Shown here: positions 1 to 64,000 of the stretch, piece by piece
Layout of the letters: each line of letters begins with the position of its first letter
Position numbering within the stretch: position 1 is the stretch's first letter
Origin: Anaeramoeba ignava BMAN
Taxonomy: Eukaryota; Protista; Anaeramoebae
NCBI GenBank assembly: GCA_028826165.1
Contig: JAPDFW010000103.1
Span: 806,001-870,000 of the forward strand
DNA length: 64,000 nucleotides
Direction: 5' to 3'
The notes under the pieces: generated by a model
The model's database searches: none
Told to the model about the DNA's origin: nothing
The model's input: only the letters and a program-made list of their open reading frames with translations
Made by a program: the position numbers and the translations under genes

Positions 1-1290
1 CAAAATAAAGTGGAATTCAAATTAAATTAAAATTAAATTCTTTAAATAATTAAAAATAAAAAAGTGGAATTCAAATAAAAAAAAAGTGGAATTCAAATTA
101 AATTAAAATTAAATTCAAATTAAAATTAAATTAAAATTCAAATTAAATTAAAATTAAATTAAATTCAAATCAAATTCAAATTCAAATTAAATTTTTAAAA
201 TAATTAAAAATAAAAAAGTGGAATTAAATCAAAAAAAAGTGGAATTCAAATTAAATCCAAATTAAAATCAAATTAAATTCAAATTAAATTCAAATTAAAT
301 TCAAATTCAATTCAAATTAAATTTTAAAATAATTAAAAATAAAAAGTGGAATTAAATCAAAAAAAAGTGGAATTCAAATTAAATTCAAATCAAATTAAAT
401 TAAATTCAATTCAAATTAAATTCAAATTAATTTTTTAAAATAATCAAAAATAAAAAAGTGGAATTAAATCAAAAAAAAAGTGGAATTCAAATTAAATTCA
501 AATCAAATTCAAATTTAAATTCTTAAATAATTAAAAATAAAAAAGTGGAATTAAATCAAAAAAAAAAGTGGAATTCAAATTAAATTAAAATTATATTCAA
601 ATTAAATTTAAATTAAATTCTTTAAATAATTAAAAATAAAAAAGTGGAATTCAAATCAAAAAAAAGTGGAATTCAAATTAAATTCAAATCCAAATTAAAA
701 TTTAAATTCTTAAATAATTAAAAATAAAAAAGTGGAATTAAATCAAAAAAAAAAGTGGAATTCAAATTAAATTAAATTAAAATTAAATTCAAATTAAATT
801 AAAATTAAATTCAAATTAAATTCAAATTAAATTAAAATTAAATTCAAATTCAAATTAAATTAAATTCAAATTAAATTCAAATTAAATTCAAATCAAATTC
901 AAATTAAATTCAAATTAAAATCAAATTAAAATTAAATTCAAATTCAAATTAAAATTCTTTAAATAATTAAAAATAAAAAAGTGGAATTCAAATCAAAAAA
1001 AAGTGGAATTCAAATTAAATTCAAATTAAAATTAAATTAAATTCAAATTAAATTCAAATTAAATTCAAATTAAAATTAAATTAAAATTCAAATTAAATTA
1101 AAATTAAATTAAATTCAAATCAAATTAAATTCAAATTAATTTTTTAAAATAATTAAAAATAAAAAAGTGGAATTCAAATCAAAAAAAAAGTGGAATTTAA
1201 ATTAAATTCAAATTAAATTCAAATTAAATTAAAATTAAATTAAATTAAAATTCAAATCAAATTAAAATTAAATTAAATTCGAATTTATTA
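1..1290. repeat. AT-rich complex satellite: (AAATT/AAATTC)n interspersed with ~20 copies of AAAAAAGTGGAATT
   Basis: The higher-order unit TAAATAATTAAAAATAAAAAAGTGGAATT-x-AATCAAAAAAAAGTGGAATTCAAATT recurs every ~115-240 bp; it lies in the 3' flank of the RasGEF gene. Confidence 0.9.
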
Positions 1291-1325
1291 AACTCATTTT
1301 CAAAGAAAAAAAAAAAAACAAATCC

Positions 1326-4300
1326 TCAAATAAAATTATTTGCTTCTTTGGGTTCATTTTGCAAAGAAATTTGATACAATTGAGATTCAGAAAGAGGAAC
1401 TTGAATATTACTCAAAAAATAATTTTGGATCGATTCAACAGGACGAACATCATAAGATTTCTCTTGAAAAGCCAAGACAGAATTAATAGCCTTTCCAGCA
1501 AGAAAGAACTTATAAAAGTGGATCAAACCATCAACTGAATCTGGATTTCCTTCTTCAATAAAAGTCAAATCAGTAAGAAGAACACCGATAAAAGGAACAA
1601 GCGGAAGAGATTTGCGCTTTTCCAATTGGGCCCTATAATGTTTATATCCGGATTGATGGCTCATCATTGACGCGAGCATGCGGAACTTTTTCTTCTCAAT
1701 CTCAGTGATTTTTTCCCATGTTTTCTTCAAACGATAAATACATGCATGATTTAAAGATGCCAAAATTTCCATCATTCCGTTAAAATTATTCAAATGCTCC
1801 AATTCGTCCAGAAGCTCAATCGCAAAGCGAATCACATTCGCCCTCATCTTTGGCGATTTGTGCTTGACTATTTGATGCACAATAAAGGCTGATATTTTGT
1901 TCGAATGATGAATAAATTCAAGTACATTCGGCGATTTTTTTTCCTTTCCGTTTTTTGTCCATGCCAATCGAAGTAGCTCTTGCGCCCTTATTTTTTGGAA
2001 CAAGCTCTTCTCAATCAAAGTGATTTGCCGCGCAGCTTCAACAGGTCGAAGCACAATGATATCAAATTCGTTCGAAAATTTTTTTGGAACAAAACTTTCG
2101 GGAAAATCTGCTGATTTATTCCACGCTTGAAAAACCTCATCTGTTTCAATACCACCCTTCAGTTTGTTGTTAAACTTGCTTCTTGTTTCCTCGATGATTC
2201 TTTTCACCCCAGGAAACTGTGTTTGCGACGCTCCAAACTCGAGAAATTCAAGCATTTTCTTGACAAGATCAGGATCTTGCTCGAAATCACTAAAAAAAAT
2301 CTTGACCCAGAAAAAAGCAAAAGTCGCAAATCGCTTCTGTGTATATTCAAGATCGCTCTGCTGCTTGTTTGCATCGTTCGGGTTCTGTCGTGAAGCCCTT
2401 TCATACGCCTCTTTGAATGAGGCATAGAGATGATCCAAAACATTTGATGCTTTCGAAAAAACTCGACATGTTATTAAAAAAGCCATCAAGTACTGCTGAT
2501 CTTTGTTTGTCGCATTTCCCAGAAGCTCTACCAGTTTTTGGATTGTTCCTGAACGTACATAAATTTCGTTGTTTCGTTGTTTAAATGTCAAACACTTTGG
2601 ATCTTCGAGTTCAAGGATTGTTCTGTTTACAACTTCGTCCTAAAAAAAAATATGCAAAGATAAACATTTGCAAAGAGTGTTTAACGATTATTTGTATTGT
2701 TATTTGTTGGGTTTTTAGTTAGTAAAAGAAAATATAATTTTGTGAAAAAAGTTGTTCCACTTTTCCGTTTTTTTTTTTTAAAATAAATTTTTTAAATAAA
2801 ATTTTTTTTTTGTACTTTTGAATCTAATAACTTTTCTATCAAAACTAATGTTCTTGATGTTGATTTGGAAGTTGTATTCGAACGCAGAGGATCAAGCTTC
2901 TTCAAAAGCTCGATTGTTTTCTCATATTTATTGCGTTCGTTTTCAAAACTCGCGACTAATTGATCTCGTTCATCAACAACTGTTGTGGTTTCCAATTTAA
3001 TCATTTCCATATCCACCTTCAATTCCATAATCTCATTCTTATAATTCTCATTGGATTTAAGTAGATCTTCACAATTCCTCGAAAGCTCTTTATATTTTCT
3101 TTTCCGAATTTCAAGCTTTTTTCTTAAAGATGAAGCTTCATTTTCAAATTGAGTTACTTTTTTCTTTTCCTCTTCCAATTGTTTTAACAAAGATTGTTCA
3201 TTCTCTTCCTTGAATCTTTCTTGATTTGTTGTGTTTTTCAAATTATCACTTGGGAACTCTCTTTGTTTTTCTTGCAGTTCTTGATATTTTTTTTCAAGTT
3301 GAGAATTATTTTTTATCAATCCATTTTTTTCATAATTTAAATCATCATATTGCCGACTTAATCTTGTAAGTTCTCGCAATTTTTCTGAGAGTGTTGTTTT
3401 AATACTTGCCAAATCTAGCAAAACTTCATCGTAATTTTCTTTTAAAATTTCTTTTTCCTTTGAAATTTCAGTGAGAATTTTGCGTTGTTCTTTCATAATA
3501 AACTTAAAATGATTAGATTCAAGAATGCGTTCTTGTCGTTCCTCATCATGAATTTGAAGTAAACGCATTTGCGAATCCTTTTCCATATAATATGTAAATA
3601 ATTCTTGCTTTTCCTTGATGATCTGCGATAAGTTGTTTGTTAAACTTGTGATTTCATTTTGCAAATTTTCTACTTGTTTAAAATATTTTAAATTTTCATT
3701 TTCAAGTTCAATTTTTTCTTGAGATAAAAAAGATACTTCATTTCTTAAATCCTTATTTTCTTCCACAATTTCAATTAAAGCTTGTCTGTTTTGATTCTAT
3801 TTTTAAATTTTTTTTAATTTTTGAATTAATTTAAATTTTTTGAAATATATATAATCTTACTTCAAATGCAGTTAAATTTTGATTTGAATTTTGATCATTT
3901 TGAATATTTTGATTTTGAATAGATTTTTCAAGTTCATTTTGATAATTTTTTTCCTGATAAAAATTTTAATAATTTTTTATAAATTTTTAATAAATTTTTA
4001 ATAAATTTTTTGTTGATAAATTAAAATACTTCAGGTTGACTCTTTGCTTTTTGCAATAATTGTTGTAATTCATTATTCTCATTTTGCAATTTTTCAAATT
4101 TTGTTTGAATTTCTTGGTATTTTTTATTACTTTCTTGAACTGCTTCATTTATTTCTCCTTTCTTTTATAATAAAATAATAATTAAATAAAATGGAAATAA
4201 TTTTGAATTCAAATTATAAAATTGATTTGAATAAATAAATGAAATGCAAACTGTTAAAAGTGCATTAATTTGTTTGAAATAATTTCTTTGTTGAACTAAT

Positions 4301-5722
4301 AATAACATTCTTTCCTTTGTCAATTTAATTTCATTTTCGCTTGATTTTTTTTGTTCCTCTAAATCTTTTTTTTGTTTTAATAAATCTTTTTTATAAGTTT
4401 CTGTTTCATTTTGTGATTTTTCAATAAATTGATTTTTATTCATAATAATATCATTAAGTCCATTTATTTCAGATTTTAGTTCAATTTCTCTTTCTCTAAT
4501 CATTTCTTGTAATTGTTCTGTAACTTTAACTTGTGTATTAAAATCATTTTCCTTTTTATCAATTTGTTCTCTAAGAAAAGTGTTTTCTTTCCTTAGAGAA
4601 TCTCTTTGTAAGATTACAACGTTAATTTGATCTTGAATTCTTGAAAAAACATTTTCTTCAATACTAGTTTCTTTTTCCTGTTTTTAAAAAAAAAATATTT
4701 TGAATTTAAGTGATTTTTTTTTTTTGAAGTTTTAAAAGATTTTTTTTTTTCTACTTTTAATTCATTCTTTTCAATAATAGCATTTTTTAATTGTTCTCTA
4801 AGTTGGTGGTTATGTCCTTTTAACTTTTAGATTATAATAATTAAATTAATAATTATATTAATAATTAAATTAATAATAATTAAATTTATAATAATTAAAT
4901 TAATAATTAAATTTATAATAATTAAATTAATAATTAAATTTATAATAATTATATTTATAATTAAATTTATAATAATTATATTTATAATTAAATTTATAAT
5001 AATTATATTTATAATTAAATTTATAATTATATTTATATTAATTATTAAATTTATAATTAAATTTATATTAATTATTAAATTTATAATTAAATTTATATTA
5101 ATTAAATTTATTATAATTAAATTTATAATAAAATTTATAATAATTATATTTATAATTATATTTATAATAATTATATTTATAATAATTATATTTATAATTA
5201 AATTTATAATTATATTTATAATAATTAAATTTATAATAATTATTAAATTAATAATAATTAAATTAATAATAACTATATTTATAATTATATTAATAATAAT
5301 TATTAAATTAATAATTAAATTTATATTTATATTTATAATTAAATTTATAATAATTATATTTATAATTAAATTTATAATAATTATATTTATAATTATATTT
5401 ATAATAGTTCAATTACCCATTCTAGTTTTTGAATTTGAAGTTTTAAATTTGAATTTTTGGAAACTAATTTTTGAATTTTTTGCTTCAATCTTAATTTAAG
5501 TTGATTGTTTTGATTCTAATAAGAAAAAAAATTTTAAATTATATTTGTAAATTATTTTTGTTTTTTTGCTTTTGTTTTTTGCTTTTGTTTTTCAAAATTA
5601 ACTTCATGAGTTAAAATTTTTTCATTTAAATCAACAATAGTTTTTTGATGATATTGATTTTCTTGAATTAAATGTTTTGCAAATTCAAGTAATTGATCAT
5701 GAGATAAATTATCAAAATCCAT
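1326..5722 (-). CDS. Long coiled-coil protein with C-terminal REM + CDC25 RasGEF domain (~1077 aa, 8 exons)
   Basis: Exons 5722-5603, 5515-5417, 4823-4755, 4677-4252, 4161-4030, 3953-3861, 3796-2816, 2639-1326, all joined in frame by GT-AG introns. CDC25 motifs: ARQITLIE, LNNFNGMMEILASL, IYRLKKTW, PLVPFIGVLLTDLTFIEEGNPD. REM motifs: SGTIQKLVELL, FLITCRVF. Confidence 0.88.
4826..5414. repeat. Intronic almost pure A/T simple repeat (ATAATTAAATTT-like)
   Basis: ~590 bp nearly devoid of G/C inside intron 4824-5416 of the RasGEF gene. Confidence 0.85.
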
Positions 5723-5873
5723 TTATTTATTTATTTATTTATTATTTTTATTTTTATTATTTTTTTTAAATTGAAAAAGAAAAAAGAAAAAGAAAAAAAA
5801 AATGAAATTTTTTAAATAAAATTTTTTTTATTTTTTTCTTTTTTTTTCTTTTTATTATTTTTTAAAAACAAAA

Positions 5874-7778
5874 ATGGGAAATTTTGTTGATTTATCGTTA
5901 AAAATGAATTTTTCAAAGTCTCAACCCAAAATCAATTTGAAAAAATATAGAAAATTAATACAAAATACAACAGAATCAATAGTTGCATTTTCTTCTCAAG
6001 GAAAATTAACTGAAATAAATGAACAAGCAATTGATATGTTTTCTTCAGCTTCAAAACAATCTTGTATTAATCAAGAACCAGAATTCTTTTGTTTTCTAAA
6101 TCAAAAACATGTTAATTTGGAAGTTAAAGTTTATTTGCAAAAACAAATTCAAGCCTTACTTGCGTATTTTTTAATATTTTTTAATTCATTTTTTTTAAAA
6201 TAATTGATCTACATTTATCCAACTCATTATTTATGTTATTATTTTATTATTTATTTTGATTTAATTTAATTTAAATTTTCTTTCTTAAATCTTTATAAAA
6301 TTATTCTTAATTTATTTTAATTTTTGATTTAATTTTTATTTTAATTTGATTTGCTTATTCAAAAAAAAAAGGGATAAATTCGAATTAATTAAACATAAAA
6401 ATAATAAACAAATTCAAATATTCAAATCATTTTTAATTTTAACCCCATTCCAAATTTAATTTGTTTTATTAAAATAATTTAATCTATATTTAAATTGAAA
6501 ATTAAATAATATTTTTTTTTATTAATTAAATTGATGTAATGAATAGTTTTGGGGTTTTTTTATTCAACACATAATCTTTAAATAAGATCTAATTGAAAAT
6601 TCAAATTCAAATCTAAATTTAATTTTAATCTAAATTTAATTCAAATTTAATTTCAAATTCAAATTTAATCCAAATTTAATACAAATTCAAATTCAATCTA
6701 AATTCAAATTCAAATTCAAATTTAATTCAATTTCAAAATTAATCCAAATCCAAATTCATTTTAAAATTCAAATTTAATCTAAATTTAATTTTAATCTAAA
6801 TTTAATTCAATTCAAATTCAAATTCAAATTCAAATTCAAATTCAAATTCATTTTAAAATTCAAATTCAAATTCAAATCCAAATTCAAATTCAAATTCAAA
6901 TTCAAATTCAAATTCAAATTCAAACTCAAATTCAAATTCATTTTAAAATCCAAATTCAAATTCATTTTAAAATTAAAATTTAATCTAAAAATAGCCTAGA
7001 TAACCAACAACAAGTCGATTTTGATTTACATTGCAAAACTTCCACAAATAAATCACTTTGGGTTCATTGTTGGTTAACACCAATCAACTGTCAACCATTT
7101 TTAGTACAAGCAATTCTTCGACCAACATCAGAACCACAACCAAAACTTGAACCAATATCAGATTTCAACCAGAATCTCTCAGACGTATCTGAAACAATCG
7201 AAGATAATTTCCAAAATCAAAACACAAATCAAAATCTTCGATCCAAAAGTTTCATATCAACTTCTGAAGATGTTCTATCATCTGATCAATTATTTAATCT
7301 TAATAATTTACAAGAGAATGAAGATTTTGATAATGCAATCGATTTAATCACTGAATCAATCGATCAATTTCGACTTGAAAAAAAAATTCTTAAACAAAAA
7401 CATGAAGATAAAAAAGAAAAAACTCGAAATGATTTGCAAAGTCAAATTGACACTTTATCAGAAAATCTTCAAGAAATTAACCAGAAAATCAAAGAAAAAG
7501 AACAAGATAGTCAATTGAGAAATAAAGAATTAAGACAATCCCAAAAACTTATTCTTCAATCTGAAGATTCAAACCAACAAATTCAAAAACTTAAAACAGA
7601 AATTGAACAAATTCAAAAAATTCATAAAAAACAAAAACAACAACTTAAACAAAAATTTGAAGAAAAGATTCAGAAAATCGAACAAGAGAAAAAAATTAAT
7701 GATGAGAAAATTAAACAACTTCTTCAAAAACTTCATCAAGTTGAGAAAGAAAAAGAAGATTTAGAAAAATTAGTTTAA
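5874..7778 (+). CDS. PAS-domain protein with C-terminal coiled coil (2 exons)
   Basis: Exon1 5874-6163, intron 6164(GT)-6994(AG), exon2 6995-7778 in frame. PAS-like sequence YRKLIQNTTESIVAFSSQGKLTEINEQAIDMF ... FDLHCKTSTNKSLWVHCWLTPI..FLVQAILRP. Confidence 0.75.
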
Positions 7779-7945
7779 TCAAAAAAACCAAAATCAAAAA
7801 AAAAAAATCAAAAATTTCAATTTTTTTTTTCTCTTTTTAATTTTTACTTTTCAATTTTCACTTTTTTTTTGTTTTGTTTTGTTTTGGTTTCTAGTAAAAA
7901 AAAAAAGTGGAACAAAAAAAAAATTTTTTTCTTTCTTTTTTATTT

Positions 7946-10250
7946 TTAATTTAAATAATAATCTAATTGACCAGAAAAATTTGAAGAATCTGGAATAGAA
8001 ATAATTGTATTATTTAAATCAAAATTCTCTTCAAGATTAACACACAAAAGTCTTGTAATAACGGTTGATTCATCTTGAACAGTAAATATTCCATTTTCAT
8101 GATGTCTTGCAATTTCACAAATGGAAATACAACTTATAGATGAATTTTCTCTTGCAAACATTGAATTTTTCCAAACAAATTCTTGATGAGAATAAGACAT
8201 GGAAATACTTGAATTTGTGGATAAATAAATACCAGAACCATGAGCACTTCCATGAAGCATTAAATGAGTTCCTGAATATGATTTAAGTCCATTTCTTAAG
8301 ATACTATGCCAATTATATAAAGGGGATCCATGAAAAGCTAAAATGGATCCGTTTTCCGATTTCTTTTTCACAAATTTTGCTTCTTTTTCAGGTGGTGCTG
8401 TGAGCATTAAAAATTGCTCTTTGCACTTGATTTCGGGGATTCTTTGACTTGTTAATCTGATTAATTGCGCCCGATTTGTTACAACTAGCCAACGAAGAAG
8501 TAAATAAGCTTGAGGATGAATTTTTTCCATTTTTCGCTTGATTACTGAATCATTTGAATAAGTTTTTGCTAGTTTATGAAGTTCGGAAATTTTTGGGAAT
8601 TGTTCCAGAATATTTTTCAAAATTTCAAACCGTTTTTCATTTGAAATATCGCAAATAAATCCAGGAAAAGGTTGGAAAGTTGATTCCAACCGATCGTAAT
8701 TTTGTCCCAAAGCAGCTATTGCCAATGTTATTAATAAATCAACAACTTCGGGATTGTGAATCAATTCTAAATAAAATGGTGGAGAAAGTCCCATTTCAAA
8801 TGTTCCAAACAAACACAATGTATCTGTACAGCATGTAGGACGCAAAAGTCCTTTAATAGGAAGATCTTTTCCACAAACAAAACAAACATCTGCAATATTT
8901 GTTACTCTTTCAACAACAAGCAAATAAATATCGATATAAAGATTGTTTGGAACTTCATATTTTCTTTTTTTTTGCATTCTATTTTCGTTTTTTTTTTCTT
9001 TTGAAAATCTTTTTTTTCTTGACTCATTATTTCTTTCTTTTGTTTCTTTGGAAATGTTTTTTCCATGTTTAAATCTTCGTTTATTCCTATAATTCCTCCT
9101 TCTTTGATTTGTATTCTCATTTTTTTTCTTGTTTGTGTTGATTTGAGTGTTTTTTTTCTTCGTATTTATATTTGATATTGTATTCTTATTTGTTAATTTT
9201 TTTATCATTTGAACTGCCTCTTCGAGATTGGCTGCTTTTGGTACAACTTCCAAAATGGAAGAAATATCAAATTTTGAGCGCATAAGCTCCATAGCAATTT
9301 TTTGTTTGGTTTTTCCTGAATCTTTGAATGAATTTAAAATGTAATAATTTGTGATTTTTTCATCCATTTTTAAACAATATTTATCCCAAATTTTTGAGAT
9401 ATAATCTTCAATATAATGTTTGATATGAATTGTTATTGGTGTTATTTTCTCATTTGTATAGTTGTCTAATGTTACTTGACTAACTTTGATTTTGGGAGCG
9501 CTTAAACTATTGAAAAATCTTGAGAAGAATTTCAATACAATCTTGAAAACAATTTCTTTTCTAGTAAATGTTTCATAAGGTCTTATATAAATATTGACTT
9601 TTTTCACAGATTTTTGATAAACAAAAGAAGATTTTCCAAAAGATTGAATAGAATTTGATATTTGTCTTTCTGTAATTTTTTGTTCCAAAAGTAATTCTTC
9701 TTTGTTAATTCCATATTCACTCAATTCATCGTCTGAATAATTATCTGAATTTGAACTTTCTTGAATTGAATCACTTGAATCACTTGAATCACTTGAATCA
9801 TCCAATTCAATTTCATTTTCATTTGAATTTTCATTTAAATTTTCATTTTCATTTTCATTTTCATTTTCATTTTCATTTGATTTTAAATTTTCATTTAATT
9901 CTAAATTTTCATTTAATTCTAAAGAAGGAAATTTTAAACCAAAACTTCTAATAATTTCCATTACAAAATCTTCCACTTTTTTAAAATTTTGTTTCTTTAA
10001 TTTTTCATTAATTATATCTACAAATAAATATATACTTTCATCTTCTGAAAGATAAGATATAAAAGGTTTTTCTTTTGTTATATTTTCTGGAAATATTATT
10101 CCAATTTCAACTTTTTGTTTAATTTCTTTAATTTCAAAACGAATTGTAATTGTAAAAGTATTTTGAACTTTTTCATAAAAGGATTTAATTTTTGAATTAA
10201 TTGAATTTAAATTTTTATTAATTTTTTTAATAATTTTAGAATTAATTTCC
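7946..10250 (-). CDS. PARP6/PARP8-like mono-ADP-ribosyltransferase
   Basis: Single 768-aa ORF (track 7946-10252). Cys cluster CFVC...RPTCC...LCLF, PEVVDLLI, catalytic FHGSPLYNWHSILRNGL, HGSAHGSGIYLS..S.S..YS and C-terminal VITRLL match the PARP6/8/16 subfamily. Confidence 0.85.
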
Positions 10251-10339
10251 ATTTTAAATTTTTATAAAAAAATGAAAAAAATGAAAATAAAAATAAAAAT
10301 AAAAATAAAAAGGAGAAAAAAATTTTTTTTAATTAAATT

Positions 10340-10360
10340 TTTCATTTTTTTTTTCATTTT
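10340..10360 (+). promoter_or_regulatory. Candidate initiator element TTTTCATTTTT (representative of a motif upstream of most genes)
   Basis: The same motif in sense orientation precedes ATGs at 5722, 10250, 10470, 15629, 18246, 35259, 36996, 38925, 39008, 41625, 49533, 56688, 60530. Confidence 0.55.
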
Positions 10361-10469
10361 TTTTTTAATTAATTAATAAATAATAAATAAATTTTTTTTT
10401 TAAAAACAATCAAATTATAAAAATCGAAATTCAAAAAAAATTAAATTTAAAAAAAATTCAAATTAAAAA

Positions 10470-13400
10470 ATGAGTAAATTAATTGAATTATTTCAAGATT
10501 CAACAAGTTTAGCAAAATTAACAGGAAAAACAACAATCAATGAAAATGACAATCAATTTTGGAAACAATTATTTGAAGAATTAACAGGACCGTTAAGCAA
10601 ATTAGACATTCGAGAAATTGATTATGTTATTCGAACAAAATTTACTAATTTCCCACAAAATAACGAATCAACTCATAATTTTCAAAAATTATTAATCAAA
10701 GGAATTGAAAAATTACAAACAATTCATAAAGATTTTGCAAATGAAAAAAAAAATGATGAAAAATTAACACTTAATATTGTAAATTTATTATTTTTGATGC
10801 GAGTTTTTTCCCAATATATTATTGAGACAAATTTAGCTCCTTTTTCAGACCCAGAAATCAATGATTTGGACTTAACAAATGATCTTGATCCAAGATCTAT
10901 GTCAAAGAAACAAAGGCGTCAATGGGAAAAAAACCAAAAGAAAAAGAATAAAAAAAATCCTAAACTTTCTAAATTGTCAAAAGAATCTATTATTAATGAA
11001 AATATTGAAAAGGATGAAAATAATATGCTTTCAGAACAAACTGAAATTACTGAATTATATAATCCAACAAAACTTCGTGAACATTTCTCTTATCCTTCTA
11101 TGGGTAAATTCAATATAAATTCAATATAAAATTCAATATAAAATTCAATATAAAATTCAATATAAAATTCAATATAAAATTAAATATAAAATTCAATATA
11201 AAATTCAATATAAAATTCAATATAAAATTAAAATTAAAATTCAATATAAAATTCATTTATAAAATTAAAATTAAAATTAAAATTAAAATTAAAATTAAAA
11301 TTCAATATAAAATTCAATATAAAATTAAAATTAAAATTAAAATTAAAATTAAAATTAAAATTAAAATTAAAATTAAATATAAAATTAAAATTAAAATTTA
11401 AATTTAAATAGATTTACCTAAACTTTTAATGGAAACACTTACTAATTATATTATTGATCAAAATGATGCAACAGAGTTTTCAAAATATGTTATTCTTGTT
11501 GAGGTTATTGCACTTATGATTTCATTATTATCAACAAGTGTTTTTGATGTGAATATTTTTGAAAACAAAAATGAAGTTGTAACAAGTGAGTTAAGTGATC
11601 ATTTTTCTGATGTTGTTTGGATTGAAGTTGAAGAACCTTCAGAAGAAAATGATTCATTCGATTTTAGTCACTTTGTTTATTACATGGATAATGAAAAAAT
11701 TCGTACTTTAGTAACAGTTTTATTAGGTCATATTTCAATTCAATTACAAACACCTAATCCAGATGAATCTCAATGGGATAATTCAAGGAGAGGTAAAATA
11801 TTTTTAAAAATATTAAAACAATTATTTCAAATTATTTCAAATTATTTCAAAAACATGAAATGAATCAAAATTACTAAAATACAAAAATTTATTTTTAAAA
11901 TTATTTCAAATTATTTCAAAACATGAAATGAATCAAAATTATTAAAATAAAAATATTTCAAAAACATGAAATGAATCAAAAATATTAAAATTTATTTTTA
12001 AAATTATTTTAAAATATTTCAAATTATTTCAAAAACATGAAATGAATCAAAATTATTAAAATACAAAAATTTATTTTTAAAAGGTTCTTTTATTTTTTCA
12101 CCAGTATTTGCAATTAAGAAATTTTTTAAACATTCAAATTCAGATCCAACACCACTTTCAACACATGCACTTTCTTTATTACTTGCACTTCTTCAAACAA
12201 GAACACAAGACGAATTTGGATTTGAAAATGATCTTTTATATTCAAAAGACAATTTAGAATCAAATCAATTTGTATCAGTAATTTCAAAATTGAAAAATCT
12301 TAATCTTGATGATGATACTGAAGAATCTATTGCTCATCAAATTCCTTTTAAAATGCTTCTTTGTAACACACTTTGGTATTTTATATTATTTTATATTATT
12401 TTATATTATTTTATATTGAAAAAAATAAAACAATTCAAAATTTAATTTAGTTCTGAATCGGTCAATGAACAATCTTTACTTTTAGCTTATCATCTTCTTT
12501 CAAAAAATAAAGATTTTTTAAAATTTACTTTAGAAAGTCAAGATCTTTCAAAAACTTTATTATATTTTTTAGAAGAAATTTATCAATATACACATGGATT
12601 AGAAGAATATCAACAAGAGAAAGGATCAATTATTCATTTATTTCTTGTTATATTGCTTATTCTTTCAGAAAATGATGATTTTGGAACTTTTGTTTTTTCT
12701 CAAGTGAATTTGATTTAATTTAATTTGATTTAATTTTAATTTAATTTTAATTTAATTTAATTTGATTTAATTTAATTTGATTTGATTTATTTGATTTAAT
12801 TTGATTTAATTTAATTTAATTTAATTTAATTTTAAAGATTTGATTTAATTTAATTTGATTTATTTGATTTAATTTAATTTTATTTGATTTAATTTAATTT
12901 GATTTTATTTAATTTAATTTGATTTAATTTATTTGATTTAATTTAAATTTGATTTAATTTTAATTTAATTTAATTTAATTTAATTTTATTTAATTTAATT
13001 TAATTTGATTTAATTTGATTTAATTTATTTTAAATTTAATTTGATTTAATTTGATTTAATTTATTTTAAATTTAATTTAATTTAATTTAATTTATTTAAT
13101 TTAATTTAATTTGATTTGATTTAATTTGATTTAATTTGATTTAATTTAATTTATTTAATTTGATTTAATTTTATTTATCCAAAAAAAATAAAGTTTGTTG
13201 CAGTTGTAAATTGGTACAAAGAAACCCAACTGAAAAATATATCAATAGGAAGTCTTTGTGTTCTTCTTCTTCTTGAATTAACACAACTCCACTTTCCTCG
13301 ATTAACATCAACAGAATTAATAAATTCAAGTTTAGCAATTGTTCACAATCTCTCATCAAGTTTTGCTAATCTTCCAGTTTCTACATCAGAAAAATTAGTG

Positions 13401-14213
13401 GAAATTGTTTGGTTTGTTTCAAATAAAGTTAAAGAACTTTCTAACTATCAAGGAGACGACGAAGAAACAGAAATCAAACAAGAATTCAAAAGCAAAAAAG
13501 AAGAAAAAAAACGGAGAAATGAATTGAAAAAATTAGAAAAAAAGAAAAAAAAACAAGAAAAAGAAAAATTAAAAAGACTTCGAAATTCTTCTAAAAAAGG
13601 AATTGAACCAGAAAATTTAGCTGAAGATTTCGATATCACAGAAATTTATTTTTCGGATTGGACGGATATAGAAGAATTATCCACACCACCTTCAGTCGAA
13701 CCAAGACCAAAACGATTAGTTCGACCTCAAAAAGATAATATTTTTATCAAACATAATTTGCAATTTCCACCGGAACTAAAATTTTACACAGATGTTCTCT
13801 TAAATCTTTGCGAAATCATCAACACAGCTTTCACACTGAAAATCACGCAGAATATTCACTTGCTAGTTGCGATTCTTTTGAACCGCAAAATGCTTTTTTC
13901 TTTTGAACATCATCCAAGACTTTGGGTTTATATCTCGAATTTGCATAAATTGGCTCGTTTCCTCAACTTTGAACCACCAGAATCAGCAGAAATTTTGAAC
14001 CATGGAATTGAGGAGATGAAAGAAATTATTAAAAAGAAAATTCCCCGTTTTGTTTTTGAGGAAAAAGGTTTCCAAGTTCTTCCTCATACTAAGTTTAAGT
14101 TTTTTGAAACAAATACAAAAGAAAGTTTTTTCTTTATAGAAACATGGAATTCAATCCAAAAATATTCTTCGTTGTATTTGAATCCAAACAAAATTTTGAT
14201 TCTCAGGATTTAA
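10470..14213 (+). CDS. DYM: Dymeclin-family protein (5 exons)
   Basis: Exons 10470-11103, 11412-11792, 12084-12375, 12451-12703, 13194-14213 join in frame. Motifs: N-terminal LTGK..I..ND.QFW.QL, NN..THNF, PLS..AL.LLL.L, LLILSEND.F, WYKETQLKNISIGSL..L, CEIIN....N..L...IL, KFKF.E...FF....W. Confidence 0.82.
11104..11411. repeat. Intronic tandem repeat (AAATTCAATATA)n/(AAAATT)n
   Basis: Fills dymeclin intron 1 starting at the GT donor. Confidence 0.85.
12704..13180. repeat. Intronic pentamer repeat (TTAAT/TTGAT)n
   Basis: Fills dymeclin intron 4. Confidence 0.85.
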
Positions 14214-14389
14214 TCAATAAAACAAAAAAACAAAACAAAAACGAATAAATTTTAATTTTTAATTAAAAAAACAGAAAGAAAAACAACAATTTTTTTTTTA
14301 AAGATAAGATTCTTAATTTTTGTTAAAATTATCTTCATAATGAACTAAAAAAAATTTTTTGATTTGAATTAACAGAAAAACTAATTAAC

Positions 14390-15071
14390 AAAATTTGGAT
14401 TTGAATTTCAATCTGAATTAGAATTTAATTTGAATTTAATTGATTTGAATTTAATTTGAATTAGAATTTAAATTTAATTTGATTTGAATTTGATTTAATT
14501 TTGATTTGAATCTGAATTTGAATTTGAATTTGAATTTTGATTTGAATTTAAATTTAAATTTGAATTGGATTTGATTTTGATTTGAATTTAATTTGATTTG
14601 AATTTGATTTAATTTAATTTGATTAAATTTGAATTAAATTTGAATTGGATTTGATTTGATTTGAATTTAATTTGAATTTGAATTTGAATTTGAATTTAAT
14701 TTGAATTTAAATTTAATTTGATTTGAATTTAATTTGATTTAAATTTGAATTTGATTTAATTTAAATATTTTTGTTGAGATTGAAATTCTTGTTCTAATTT
14801 TGAATTTAAATTTAAATTTGATTAAATTTGAATTAAATTTGAATTGGATTTGATTTGATTTGAATTTAATTTGAATTTGAATTTAATTTGAATTTAAATT
14901 TAATTTGATTTGAATTTGATTAAATTTGATTTGAATCTGAATTTGATTTAATTTATTTGATTTGATTAAATTTGATTTGGATTTTGATTTGATTAAATTT
15001 AATTTAATTTAAATTTGATTTAATTTAATTGGATTTGATTTAATTTGATTTAAATTTGAATTTGATTTAAT
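14390..15071. repeat. Intergenic (TTTGAA/TTTGAT)n satellite containing a copy of the neighbouring gene's 3' end
   Basis: Degenerate 5-6-mer repeats. AAATATTTTTGTTGAGATTGAAATTCTTGTTCTAATTTTGAAT at ~14763-14805 equals ~15079-15121. Confidence 0.8.
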
Positions 15072-15629
15072 TTAATTCAAATATTTTTGTTGAGATTGAA
15101 ATTCTTGTTCTAATTTTGAATATTGATTTGATATTGAACCAAATTTAATATTTTGATTTTCTTTTAATTGTTGTTGTTTTTTTAATTGTTCTTCTAAATA
15201 TTTTCTTTTATTCTCTTCTAATCTTTGAATTGTTTTCTGAAGTTTAAGAACAGATTCAAAAACTGTTTCAGCTTCAGGTAAATTTTTCAAATCTTTTAGA
15301 GTTTTTGAAGAAAATTTTTCATTTTGAGTTTTATTTAATTTTTTAGTTTTTGGTTGTTTTTTTTTCTTTGAAATTAATTTGTTTTCAACTGAAAAAAATA
15401 AAGATTGTTTTAAATCGGAAACTTCTTGTTTTTTTTTTCTTCTTGAATTTTTTTGATTAACAAAATTTGGTGTTAAATTTTCATTTTGAATTTGATTTTG
15501 AATTTGATTTTGATTTTGAATTTGATTTTGATTTTGATTTTGATTTTGATTTTGATTTTGATTTTGATTTTGATTTTTTATATTATTTTTTGTTTTCCTT
15601 CTTCCAAAAAATCTAGCAAGTGATTTCAT
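15072..15629 (-). CDS. Hypothetical 185-aa basic, NQ-repeat/coiled-coil protein
   Basis: Uninterrupted ORF with ATG; TTTTCATTTTTT motif ~25 nt upstream; no recognisable domain. Confidence 0.55.
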   Translation of the reverse strand: MKSLARFFGRRKTKNNIKNQNQNQNQNQNQNQNQNQIQNQNQIQNQIQNENLTPNFVNQKNSRRKKKQEVSDLKQSLFFSVENKLISKKKKQPKTKKLNKTQNEKFSSKTLKDLKNLPEAETVFESVLKLQKTIQRLEENKRKYLEEQLKKQQQLKENQNIKFGSISNQYSKLEQEFQSQQKYLN

Positions 15630-16001
15630 AATAAAATTAATTAAAAAAAAAAATGAAAATTTAAATTAAAAAAAATTAAATTAAAAAAAAGGAAAATCGT
15701 TAAAAAGATTCGTTAAAAAATTAATAATTAAAATTAAAATTAAAATTAATTTAAATTAAAATTAATAATTTAAAAATGATTTGGAATTGATCTAAAAAAT
15801 TTTTTTTAGGGGATTATGATCAATTCAATTACTCAATCTAAAACAAAAAAAAAAAAAGCAAAATTAAATTAAAATAAATTAAATTAATTAAAATAAAAGG
15901 AAAAAAGGGGTTAAAAAAGATTTTTTTTTTAGATCAATAAAAATCATTTTTCTTTTTTTTCATTTACTTTTTTTTTTTTACTTTAATTTTTTAAATTAGA
16001 A

Positions 16002-16909
16002 ATGGCAACTGTTTTAAAACCAGCACCAGATTTTAAAGCTCCAACAGTTTTTAATATGACATTTGAAGATATGACACTCAAAGATTTATATGGAGGCAAA
16101 CAATGGCTTGTTTTCTTTTTTTATCCAGCTGATTTTACAGTAAACACAATTTAAATTAAAAAATCCAAAATAAATTTAAATTAAAAAATTTGTTTATTAG
16201 TTTGTTTGTCCAACTGAATTAATTGCTTTCAGTGATTCAATTGAATTATTCCATAAAATTGATTGTAATGTTGCTGCTTGTTCAACTGATACTGTTTATA
16301 CTCATTTTGCTTGGATTTCTCAACCTCGTAAAGAAGGTGGTCTTGGTGAAATGAAAATTCCTATTGTTGCTGATCATAATTTGAAAATTTCAAAAGATTA
16401 TGGAGTTTTAATTGAAGATGGAACAGCACTTCGGTATATTTTTTAATCTGAAAATTAAAATCAAAATCAAAATTAAAATTAAAATCAAAATCAAAATTAA
16501 AATCAAAATCAAAATTAAAATCAAAATCAAAATCAAAATCAAAATCAAATTCAAAATCAAAATCAAAATTAAAATTAAAATCAAAATTAAAATCAAATTC
16601 AAAATCAAAATTAAAATTAAAATTAAAATTAAAATCAAAATCAAAATCAAAATCAAAATTAAATTTAATTGAATTCATTTTCTTTATTTTAGTGGATTAT
16701 TCATTATTGATCCAAAAGGGATTGTTAGACATATTACAATTAATGATCAACCAATCGGACGTTCAGTTAATGAAACATTAAGAGTTGTTAAAGCACTTCA
16801 ACATTTTGAAAAACATGGAGAAGTTTGTGCTGTAAATTGGCAAGAAGGAGATGATACAATTAAACCAGATCCAATTGGAGCAAAAGAATACTTTAGCAAA
16901 CATAATTAA
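16002..16909 (+). CDS. Typical 2-Cys peroxiredoxin (AhpC/Prx1 family), 3 exons
   Basis: Exons 16002-16139, 16201-16433, 16693-16909 give FFYPADFT|FVCPTE (peroxidatic Cys), GGLG, ALR|[33 protein letters not shown]. Not present in the ORF track. Confidence 0.95.
16450..16670. repeat. Intronic (AAAATC/AAAATT)n hexamer repeat
   Basis: Within peroxiredoxin intron 2 (16434-16692); explains the spurious KIKI/ILIL/DFDF ORFs. Confidence 0.9.
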
Positions 16910-17034
16910 AAATCAAATTCATTTTCATTTTCATTTTCATATTCATTTTCAATTTCATTTTCTTTTTCATTTTCGGAATTCTTTTTCAATTTCCTTTTTT
17001 GGAATTCTTTTTAAAAAATTTAATAAAAGAATTA

Positions 17035-18170
17035 ATTTGAATTAAATCTTGTTCCACTTTTTTTTTTTGAATTAAATTAAATTAAATTAGTTTTGTTTTA
17101 TTAAATTAAATTAAATTAAATTAAATTTGAATTGAATTAAATCTTGTTCCACTTTTTTTTTGAATTAAATTGTTTTATTAAATTAAATTAAATTAAATTA
17201 GTTTTGTTTTATTAAATTAAATTAAATTAAATTGAATCGAATTAAATCTTGTTCCACTTTTTTTTTTGAATTAAATTGTTTTATTAAATTAAATTAAATT
17301 GTTTTATTAAATTAAATTAAATTAAATTAGTTTTGTTTATTAAATTGAATTAAATTGAATTAAATTAAATTAAATTGTTTTATTAAATTAAATTGAATTA
17401 AATTGAATTAAATTAAATTAAATTGTTTTATTAAATTAAATTAAATTAAATTGAATTAATTTGAATTAAATCTTGTTCCACTTTTTTTTTTGAATTAAAT
17501 TGTTTTATTAAATTAAATTAAATTAAATTAAATTGTTTTATTAAATTAAATTAAATTAAATTGTTTTATTAAATTAGTTTTGTTTTATTAAATTGAATTA
17601 AATCGAATTAAATTAGTTTTGTTTTATTAAATTAGTTTTGTTTTATTAAATTAAATTAAATTAATTTGAATTAAATTGTTTTATTAAATTAAATTAAATT
17701 AAATTGTTTTATTAAATTAAATTAAATTAAATTGAATTGTTTTATTAAATTAAATTAAATTAAATTGAATTGAATTAAATCTTGTTCCACTTTTTTTTTT
17801 GAATTAAATTGTTTTATTAAATTAAATTAAATTAAATTAAATTGTTTTATTAAATTAAATTAAATTAAATCGAATTAAATTAGTTTTGTTTTATTAAATT
17901 AAATTAAATTGAATTAAATTGAATTAAATTAAATTGTTTTATTAAATTGAATTAAATTAAATTGTTTTATTAAATTAAATTAAATTAAATTGAATTGAAT
18001 TAAATCTTGTTCCACTTTTTTAATTAAATTAAATTAAATTAAATTAAATTAAATTAAATTGAATTAAATCTTGTTCCACTTTTTTTTTGAATTAAATTGT
18101 TTTATTGAATTAAATTGTTTTTTTGAATTAAATTAGTTTTGTTTAGTTTTGTTTAATTAGTTTTGTTTAA
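17035..18170. repeat. (TTAAA)n satellite with 7 copies of TCTTGTTCCACTTTTTT
   Basis: Copies near 17052, 17147, 17252, 17476, 17785, 18010, 18075 in the 3' flank of peroxiredoxin. Confidence 0.9.
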
Positions 18171-18245
18171 AAAATAAATTTTTTTTTTTCCTTTTTTTTT
18201 TCATTTTTTTTTTTCCGTTTTTTTTTTATTCATTTTTAAAATTAA

Positions 18246-21200
18246 ATGCAAAATAATCAAACTGATAAACAAATCCATTTTTATTTCCATTTCCCAAACA
18301 CACACAAAAAAAATGGGTCAATTTATATTCGTCACAACGAAAAAAGAAAAAAACTTAAAAAAGTTATTTCATTAGAAAACATATATTTTGGGAAGATTCC
18401 AACACCAATTAAAATCAAAGAAGGAAAATTACAATTTCATTTCGATGGAATTCACGAAGAAACAATAAATTTTCCAGTTGCAAATACAGATAAGGAACAC
18501 CTTTATTTTTTCCACATTTTGTCAAATACAAAAACTAACTTGGAAATTGCAACTGATTTTTTGCAAGCTATTCTTCATCATGAAATTTGTCATCATCATT
18601 TTAAAAACACAAACAATCCAGGATTCGAAATGTTTCCATTTACAAGACATTTAAAAAAACCCCAACATAATAAAGAGGATCACAAAGAAAAAGAGCAAAT
18701 TTTTGCCTTCAATTTTTTGCAAAATTCCAAAATTGAATCCTCTTTTCTTAATTTTTGGAACGCTTTTAATAATCTCATAAATTCCACCTTTATAAACGCA
18801 TCAACAAATGAAATTTTTAAAAAGGACATGGAATCAATTAATTCGGTAGAACAAAAAATTGTAAAAGCAAATGGTCTGATTCAAAATACCAAGAATAGCA
18901 AAAAAAAGTTGGAATATCAAAAAAAATTGGAACAACTTGAAACCCAAAAAAACAAAAGAATAAAAAGAATGCAGAAACATAACGACAAAAACAAGATCAT
19001 ACAAGTGGACAAACTAGTGGATAATTTTTTTAAGCGATTATACGATTCAAGCTCGTTGCAGCATCCATATCACTTGGCAGATCTTTTTGTTTGCTATTTG
19101 ATTCTTGGGTTTTGTTCCCAAACTTACTACGATTATATTTTCCAATCAATTATTCTATATCCTCAACGGGTTCAGGATGTCTATAAAATTTTCAAAATTA
19201 TCAACAACAATAAATCAAACGAATTCAAAAAAATCCAAGAAGCATTCGCAACGTTCCAAAAAATAGACTTGACTAATCCTCAATACATCAAATTGCTTCC
19301 CATTTTCTATCAGAATTGGCAAACAAACGATATTTTGAAGCAATTCGATTCTTTTTCTGCAAAGGAAATATTCATTGGAACTTGTTTTCTGTTTCGTAAC
19401 TTCCATCCTGAAGAAATTCCCTTTTTCATACTCAGAGAAGTGATTAAAAAGAATAGCTACAACAAACAGAAAAGTTCTGCTCTTTTCAGACTATTCCAAA
19501 TAAACTTGATTATGGAGCCTTTTGATGAAAACAACCTTCTCTACCATTTATTCGAAAATTTATTTGAGGACATTCTCCTCATTCTCATTGATGGATTCAG
19601 CTTTGACACTTTGGAAAAATGCTTTGATTATTGGAGAATATTCTTTAATAACATAAAATCACTTACTATAAACCCAAATACACAATTAGTAATTATTGAT
19701 AATTCCGAGGATTCAAAGAAAGATATCAATAATTTGATCCAAATCAAATCCCAGAAAAAAAGCAATCTTTTGCAGTTAATAGAGACACAAATCTCCCAAA
19801 ATATTCTCAACCATGATTTTTTGCTTGATAATGATCCAGAAGTTTTATTGGAGGGAATTATCAACACAAAAATTATTGAAAATTCTCAATATTTCCCCCA
19901 ATTTTTATTGAGCAAACTCCTCGAAATTCTAAAAGAGTTATACGCAAAAATCCCCAAAGGAAACATTTTCAAGCATCCCCGTATTATTCATTTGATTCCC
20001 TGTGAACAGGTTCAGATTCCTGCATGGGAACAATTTATTGGCAACAACTTCCCTCAGCAAAACGAAAATTTTCAAATGTTTTTCAAACGCGTTCTCAAAG
20101 ATCATCATAAAGATTTTGTTTTATTGATCTACTGGTTTAAGAACCTAAAACCAGAGAAAGTCACTACACATAAATTCTTCGAGTCGATCAAAAAACTCGA
20201 CCAAGAAATCAAGAAATCTATCCAAAATGTAATTGATTGGAAATCCTCGTTATATGAACTCACTGTTCTACTTGATGAACAATCTTTTTATCTACAAATC
20301 TGGAAGCTGTATACAGATTTACAATTTAGCGAATTTAAGGATAAAATTGGCAGAATACAAAAATTTCTTTCCGTTTTGGAAATGCTGAAAAATAACACCA
20401 AATTTTGCCAAGTTTTCGATGCCTCATTGATTTTCAATTTCCAACAACAATTGGGAGAAGAGAATTCTCCAATAAAAGACTTCGAAAAATCTCTTGAGCA
20501 ATCCAAAATTGATATGCAACTTTTTCTCAGTATAGTCCCTTTATTAGAAAACAACATCTTTCAAAACGAAGTTTGGGATCCATTTCTTAAAGCACACCAA
20601 AAACCCCAAAGAATGGATCTTCAATACTTCCAAAATTTAATCCCACAAATGTTACAAAGATGGAACGAAGTTGTAAATAGAATAGTCAATCGAAAAATCA
20701 CTTTTCAGGAGCTGGAGAAGTATTTTCCTCAATCAAGCAGAACAAAACTCAATCAAAACACAAGCTGAATTCCTGAAAACTTCCTCATCCAACAATATAT
20801 CCCAAAACCAAATACAAAGACTTATTGATTATTCCCAAAAATACTACAACTTAATAAACAAATTTAAAGCAATTCCAGAACCACTTACTTTCTTCTTCTC
20901 TCAGTTCAAATTCAAATCAGATTTTGATAACAAATTCATTAGTGGTTCTTGGAAAATCGACTACAAATTTGAAGATATATCCCTTTTGGAAAAAAATCTG
21001 AACCAAATCGACCAAATCCAAAATCCAACCCAATTTTTCTTTCATCGTTTTTCTGAAGTCAATCCTAATTTCTTGTCTCATTTAGTTCAAATATTCAGAG
21101 ACTATCAAGATGACAAAAAATTTCAGGAATTCCTTGAAATGGCAAATTATGATAACCCAATCACACAAGAACTCAAAAATTTCCGTTCAAGAATGAAAAG

Positions 21201-24200
21201 TTATATTTATCACTCTTCTCCGTTTTCATCCTATAAATCTTTAATTCAAAACATTCTTTCCGCAGAAAAATCTTTCCAACAAAAATCTCAAGATGAAAAA
21301 AATGAAGACATTCCACCTCAAGATTTATCATTTATAATTTCCGAAATTTGGGATTTGTTAAAAAAATCAACCAATACTACTCAAGAAACTCATTTACAAA
21401 ATTTATCCCAAATTTTCGATGCAACAAATGCTGAATTTAAATTCAATTACTTTCCAAATAACAAAACATGTTTTGTATGTCAAATTATTGATAGTAACCA
21501 ATTTAATTTAGAAGATTTTCGGCAATATTATAAGATTACAAGTCAAATTGTGATTGATCAAAATCCTAATCAAAATCAAAATCAGAAATCTAAATCAAAA
21601 TCAGAAATCTAAATCTAAATCTAAATCAAAATCTAAATCTAAATCTAAATCAAAATCTAAATCAAAATCTAAATCTAAATCAAAATCTAAATCAAAATCA
21701 AAATCAAAATCAAAATCAAAATCAAAATCTAAATCAAAATCTAAATCTAAATCTAAATCCAACTCAAAAATCAAAATCAAAATCAAAAAAATCCAAATCT
21801 CAAAATCAAGATCAAAATCAAATCAAAATCAAAATCAAAATCAAATTTAAAAAAAATCAAATTCAAAAGAAAAAAATTCTAAAAGATCTAATTCTAAAAG
21901 ATCAAATTCTAAAAGATCAAATTCTAAAAGATCAAATTCTAAAAGATCTAATTCTAAAAGATCTAATTCTAAAAGATCTAATTCTAAATCAAAATTAAAA
22001 TTAACCCCAATAAATCTATTGCAAATAAACTTTCCATATATTGATAGAATCTCAACAATTTGTTCGAAATTGAAAAAATTAAGATTTATTGAAGCAAAAA
22101 AAAATTATGAAATAATTATCAAATATTCAGCAAATGAAAATTCAAAATTAGAGGAATCTTTACAAAAAAATGAAAAAATGCTTTCTGAGAAAATTATGAA
22201 TTGGAAACAAAATATGATGCAAATATCTCGTAAATATTTTTTAGTTTCAGTATTCTCACAGGAGCAATTCAATAAAATTCTTGAAGAAATGTTCGTTCAA
22301 GAATACACAAACAATAATCCAAAACAAATGGAATTTTTTCTTCGTTCTTTCTTTCCAAATTTGAAAAAAGAACGGATTGATTCATTTAATCAATCAATGA
22401 ATAATTTGAAACCTGACTTTTTAATTGATTTTGCACAAAAAATGGAGCATCACTTTCCAATTCAAGAATCAATTCAAGAAAGAATATTTCCTATTCAATT
22501 GAGTAATGGTGAAATACCAAAAGAAACAGCCGATCAATTCAATAGTATATTCTACAATAACAACACTAAAAAACAGGCTCCTTTGATTCAATTTTATAAG
22601 TTTGTGCAGAAAATCGAAGTTTATGAAGTGGTTACAAGTCTTTATCTAGGATATTGCAATCATTTCCCATTAAAAGAAACTGTTTTAATTTGCGATCCAA
22701 AAAACACAACAAAACAAGATATCGAAAGATATTTTGTTGTTTATCAAATTTACAACCAAACCCAATCTTTGTTGAATATTTTTAATAAATCTCCAGATTT
22801 ACCTCAAATTCCGAAATATTTCTTCTCGATTTTGAATCCTCAGAATTTATCCCAGAAATGCATGAACCAGCTACTTTATCAACTTAAAAGTATGAACAAT
22901 TTCAATAAATTTCCGTTGGTTATTTTCTTTTGCAGTCAAAACGAAACGGAATTTCCTCTTCTTCAACATTTTCCAAACTCACTTATTCAATCCGAAATAC
23001 CTATTTTCGCACAAAAACAAATGGAAGCAGCCTTGAAATCAAAAAACTCCAATTTTTATAATCAAACCACTTTATTCACCTCTCATTTTTCTGGGATGGG
23101 GAAAAGCTTTCAAATTCACAGAGATTTTTATGAAAAAGAAACTAAAACTAACGATATCTTTTATTGCAACATTAAAATCAAAGAAGAAACAACAACAGAA
23201 ATTATTGATAAAATTTACTCCTTTCTGCAAAATATAAATTTCCAAGCAGTATTCAGATATTTGCATATTGAATTACCATATGAACCCAAACAAGAGGTTA
23301 TGGATTATCTTTGGAGCTTAGTAATGTGGAATTCGATAGAAAACAAAAGAAGTTTATGTGATAATCAAATTTGTTTGTTTGACCAAAATTATTATCTTTC
23401 TTTTGAAATTCCAAGTATCAAGAAATCTAAAATGGATAATAGAATAATCAATTTCCCCATGTTGAAATATTTCAATAAATTTAATTGCACTGTGTCTCCA
23501 AATCAATATTCATTCAACAGATATGATACTATGAGTAAAATTCTTATCGATCCCAATGAGGATAAAGATGGCAAAGGTGTGTTTAGATTGATAGAGTTGA
23601 GCAAAAACAATTTTGAAGAACTTACAAAATATATTGATATTCAAAAAAAGAAAGAGGTTATTGCCGCCAATCCAAACCAGGAAGTTTTCAAGACAGTCAA
23701 AAATAAATTATCGCGAAAATTCTCAAATGAAACAATTACTTTCAGATTTATGTCAAATTTCCAGAATATCATGAAATTGCAATTTGATGCTTTATGGAAT
23801 GCAAAAATATTGAATTCAACCTCCATTGCAATTACTTTTGGTGGAGATCGAAACGCTGCAGAGAAAATTGTGCACAAATTTTTTGAATTGTATTTCGATT
23901 CAATGTGTGAAATTATATCTCGTTCATTCAAATGGTGTCCAATCAAAAAACGGAACAAGAAGAAAAAAAAGAAAAAAGATAAAAAAGATAAAAAAGATAA
24001 ACCAAAGGAATTTAGCGAAATAATTTCTTCACGAAAAGATTGGGATCAAAGATCGCTTTATTTTCCAATTTTACTTTCTTTTGGAAATGATGAACAACAA
24101 AAACTGAAAATTAAGATTGTGAGTAATACGGATATTACAAGTAAATTTGAAGAAAAGAGTATAAGAGTGTTGAAAAGTGAAAACGAGGTTTCTTTCTATG

Positions 24201-27200
24201 AAAATTTAAAAAGCGAGGAAAAACTTGAGGTTGATCTTCCTGAAGCTTTAAGCTTCTTTGATAGTTTCATACCAAATAATCAACCTCAAGATCGATTGAA
24301 ATTTCATCAAAACAAGCAAAAGGAAGAATCAATTTTAACTTCAAAAACATTATTAAAAATGCTCCATCTCCATTTCAAATTAAAAGCAAAGCTTCCAGTC
24401 ATAATCAATGGTGGAAGTTATTACGAAAAGATGAGATTGATTCAATATTTATTTAAGGATATTTTGCAACAAAATTTAGTTATTCAGAATATTAACTCTT
24501 TAACAACACAAAAAGAGATTCTGAAAATTATTGGTATTAGTGAAGGAAAAGAGGATAATAACTATGGAGATGATGAACTCGAAAATCAACAAATTACAAA
24601 CTTTGTTTTCCACGGAATCAATAAAGCATCAAAAGAAGTGCTCATTTTATTCAAAGAGCTTGTTATTGATCATTCTTTCAACAGCAATTCTTTACCATCC
24701 AAAATCAATATTTTACTTTCTTTCAAATCTTTCCCATTTAGACAGCTATCAGATCCAAATAACCCAAGATCACACATGATTCTCGATTCCTTTTTGGAAG
24801 ATACTTACCATTTTGGCGAATTAAGTAAAAATGTTGAAACAAAATACATTTCCCAGTTAATCTATAAGGCAGTAAAAGAAATACTCATATCCCGGAAATG
24901 GAAGGATATCACAAAAACAAAAACAACAAATACCATCTTGAATCTCATTATTTTTGCACGAAATTACATACAAACAATTTTGCAAAATAACGATAATAAT
25001 ATCAATAGTTCAACATCTGAAAATATTTCTATTCATTTTGATGACTTCTATTTTGACTCATTTTCTGATATTGGAATGTTTATTCGATTGATAAAATGGG
25101 TGTTGATCGACCAAGACAACATGCATTTTATTCCTAAAATAGATGATTATCCCAAAGAAGATAAACACAAAAGTGAACAATCAGATAATTTTGCATCGGT
25201 TGTTTTATTATCAGTATTTGTTATTTATGCATCGAATCTAGACAAAATGCAAAGACATGAATTCTTCAAAAAAATTGATGATGAAATCAAAAATCAAGAA
25301 GAAGGATTACTCAAGAAAAGTTTAAAAAAAATACGAATCCAAAAAAATTTTGATAATTTCGCAGACAATTTAATCAAATCATTCGAAATTGATCTATTAA
25401 AAAATACGATTGCTACCAACAAAATATTTAAAGAGAACCTTTTGATTATGTTTCTTTCAATTGTTTGCAATATCCCATTACTAATTTATGGAAGACCAGG
25501 TATATTTATTGAATTTCAATGTTTGAATTGAATTTACTAAATTTTTTAATTTCTAATTTTTAATTTTCTGATAGGGAATTCAAAAACAATATCACTTACA
25601 ATTCTTTTTGAAATATTCAAATTTACAAGAAAGAAATCAAATATCAAGAAAATACAACAATGGAACACTTTCCAATTTTCACTTGTGGAAATACAATGCA
25701 CAAATTTAATAAATCCAGAAGATATTTCAAAACTTTTCACAAATTTAAAAACCAAAAAATCAAAAAATGTAGAAAAAAAAACAATTCCAGTTCTTGTTTT
25801 TAAAGAGTTTGAAGATTTGAATCAAGAAGCCTTAATGAAATTGAATTTGGAAATTTCCAAAATTATGAATGAAATGATGTTTTCACAAAATATTGATTTT
25901 GATTTTGAATTTTCAATCCTTTTATTATCCAATTCAATCACTCCAAAATTAAATCCCATCAAAGATCCTATTTTTGAGTTCTCGGGAATCATTTTAACAC
26001 AACTACACAACCCAAGTAAGCCAGATCTCGAAAGCATGACTTCCACTTTTTTGGATTTTTTTTCACTCAAAGATTCGCCAAATTCCAAAATTGTACTTGA
26101 TTTATTTTTGGCAATTTATAAAAACCAGAAAAAGTTAATCCTTTATCAATTTTGTGATACTTTCCCAGAAAAAGAAATAACAACTAATTTATATGGGATG
26201 ATTGATTATTACTCTTTTATTAAACAACTTGGATTGGATTGCAAGAAATCAAAGGAAAAAAAGCTTCAAGAAAAACGTTTTTATCAGATCTTTTATCGTA
26301 ATTTTGGAATTCGAAATGAAAAATCCAAAAAATTGATCAAAACAAAGATTGATTCTTTCGATGACTCTTTCGAATGCAATTTGCAATCAATTATTAAAGA
26401 TAATTTGGATGGAACAGCGATTATTCATCAAAACAACAAGGATTTTAATCAAGAATTTGCATTCCCTATTTCTTTGTTTAGACCATTGATTCTTATTGTT
26501 AAGAATATTGCGTTTTTTGAATTTGTTAGAGAAGTCTTTTTCCCAGATTGGATTTTAATAAAAGGTTCTTCAAAAACAAACAAACAGACAAATTTAACTG
26601 CAGATTTGAATATTGTGGAATATTGTATCAATCAAGGCAAAAAACTAATCATTTTTGATTATCAAGAAATCTATCCATCTCTTTTCCATTTGTTTCACCA
26701 ATTTTACACTCGAGAAAACAGGAAATTTTGCGTATCTATATTTTTTGGGAAACAACCAAAAAAAGTTATAATTGATCCTAATTTCAATTTTGTGGTTGTC
26801 ACAACAAAACCATTTGATTGTGAGTTCAAAAACCCAAGATTAATTCATCAATTTGAAAAGCATTTGGTTAATGTTTCAGATATTTTCCAAATTGCAAGTG
26901 ATAACGACAAACTGAGAATTTTAAAGGAAACAAAGAAGTTATTGGATGATTTTTTAGAGGATCATTTAAAGCATAACTTTTCAAAATTCATTTTTGAGGA
27001 GGATTTTTTCACTTCTTTAGTTTGGAGTATTGAAAAACAAAATAACAGTAACAATAATGATGATAAAATTATGATTCAAAAATTGCTTCAATTTTACAAA
27101 TTAACAGAAATGAACGAAATTAAATATTTGATATCGACTTTAAGATTTAAAAAGAAGGAAAAGAAAAAAAAGAAGAAACTCCAGAATATTCTAAATGACT

Positions 27201-30200
27201 ATTTCTCCTTAAATAATATTGGAATAAATCAGTTAATGGAGAATGAGATTATACCAAAAAATATCAAAAAATCTATAATTTTCACGCTTACAAAAGAAAC
27301 TCAAAATGAAATTCAAAATGAAATTCAAAAAAATGGACAAATTATTTATTCAATAAATTTACAAAACCAAGATAAAATTTATAGGGATGTTTTAAATCAA
27401 TTTGTTGATAAATTCGATGATAAGAAGCTCATTTTAATGATTCATTTCAAACAAAATCAAATTGAAATGCTTTATGAGCTAAAGATGATTATTGAAGAAA
27501 TAATTTTGAAAAAGTTGCAATTCAGGAAACAAAAGAATACTAACAGCAACAAAAATAAAGGAAAGGAACATAACTGTTTTGTGATTCTTTTTGTTCATTT
27601 CACTAAATACACAGAAATTGCAAATTTTCCCTTCTATTTTCAACCAAAATGGGAACATTATTTTATTGAGGAATTAAATCCAAAATTTATAACAAAGGAT
27701 CCAGTTCATCTCTCAACATTTTCTGATATTTTTGAGGACTTGAAAAAAGATAGTAAATTGAAAGAGATTTTTTCTCTCAACATTTACCAATTTGTCTTGC
27801 AAGATTCATTGATCCGCAAACAGAAGAATTTGAAAACGCGAAAAATTTGATCAATAATAATATTTTTTCTCAATGGGATAGCCAAGTTATTCCAAAAATC
27901 GAAGAAATGATTAAAGATGGTGTTTCAGAGAAACATTTTATTTGCCAATGGGACACAAGAAAAATATATCAAGAAAAACCGAATGCGTTCCCATATAATG
28001 CATTATTTGAGAAATTCACAGAAATTATGGTTGAAATTATTGCAATTTTTTTGAGTAACATTTTGCCAATCCAAAATATATCCTTTTTCGATCCAAATGT
28101 TGAAAAAACACAACAAATATGGAGGAACATTTACCAAGAGTTTAAGATTTCTTTGTATGAAATTGGAGTTGAAACGAACATAAACAAAATTGGGTATAAA
28201 GGAAAGGTTCAAATACCATTTTCGTTTTTGATTCATAAAGCAACATTGTATGAGCAAAAGATGGACAAAAAAAAGAGATTAAAATTTCCATTTATTGCAC
28301 ATCCTTTTAAGGATGAAGTTTTTCAGAAAATTTTTGTTGGGGATAAACCCGAAGATATTATCAATTTATATTTGGAGGATTTCATTGATTTTGTATTGAA
28401 TCCAGAACAAAAAAACATGTTCAGATTTCTGAATATTGATTTGATTAAATGGATCAACGCATTCCAAGAATCAGAACAACCGGAAGTAAAGGATCTGTCT
28501 TTGGAGCAAATTTACAAGATTTATTTTGGAAAGATTGAAAAGCCACTAGAAAGCCTACTCAATATAGTCTCTATCCAGAAGAGATTCAACCCAAGCGAAC
28601 AAGACAATTCTGAGAATCAGAACTTTTCTCTTTTGGTTTTTATGGCGAACATTATGAAACAAATAAGCAAGAATGCATTATTAAGAAAGAAAATTTTATC
28701 AGTTTCAAAACAAGTTGAGCAAGTGATTGATTTTTTGATTGAACTTGAGCCAACAAAACAAAGCGAGATTTTAAATTTGTTCCACGAATGGAACAGTAAT
28801 TTGCTTCTTGATTGCTGTGGAATTGATCTTTTTAAAACGATGGCAGAAAAGGATTATAAAACCAACTTTTCAGAAATTGAAAAACAAACATTTTTCAGTA
28901 AGATTGACATGAAATGCGTGATAAAAGTATTTTCTGACAAAGAAATCAATGAAAAGGATTTTTGTGTTTGTTCTGAATCTTCCAAAAGAAAAGAATGGAG
29001 TTGTGTAATGGCAAATCCAAATCAAAAAAAGAAGGCAAAAATTTGTCCGAATTGCCAAACCAAATTGGGCGGCAAAAAAAATCATTTCCGGAAAGCCAAA
29101 CCGGAGAGAATCAATAACTTCAAGGAGGGAGTCAAAACAGGAATTCCATATTTTATCAGGTGTTTGTCTTTTTATGGAGAATTATTATTCAAACAATTTT
29201 CTTTCAGGGATAAAATGGAGAAGAAACTAGATTTCAAAGGAATCACAGAATACATCAACTACTCTATTGAGAAAACAAGAGCCATATTCCAAATTGTGAG
29301 TGTTTTGGAACTGAATTGGAACAAGTTATTTTTATCGATTTACGAACCATTATTTCGCAAATTATTTTCTTTGATCCAAAAAAAGAGCAAAGAGAACAAA
29401 AATAATGAAAGTAAAAAAATTATCAAATTTATGGATGTTTATTTGAAGAGGACAAATCTGAAGCCATCAGTGAAGGAACCGCGCAATATTATTCTTATTT
29501 CTTGTGTGGAAATTTTGAATGAAGAGCATCAATCGATGGTTGATTTACTTTCTTTCTTGCAGATGACAAAAAAAACAACAACAACAACAAAAAAAGAATC
29601 CAACAATCAAGAAAATAATTTTAGTATCATTGATTCATTTTCGGAATCCTCTTTTAATCTTTGCCAAATTGCCAAATTTATTGAGAGACGAAGAAATTGC
29701 ATTTACGAACCAGAAAATGCCATCCAAGAATTCAAAAATATTGAAGATACAGAAGAAGCAGAACCCTGGATCAAGTTTGTTTTGATTCAATTCAGAAATA
29801 AATATGGAAGTCTGCGTCTTCAGAACTTCGTTAAATCAGCCAAATTAAGAAAAAGTCATTCAAGTAAAGATTTCCTGAAGGAAATTGAGGAAGAAAAACA
29901 GGAAAATTTATTTGAAATTAGGATTCCAGAAAGAATAGAATCAAGAGAAGATTTGATCCAAAAATTTAATAACAATTTCTCAGAAATTGAAAAGAAATTT
30001 AAGAACAAAGAACTGTTCAAAATGTGTCTTCGATCATTTTTATTTGTTTATGAAACCAAACTCGAACTATTTGAGTTGATTTTGCATGATTCGATGATGG
30101 AGAACAACAACGAATCAAAACAAAAAGTTGAAGAATTAAAGACATTATTCTGGCCATCAATGGGAAAGCATCCCGTGAATCAAGAATATATGAGGGACAA

Positions 30201-31939
30201 GAAGAAATACAAATTGTGTAGGAAAGAACATTTAAATATCATCAACTCAATTTTTAATATTGAAGAAGAAACTAAGTGCATAATTTGCGGAGAAAAACTC
30301 CAAACCAAATCAACTTGAGACAGAATTTTTTGAGAACGTTGTTTCGTATTGTGTCTCCAAATCTCCAAACAAAAACCCCATTTTCACACTTCGCAAAATG
30401 CATCCTGCGACTTTCCGGATAATTAGATTGTTGATTCATTCGTTGATTCTTCCGTTTGCAATGAAGTCATCTCATTTTGCTCAAAATTTCATATCGGTTA
30501 TCAATGATTATGTTGAAAAACCTTTGAATAAGGATGATTTAGTCAATATGATTCATCTTCACATTCAAAACGATCTTGACATTTTATCAAGATATCATGG
30601 TATTTCCGAATTCCAAGGAATGATTTATTATCACGAAACACTCAACTCGATCACTGGTAATGATCTGCAAAATTGCGATCTAAAAAAAGAGGAATACAAA
30701 AAAGCTACAAGTAGAAATTCATTCGAGGATTTGTTTTCAAAGGTTTTCAAAGAGAAAAGCGAGGATATTATCAAAAATATCCGGATTCAAGATGAAAAAT
30801 GCCCGATTCTCCAAAAGCTTAAGTTTCGGGAAGATCAAATCAATCTTTTTGGATTGGAAAAAAAGGAAATGCAACAAGTTATCAAGTTGCTTGATAACGA
30901 AAATTCGGAACACCAAGGAATCGAGTATAAAACTGTGAAGTTTATTCTTGATAATTCTGAAGATTTGGATCTTTTGGTATTGTGTGAAGGATTTATTAAA
31001 TTTGCAAGTGTTGTAACTAATAAATTGAACGGGAGAATCACAAGAGAAAAAGCGAAGCAAATGACAATCCAAGAGTTTCTTTCGGAAGAAAACAACAACC
31101 AGATCAAGATTGATAATATTCATTCTTTATTCAATCAATTCAAAGATTTTTGGAGATTGTGTTTTCCAAAAGTGAAATATCTACTAGAATTATATGGAAT
31201 TAAAGAAGAAAAAATTCCAAAAGAGATCAATGAAGAAAATTATGTTGATATAATTTTAGTTGGAAATGATCAATCGAACATGGCAATCCCCATATTTATC
31301 CATCATCTATTAAATATACATAATAATCTCGTTAAATCAGAAACATTCCGTTTGTTTTTCCAAAAGAATAGTGTTGATCAAAGCTTTTATCAAGGTTCTT
31401 ATCCTTTAGTTTTTCCATTGAAAAAAACAAATGATTTTGAATCAACAAAAATTTTAAAGTTTGATTTCAAAGAGTTCCAAGATTTTGTCAACAACCAATT
31501 AGTCGATAATTTGGATACTATTTATCAATATATTTGCGCTAAATTGAGATATTTTAGTCAATCAACAATTCTATTGTTTGAAATTGAAAATTTTGTTTAT
31601 TTTAATGAAGAATCCAAAATCCAAGTTGATTTTCTTCAAGATCCAAAATGGAAACAAGAATTTATTCCAAATTCTGAATGGGAAACAATTAAAGATGAAT
31701 TGATTCAGAATCATTTATTTGATTTTTTCAAAATGATGATTAAAAATGTTGTTCTGATTTGTCGAAATATTTCTTTAAATGAACAAAATATGTTTTTAAT
31801 TGATTTATCAATTTTAAAGTTTTTAAATTCAAAATTGGATTGTTCTTATTTTAATCAAATTGGAGAGTTTTGTCCTGAATTTAAAGAAAATATTAAATTA
31901 AAACATCTTCTTTTTCTTTTTCAAAAAAATTTGATTTAA
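18246..31939 (+). CDS. Giant RNF213/mysterin-like AAA+ ATPase-E3 protein (~4500 aa), interrupted by frameshifts (pseudogene or sequence errors)
   Basis: Six collinear ORFs with RNF213-like motifs in order: FTSHFSGMGKSF; LKMLHLHFKLKAKLPVIING; ENLLIMFLSIVCNIPLLIYGRPG|NSKT (intron 25500-25574 restores this P-loop); YGMIDYYSFIK, RNFG, CINQGK.LI....EIYPSLFHLFHQFY, LIHQFEKH, WEHYFIEEL; RING-like CVC...C...CPNC; RZ-like C-x3-H...CIIC; MHPATFRIIRLLIH. Frame breaks at ~20725, ~21600-21850, ~27770, ~30295. Confidence 0.8.
21560..21995 (+). repeat. (AAATCT/AAATCA)n and (AATTCTAAAAGATC[AT])n tandem repeats inside the RNF213-like locus
   Basis: Reads as [13 protein letters not shown] peptides; the frame from 21851 runs open into ORF 22019. 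Confidence 0.8.
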
Positions 31940-32222
31940 AAAGATTTAAAATTAAAAAACAAATTTTTTTTTTTCAATTATTTTTTATTTTTTTTTAAAA
32001 AGGAAAATTATAAGAAAAAAAAAAAGAAAAAAAAAGATTTTAAAGTTGAAACAAATTGAAATTTTTTTTTTTGTTGTTGATTTTTCTGTTTTTTTTAAAA
32101 AAAAAAAAGTGGAACAAAAAAAATTGAGAAAAAGAAAAAATTATCAAAAAAGAAAAAAGAAAAAAGAAAAAAGATTTCTTATCAATTAAAAAGAAATGAA
32201 AGTTTAGAAAGGAGAAATAATT

Positions 32223-35200
32223 TTAAATCACACCAGTTTCAGTCATTCTCTTTTCAAAAACAATTGTTTGAAGGGAATTCTAATTTAAATTTTTAAATAA
32301 ATTTATAAATAAATTTTTAAATAAATTTTTAAATAAATTTTTAAATAAATTTTTAAATAAATTTATAAATAATTTTATAAATCAATTTTTAAATAAATTT
32401 ATAAATAATTTTTAAATAATTTTATAAATAATTTTATAAATAATTTTATAAATAATTTTATAAATAATTTTATAAATAATTTTATAAATAATTTTATAAA
32501 TAATTTTATAAATAATTTTATAAATAAATTTTATAAATAATTTTATAAATAAATTTATAAATAATTTTATAAATAAATTTATAAATAAATTTTTAAATAA
32601 AATTTTTAAAAATAAAAAATAAATAATTTTTAAATAATTTTTAAAATTAAAAATTTTTAATAAATTTTAAATAAATTTTATAAATAAATTTATAAATAAA
32701 TTTTTAAATAAATTTATAAATAAATTTTAAATAAATTTTATAAATAAATCAATTTTATAAATAAATTTTTAAATAATTTTATAAATAATTTTATAAATAA
32801 ATAATTTAATTTTATATTTAATTTTATAAATAATTTTATAAATAAATTTTTAAATGTTTACAAAAACTTGTTGAATATGCTTTGTATTTGTTCCACAAGT
32901 ATAATGATCATGAATTTTTCTGTTTGGATTTTTAGTTTTTTCTAAAAATTTTTCTTTAATAAATTGAGTAGCTAATTCCAAATTAGGACCATCTTTATAA
33001 TCAGGAAAACAATTTGATAAATCACGTTTCTTAATTTTTTCTTCAAAGAGATCAATTTTGTTAAACAAAATAATGCAATCTGTTTTATGGAAATATTCAT
33101 TATTTGCTGTTTTTTCAAATAATTCAAGTGATTCATGCATTCTATTAATTCGTCGATCTTCAAATAACATTTCGTCATATTCACTTAAAGCAACAACATA
33201 AATGATAAAAGAAACATCATCAAATTGATGTATCCATTTTCTTCTTTCAGATCTTTGACCTCCAACATCAACAACTCTTTTTATATGATTTATATTCAAA
33301 AAAATTTTTGTTTTGTTTTCATTTAAATTTAATTTAAAAAATTATTTTTTTTTTGTTTTTTGATTTTTACTTCCAAGGAATTTGATTAACCATAAATGAG
33401 ATTGATTTAACTCCAGTTGTAGGAATTCTACAACTAAGAATATCTCTTTCAGATGGATGATATTCTGTTGAGGAAATTCGATTTATGTTATCAAGAAAAC
33501 TAGAATTTTTTTATAAATAATTTTATAAATAATTTTATATTTAATTTTATAAATAATTTTATAAATAATTTTATATTTAATTTTATAATTAATTTTATAA
33601 ATAATTTTATATTTAAATTTATAATTAATTTTATAATTAATTTTATATTTAATTTTATAAAATGAATTTTAAGAGTTTTTTTGGATTTTTTTTTTTGGAT
33701 TTTTTTTAAATGAATTTTTTTTAAATGAATTTTTTTTAAATGAATTTTTTTAAATGAATTTTTTTTAAAATATTTGAAAAATACTATGATGTTGAATCTG
33801 GAACATAAAATTCTGATCTTCTGTCAAATGCTGTTTTCATTCCTTCATCTTCCCAAAGTGTTTTACAATCCTGTGAAACTTGTGGTGAAAATTGTGTATA
33901 TTCCAAAAATCGGTTTGCAATTGACTAAAGATCATTTAAGTAAAAAATTTAATTTTAATTTTAATTTTAATTTTAATTTTAATTTTAATTTTAATTTTGA
34001 TTTTAATTTTAATTTCAAATTCAATTTAAATTTTAATTTTAATTTTAATTTTAATTTTAATTTTAATTTTGATTTTAATTTTAATTTAAATTTTAATATT
34101 AATTTTAATTTTAATTTTAATTTTAATTTAATTTTAATTTTGATTTTGATTTTAATTTTAATTTCAAATTTAATTTTAATTTTATTTTAATTTTAATTTT
34201 AATTTTAATTTTTAATTTTAATTTTTGATTTTAATTTTAATTGAATTTAATTTTAATTTTAATTTTAATTTTAATTTTAATTTTAATTTTTAATTTTTAA
34301 TTTTAATTTTAATTTTAATTTTAATTTTAATTTTAATTTTAATTTTAATTTTAATTTTAATTTTAATTTTTAATTTTAAATTTTAATTTTAAATTTTAAT
34401 TTTAATTTTAATTTTAATTTTAATTTTAATTTTAATTTTAATTTTAATTTAATTTTTTAATTTTAATTTTAATTTTAATTTTAATTTTAATTTTAATTTT
34501 AATTTTAATTTTAATTTTAATTTTAATTTTAATTTTAATTTTTAATTTTAAATAAAATATCTAAAAATATTTACTGTATTTTCGCTTTTAAGTGAAATTC
34601 TTAATTCTTGAGTTGCATTGATTAACGCTTTTGTATAAACAATTAAGTTTTGACGAATAACTGTTAAATACAATTCTTTTTCAGAATCAGAAAATCCTTC
34701 ATTATATAATATTTGAATTTGTTTGATAAATGTTGTCTATTTTTAAGTTTTAATTTTTATAAATGAATTTTAATTTTAATTTTATAAATTAATTTTTAAT
34801 TATAAATGAATTTTTAATTTTAATTTTAATTTTAATTTTAATTTTTTAAATGAATTTAAATTATAAATGAATTTTAATTATAAATGAATTTTTAATTGTT
34901 TTTGTTTTTGTTTTTTGTTTTGAGTTTAAATAGAATAAAGAAATTTTAAGTTCAAAATTGAAAGAGAAAAAAAAAACACAAATTAATCAATAAAATTATA
35001 ACGAATGAAAATAAAAATTAGAAACAAACTTTTCCAGATTCACCAGTTCCTAAAAAGAAAAAAAAAAGAAAAAAAGAAAAAAAAATTTTAAAAAAAAGAG
35101 AAAATTTTAATTTAAATTTTTTTATAAAAAAAATAACAAACCCAATAAAAGAAGTTTAACTTCTTTTTTAAATCTTTGTTCTTCTTCTTTAAGTCTTGCA

Positions 35201-35259
35201 TCAATTTCTCGACTTTTCTCTTTTTCTTTTTGTCTTCTTTTTGATGTTTTTGATCCCAT
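32223..35259 (-). CDS. Heterotrimeric G protein alpha subunit (7 exons)
   Basis: Exons 35259-35142, 35049-35030, 34736-34575, 33924-33785, 33499-33371, 33276-32862, 32279-32223. Motifs: MGSK (myristoylation-type), KLLLLG|TGESGK|TTFIKQ, CRIPTTG, DVGGQRSERRKW, FNKIDLF, TCG, C-terminal ETGVI*. Confidence 0.95.
32282..32850. repeat. Intronic (TAAATAATTTTA)n repeat
   Basis: 12-mer tandem repeat in the last G-alpha intron. Confidence 0.85.
33945..34555. repeat. Intronic (TTTTAA)n repeat
   Basis: Hexamer array in G-alpha intron 33925-34574. Confidence 0.88.
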
Positions 35260-35814
35260 TTAAAAATAATAACTTTTTTTTGTTTGTTTTTGTTTGTTGT
35301 TTTTTTTTTTTATAATTATTAAAAAGAAAGAAAAGAAAAAAAATGAAAATTAAATTTTTTAAATTAAAATTAAAATTTTTTTTTTTTTCTTTTAGTTCGT
35401 TATTTTTATTTTTTTTATTTAATTAGATTTTTTTTTTTTTATTTTTTAATCAATAAATTCTTATTTTTTCTTTATTTTTTCTTGATTTTTTCTTTTTTAA
35501 ATTTCTCATTTGATCCAAAATTTAAAATTTAAAATTTCAATAATAGAAATAGTAAAAATAATAGAAATAGATTTTAATTAAATTTGATCATTTAAAATAT
35601 TTATTTTTTCTTTTTTCTTAAAAGATCTTAATTGAAAATTATTTAATTATAAAAAAATTAAAAGGAAAAAAAAAAAAATATTTTTATTAAAATTCGATTT
35701 TGTAAAATTAAAGAGAAGAAAAGAAACGAAAAGAAAAATACTTGAATCATTAAGTTAAGTTGATAAAATGGTATTTTTGTTTGTAAGAAAAAGAAAAAGA
35801 AAAAGAAAAAAAAC

Positions 35815-36996
35815 TCAAACAATATAACCTTTTTTCAAATTAGAAAATTCGAATTTTTCATGAGTTCTTGGATCATTAATAAAGCCATTGTTTTGTTCTT
35901 CAAGTTTTTTCAAAGCGTCATAAGAATAAACATTTCCGTTAGGAAGAACCAAAACAGAATTTGTGATTTTTCCTGAAATTCTACAAACAAAACAAGAATT
36001 AGTGTGCGGATTAATAGGCAAATCTTTAGCCAAAATATTGCATAATGGATGACACACAGGACAATTAATAGACTTAGAATCTTCCTTAAAACAATGAAGT
36101 GATTTCATTGCTGCGAGACCCGCGCCCAAAACAATTTCAAATAAGGATTGTTTGCTGAGCCCATATAACCTCAAATTTTCGACTTGAAATTGTAAAACTA
36201 ATTCGTTCCATCTTTCATCTGAATATAAAACTTGATATCTCTTCGGTAAATTTGGATAGCTTGATGAGAACGCAAGCATTCCCATAACACGCTTGATTTT
36301 TTCCATTTGATTTTCTGCAAATGGCGCAAGAAATTTTTTTGCATATTGGATTGCCTTCAGTTTTTCTTCCTTTCTCAGAAGTTCAATAAATTCTTGTCTT
36401 CTCAATTCGAACTCAAAACTGGAGTTGATCTTACGAAGACGAGAACGATTCTCTGCGCACCATTGAAGCGACTCCTTTATAGAATGGTTCTGCAGAGATT
36501 TTGTGATCCGCTTAGAATCATTAAAAATCTCAATATCTATCAATTGTTCAAACCCTTCTGTCTTGCTTAATAGCTTCGCTGTTTCGAGTATGTCTTCTCG
36601 AATCAGGAAATCCAAAATCATTTGTGATGTCAATAATCTTTTTTTCTTGATGTCTTCATTTTCCTCGTTTTTACTCTTTGGTTTTTTTTCATTCATTTTT
36701 TCTTTTGATAAAGATTGTTGTTCTAAATATTCAATTCTTTTTTTTGTTCTTTGTATGATTTTCTTTTCAATTTGTGATGTTTGGTTCAGTTTTTTTTGTA
36801 GTAATTTTGAATGATTATGAAGTTTGATTAATTTTGCTGTTATTTCTTTTTTGTTTTCATTTGGATTTTTTGTTATTTTTTCAATTTCATCACTTAAATA
36901 TTTAAATTCCTTTTCAATTCTTTTGTATTTTTTATGGAATAATTTTGATAATAATTCATAACTTGGTTTTAATAAAGGATAAGAAGTAAAATCCAT
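35815..36996 (-). CDS. MAEA: MAEA/Gid9 subunit of the CTLH/GID E3 ligase
   Basis: Single 393-aa ORF. YPLLKPSYE.L.K.F N-terminus; LisH (ILDFLIRE..LETA); CTLH (WCAENRSRLRKINSSFEFELRRQEFIELLR); CPVC; degenerate RING (CRISG...VLPNGNVYS...DPRT). Confidence 0.92.
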   Translation of the reverse strand: MDFTSYPLLKPSYELLSKLFHKKYKRIEKEFKYLSDEIEKITKNPNENKKEITAKLIKLHNHSKLLQKKLNQTSQIEKKIIQRTKKRIEYLEQQSLSKEKMNEKKPKSKNEENEDIKKKRLLTSQMILDFLIREDILETAKLLSKTEGFEQLIDIEIFNDSKRITKSLQNHSIKESLQWCAENRSRLRKINSSFEFELRRQEFIELLRKEEKLKAIQYAKKFLAPFAENQMEKIKRVMGMLAFSSSYPNLPKRYQVLYSDERWNELVLQFQVENLRLYGLSKQSLFEIVLGAGLAAMKSLHCFKEDSKSINCPVCHPLCNILAKDLPINPHTNSCFVCRISGKITNSVLVLPNGNVYSYDALKKLEEQNNGFINDPRTHEKFEFSNLKKGYIV

Positions 36997-37055
36997 ATTA
37001 AAAAAGAAGGAAAAAAATGAAAAAAATTTAAAAATGAAAAAAATATTTTCTGTTT

Positions 37056-38925
37056 TTAATTATTATTGTTATTGTTATTATTATTAATGAAATTATCATC
37101 AATATTATTTTCAATTTCAATTTCAATTTCAATTTCGTCTTGATTTTGATTTTGATTTTCATTTTCATTTTCATTTTCATTTTCATTTTCTAATAATTTT
37201 TCAATCTCAATTTTAATCACTAATTGTTCAACTACTTTTTTCAAATCCTTTTGTTTCTTTTCAAAAAATTCTTGACTTTGTTTGTTTAATATTTGAAATG
37301 GAAATTCAAAATTTTCCAATTTTTTAATAAAAAGTGGATCAAGTTCTTTTTGGATAAAATTTTGGAAAATTTTTGTTTCAAGAAAATGAGAAAAGAATCT
37401 CTATTTAAAAGAAGAAAAAAAAAATAGGGAATGGAAATTAAATTATTTTAAATTATTTTCAATTATTTTCAATTACTTTCCATTTATCAGGAATTATTTT
37501 CATTAATTTCTCTTTTTCATGAATAAGATTCAATTTATTTTTGAAAAGAATTAAAAATATTGTTGAAAACATTTGAATAATTAAATTAATTGAAGAATCT
37601 CCTTGAAGTAAAAGTGGTTCATCTTCATGTGAATCAATTTTTTCTAAATTATTATTCATTTCTTCAAAAATCATTAATTCATCAGTTTGAGAGGGAAAAA
37701 AATATTTTTGAGAATAAAAAAGAACATCTTCAGGAAAAGGATAATCAATAATAATTTCAACATGTGAATTAGAATTAGAATTAAAATTAAAATTAAAATT
37801 AGAATAAGAATTTGAAGTTGAATGATTGAATTTAATTTGATTTGAGTTGAAATCCAAATCCAAATCCAAATCGATATTAATCAACTAAATAAAATTTAAA
37901 AATTATTTCAAAATTAAAAATTAAAATTCATTTTAAAATTAAGTTAAATTCACTCTTTCTGTTTTTTGTATTCTTGTTATTAATGAAGAATGAATTCCAA
38001 AAAAGAATTTTTGAGAATAATCAAGTTTTTCTAAAAATTCAAGTGGATAAACTGGACAATATAAATATGGCCATTCAAAAGGAAATAATAATTTTTGAAT
38101 AAGTTCTCCAAATTGAATTAAAAGTCGGAAATTTTGAGAGAAAAATAAAACAGATCTTTCATTTAAAAGTGCATTAACTGCCAATATTATTTGATTTAAA
38201 AGATTTCCCATTGGTTTATTAAAGCTAATAAAATTAATCTATTTTTTTTTTTGAATAAGAAAAATTGTTTTCAAAATGTATTTTTTTTGTATTTACATCA
38301 AGAATTAAAGAGTTTTGTTCTGGAATTCGAATTCTATTTCCATTAATTTCAATTTCAAAAATATTATTAGTTAATTCTTGTTGATAAATATGATTTCCAA
38401 TATTTGCAAGTTTTTGAGCATCTAAATCTATTTTTTTTATAAAATTCATTTATAAAATTAAAATTAAAATTAAAATTATAATTAAAAACCATTAAATTGA
38501 AAATCATTATCTTCAGAAAATGCTATTAAAATTTGATCAAATGTTGCATAAAAAGGATATTTAGAAATTATAGCAATTGTTTTTGGTACAAAAACATTAG
38601 ATTTTTTTTTCTTTTTCTTTGAAGAATTAATAAAATAATTAAAAGAAATTTCATAATATTTTGTAAAACAAAAACCAAAAAGACAATTTTTTTCATCTTG
38701 AAAAGTTCTAAAATGATGAATAAATGAACTTGTTTTAGATTCATCTTCAAAAATAACTTGTTCTAAAGGATTTAAATAAGGTTTTAAATGTAAAAATTTT
38801 TTTTCTTCATTTTTTTGATTTGAAGGATAAAATTCATGGAAAATTTGTTCAATATTTTCAATATTTTGTTTTTTAATTTTTTGAAAAGAAGAAAGAATAA
38901 CAGATTCAAATAATTTAAAATTCAT
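37056..38925 (-). CDS. DENN-domain protein (Rab GEF family), 5 exons
   Basis: Exons 38925-38490, 38427-38297, 38238-37954, 37884-37477, 37400-37056 in frame. uDENN (FGFCF...PKTIAIISKYPFY..F), cDENN (ALLNERSVLFFS...LLFPFEWPYLYCPV.P...FFFGIHSS), dDENN (FFSHFLETKIFQNFI). Confidence 0.85.
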
Positions 38926-39007
38926 TTTTAAAAATTAAAAAAATGGAAAAAAAATGAAAAAATTAAATTTTCATTTTTTTTCTTTTAATTTAATTAATTA
39001 AATAAAA

Positions 39008-39478
39008 ATGAATAATTTTTATAATTCAAAAAAATCATATCAAAATCAAAATCGAAATCAAAATCGAAATCAAAATCAAAATTCAAAGAAATTAAGAAGA
39101 AAAAATAGATCAGGAATAAATAGAAAAAAAATAACTCCATTTCTTCTTTCAACATTTATTAGAGTTGGGAAAAAAAATACAATTCAAGATTATATGAATG
39201 AACTTCCTCATAATGAATTACAAATTTACACTTGGATTGATGCAACTTTAAAAGAATTAACTTCAATTATTAAAAGACTTTGTTCTCCTGCTCGTCAAAA
39301 AAATGCTAAACTTTCTTTTGCTTTTGTTTTTAAAGACAAATATTCTGGTTATATTATGTTTAAAAATGTTGGTTATACTTTTTCTTCAAAATCTTCTGAT
39401 AATGATTTTAAAACTCTTGAAAATTTAGGTTTTAGAATTGGTGATTTTTTGGATGTTGCTATTTTTCTTGAAGATTAA
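39008..39478 (+). CDS. SAP18: Sin3-associated polypeptide SAP18
   Basis: INRKKITPFLL..F, ELQIYTWIDATLKELT, LSFAFV, D.KTL....F.IGDFLDVAI. Confidence 0.93.
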   Translation: MNNFYNSKKSYQNQNRNQNRNQNQNSKKLRRKNRSGINRKKITPFLLSTFIRVGKKNTIQDYMNELPHNELQIYTWIDATLKELTSIIKRLCSPARQKNAKLSFAFVFKDKYSGYIMFKNVGYTFSSKSSDNDFKTLENLGFRIGDFLDVAIFLED

Positions 39479-39499
39479 CTATTTTCTTTTAAAAAATAA

Positions 39500-41370
39500 A
39501 TTTATTTTTGAAATTGAAATTAAATATTTTTGAATTTAAATATTTTGGAAATTAAATATTTATTTTGGAAATTAAATATTTATTTTGGAAATTAAATATT
39601 TTGGAAATTAAATATTTTGGAATTGAATATTTATTTTGGAAATTAAATATTTATTTTGGAATTTAAATATTTTGGAAATTAAATATTTTGAAATTAAATA
39701 TTTATTTTGGAAATTGAATATTTTGGAAATTAAATATTTATTTTGGAAATTAAATATTTATTTTGGAAATTAAATATTTTGGAATTAAATATTTTGGAAA
39801 TTAAATATTTATTTTGGAAATTAAATATTTTGGAAATTAAATATTTATTTTGGAAATTAAATATTTATTTTGGAAATTAAATATTTTGGAATTAAATATT
39901 TATTTTGGAAATTAAATATTTATTTTGGAAATTAAATATTTATTTTGGAAATTAAATATTTATTTTGGAAATTAAATATTTATTTTGGAAATTAAATATT
40001 TTGGAAATTGAATATTTTTGAAATTAAATATTTATTTTGGAAATTAAATATTTTTTGGAAATTAAATATTTATTTTGGAAATTAAAATATTTATTTTTGA
40101 AATTAAATATTTATTTTGGAAATTAAAATATTTATTTTGGAAATTAAATATTTTGGAAATTAAATATTTATTTTTTGGAAATTTAAATATTTATTTTGGA
40201 AATTAAATATTTATTTTTGGAAATTAAATATTTATTTTGGAAATTAAATATTTTGAATTTTAAATATTTAAAAATTAAATATTTTTGGAAATTAAATATT
40301 TATTTTGGAAATTAAATATTTTGGAATTTAAATATTTATTTTGGAAATTAAATATTTATTTTGGAAATTAAATATTTATTTTGGAAATTAAATATTTTGG
40401 AATTAAATATTTATTTTGGAAATTAAATATTTTGAATTTAAATATTTATTTTGGAAATTAAATATTTTGGAAATTAAATATTTTGGAAATTAAATATTTA
40501 TTTTGGAAATTAAATATTTTGGAAATTAAATATTTTGGAAATTAAATATTTATGAATTAAATATTTTGGAAATTAAATATTTATGAATTAAATATTTTGG
40601 AATTTAAATATTTTTGAATTAAATATTTTGAAAATTAAATATTTATTTTGGAAATTAAATATTTATTTTGGAAATTAAATATTTATTTTGGAAATTAAAT
40701 ATTTATTTTGGAAATTAAATATTTATTTTGGAAATTAAATATTTATTTTTGAAATTGAAATTTTGGAATTTAAATATTTTATTTTGAAAAATTAAATATT
40801 TATTTTGGAAATTAAATATTTATTTTGGAAATTAAATATTTTGGAAATTAAATATTTTGGAAATTAAATATTTATTTTGGAAATTAAATATTTATTTTGG
40901 AAATTAAATATTTATTTTGGAAATTAAATATTTTGGGAATTAAATATTTTGGAAATTAAATATTTATTTTGGAAATTAAATATTTATTTTGGAATTTAAA
41001 TATTTATTTTGGAAATTAAATATTTTGGAAATTAAATATTTTGGAAATTAAATATTTATTTTGGAAATTAAATATTTATTTTGGAATTTAAATATTTATT
41101 TTGGAAATTAAATATTTTGGAAATTAAATATTTTGGGAATTAAATATTTATTTTGGAAATTAAATATTTATTTTGGAAATTAAATATTTTGGAAATTAAA
41201 TATTTATTTTGGAAATTAAATATTTTGGAAATTAAATATTTATTTTGGAAATTAAATATTTTGGAAATTAAATATTTATTTTGAAAATTAAATATTTATT
41301 TTGGAAATTAAATATTTTGGAAATTAAATATTTTGGGAATTAAATATTTTGGAAATTAAATATTTAAATT
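39500..41370. repeat. ~1.9 kb satellite of TTTTGGAAATTAAATA(TTTA) 16/20-bp units
   Basis: Roughly 100 tandem units starting immediately after the SAP18 stop codon. Confidence 0.95.
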
Positions 41371-41624
41371 GATTAATAAAAATGTTATTAAAAAATATGA
41401 TGAGTCAGGAGATTAATCATTAATTAAAAAATTAATAAAATAGATCAAATTAATCAAATTAATTAATCAAATTAATCAAATTAAAATTTTTGAGGACAAA
41501 TTTCTAAAGAAAAAATAAAAAATAAAGAAAAATTTTCAAAATTAAAAATTTCATTTTTTTTCTTTTTCATTTTTATTTTTTAAATAAGAAATTTTAATTT
41601 AAAATTTAAATTCAAAAAAAAAAA

Positions 41625-44600
41625 ATGTTAAAAAGAATTATAAGAAATCCAACAAAAAGAAAAGCAAGTGAAGTAACAACAGTTTCATTACAATTTGGAA
41701 TAATTTCAATACACGATTTATCTTTTATGGAAGAAAATGTAATTATGTGTTGGAAAAGAGGATGGAGAAAAGGACAAACAAAACAATCAAAAATTCAAAA
41801 AAATGGAGTTGTTCGATTTCTTTCTGAATTTATTGTTCCTGTTAAATTATATTCAAATAATCGCATTGAAGGATTTGAATCTAAAACTTTATCTTTATCA
41901 CTTATTGTTGTAAAATTAAAATTAAAATTTAAAATCAAAATTAAAATCAAAATTAATTTATAAATTTAAAATTAAAATTAAAATTAAAATTAAATTTAAA
42001 ATTCATTTTAAAAATTAAAATTAAAATTAAAATTAAAATTAAAATTAAAATTAAAATTAAAATTAAAATTGAAATTAAAATTAAAATTAAAATTAAAATT
42101 AAAATTAAAATTAAAATTAAAATTTTAAAATTAAAATTAAAATTAAAATTAAAATTAAAATTAAAATTAAAATTAAAATTAAAATTTAAATTAAAATTAA
42201 TTTATAAAATTAAAATTAAAATTAAAATTAAAATTAAAATTAAAATTAAAATTAAAATTCATTTATAAAATTAAAATTAAAATTCATTTATAAAATTAAA
42301 ATTAAAATTCATTTATAAAATTAAAATTAAAATTAAAATTAAAATTAAAATTAAAATTAAAATTAAAATTAAAATTAAAATTAAAATTAAAATTAATTGA
42401 TAGTTGGATCCAAATAAGAAAAAGAAAATTGGAAAATTAGAATTAGATATTTCAAAACTAAAAATATCAATTCAACCAATAGTTTGTGAATACATAGTTA
42501 CACTCAAAACACCAAACAAACATCAATTTCATCCAAAATTATATTTTTGTTTTTGGACAAAAATTTATCAAAATCAAACAGAATATTCAAGTATATTTAA
42601 ACATCCAAAAGTGAAAGAACCAATAAAAAAAATTGAATCAATTCAAAAATCAATGAAAGAAAACTCAATTTCAGAAATTTATTCAACTTTTTCAATTGAT
42701 TCAGATTTGGATTCAGATTTGGAAATGCTTTCAATTTGTAATTTTGAATTAAATGAATTGAAAAATCAAGTTATTTTAAAAAGACCAAAAAAAGTAAAAT
42801 TTAATTAAAAAATTCAAAAAATTAAAATTATTAAAAAATAAATTTCTTTACTTTTGAAATTTTAAAATTAACTTAGATAAAAAAACCCCAAAAATCAAAT
42901 CAAAAAGAAATTAAATTAACAGTAAATTATCTCTTTATTTAAATTCTTTTAAATCCATTTAAATTCATTTAAATATTTTTAAATTCATTTTAATTATTTT
43001 AAATCCTTTTTAAATTCTTTTAAATCCTTTTAAATTCTTTTAAATTCATTTTAATCCATTTTAAATTCTTTCTAAATCCTTTTAAATTCTTTTAAATCCT
43101 TTTAATTCTTTTAATTCTTTTAATCCTTTTTAAATTATTTTTAAACTCATTTTTAATTCATTTTAATCCATTTTAAATTCATTTAAATTATTTTAAATTC
43201 ATTTAAATCATTTTAATTATTTTAAATTATTTTAATTCTTTTAAATCCATTTAAATTCATTTAATTATTTTAAATTCTTTTAATTCATTTAAATTATTTT
43301 AAATTCTTTTAAATTCTTTTAAATTCTTTTAAATCCTTTTAAATCCTTTTTAAATTCTTTTAAATTCATTTAAATTCTTTTAAATTCATTTAAATTCTTT
43401 TAAATTCTTTTAAATTCTTTTAAATTCTTTTAAATCCATTTAAATTCTTTTAAATCCTTTTTAATTCTTTTAAATTCTTTTAAATCCTTTTAAATTTATT
43501 TTAAATTATTTTAAATTCTTTTAAACTTCTTAGACAAAAATTCCAAAGAAAAAAAAAACAGAAAAAATTAAATTACAAACACCACAAATCATCAAGAACA
43601 AAGAAGAAAAAATAAATGAAAAAGAAAAAATAATTGAAAATGAAGCAAATATAAATGAAAAAGAAAATATAAATAAAAAAGCAAACATAATTGAAAAAAA
43701 AGAAAATATCATTGAAAAAAAAGCAAAAATAGAAGAATCACCAACACTTTCAAAACATCGGATATCAACTGATAATTTCCCACAACAAAGAACAAGATCC
43801 ATTTTAAAAGAAAAAAAACAATCAATACACGAAAAACAAAAAAATAGCAAAATTGATGATGATGGATTTATTCCCATTGAAGATTTTAGTTCAATGACAT
43901 CAAAATTAACAAAATCAAATACTAATAATATTAATGATAATGATGAAGATGGATCAGAATACAGCCAAAGAATTGAGATCGATAACATACTCGATGATAA
44001 CGACTTTATTCAACAAATATCATCAAGATCAATCTCAAAAATTGTTGAAAAAGAACCCAAAATAATCCAACAATATCGGAAAAAAATTATTCAACTTGAA
44101 CTAAAAATTCAACACAAAGAATTGTTGAATAAAGAAAAAATACTTATTGAGGAATTATTTTATTTTGAAAACCCAAGATACCAATTTGGAATATCTATTT
44201 CTTCTTGCGCTTTCTGCTCGTTTCTTATTAAATCAAATATTTTTCTTGACAAACAACTTGATATTGTTGATGCATTTTTGGATTCTTTAGAATTATTATT
44301 TCAATTTTATTTAAATCGTCCAAAAAAATTATTATGGATTGCCTCAAATATTATTCAAATCCAAAAAATCCTCTTCACAAGTTGCTCAGAAAAATCCCAA
44401 ATTAGCAATTCCTTTATGCATCTTCAAAAAAGCCTTCCAGATTTTGCAAACAATTTCATGATCCAATATTTAAAATCATTTTTTTCACAAATGAAGTTCA
44501 ATTTGAAAAGAAATTTGATTATGGATTCCTCCATTTTTAACGGTGTTTATAATTTCAAAAAAAGAAAAAGATTAGATGAAGAAGATTATTCAACATCAGT

Positions 44601-45320
44601 TTGTGTTATCCAATATTTCGAATCATTTATTGAAGATCTGGAAGTAAATTCAATTCCAAAAGAAATCCAGTTTTTTTTGGTTCAACAATTTCTTAATTTT
44701 ATTGATAGCGAAATTCTTCGTTCAGTTGTTATTAATCCAACACTATTTTCCCATGAAAATGCTTTATCAATCAAAATGTCCATTTCTTTAATTGAGGATT
44801 ATGTCAAAAGCAAATCATTCAATCAAATCAAGTAAATTTGGATTTTTTGAATTTAATTAATTTTTATTTTTATTTTTATTTAATTTGATTTGATTTTTAT
44901 TTAATTAGTTTACTTCCAAAATCAAGTGAAATTGCAAATTTGTTAATCTTAAAATCACAAGTTATTCAACATCCAAATTTACTGAAAACAATTTGTCCAA
45001 CTTTAAAACCAACACTTGCTCATAAAATGCTTTCTGCTTTCATTTCTGATTTGTATTCAAAATTTTATTTAATTTTTAATTTCTAATTTAAATTTTAAAT
45101 TATTTTTTTATTTTAAAAAAGGAAATTTTTTAATAGATCTTTTCAAGAACCTTATTTAAGAGAAATTGAAGGTTTAGAAGATCCTTATTATAATTTCCCA
45201 TCAAAAATTACAATAGATTTAAATCAGTTTGATGTTGAAAAATGGGAAGAAGTTAGTATTGGAAAGTATATTCTCCAAAAACCAAGATTAAAAAATTTTG
45301 ATTTAATTCTTCAAAAATAA
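41625..45320 (+). CDS. NT-C2 (EEIG1/EHBP1-type) + C-terminal Dilute (DIL)-like domain protein, 6 exons
   Basis: Exons 41625-41909, 42404-42793, 42877-42921, 43534-44831, 44909-45052, 45137-45320 in frame. NT-C2: WKRG..KGQT, V.F...F..PVKLY, K.L.LSL, KKIGKLELDISK. DIL: Q.L.FID..I...V......S..NA.SIKM.IS.IE, EIANLL.L, ICP.L. Confidence 0.75.
41910..42400. repeat. Intronic (AAAATT)n repeat
   Basis: Intron 41910-42403. Confidence 0.88.
42935..43525. repeat. Intronic (TTTAAATTCT/TTTAAATCCT)n ~10-mer repeat
   Basis: Intron 42922-43533. Confidence 0.85.
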
Positions 45321-45359
45321 TTGAAATTAAAACAAAACAAAACATTTTTACATTTTGAT

Positions 45360-47800
45360 TTTTATTTGAATTTAAAATAATAATATTTTTATTTATTAAA
45401 TTAATATTTTTGATTATTTATTATTTTAATTTTAATTATAATAAAATATATTAAAAAAGTGGAATAAATATTTTAATAAATATAAATATTTAATTTTAAT
45501 AAAATTTAATAATAATTTAATTTAAATTTATTTTATTTTAATTTAATATAATATTTTTATTTATTATATTAATATTTTTATTATTTATTATTCCAATTTT
45601 AATTATAATAAAATATATTAAAAAGTTGAATAAATATTTTAATAAATATATATGTTTAATTTTAATAATATTTAATAATAATTTAATTTAAATTTATTTT
45701 ATTTTAATTTAATATAATATTTTTATTTATTATATTAATATTTTTAATTATTTATTATTTTAATTTTAATTATAATAAAATATATTAAAAAAGTGGAATA
45801 AATATTTTAAAAATATAAATATTTAATTTTAATAATATTTAACAATTTAATTTAAATTTATTTTATTTTAAAAAAATAAATTTAAAATAATATTTTTTTT
45901 ATTTTTTATTATATTTTTATTTATATTAAAAAATATTAAAAAATAATAAATTTATTTAATTTTTAATATTTAATTTTAATAAATTTTTTAATTTAAATTT
46001 ATTTTAATTTAATTTTATTTTTATTTTTATTTATTATATTAAAAAATATTCAATTTTTTAAATTTTTTTATTTTTAATTATTTATTTTTATTAATTAAAA
46101 ATTTTTAATAAATATTTTTTTAAAATAAAAATTAAATTTTTAAAATTTTAAAATTTAATTTTAAATTTATTTTTATTTTAATTTTATTTTATTATTTTAA
46201 TTTTATTAAATTAATATTTTTAATTAAAATTGAATTTTAAATTTATAATGAAAAATAAAAATAAAAATTTTGATTAAATTTTTATAAATATAAATTTTAA
46301 TTGAAATAATTCAACAATAATTTAATTTAAATTTGATTTATAAGAATTTAATATAAATATTTTTATTTTATTAAATTAATATTTTTAATTATTTATTATT
46401 CCAATTTTAATTATAATTATAAATATATTAAAAGTGGAATAAATAGGTTTTTAATAAAAATAAATGTTTAATTTAATATTATTTAATAATAACCCAATTT
46501 AGATTTATTTTAATTTAAATTTATAATAAATTATTTTTATTTATTAACTTAATATTTTTGATTATATTATTATCCCCTTTTTAATTTCTTAATGAAAAAT
46601 AAATAAAAAGTGGAATAAATATTTTAATAGTTGGGTAAATATTTAATTTTAATATTATTTAATAATAATTAAATTTAAAATTTATTTTATTTTAATTTAA
46701 TATAATATTTTTATTTATTATATGCTTTATTTTTAATTTTTCAGGAGAAATTCCAATTTTAATTATAATAAAATATATTAAAAATCCTTTTTCATTTTAA
46801 GAAAAATATATATTTAATTTTAATAATAATTCTTGTAATTTAATTTAAATTTATTTTATTTTAATTTAAAATAATATTATTTTGAAATTTATTAAATAAT
46901 ATTTTTAATTGGTTCCAATTCTTTTTCAATTTTAATTTTAACTAAAATTTCTTTAAATATTTAATAAATATTTTATCAAACATTGGTTTATTTTCTCATT
47001 TTCATTTTATTTTTCAATAATTTAATTTAATTCCATTTTCATTTAATCGTTTGAAATGTTTCAAAAATTAAATTAATTTTTAATTTTTCTTATTTCAATT
47101 TTCAATTTTTCTCGTAAAAAAATTTAAAAAAAATTGGAATAAATTTTTTAATAAATCTTAAAGTTATTTAAGTTTTGTTTAATATTTAATAATAATTTAA
47201 TTTAAATTTATTTTATTTCAATTTAATATATATTTTTTTTCTTTAATATTTTTAATTATTTATTATTTCAATTTTAATTATCTTTAAAATATATTTTCTT
47301 TTCTTTTAAAAATTAAAAATTTTAAATTGTCTTTAACATGATTGAATAAGATAAACTTTCCTGTAAAAATAATTTGGAAAAATTATTCTTATTTTTGATT
47401 TTGATTAAAATTTATTTTTATTTAAATAATTAATTAATAATAAATTTTATTTGATTTTTATTTTTTTATTTTAATTAATATTTTTAATTTTAATGATTTT
47501 AATTTCTTTTGATCAATTTTTATTTTTATTTCAAATATTAAAAAATTCAATTTGAAAAATTTTTATTTTTCTTATTTAAATTAAATAATTTTTGATAAAT
47601 ATTTTAAATTAAATTGAATAAATTTCATTAAAATTAAATTTGGGAAAATTTTATTTATTTTCAAAAGAATTTTATTTTAAATTAAATTGAATAAATTTCA
47701 TTAAAATTAAATTTGGGAAAATTTTATTTATTTTCAAAAGAATTTTATTTTAAATTAAATTAAAATTTAAATTTAAATTTTGAAAAATAAAAAGTTTGAA
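45360..47800. repeat. Degenerate ~167-bp AT-rich tandem repeat mixed with fragments of the neighbouring TLDc gene
   Basis: AAAAGT(G/T)GAATAAATATTTTAA recurs at ~45455, 45621, 45789, 46431, 46606. TCAGGAGAAA...AAAATCCTTTTCATTTT at 46741-46800 copies ~48222-48270. An exact ~73-bp duplication lies at 47602-47760. Confidence 0.6.
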
Positions 47801-47819
47801 TTTTTTGAATAATTAATTA

Positions 47820-49533
47820 ATTTTAAATTTTTGAATCAATTTCATCAATAAATTTATTATTTAAAATAACTTTTAGCTTCATTTGTTCCATAAGTGGGTA
47901 GATTTCTTGATTCTCAAAATTTGAATAACCAGGTTGGTAAGAATATAATTCAAAAATCATATCCACCACCAAATTTTGGAATTGATTTAAATGAGAATTA
48001 ATTGCATATTGTTCTTCTCCTTTTTAATTGTAAACTTTTAAAAAGGTATTCTATCTCCTTTATCATTTCTTAAAATGAAAAATAAACATTTGAATCATTA
48101 ATCCAATTCTCCATTTGAATGTTTAAATCCAACTTGAGTAAAACCTCCAAAAATAAAAATTATCTTTTGTTTTGATAATAACTAATGTTTTTCCTTTCCC
48201 ATCAAAAGGTTTATGCCAATTTTCAGGAGAAAAATCCATCTATTTTTGCTGAAAATCCTTTTTCATTTTAGAAAAAAATCATTTCATTTATCCATTCTTG
48301 TAATTTCTTAACATATTCAATTATCTTTAATAATTCTTGAATCTGAAAATTGAGGAAAATTATTATTTCTTCTATTTTCTTTTTCATTTCAATTTTTTTT
48401 TGATATTTTGTGAATAATTTTTGTTTTTGTTTTCATTTTCTTTTAAATTTTCTTTTGAAATTTATCTTTAAATTCAATTTTCATTTTTTCGTTTGAAATT
48501 TTCAAAAATTAAACTTCTTTTTCAATTTATCTTCAAGTTCTTTTTGTTTCATTTTCTTTTTAATTTATTATTTTAAGTTCTTTGTTTTCGTATCAACTTC
48601 TTGTTTTAAATTTCTCTTCAATTTGAATTTTCGTTTCTTCGAATTTTTTTAATTGAATTTTCTTTTTTTTAATTGAATAATTTTTATTTGAATTGAAAAA
48701 TTGAGTTTAAGAAATTTAAAAATAATTTGGAAGAAAAATTTCAAATTGTTTTAATTTATCAAAATCTTGTTTTGAAATTGAATCTTTATCAAATGAAAAA
48801 AAGAAATAATCTTTCTTTTCTTTCATTCATTTTGTGTTTATTTTTAAATAATTAAAATGAATTAACTAAAACAATCTTTAATTATTTAAAAATTGAAAAA
48901 TCAAATTGAAAAATTTCTTTTTTTCTTGTTTAAATTGAATAAATTTGATAATTTCTTCTATTCTTAAATTAAATAAATTCATTATTCTGAATTTGAGAAA
49001 AATTTTGATTTATTAATTAAAAAAATTTTATTTAATTTAAATTTGAATTTAAATTTCGATTTTGGAATAAAAATTGGAAAAATTTGAATAATTAATTGAA
49101 TTTGAAATTTTTGAATAATTTCTTTCAATAAATTTAATTTAAAATAAATTGAAATTTCTAATAATTGAATAAGATTTTCTTGATTCTAAAAAATATTTCC
49201 ATAATAAATATAACTCAAAATTGATTCCATTTCTTTTTTATTAAATTGATTTAAAAAAATCTTATTTATCTGATCTCTATCTCTTAAAAACTCATTAAAA
49301 AAAGGAGATCTTGAAGATAAAATTGATTTATGAACTTTAATTTCAAAAGTATTTGATTCATTCTCAACAAAAATTGAAAAATCTTTAAATGAATTTCCAT
49401 TTAAAAGGTTTGAATAATTTTTAATTAAATTTTTTGTTACTTTTTTTTCTAAATTTTTCATTTCATTTTGATTTTCATTTTGATTTGCATTTTCAATTTG
49501 GTTGTTATTATTATTATTATTATTATTATCCAT
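47820..49533 (-). pseudogene. Disrupted BTB/POZ-(BACK)-coiled-coil-TLDc gene
   Basis: N-terminal BTB (FKDFSIFV...IKVHKSILSSRSPFF...MESILSYIYYG), then many frameshifts; TLDc remnants at ~47850-48300 (GFSPENWHK..DGKGKTLVII, IFGGFTQVGF, FGGG). Confidence 0.7.
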
Positions 49534-49924
49534 TTTGTTTTTTGTGTTTGTTTTTGTGTTGTTGTTTTTGTGTTTAAAAAGAAAGGAAAAAAATGAAAAA
49601 AAAAAATTTAAAAAAAAATAAAAAAAAAAATAAATAAAAATATAAAAAATAAGAATAAATTTAAATTAATAATTAATTTAATTTTCTTTTTAATTTATTA
49701 TTTTAAATTAATTTATTAATAAATTATTATTATTTTTTATTAATTTTTTTATTAAAAAAAAAGGAAAATTAATTTAATTTAATTTTTAATTTAATTTTTT
49801 TTTTGGAATTTAAAAATTATTAATAAATTTAAATTTTAAAACAAATTTCCAAATTAATATTAATTCAATTTAATTCAAAAAAAAGATAAAATTTTAATTT
49901 CAAAAATCAATTTTCAAAATATTT

Positions 49925-50462
49925 TTAAATAATAAAATATTTAAATCTAAAACAATAAATTATTATTTTAATAACAAAAATTAAATATTAAATTATATTT
50001 TTAAATTAATTTATAAATTAAATATTAAATTAAATCTATTTTCATTTTTTATATTTATATGTTAAATATTTAAATAATAAAATATTTAAATCTAAAAACA
50101 ATAAATTACTATTTTAAACATAAAATTAAATATTAAATTATATTTTTAAATTAATTTATAAATTAAATATTAAATTAAATCTATTCTTATTTTTTATATT
50201 TATATGTTAAATATTTAAATAATAAAATATTTAAATCTAAAACATTAAATTATTATTTTAAAAATAAAATTAAATATTAAATTATATTTTTAAATTAATT
50301 TATAAATTAAATATTAAATTAAATCTATTCTTATTTTTTATATTTATATGTTAAATGTTTAAATAATAAAATATTTAAATCTAAAACATTAAATTATTAT
50401 TTTAATAATAAAATTAAATATTAAATTATATTTTTAAATTAATTTATAAATTAAATATTAAA
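49925..50462. repeat. ~145-bp tandem repeat, ~3.7 copies
   Basis: AATAAAATATTTAAATCTAAAA starts at 49931, 50076, 50221, 50365. Confidence 0.85.
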
Positions 50463-50775
50463 TCATTTCCGTTTTTTTTTGATTTGGATTTGTTTGATTT
50501 AATTGAAAATAATCAATTCCTCTTTCTAATTCTTCAATTATTTCTTGTGTAATTTGAATTTCATTTTTAATTTGATTTGAATAAATCCAATATTCAAATA
50601 TTTGAAATGATTTATTACTTAATTCACTATAATCTGTAACTTTATTAGATTTATCTTCAGTTACAGATAAAAACATTCCTCGATATAATTCACTTCTCAT
50701 TATTAATATTAATTTAGGAAATTTATATTGTTTTTCTTTTCTTTCAATAATAAAATATTTTTCATTTTCATTTAA
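50458..50775 (-). pseudogene. Isolated, truncated BTB-domain fragment
   Basis: YFIIERKEKQYKFPKLILIMRSELYRGMF...DYSELSNKSFQIFEYWIYSNQI...IDYFQL is BTB-like; no ATG-initiated N-terminus; ends at the tandem repeat. Confidence 0.6.
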
Positions 50776-50836
50776 ATAAAAAATGGAATAAAGAATATTA
50801 AATAATTAAATTTCCTTTTTCAGTTTTTCTGTTGAT

Positions 50837-53800
50837 TTATTTATCTTTTTTCACAAATTCCAAACATTCATTCAAATAAGTTGCAACTTTTCGAATTTTT
50901 GGTCTTTCTTTTTGTGATTTCTTCATACATGAATCAAACAATGCTTTTAATTTGATAATAATTTGATCATTTGGACTTGATTCTAATTCTTCATGGAACA
51001 ACCAATATAAGACAGTACCCAATGAATAAATATCGGAACATTTACGAGGAGATTTTCCCATTTTAACTTCTGGAGAAACAAAAAAGGGAGAAGCACCAGA
51101 AGAAAGTTGATGATTTCGTTGTTGAAGAAGAGAAGAACCAAAATCTCCAATAGCAACTTGACTGTTATTTTCCAAGAAAATATTTTCTGGTTTGATATCT
51201 CCGTGAGCAATACCCAAACTATGTATGTAATTCAGTCCTGCAACGATACCCTTTGAAATCTCAATTTTTTGAATAATGGTGAGTTTGATGTCTTGTTTGA
51301 GGAAAGTACTTAAATCTTTTGAATGATAAAATTTTGTGACAAGACAAATATTTGAAGGCAAAATGGAAAAACTCTTAAATTTGACAATCCTTTCATGATT
51401 TAATCTTTTCAAAAGAAAAATTTCTTTGAATGCAATATCCAAGGTTCTTATATTTGAGTCATACGAATCTTTTCCTTGGTTCACAAGATATTCTTTAATT
51501 GCGACATCTTCGTCATTAATTTTGGCGCGGAAAATTTCTGCAAATCCACCTGCTGATAAATGTTCTCGATCCTCTGGAATTGAAAAAGTTTTTAGTTCTG
51601 AGATTATTTGCTTAAGTTGTTTTGCTTTTGGACATAATAAAGGAAAAGGAATGCAAAATTCCAATAACTTTTCAGCTTTGTCAAAATCCTGCGTAAAAAA
51701 ATGCATTTTTGCCAAATTATATGTTATCCTTATTGAGACGAAGTTTTCCGAGTGATAAAGCTTCATTGTGTTCCTGAAATAAAGCTGTGTGTTCTCGTTT
51801 ATGATTTCATTCACTTGAATCAATCTCGATATCAAAAAGTGGAAGTTCAATTTTTCAAATTCATCCTTTGAAAAGGATTCTGCTTTTATCAGTTTTGCGA
51901 TTTTATCCTCAATTCTCTTTGTCATTGAAGCCAAAAATAGAAAGAATTTTTGTGATGGTTCGTTTTTTTCCAGAAACCGAAGACAGAGATCATTTGCTTT
52001 AGAAATTTCATTATTAAAATATGCATGCATTGCTTCTTCTAGCAACGAAAAATTTGCGAATTTGGTTCTTTTTTGGAATAACAGAAAAAGAGCTACATGC
52101 GCTTTCTTGAATTTGTTGTTTAATCTGATTGATTCCCTAAAGTATTCTTCAGAATCTTCCTTGTTAATCAAAAAAGTGATGTATCCCAAATTGTAAAGTA
52201 TTGCAGCTTTTTCCTTTTTCGGTATTTTTTTTTGTAATTCTTTTTTCATTTTCTCGAGAAAAGTAAAAAATACATTTTTATCGAGACTTTTCAAGAAGAC
52301 AAGATATTGTTTTGTGAAGGAGGCATAATAATTGTTTTTATCATATTTGGTTGCAATGTTATAATTTTCAGTTGCTTGTTGAATATTTTTTCTTTTTTGA
52401 TAGACTCTCCCAAGTTGATAATAGCAATAAGATAGCATTTTATCGTTTTTTGGTTTTTGGTTTTGAATATGGATTAGATACTTCTGGAAATAGCTCTTGG
52501 CTTTTTCAAATTTACCACATTTCAAATAAATTTTTCCATAAAGGATATTCGATTCAGGATATTCTTCGAATACCAATTTTGGAGTTTTGATAATTTTTCT
52601 CATTTCTTCGTATTTCTTTTTTTGTGAAAGTAGAGATAAAATTAGCATTTTGATAAATCCTTCTTGAGGTGCTAATTCTTGGCATTTTTGACAATTTTCT
52701 AATGATTTATTCCAGTATATTTCCATATTTCTAGAATCATCTTGATTTTTACATTTTGATTCATTTTCATATCTTTCGAAATAAATAAACCCAAGAAATA
52801 AATATGAAAGAAGCTGGAAAAGTTGATTATTTGCAGGATTGTGGAATGGGAATTGAAAAAATTCTTCAATCTTTGTTAAAAAGCGATTGAAATAAGATTT
52901 CATTTTTAGAATAAAATAATTTTTCATTTTCAATCTGTAATTGTAATTATAATTTTCATTTTCAATTTCATTTTCAATTTCAATTTTAATTTCAATTTCA
53001 TTTTCAATTTCAATTTTAATTTCATTTTCATTTTCAATTTCAATTTCATTTTGATTTTCATTTTGATTTTGATTTTGATTTTCATCATTGGAAAAAGAAT
53101 GTTGATATAATTTTGCAATTTTGTTTAAGTCTGTAAATATATTAATTTGATTTATTTCTTGTGTATTTTTTCGTATTTCATTTAATTTATGCAAAGAATT
53201 TTCAAAGAAATTAGTAATTAATTGCTGTTCTCTTTTTAAATCTTCTGGAATATTTTCATTATTTAAATTATTTTGAATATTTTCATTATTTAAATCTTCT
53301 GGAATATTTTCATTGTTTAAATTATTTTGAATATTTTCATTGTTTAAATTGTTTAAATTCTTCATCCCTTTTTTCAATGATTCCTTATATTCTAAATATT
53401 TAACTAACCCACAAAAGAATAAAGCATGATAATTATTATTCTTGGCTGCACTATTTTTGAAATTTTGATAGGCATCCCCATATTTTTTAGTGAAAAAATC
53501 ACAAATTCCTAAATGAAAAAATCTCAGTGGTTCATCTTCAATCTTTTCATAAATTTGGCGTGAATTCAGTACATAACCTCTGTTGAAATATAAATTTCCA
53601 ATTTGAATATAACATATTTGCTTTTTTGATTCGCTTAATGTTCTTTTTCTGATTGCCTCAAAATAGTATTTATAAGCCTCATTTTGATATTTAGTTTTTT
53701 GGTCTTCTTGTGTTTGCTTTTTGGATTGATTCTTTGGTGTTTTAAGAAATTGTTCTAGTTCAGATTGGAAATGTTGAGGTTGGCTCTTATTGTTTTGTGA

Positions 53801-56515
53801 TTTTTGAGAATAATTTATCATAATTTGGAAAAAGTTGAATTTTTTTTCTTCTATTTGGTTTCCAAGTTGAGTGTAATTTTGAGCTAGTAAAAAAAACACT
53901 TTCGGTCTTTTTTTTTCTTCAATATTCTTTTTTTCAAACTGAAATAAATTTCTAATCTCGTGTAAAAAAGCAAGAGATTGTTCATACATTCCTGTGATAT
54001 ATTTTATTTTTGCGAGATAATACTTCGCATTGGATGAGATGCATCTTGATAAATGAATCTCAGCTAGACTATATTTTTTTCTTGCAAGATAAACCAAACC
54101 GGAATAATAATTCCAAACTTCATCCTTTTCATTTGCAGCTTTTTTGAGGTATTTTTTGGCTTTTTTAAGGCTTTCCTTATCTGCTTTATTCTGTTTCCAA
54201 CAATTAAAAAAATAAATTTCAATCTCAAGATTTGCAGATTTATTTGAAGGTTCGATTTGGAGAACTTGATTGAGAATTACTTCTGGTTGGTATTTTCTTA
54301 TTTTCCTATTGCATCTTGCAATTCCCGAGTAACTTGGCGCAAATCTCGGCTCCATTCTTTGCACCTTAATAAAAGTTGTGATTGCAAGTCGCCATTTTTT
54401 TTCTTCTTCATAAATAAGACCAATTTCATAAGTTGATTTATAAACTTTTGAATCTTTAAGTAAGGAAGCTTGAAGAAATTTTTCTCTTGCTTTCTGGAAT
54501 TCTTTATCTTGTTTCAAGAGCTTGCCAAATAAATACAGTGTTTTGGATTTGTGGTGGTTGATTTTATAAGCAAATTTACTCCATTCGACTTCTTGAAGAG
54601 ATTCAAGTAACGATTGGATGCTTTGCTTTGAATTTCCCTTCAACTTCGTTCTTATTTTCACATGATAATGGTTTGATTTTGAAGAAATGTAAATTAATGA
54701 ACAGTTCCTCTTCTGCTCCTTCCAATAGTTGAAAAATTTTTCTTTTGTTGTTGCCTCCTTTCTCATTTTTTCAATTGAATTTTGTTCTAGGAGTTTAATT
54801 CTGATTTCTTGTATTTTTATAAAATCAATAATCTGTAAAAAATATTTCTCGGAAAGGTCAGTAAAATGGATTTTATAGTAAACTCTCGCAATTCGATATA
54901 ATGTTTTGATTTTATCTTTGAAAATGAAGTTATCTAAGTTTGCTAGAGTTTTTTCTGTGATGTCTTTGAGAGTTGTTTGATTTCGATTATCGAATTTTTT
55001 CATTTTTATATCAAATTTCAGCTTTCTTGCATCTAATTTTATTTCTCTTTTCATTATTTTGATTTCTTGTGAGTCGATTTTGTTTTCAATGTTTTCAATG
55101 CTTTCAGTTATGTTTTCGTTTTGATTTGTATTTTGTTTGTTTTGTTTTTTCGTTTTTTTTGCTTGGTTTTTCATACTTTTTTCTTTCATGGTTTTTAATT
55201 GTCTTTTTTCCTTTTGGTTTTCTTTCTTGAGTGTTTTTATTGTTTTTGGAGCGGCTCCAAATTCTCTCATATTATAATGGATTTTGATTATTTCAAAATG
55301 AATTTGTTTGAATATTGAATGTGTTTTTTTTTGAGGCAACTTTAAAATATCAGATAACTTTTTGTTTGCCATTTCGTAAAATATTTGCGATTTAGTTTGC
55401 TTTGCCTTTTCTTTAAAAAAAGTTGAGTCTATTAAAAGATATTCTGGATCTTGTGTAAATTGTTTTAAAGGGAATAATTTTTTGAATTTTTGTTTAAAAA
55501 TCTTTTTTGGAATAATTTTCTTCCTAATTATCAAAATTTGGAATATTTCCTTTTTTTTTTTTTTTTTTTAAAAAATGAAATGAATTAAAATCAAATCAAA
55601 TCAATTTAAAATGAATTAAAATAAATTCAAATCTATATTCAATTTAATATCAAATCAAAACAAAACAAATTTAATATTCAATATTTAATATTCAATTCAA
55701 ATTTAATATTCAATTCAAAATCAATTTAATTTAATATTAAAATCAAATCAATCCAAATTTAATATTCAATATTTAATTAATTCAAATCAATTCAAATCAA
55801 TTCAAATCAATTCAAATCAATTCAAATCAAATCAAATCAATTCAAATTAATATTTAATATTTAAATCAATCCAAATCAATTCAAAATCAATTCAAATCAA
55901 TTCAAATTTAATATTCAATAATTAATCAATTTAAAATGAATTAAAATAAATTCAAATCAAATCAAATCAAATCAAATCAAATCAAATCAAATCAATATTT
56001 AATATTTAAATCAATTTAATATTTAATATTTAATCAATTTAATATTTAATATTTAAATCAATTCAAATCAAATCAATTCAAAATCAATTCAAATCAAATC
56101 AAATCAATTTAAATCAAATCAAATCAAATCAATTCAAATTTAATATTAAAATCAAATCAATTCAAATCAATTCAAATCAAATCAATTCAAAATCAATTCA
56201 AAAATAATTGATCAAAATTTGGAAAGTTGTTAAAAAAAATTAATTGATCAAAATTAAAATAAAAATGAATTAAAATAATGACTCAGCTTTCTTTTTTAAT
56301 TGATTTAATTCTTGATTTGTTCAAGAAAAAAAAACGTAAATTTTCAATAATTTAATAAATACTTGTTGAGTAAAACCTAAATTATTCATTGTTTGTTCTA
56401 TTTCTTTTTCTTCTTCTAATTGCTTTTGTTTTTGCTTTTCTTCCTCTTCTTTGAATTGTCTTTTTAATTCTAATTCTTTTTGTGTTTGTTTTTCTTTTTC
56501 TTTTTCTGAATTCAT
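50837..56515 (-). CDS. TPR-repeat protein with C-terminal protein kinase domain (~1600 aa)
   Basis: Main exon carries many TPR-like helices, then kinase motifs SAGGFAEIFRA, VAIK, HGDIKPENI, DFG, SPE, DIYSLG. Probable 5' exons are 56515-56377 and 56310-56283 spliced to 55523; an alternative is 56515-56363 spliced to 55549. Both are in frame. Confidence 0.85.
55580..56205. repeat. Intronic (AAATC/AATTC)n pentamer repeat
   Basis: Between the 5' exons and main exon of the TPR-kinase. Confidence 0.85.
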
Positions 56516-56687
56516 TTATCCATAAAGTTTGTTTTTTTTTTATTATTTAAGTTTTGAAAAAGAAAAAACAAAAAAGAATTTTAAAAAAAATAAAAAAATT
56601 ATGAAAAAATATTTTTTCTTTTTTTGGTTTTTTTTCTCCATTATTTTTTCATTTTTTTTTCCCCTTTTTTTTTTTTTATTAATAAAA

Positions 56688-58435
56688 ATGAAAAGAAAAA
56701 AATTAGAAATAATTTTAAATCAATTAGAATCTTTTCAAAATCCAAAAATAAAATATGAACAATGTAAATATCTAATTAAATTATAATTAAAATTTTAAAT
56801 ATTTTTTTAATAACAAAAAAATAAAATAAAATTTAATTTAAAAAAAATTTTTTGATTTTAAATTTGATTTAAATTTGGTCAATTTTTTCAACAACAAAAA
56901 ACAAATTGAAAAAAGATCAAACACAAGCATCAATTGCTTCATATATTTTGTTTGAAATTGAAAATAGATTCAGTAGTATTGAAGATTGTAATGTTTGTGA
57001 TTTGGGTTGTGGTTGTGGAATTTTTTCTATTGGAAGTTTTCTTATGAAAGCTTCTTTTGTTATGGGAATTGATATTGATCAAGAAGCAATTAATATTGCA
57101 AATGAAAACAAGAAGAATATTTTTGAAAATTCAAGTGATCCAGAAAGTGAAAGTGAAAATTCAAATGAAAGTGAAAATTCAAATGAAAATTCAAATGAAA
57201 ATTCAAATGAAAATGAAAATGAAAATTCAAATCAAAATTCAAATCAAAATTCAAATCAAAATTCAAATGAAAATTCAAATGAAAATTCAAATGAAAATTC
57301 AAATGAAAATTCAAATGAAAATGAAAATCAAAATTCAAATCAAAATTCAAATCAAAATTCAAATCAAAATTCAAATCAAAATTTAAATCAAAATTTAAAT
57401 CAAAATTTAAATCAAAATTTAAATCAAAATTCAAATCAAAATTCAAATCAAAATTTAAATCAAAATTCAAATCAAAATTCAAATCAAAATTCAAATGAAA
57501 ATTCAAATGAAAATTCAAATGAAAATGAAAATTCAAATGAAAATGAAAGTGAAAGTGAAAGTGAAAGTGAAAATGAAAATTCAAATGAAAATGAAAGTGA
57601 AAATGAAAATGAAAATGAAAATGAAAGTGAAAATGAAAATGAAAATGAAAATCAAAATTCAAATCAAAATTCAAATCAAAATTCAAATCAAAATTCAAAT
57701 CAAAATTCAAATCAAAATCAAAATGAAAATTCAAATCAAAATTCAAATCAAAATTCAAATCAAAATTTAAATCAAAATTTAAATCAAAATTCAAATGAAA
57801 ATTCAAATGAAAATTCAAATGAAAATTCAAATGAAAATTCAATTCAAAATTTAAATCAAAATTTAAATCAAAATTCAAATGAAAATAATTCAGAAAACAA
57901 TTCAGAAAATAATTCAGAAAATGATTCAGAAAATAATTCAGAAAATAATTCAGAAAATAATTCAGAAAATAATTCAGAAAATAATTCAGAAAATGATTCA
58001 GAAAATAATTCAGAAAATAATTCAGAAAATAATTCAGAAAATAATTCAGAAAATAATTCAGAAAATGATTCACTCATTTTTATTTGTAAAGATATTTTTC
58101 TTATAGATTCAACTTTTATTAAATCAAAAACTCCAAATAATCAATTATTTGATACAGTAATAATGAATCCTCCTTTTGGAACTAAATCTAATCAAGGAAT
58201 TGATATGAAATTTGTTGAATTGGCACTTAAAATTACAAAAACTGATGGATGCATTTATTCATTACATAAAAAATCAACTAGAAATTATATTCTTTCTCGT
58301 TTTAACAAAAGACAAAATATTTCAGCTTCAGTTATTGCAGAATTAAAATTCCAAATTCCTTTTATGTATAAATTTCACAAAAAGAAAAATGTTGATATTG
58401 AAGTTGATTTGATTCAATTCCAAAAAAATATTTAA
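56688..58435 (+). CDS. METTL5: METTL5 rRNA N6-adenosine methyltransferase with large low-complexity insert
   Basis: Exon1 56688-56763 + intron 56764-56915 + exon2 56916-58435 give MKRKKLE..L..L..F.NPKIKYEQY.T, DLGCGCG, GIDID, FDTVIMNPPFGTK...GIDM.F, YSLHK.STR, YKFHKKK.VDIEVD. Confidence 0.92.
57140..58070 (+). repeat. In-frame 12-bp repeats (NENS/NQNS/NQNL/ENNS) inside METTL5
   Basis: ~930 bp without a stop in the METTL5 frame. Confidence 0.9.
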
Positions 58436-58524
58436 TTTCTTTTAAAATCAATAAAAATGATAGAAATTGATTTATTTCTAATTTGATTTATTTCTAATGA
58501 ATTAATTATAATTGATTGATAGAT

Positions 58525-60530
58525 TTATTTGAACCAATTCAAATTTTCAAAAATTTCAATTTTGGATTTTTCATTTTCATTTTCATTTTGATTTTGATTT
58601 TCATTTTGATTTTGATTTGAATTTTCATTTTGATTTTGATTTGAATTTCCATTTTGATTTAAACTTTCCTTAAACATTTGTTCTAATTCTTCTAAATATT
58701 CCAATTTATTATTAGATTTTAACATTTTATTGCGAATATTTGGAAATTGATTTAATTGATCTTTTAACATTTTTGAAAGATGAGAATCAATAATATAATT
58801 TAATTCATTAAATTGTTTAGCAAAATTGAGATATTCTTTAGCAAGTTTAAAATTATCTAAATCATTAATAAAAAGACCAGGTTTTTTAAGTAAACCATAA
58901 GCACACATAACACCATCTGCTTTTGATTTTTGTAGACATTCTTGAATATCTTCAAATTTATAAACACTTCCATTTGCAAAAACAGGAATTGATAATGATT
59001 CTTTGATTTTTCTAATTGCTTCCCAATTAGCATGTCTTGCATGATGACCTTTGTTGAATCTTGTTCTTCCATGTACTGTTATTAATGATGCTCCACTTTT
59101 TTCAAGTTCTTTAGTAAATTCTATTGTTTTGTCAATATCTCCTTCCATTTCATTTAAACGATTTGGAATTAATCTTATTTTGCATGTTACAGGAATATCA
59201 ATATTTGCATCAAGTTTTGAAACTAATTTTTTAATTTTATAATTTTTTGATTTTTTGATTTATAATTTTTTGATTTTTTGATTTATAATTTTTTGATTTA
59301 TAGATTTATAATTTTTTGATTTTATAATTTTATAATTTATTAATTTTTGATTTTTGATTTTATAATTTTATAATTTTTTGATTTTATAATTTTTATGATT
59401 TTTTAATTTTTTAATTTATAATTTTATAATTTTTGATTTATTGATTTATAATTTTTGATTTATAATTTTTGATTTTTGATTTTTAATTTTATAATTTTAT
59501 AATTTTTGATTTTATAATTTTTTAATTTTATAATTTTTGATTTATAATTTTTGATTTTATAATTTTATAATTTTTTGATTTAAAATTTATTGATTTATAA
59601 TTTTTTGATTTATAATTTTTTGATTTATAATTTTTTAATTTATAATTTTTTGATTTTATAATTTTATAATTTTTTAATTTTTTGATTTTATAATTTTTTA
59701 ATTTTATAATTTTTTGATTTATAATTTTTTAATATAAACCTAATTCACAACATAATTTTCTATCTTTTTCTGTATCAAGTAAATAAGAACCATAATGACC
59801 TCTTTTTGCAATCTTAAAAAATAATTTAACAAATAATTTAACAAACAAATTTTCAAATAAATTTTCAATTTAATAAAAGAAATTTTTTGTTTTGAATTGA
59901 AATCAATAAATAATATTTCATATACTTTTTGAGGACAACCAAAATTAATATCAATAGCATCACAAAAAGGTTGAATAAACTTTGCTGTATAAATTAAAAA
60001 ATCAGGATCATCACCACATAATTGACCAAATAAAGGACGATCTTCAAAACAAGTTGAAAATGCTTTTTTACGAAGTTTTTTAGAATCAAAACGTTTTGAA
60101 TTAATCATAGGAGTATAACATAATTCAACTCCTTTGGTTCTACAAAACATTCTAAATGATAATCTTGACATTTCAACCATTGGTGCTAAAATAAATTTTG
60201 GTTTTCCAATTGAATTATAAAATTCATATCCTCGAAGTTTTTTTTGATTTTTATTTTGAATTGGAATTGGAATTTTGTTTTCAATTTGAATTTGTTTTAA
60301 TTTTTGGATTTGATTATTTTCAATTTGATTATTTTGATTATTTTCAATTTCATTTTGATTTTCATTTTGATTTTCATTTTGATTTTCAATTTGATTTTGA
60401 TTTTGATTTTGAATTTGATTTTGAATTTCATTTTGAATTTGATTTTGATTTTCAATTTGATTTTGATTTTGATTTTGATTTTGATTTTGATTTTGATTTT
60501 GAATTTTTGTTTGGTGTTTTGTTTGGACAT
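58525..60530 (-). CDS. tRNA-dihydrouridine synthase (DUS1-like), 3 exons; 5' end needs a 1-nt frame correction
   Basis: Exons ~60530-59926, 59812-59740, 59222-58525. Motifs: [40 protein letters not shown]|[35 protein letters not shown]. The ATG at 60530 is one base out of frame near an A5 run (~60505). Confidence 0.85.
59225..59735. repeat. Intronic (TTTATAATTTTTTGA)n repeat
   Basis: DUS intron 59223-59739. Confidence 0.85.
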
Positions 60531-60760
60531 TTTTTAAATTTGTTTTGTTTTTAAATTTGTTTGTGTTTTGTTTTCAATTTGTTTTCAATTTGTTTTGTGT
60601 TTTAATTTTGTTTTGTGTTTTCAATTTGTTTTGTGTTTTAAATTTGTTTTAATTGTTTTAATTTTGTTTTAATTTTATTTGAGAAAAAAATGAAAAAAAA
60701 AAATTTAAATCAAATTTAATTTTGAAAAGAAAAAAAAAAAAAAAAAAAAGAAATTTGATA

Positions 60761-60778
60761 AAAAAAAAAAGTGGAAAA
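60761..60778 (-). promoter_or_regulatory. Candidate 3'-end element TTTTCCACTTTTTT (representative)
   Basis: 7 nt after the RRM-gene stop; the same motif lies 34-143 nt after the stops of PARP, G-alpha, RasGEF and peroxiredoxin in sense orientation. Confidence 0.45.
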
Positions 60779-60782
60779 TGAT

Positions 60783-63700
60783 TTATTTTTTTTTTGGATC
60801 ACCATTCTTTTCATTCTTTTGAGAAAACAAACTTTTAGAATCCAAAACATATTTTCTTTCATCAGAATTATATAATTGATTATCAGAAGATTGAGCAAGA
60901 GAATAAGGGTCAAGATGTTCACGGGGTTGATATTGTAATTGATGTTTCATTGGGGGGACTTGGGGTTGATTTGCATAAATTCTTGGGATCGATTCTTCAA
61001 TTGTTTTTTTAGCTGTCAAATCATTAAGTGAAATTCCTTCTTGATAATGACTGGGATAAATAAAAGGATCTTGAATAACTTCTTGATAAAAGGAAACAAT
61101 TAACGGCTGATTGTCAATCATTTTTCCCATCATTGATTTGACAGCTAATTCGGCATATTTTGGATGAGAATAATTTACAATCGCCTCAGATGATGTGAGA
61201 TAGATCTGATTGATTGTGCCGAATTTCGAGAATATTTCGGAAATATTATATTCCGTTAAATCTTGTTGTTGGATTCCCTGAACAATAATTGACGCGCTCT
61301 CCGAAATTGGCGGTCCCATTCTTCTGGGATAAGCGCGAGGTGTCTGGAAATCGTGGAAGGCATTTTGCGGATCGATTTCAAAGGGGATTCGAGCGAATTC
61401 CTTTTCTTGTTCGAGAGGATTCTGGTCGTAATTGAACAACGGAGCGGTTGTTTCAGGATAGTTTGCAAATTTTTTGTCATAATAAGGATACTCTTGATCA
61501 GGGAATCTTTGGGGAGAGTATTTTTCCCGAATGTCTTGTTTTGCATTAAAAGGGAGATCGCGACGGTATCTGTATTGGGGATCAGAAATCCGCGAGTAAT
61601 CTTCGTGACGAGAAGGCATGTTGTGGAAATATGGATCGTGATATTTGGATTTTTCGGACTGAAATTGGTCCGAATTTTCGGGAAAATTCATGTGATAATT
61701 CGGGTCGTTTTGGTACATTGCGTGTTTCTTCATTTCGTCTTCCCAGTCTCGAGAATTCTGCATTGGAACCAAGGGATGAGCAGAATGAAGATGTGCCGGA
61801 ATGTGGGATTGCATGTGCTGCTGGTGTGTATGGTGAGAGGGGTGCAAGGGCGGCTGTTGATGGTGCTGGGGATGAATGTAGGGATCGGGGTTGTCGAGGT
61901 ATTTTGTCTGATAACGGTTGTCGTAGTTGAGGGAATCGTTTTTGATTTCGTATGAAGATTCATATTTTGGATCTTTTTGAAAATCGTATCTGTTTCGGTT
62001 TTGTTGGTATCTTGAGTTGTTATCGTAGTTTCTATATTTGTTGTTTGATTTATTGTCATAGTTTGACGTGCGGTTATGTTCGCGACGGTAGTTATCGCGG
62101 TTGTCATAGTCGCGATATTTCGAGTCATAATTCGATTCGTTGTCCTTGTACTTTGAATCATATCCGGAATTGCGATATCGTGAAGTGTTTCGGTCATCGT
62201 ATTTGCCGTGATATTTGGAGTCGTTTGAGTAGTTGTTTTGCCGATTATTGTAACCGTAATCTTTGTATTTTTGGTGAGAATAATCGTAGTTATTTCGGTT
62301 GTCATTTCCGGAATTATATCGCGAACGATACTTTGAATCGCGAGAAGAATCGCGTGTGCTTTCCTTGGAATCCGACCGCGATTCCGATGTGTGATAGCTC
62401 TTGCTTTGATGATGATCCCGATAGTCTGATACACTTTCAATAAAATCTTTGTAATCCATGAATTTGTGAACGTAAGACAACCGCATTTTCCTATTTCGCA
62501 AATCGAAATCCTGGAACATCTCCACAATATCCACACCCTTCCCCATATTCATTGACAGAATCGTGTAGTCTTTATGTATCTCCAACTTGCGGATGAACCC
62601 CAACGGCTCAAAAAGTTGGAACAACTCCCGATATGTCACGTCATTTGGCAAATTGGATATTTTGATTTGCGAAACCTCGCGATAGTTGTCAAATTTGAAG
62701 TGTGTGAATTTCTGTTTCAAAATTGGATCGTAAGTCTCATATTTCATTGTGGGTCTTCTGACGAAATTTGATGGCGAAGGAGATGATGAATGCGATCTTT
62801 TTTCTTTCCTCGAATTCTCGCTCGTGTTTCTTGTCTCGCTTGTGTTTCCACTTGTGCTTGAGTGGTAATGTGTTGATGAATGATGATGATAATCTGATTC
62901 TTCGTATTTGCTCCGTTCTTCTGAGTCGTATTTGTGCTTGTCATATTGATCGTATTTATTTCTGTCATAATCATATTTTTTTGATTCTTCTGACTCATGT
63001 TTATATTTCTCATTGTAATCATCATCCGTTTTCGCTCGTTTCGTGTTCTCCTCAAAATTTCCTTGATTTTTATCTGAAAGATTATGTTTTGTTCGTTTTT
63101 CTGAATCAACTGGAAGTTTGATTATTCTTGATGTTATTTTTGTATTTGTTTCTTTTTTTTTGTTTTCTTCTTCGTAACTGTTTTGATTTGAATGTTTTGA
63201 ATGATGTTTTTGAGGATTATTTTCTTTTAATTCATTTTTTGATTCATTTTCTAAATCATTTTTTGATTCATTTTTTAAATCATTTTTTAAATCATTTTTT
63301 AATTCATTTTTTAATTCATTTTTTAAATCATTTTCTAATTCATTTTTTAAATCATTTTTTGATTCATTTTTTGATTCATTTTTTTCTTCTTTTATATCTG
63401 AATATTCTTGATCGTTATTTATACTTTCTTTTTCATTTTCTTTATTATCTTCTTCTCTTAAAATAATATTATCTTCCGAATAAAGATCTAATTCTCCTTC
63501 ATTTTTTTTCTCTTTGTTTTCTAAATCTTCTTCTAATTTTGTTTCATTTAAATCGTTTTCTTTTTCTTGATTACTATTTTTATTTTTATTGTTATTTAAA
63601 TTTAAATTATTTAAATTTTCATCTTCATTTATTTTTTCATCTGAAACTTGAATTGATTTATTTTCTGAATTATTAATAAATTTTGAAAATTGAAGTTTAT

Positions 63701-63956
63701 CAATAAAATGTTTATCACTCGAAATTTTTGCATTTTCATCATAATTTTCATTAAAATCTTCATTAAAATCTTCATTAAAATCTTCATTAAAATCTTCTTT
63801 ATAATTTTTATCTAAATTTTCCTTTTTTTTTTCTTTTAATTTTTCATCATTTTCATTTAAATCTTCTTCAGAAATTTCTTCTACATTAACTTTTGAATAA
63901 GAATGTGTTTTATCTTCTTCAGAATCAAAAGGTAATTCAAATTCTGGTTCACTCAT
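60783..63956 (-). CDS. Large disordered protein with two RRM domains and R/D/Y/S- and H/P/Q-rich regions
   Basis: Single 1057-aa ORF. RRM1: IKISNLPNDVTYRELFQLFEPLG.I..L. RRM2: IIVQGI...LTE..I..IFSKFGTI..I......A.V.Y......A..AV..M.G..I....L.VSF. Confidence 0.78.
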   Translation of the reverse strand: MSEPEFELPFDSEEDKTHSYSKVNVEEISEEDLNENDEKLKEKKKENLDKNYKEDFNEDFNEDFNEDFNENYDENAKISSDKHFIDKLQFSKFINNSENKSIQVSDEKINEDENLNNLNLNNNKNKNSNQEKENDLNETKLEEDLENKEKKNEGELDLYSEDNIILREEDNKENEKESINNDQEYSDIKEEKNESKNESKNDLKNELENDLKNELKNELKNDLKNDLKNESKNDLENESKNELKENNPQKHHSKHSNQNSYEEENKKKETNTKITSRIIKLPVDSEKRTKHNLSDKNQGNFEENTKRAKTDDDYNEKYKHESEESKKYDYDRNKYDQYDKHKYDSEERSKYEESDYHHHSSTHYHSSTSGNTSETRNTSENSRKEKRSHSSSPSPSNFVRRPTMKYETYDPILKQKFTHFKFDNYREVSQIKISNLPNDVTYRELFQLFEPLGFIRKLEIHKDYTILSMNMGKGVDIVEMFQDFDLRNRKMRLSYVHKFMDYKDFIESVSDYRDHHQSKSYHTSESRSDSKESTRDSSRDSKYRSRYNSGNDNRNNYDYSHQKYKDYGYNNRQNNYSNDSKYHGKYDDRNTSRYRNSGYDSKYKDNESNYDSKYRDYDNRDNYRREHNRTSNYDNKSNNKYRNYDNNSRYQQNRNRYDFQKDPKYESSYEIKNDSLNYDNRYQTKYLDNPDPYIHPQHHQQPPLHPSHHTHQQHMQSHIPAHLHSAHPLVPMQNSRDWEDEMKKHAMYQNDPNYHMNFPENSDQFQSEKSKYHDPYFHNMPSRHEDYSRISDPQYRYRRDLPFNAKQDIREKYSPQRFPDQEYPYYDKKFANYPETTAPLFNYDQNPLEQEKEFARIPFEIDPQNAFHDFQTPRAYPRRMGPPISESASIIVQGIQQQDLTEYNISEIFSKFGTINQIYLTSSEAIVNYSHPKYAELAVKSMMGKMIDNQPLIVSFYQEVIQDPFIYPSHYQEGISLNDLTAKKTIEESIPRIYANQPQVPPMKHQLQYQPREHLDPYSLAQSSDNQLYNSDERKYVLDSKSLFSQKNEKNGDPKKK

Positions 63957-64000
63957 TTAAATTACTAAAAAAAAATGATTTTTTTAAATTAAAAAAAAAT

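Follow-up and report, generated by a model that had tools for sequence, protein, structure and literature searches.

The window, the 64,000-nucleotide stretch of the Anaeramoeba ignava genome analysed here, carries six collinear plus-strand open reading frames (ORFs) between positions 18246 and 31939 (Table 1), and these six are a single gene of about 4,500 codons that is transcribed and spliced. The first-pass annotation had described six collinear ORFs over 13.7 kb with only one clear intron, and that description stands. The ORF listing reproduces its coordinates exactly; in blastx comparisons the six pieces align collinearly, frame by frame, with paralogues elsewhere in the genome whose ORFs are unbroken, among them the contig C70 paralogue, which is one uninterrupted ORF of 4182 aa; and the end of piece 6 coincides with the end of the paralogue ORFs. 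There are zero stops inside each of the six pieces, over ~4,400 codons in total. Four sequencing runs (X1-X4, of which X1 and X4 are RNA-type and X2 and X3 are DNA) were compared with the assembly, a comparison that left out a 71-nt repeat at 29532-29602. The intron is spliced out in the X1 and X4 contigs, where the joint runs from 25497 to 25573 (cut +2), and it is present in those from X2 and X3. It interrupts the Walker A motif of AAA4 (G-R-P-G / N-S-K-T), and in several paralogues blastx shows a break at the same place. One X1 contig, 7.6 kb long and in the spliced form, covers the end of piece 3 together with pieces 4, 5 and 6, which are therefore not separate genes; that the ORFs might be transcribed as separate, unrelated units, a prospect raised in the first-pass annotation, is thus contradicted over this part of the locus. 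The last ORF has no record under exact look-up, and the gene model of the window was absent among the public proteins retrieved.

Table 1. Features of the RNF213-like gene, in positions of the window
Feature	Position	Strand	Description	Basis
Piece 1	18246..20745	+	Start ATG; first part of N-arm, ~830 aa	ORF listing
J1	20736..20755	+	1-nt switch, frame 2 to frame 0	
Piece 2	20752..21606	+	Second part of N-arm, ~285 aa	Aligns with continuous ORFs of C1, C129, C93b and C70
J2	21557..21988	+	Coding-type microsatellite: ATCAAA x52 (KS/NQ) and 15-mer x7.6 (NSKRS)	TRF, three-frame reading
Piece 3	22019..25499	+	Linker, AAA1, AAA2, AAA3, first half of AAA4 P-loop	Profile, hhalign
AAA2 P-loop	23090..23107	+	SGMGKS, intact; aligned with fish AGVGKS	hhalign
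AAA3 Walker A position	24407..24433	+	NGGSYYEKM vs GETGCGKT, degenerate	
AAA3 Walker B position	24602..24622	+	FVFHGIN vs FFDEAN, both acidic residues gone	
Intron	25500..25574	+	75 nt, GT..AG, phase 1, 14.7% GC	RNA vs DNA contigs
Piece 4	25575..27767	+	Remaining AAA4, then AAA5, AAA6, hinge	phmmer, hhalign
AAA4 Walker B	25790..25813	+	VLVFKEFE; Asp to Lys (KE for DE)	
Piece 5	27766..30304	+	E3 module (helical shell)	Profile, AF2, Foldseek, VIA
J4	27768..27773	+	T6 in assembly, T4 in 4/4 read sets (2 letters fewer)	
Vestigial RING	28960..29085	+	Cys cluster C-x-C ... C ... C-P-x-C ... H at vertebrate RING position	
Degenerate RZ finger	30217..30330	+	Zinc ligands C818, H822, C838, C841 retained	
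J5	30305..30306	+	CC in assembly, single C in 4/4 read sets (1 letter fewer)	
Piece 6	30305..31939	+	Post-RZ E3 region and C-terminal domain; stop TAA 31937-31939	Profile A2

Apart from the intron, four breaks in the frame need to be accounted for. The source assembly is Nanopore R9.4 and the genome is 80.65% A+T. At J4 and J5 the reads restore the frame, as the recommended frameshift correction had anticipated, and both are therefore assembly errors, of the homopolymer or dinucleotide kind. The frames flanking J1 both match the paralogue C64, with no extra sequence relative to the paralogues, and J1 probably arose during assembly, as an indel in a short run of A, because the same type of error has been demonstrated at J4 and J5. 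J2 is more complicated: the frame changes from 0 to 1 near 21570-21610, and there is one in-frame TAA (21848-21850) adjoining a T3/A8 run. TRF gives repeat periods of 6 and 15, each divisible by 3; the region is not flanked by a GT..AG pair; and in-frame KS tracts occur inside intact paralogue ORFs. The gene in the window is thus broken by indels that persist in the public assembly of A. ignava, and errors of this kind may help to explain the scattered, fragmentary and inconsistently named models under which the family is on public record. Three other kinds of frame break were considered and rejected. An alternative genetic code with TGA as a sense codon, prompted by the TGA that ends 4 of the 6 ORFs, was discarded because in the paralogue alignments the frame has already switched before the TGAs are reached and the DNA reads drop the extra bases; programmed ribosomal frameshifting at J4 and J5 is out, the extra letters being missing from the DNA contigs themselves; and so are very short introns at J1, J4 and J5, where there is no surplus sequence relative to the continuous paralogues.

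The J1 frameshift and the J2 TAA could nevertheless both be real, in which case the locus would be a young pseudogene or a split gene, with an N-arm that is not translated with the AAA-E3 body. J1 and J2 are read from the assembly sequence alone, the family has clear pseudogenes with many stops (C140, C138:111790, C137 and C61), and the terminal branch of this copy is long. Still, we consider this distinctly unlikely, given that both of the frameshifts checked against reads proved to be assembly errors in an R9.4 assembly of so A+T-rich a genome, that the six pieces are free of stops, that transcripts of the locus exist and are spliced correctly, and that the J2 periods preserve the reading frame.

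Sequence comparison makes a solid case that the gene is a true RNF213 homologue, the match keeping the same order from the linker/AAA2 region as far as the C-terminus. In hhalign comparisons with fish RNF213, the linker-AAA2 region aligns with residues about 1687-2148 (E 2e-6) and AAA4-AAA6 match at a probability of 99.8 (E 8e-28); the AAA3 profile finds RNF213 in the PDB at E 3e-44, and piece 4 matches RNF213 in phmmer at E 4e-14. The dynein-like core, from the AAA2 P-loop through AAA3 to AAA4-AAA6, is thus collinear with that of RNF213. After the ring comes a helical E3 module, whose profile (A1) matches PDB RNF213 at E 2.3e-11 in two collinear stretches and aligns onto the human RZ finger. 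With the AF2 model of this module from piece 5 (pLDDT 73), RNF213 takes ranks 1-6 and 10 in Foldseek, at a probability of 1.00. The top VIA match for the same model is the human RNF213 E3 module (449 residues aligned), with a Z-score of 7.8 that is not decisive where the fold is helical. Directly after the RZ finger lies the C-terminal domain, where profile A2 matches mouse RNF213 at E 2.7e-8 over 314 columns. The proposal of a divergent, near full-length RNF213 relative, with AAA ring, E3 module, RZ position and C-terminal domain in the RNF213 order, is thereby borne out, and the profile and structure comparisons on which it was to be judged extend well beyond a P-loop.

The N-arm is another matter. 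The C-terminal third of piece 1 aligns with the N-arms of paralogues in blastx, and its N-terminal motif is common to the paralogues C129, C64 and C93b; however, hhalign found no match between the N-arm profile and the fish N-arm (probability 0.06%). A short domain rich in beta-strands is predicted at aa 11-90, only at a pLDDT of about 30, and AF2 on the N-terminal 260 aa (5 sequences) returned an unusable model with a pLDDT of 41.

Might the gene instead have no specific kinship to RNF213, its product being some generic AAA+ protein of the dynein or midasin type in which the Cys clusters arose by chance? Pfam returned nothing above threshold for any of the six pieces, including no RING match, and the RZ finger falls below the PF20173 cut-off when searched alone; the unmatched N-arm and the indecisive VIA score point the same way. 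Single-sequence PDB searches with pieces 1, 5 and 6 gave no match, family profiles being required, and a homologue search with the AAA3 region produced 8000 candidates and 0 significant ones, an uninformative outcome, low-complexity words having probably swamped it. Against this, four regional profiles, independent of one another, reach RNF213 alone among PDB families with convincing E-values, and always collinearly; the matches extend to regions outside the AAA ring (E3 module, RZ finger and C-terminal domain); the top Foldseek matches are exclusively RNF213; and paralogues have Pfam-significant RZ fingers and a Walker A, GETGCGKT, identical to the human one. The generic AAA+ explanation is effectively refuted. 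When the E3-module profile was searched in 1.84 billion representatives, most matches covered the RZ finger only. ZNFX1 and other RZ-finger proteins have that zinc-finger motif in common with the gene in the window, but ZNFX1 is a helicase without a dynein-like AAA ring or an RNF213 E3 shell, and the homology is limited to the finger.

Homology of the ring does not mean that its ATPase sites are preserved. The P-loop of AAA2, a structural ATP site in RNF213 (PMC7311170), is common to this gene and vertebrate RNF213 and is kept in every paralogue checked. AAA4 has an intact Walker A (GRPGNSKT) of the unusual G-x-P-G-x-S-K-[ST] type also found in the vertebrate protein. In contrast to vertebrate RNF213, both Walker motifs of AAA3 are gone and the Walker B Asp of AAA4 is replaced, such that this copy lacks the full Walker A/B complement of AAA3 and AAA4. 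Hence the claim of an RNF213-type AAA ring stands as to its collinear match, with an AAA3 that is inactivated.

Similarly, the RING-like Cys cluster of the first-pass annotation does lie at the RING position, but alignment with fish and lamprey RNF213 (A3) finds only about 3 of 8 ligands kept, and the cluster is therefore a vestige rather than a RING. Of the ligands, a single Cys from the first pair and the final C-P-x-C remain; the central C-H-C-C is gone, and the E3 module has no C3HC4 RING. For the RZ-like finger the outcome is again divided. The four zinc ligands, C-x3-H ... C-x2-C as in vertebrate RNF213, close the E3 module and are invariant across 14 family members (alignment A1), but the catalytic dyad, human C4516 and H4537, is absent: in the read-corrected frame the nucleophile position is Ile, with a Ser one residue before, and the base position is Leu. 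In animals it is this nucleophile Cys and base His that perform the ubiquitylation of LPS (PMC11549300, PMC12075652). With the RZ dyad missing and AAA3 inactivated, RZ-mediated ubiquitylation of bacteria, the mechanism first suggested for the locus, is therefore unlikely for this copy alone.

It may be asked whether the protein is an active ubiquitin ligase all the same, by way of another nucleophile (the RZ-adjacent Ser or a Cys of the RING remnant) or as an E2-binding scaffold from which the E2 discharges directly onto substrate. Several features lend themselves to such a reading: the disarmed clade described below conserves the E3 shell and the zinc ligands of the RZ throughout, Ser occupies the nucleophile position in most of its members, and the RING remnant of this copy contains additional Cys residues. 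Residual ligase activity may be possible, since a Ser adjoins the nucleophile position here and the mouse C4462S mutant retains autoubiquitination activity (PMC12075652). However, the exact nucleophile position is Ile and not Ser in this copy, and the general-base His is gone too; the human C4516S mutation abolishes the ubiquitylation of pathogens (PMC11549300); and mammalian E3 activity depends on ATP binding at AAA3 (PMC12075652), which is degenerate here. We regard an active ligase as unlikely.

The paralogue count yielded about 58 RNF213-like loci in the A. ignava genome, close to 1.7% of it, a figure that takes in weak, AAA-only matches (E above 1e-9, about 6 loci). Members of the family are detected in the transcriptome, and some are already labelled "rnf213" in GenBank; no discussion of Anaeramoeba RNF213-like loci was found in the literature searched. 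The strong divergence noted at the outset thus belongs to a large and divergent family. Outside Anaeramoeba, look-alikes of the AAA3-AAA6 region turn up in foraminiferans, rotifers, molluscs and fungi. Among the loci with the RZ scored, the canonical finger is kept at 8 other A. ignava loci, 7 of which have the full Cys/His dyad, the base position in C13 being Tyr. In the tree these form a canonical clade (support 100/98) beside a degenerate-RZ clade (99/97), and the gene in the window is nested in the latter (100/99) on a branch of 1.25 changes per column, a length that could possibly reflect relaxed constraint. The alignments show that in the degenerate clade both Walker motifs of AAA3, the Asp of the AAA4 Walker B, the RING ligand set and the RZ dyad were lost together. 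The window copy has retained the structural P-loop of AAA2, the P-loop of AAA4, the E3 shell and all four zinc ligands of the RZ finger. Members of the disarmed clade nonetheless hold ORFs of 1,800-2,200 codons in a genome of ~80% A+T, which, with the presence of the family in the transcriptome, speaks for selection.

The canonical-RZ paralogues, for example C70 and KAJ5078462.1 ('RZ-type domain-containing protein'), with which A. flamelloides 'rnf213-alpha' (KAJ6246387.1) is grouped, have the same architecture as the gene in the window, with 20-22% identity in the E3 module. They too have the vestigial motif at the RING position (C ... CPxC ... H). However, they pass the Pfam RZ model, nearly all with the dyad at human spacing, and the clade of the gene in the window does not; and in C70, the sole canonical-RZ locus in which the AAA core was checked, AAA3 still has GETGCGKT and FFDEFN and AAA4 still has VILDEV, motifs that the gene in the window and its clade are without. 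Vertebrate RNF213/mysterin (human, mouse; PDB 6TAX, 8S24, 9JWG) is likewise a giant single polypeptide, of about 5,200 aa against about 4,500 here, in the same order of linker, six-AAA dynein-like ring, hinge, helical E3 module, RZ and C-terminal domain. The differences are that the N-arm has no detectable similarity to that of vertebrates (CBM20 is unproven), that the RING is only a vestige and the RZ is without its catalytic pair, and that there are about 58 copies in A. ignava against one or two in vertebrates.

Taken together, we put at roughly 60% the probability that the locus is one spliced RNF213-homologue gene of the disarmed clade whose product is most likely a non-catalytic recognition or scaffold member of the family. 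Such a protein should still be able to fold into the RNF213 architecture and would probably still bind nucleotide at AAA2 and AAA4, but its RZ finger would be unable to accept ubiquitin via the known transthiolation mechanism. Most likely it would act as a recognition or scaffold subunit whose target specificity comes from the divergent N-arm, and it may, purely as conjecture, work alongside paralogues whose catalytic residues are intact, much as RNF213 forms cooperative coats in animals. A. ignava is a deep-branching anaerobic amoeba that houses sulfate-reducing symbionts in a symbiosome, and candidate targets would be the bacteria it preys on, these symbionts with the symbiosome around them, or a structure of the host.

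A more ambitious version of this scheme, which we hold to be rather improbable, is a multi-paralogue RNF213 network of sensors and helpers, in which the intact RZ ligases would be the executors and the dead, expanded clade would supply sensors or adaptors. Here the ligase-dead, AAA3-dead paralogues expanded in A. ignava, with N-arms diverged beyond recognition, would seed RNF213 coats of mixed composition, either on bacterial prey or on the symbiosome. RNF213 is treated in the literature as a vertebrate cell-autonomous immunity protein (PMC7311170, PMC12075652), and if the network were real, cell-autonomous defence of the RNF213 type would be far older than animals. In any case, the family splits in two, a small set with catalytic motifs identical to the human ones and an expanded disarmed clade with long frames, and thus offers a natural separation-of-function series for asking what the AAA ring does beyond activating the ligase, what purpose the RING serves, and whether there is a non-catalytic scaffold role in recognition or coat building. 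It bears as well on the origin of RNF213, as an ancient eukaryotic gene or by transfer, and on how protists police or tolerate bacteria.

All six plus-strand ORFs of the first-pass annotation (18246-31939) were found at its coordinates: pieces 1 and 2, the N-arm; piece 3, the linker to the start of AAA4; piece 4, the rest of AAA4, AAA5, AAA6 and the hinge; piece 5, the E3 module; and piece 6, the post-RZ region and CTD. Their collinearity was borne out by blastx against long ORFs elsewhere in the genome, since all the pieces match, in order, continuous frames in six paralogues, including a single 4182-aa ORF on contig C70. The one clear intron is also real: J3, the third of the five junctions between pieces, is absent from the contigs of sequencing runs X1 and X4 and present in those of X2 and X3. 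J4 and J5 are assembly errors. The read evidence comes from four runs and two studies, the corrections are those that carry the reading from frame 1 into frame 0 (J4) and then return it to frame 1 (J5), and the paralogues are unbroken at both sites, with no missing residues. Indels like these can be expected to survive in a Nanopore R9.4 assembly of an 80.65% A+T genome, polished, as here, with Racon, Nanopolish and Pilon (PMC11550330). By analogy, J1 and J2 are probably assembly errors as well. Read in one frame, the J2 repeat gives tracts of KS and NSKRS, interrupted once by a TAA that adjoins a T3/A8 run. The family tolerates K-S repeats in coding sequence, which matters for how J2 is read: some paralogues (locus C93b, L035:3537-6260; also protein P0003) carry a long KS/KT microsatellite, in frame, exactly within the vestigial RING. 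As for the possibility that the ORFs are separate, unrelated genes, a 7,627-nt X1 contig of the spliced form (about 23,970 to about 31,680) covers J3, J4 and J5, and therefore pieces 3 to 6, at least, share one transcript. The pieces total about 4,395 codons, to which the KS tract adds about 137.

Features of the RNF213-like gene and its surroundings
Feature	Position	Strand	Description
J1	about 20736-20755	+	1-nt frame switch, without extra sequence
J2		+	hexanucleotide x52 and 15-mer x7.6 repeat
J3 intron	25500-25574	+	75 nt, GT..AG, phase 1, within AAA4 P-loop codons
J4	27768	+	2 letters fewer in all four runs, T6 -> T4
J5	30305	+	1 letter fewer in all four runs, CC -> C
Coding 12-nt repeat	27291-27332		CAAAATGAAATT x3.4
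Antisense ORF	23641-23958	-	105 aa
Antisense ORF	30737-31123	-	128 aa
Upstream satellite	17070-18069		AT-only, (AATTA)n, about 1 kb
Downstream satellite	32286-32855		AT-only, (TAAATTTATAAA)n, about 570 bp
Neighbor gene	7946-10249	-	ARTD15-type PARP
Neighbor gene	35815-36993	-	CTLH/CRA protein
Neighbor gene	50837-55531	-	TPR-protein kinase, 1,564 aa

From 25000 to 30900, short-read contigs and the public assembly show 19 single-base differences and 2 indels per 5.9 kb, part common to all four runs and part confined to certain runs. These reflect errors left in the assembly, and possibly also differences between alleles, and at about 1 per 300 bp they are enough to break long gene models across the 42.8-Mb assembly. 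The coding 12-nt repeat, a short motif with very many genomic copies, breaks the run contigs, and its k-mer depth reaches about 7,200 (X3). In the window, G+C is about 27-30% in coding stretches versus 9-17% in spacers, and the two antisense ORFs within the coding region are most likely by-products of composition, not genes. AT-only satellites flank the gene on both sides. Besides the neighbors in the table, there are a RasGEF, a methyltransferase, an RRM protein and a dymeclin spread over two ORFs that lie 2.2 kb apart; the neighbors are unrelated, and nothing points to an operon-like cluster of related functions around the gene.

All homology searches were run piece by piece, and Pfam gave no match in any of the six. 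Nevertheless, the proposed homology to RNF213 is supported, as it is the sole convincing PDB match for four separate regions, each in the right order: piece 4 by itself (E 4e-14) and profiles of piece 3 (seven sequences; E 3e-44, over AAA3), piece 5 (fourteen sequences; E 2.3e-11, in two segments, one at the beginning of the E3 module and the other the RZ finger) and piece 6 (ten sequences; E 2.7e-8, beginning right after the RZ). Profile-profile comparison with fish RNF213 gave a probability of 99.8% for AAA4-AAA6 (E 8e-28) and 89.5% for the linker-AAA2 region (E 2e-6). For the AlphaFold2 model of piece 5 (pLDDT 73, pTM 0.59), Foldseek returned RNF213 at ranks 1-6, with probability 1.00, and at rank 10, and the top match in VIA was the human RNF213 E3 module (Z 7.8, 449 residues aligned), a score not decisive alone for a helical fold. 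The resemblance thus extends beyond a generic P-loop, to the E3 module, the RZ finger and the post-RZ region. The N-arm shows no similarity to that of vertebrates; the gene and its paralogues share a short beta-rich N-terminal domain, modeled at low confidence by AlphaFold2, which might or might not correspond to the CBM20 domain that human RNF213 carries (PMC11549300). Among database entries, the strongest relatives are A. ignava proteins in GenBank: one paralogue is named "e3 ubiquitin-protein ligase rnf213", a second "RZ-type domain-containing protein". In A. flamelloides there are entries named "rnf213-alpha", and remaining family fragments are "hypothetical", "cytomatrix protein-like", "ring finger protein" or "finger protein". 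Outside Anaeramoeba, the body of the E3 module matches deuterostome RNF213s (fish, lamprey, a bird, an acorn worm), and language-model look-alikes of the AAA part in foraminiferan, rotifer, mollusk and Mucoromycota clusters are leads only. Our literature search found no paper on RNF213 together with Anaeramoeba; the word ubiquitin is absent from the A. ignava genome paper (PMC11550330), as is RNF213 from the supplements searched.

The P-loop of AAA2, the structural ATP site of RNF213 (PMC7311170), is intact (SGMGKS), as is the AAA4 Walker A, G-R-P-G-N-S-K-T, of the type seen in vertebrate RNF213, with Lys replacing Asp in the AAA4 Walker B. AAA3 has GGSYYEKM in place of GETGCGKT at Walker A and FHG in place of FDE at Walker B. 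In the human RZ finger, zinc is bound by C4505, H4509, C4525 and C4528, with C4516 as nucleophile and H4537 as general base (PMC11549300; mouse dyad C4462 and H4483, PMC12075652). The "RZ-like finger" of the first-pass annotation stands for the zinc ligands, all four of which are kept (in piece 5, C818, H822, C838 and C841) and do not vary across the family, but not for the catalytic dyad: Ile occupies the place of the nucleophile, with Ser immediately before it, and Leu, after frame correction from reads, that of the base. Similarly, the "RING-like Cys cluster" does align on the vertebrate RING but is vestigial, reduced to one first-pair Cys, the last C-P-x-C and a new His; none of the Anaeramoeba members in the alignment has the central C-H-C-C.

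Searches with pieces 4 and 5 (tblastn) and a genome scan with the Pfam RZ model put the family at about 58 distinct loci. In one sense this is a minimum; in another, the count includes about six weak AAA-only matches. Some loci are clear pseudogenes, and ORFs of 1,000-4,000 codons are present at many. The Pfam RZ model is passed at only 8 places in the genome. Among the loci examined, these canonical copies all have the nucleophile Cys and 7 of the 8 the base His (Tyr in C13), whereas twelve copies, the window gene included, have a degenerate RZ. The canonical C70 paralogue retains GETGCGKT, exactly the human AAA3 motif, as well as FFDEFN and VILDEV, all lost from the degenerate copies examined. 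In a maximum likelihood tree built on E3 modules (midpoint-rooted for drawing only, with four short or redundant rows omitted), the degenerate clade (support 99/97) is distinct from the canonical clade of A. ignava (100/98), and the window gene lies on a long branch, early-diverging within a 100/99 subclade of the former. In a library of 1.84 billion proteins, the degenerate representatives are all from A. ignava, and the two from A. flamelloides are both canonical. E3 modules are near-identical between C104a (G000:C104:262800-269100, L038) and C128 (G000:C128:106600-112900, L037; branch lengths 0.003 and 0.024) and between C64 (L027) and C93b (contig C93, L035; 0.076 and 0.095), pairs that point to very recent duplications in the canonical and disarmed clades alike. 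Immediately upstream of C93b is a 519-aa BTB-domain ORF (reverse complement of L035+L036, C93:47500-65500, positions 1427-2986).

Since the ligase dyad, RING and AAA3 were lost together, and the copies then multiplied while keeping long open frames and expression, the degenerate clade has, judged from sequence, the pattern of maintained non-catalytic paralogues, not of decay. The window protein keeps the RNF213 architecture, and nucleotide binding at AAA2 and AAA4 may persist, but transthiolation by its RZ finger would be impossible. A. ignava feeds on bacteria and houses Desulfobacteraceae symbionts inside a symbiosome (PMC11550330), and for that reason a role in immunity or symbiont control is a reasonable candidate idea. 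It is mechanistically weakened for this copy, in which the RZ-based ubiquitylation originally invoked cannot, on these substitutions, operate. We infer that, within the family, the protein most likely serves in recognition or as a scaffold and might partner with intact paralogues. Animal RNF213 forms cooperative coats (PMC11549300); for this gene, co-assembly with paralogues, or a link to bacteria, would be hypothetical. The family-level pattern is of more interest than the window gene alone.
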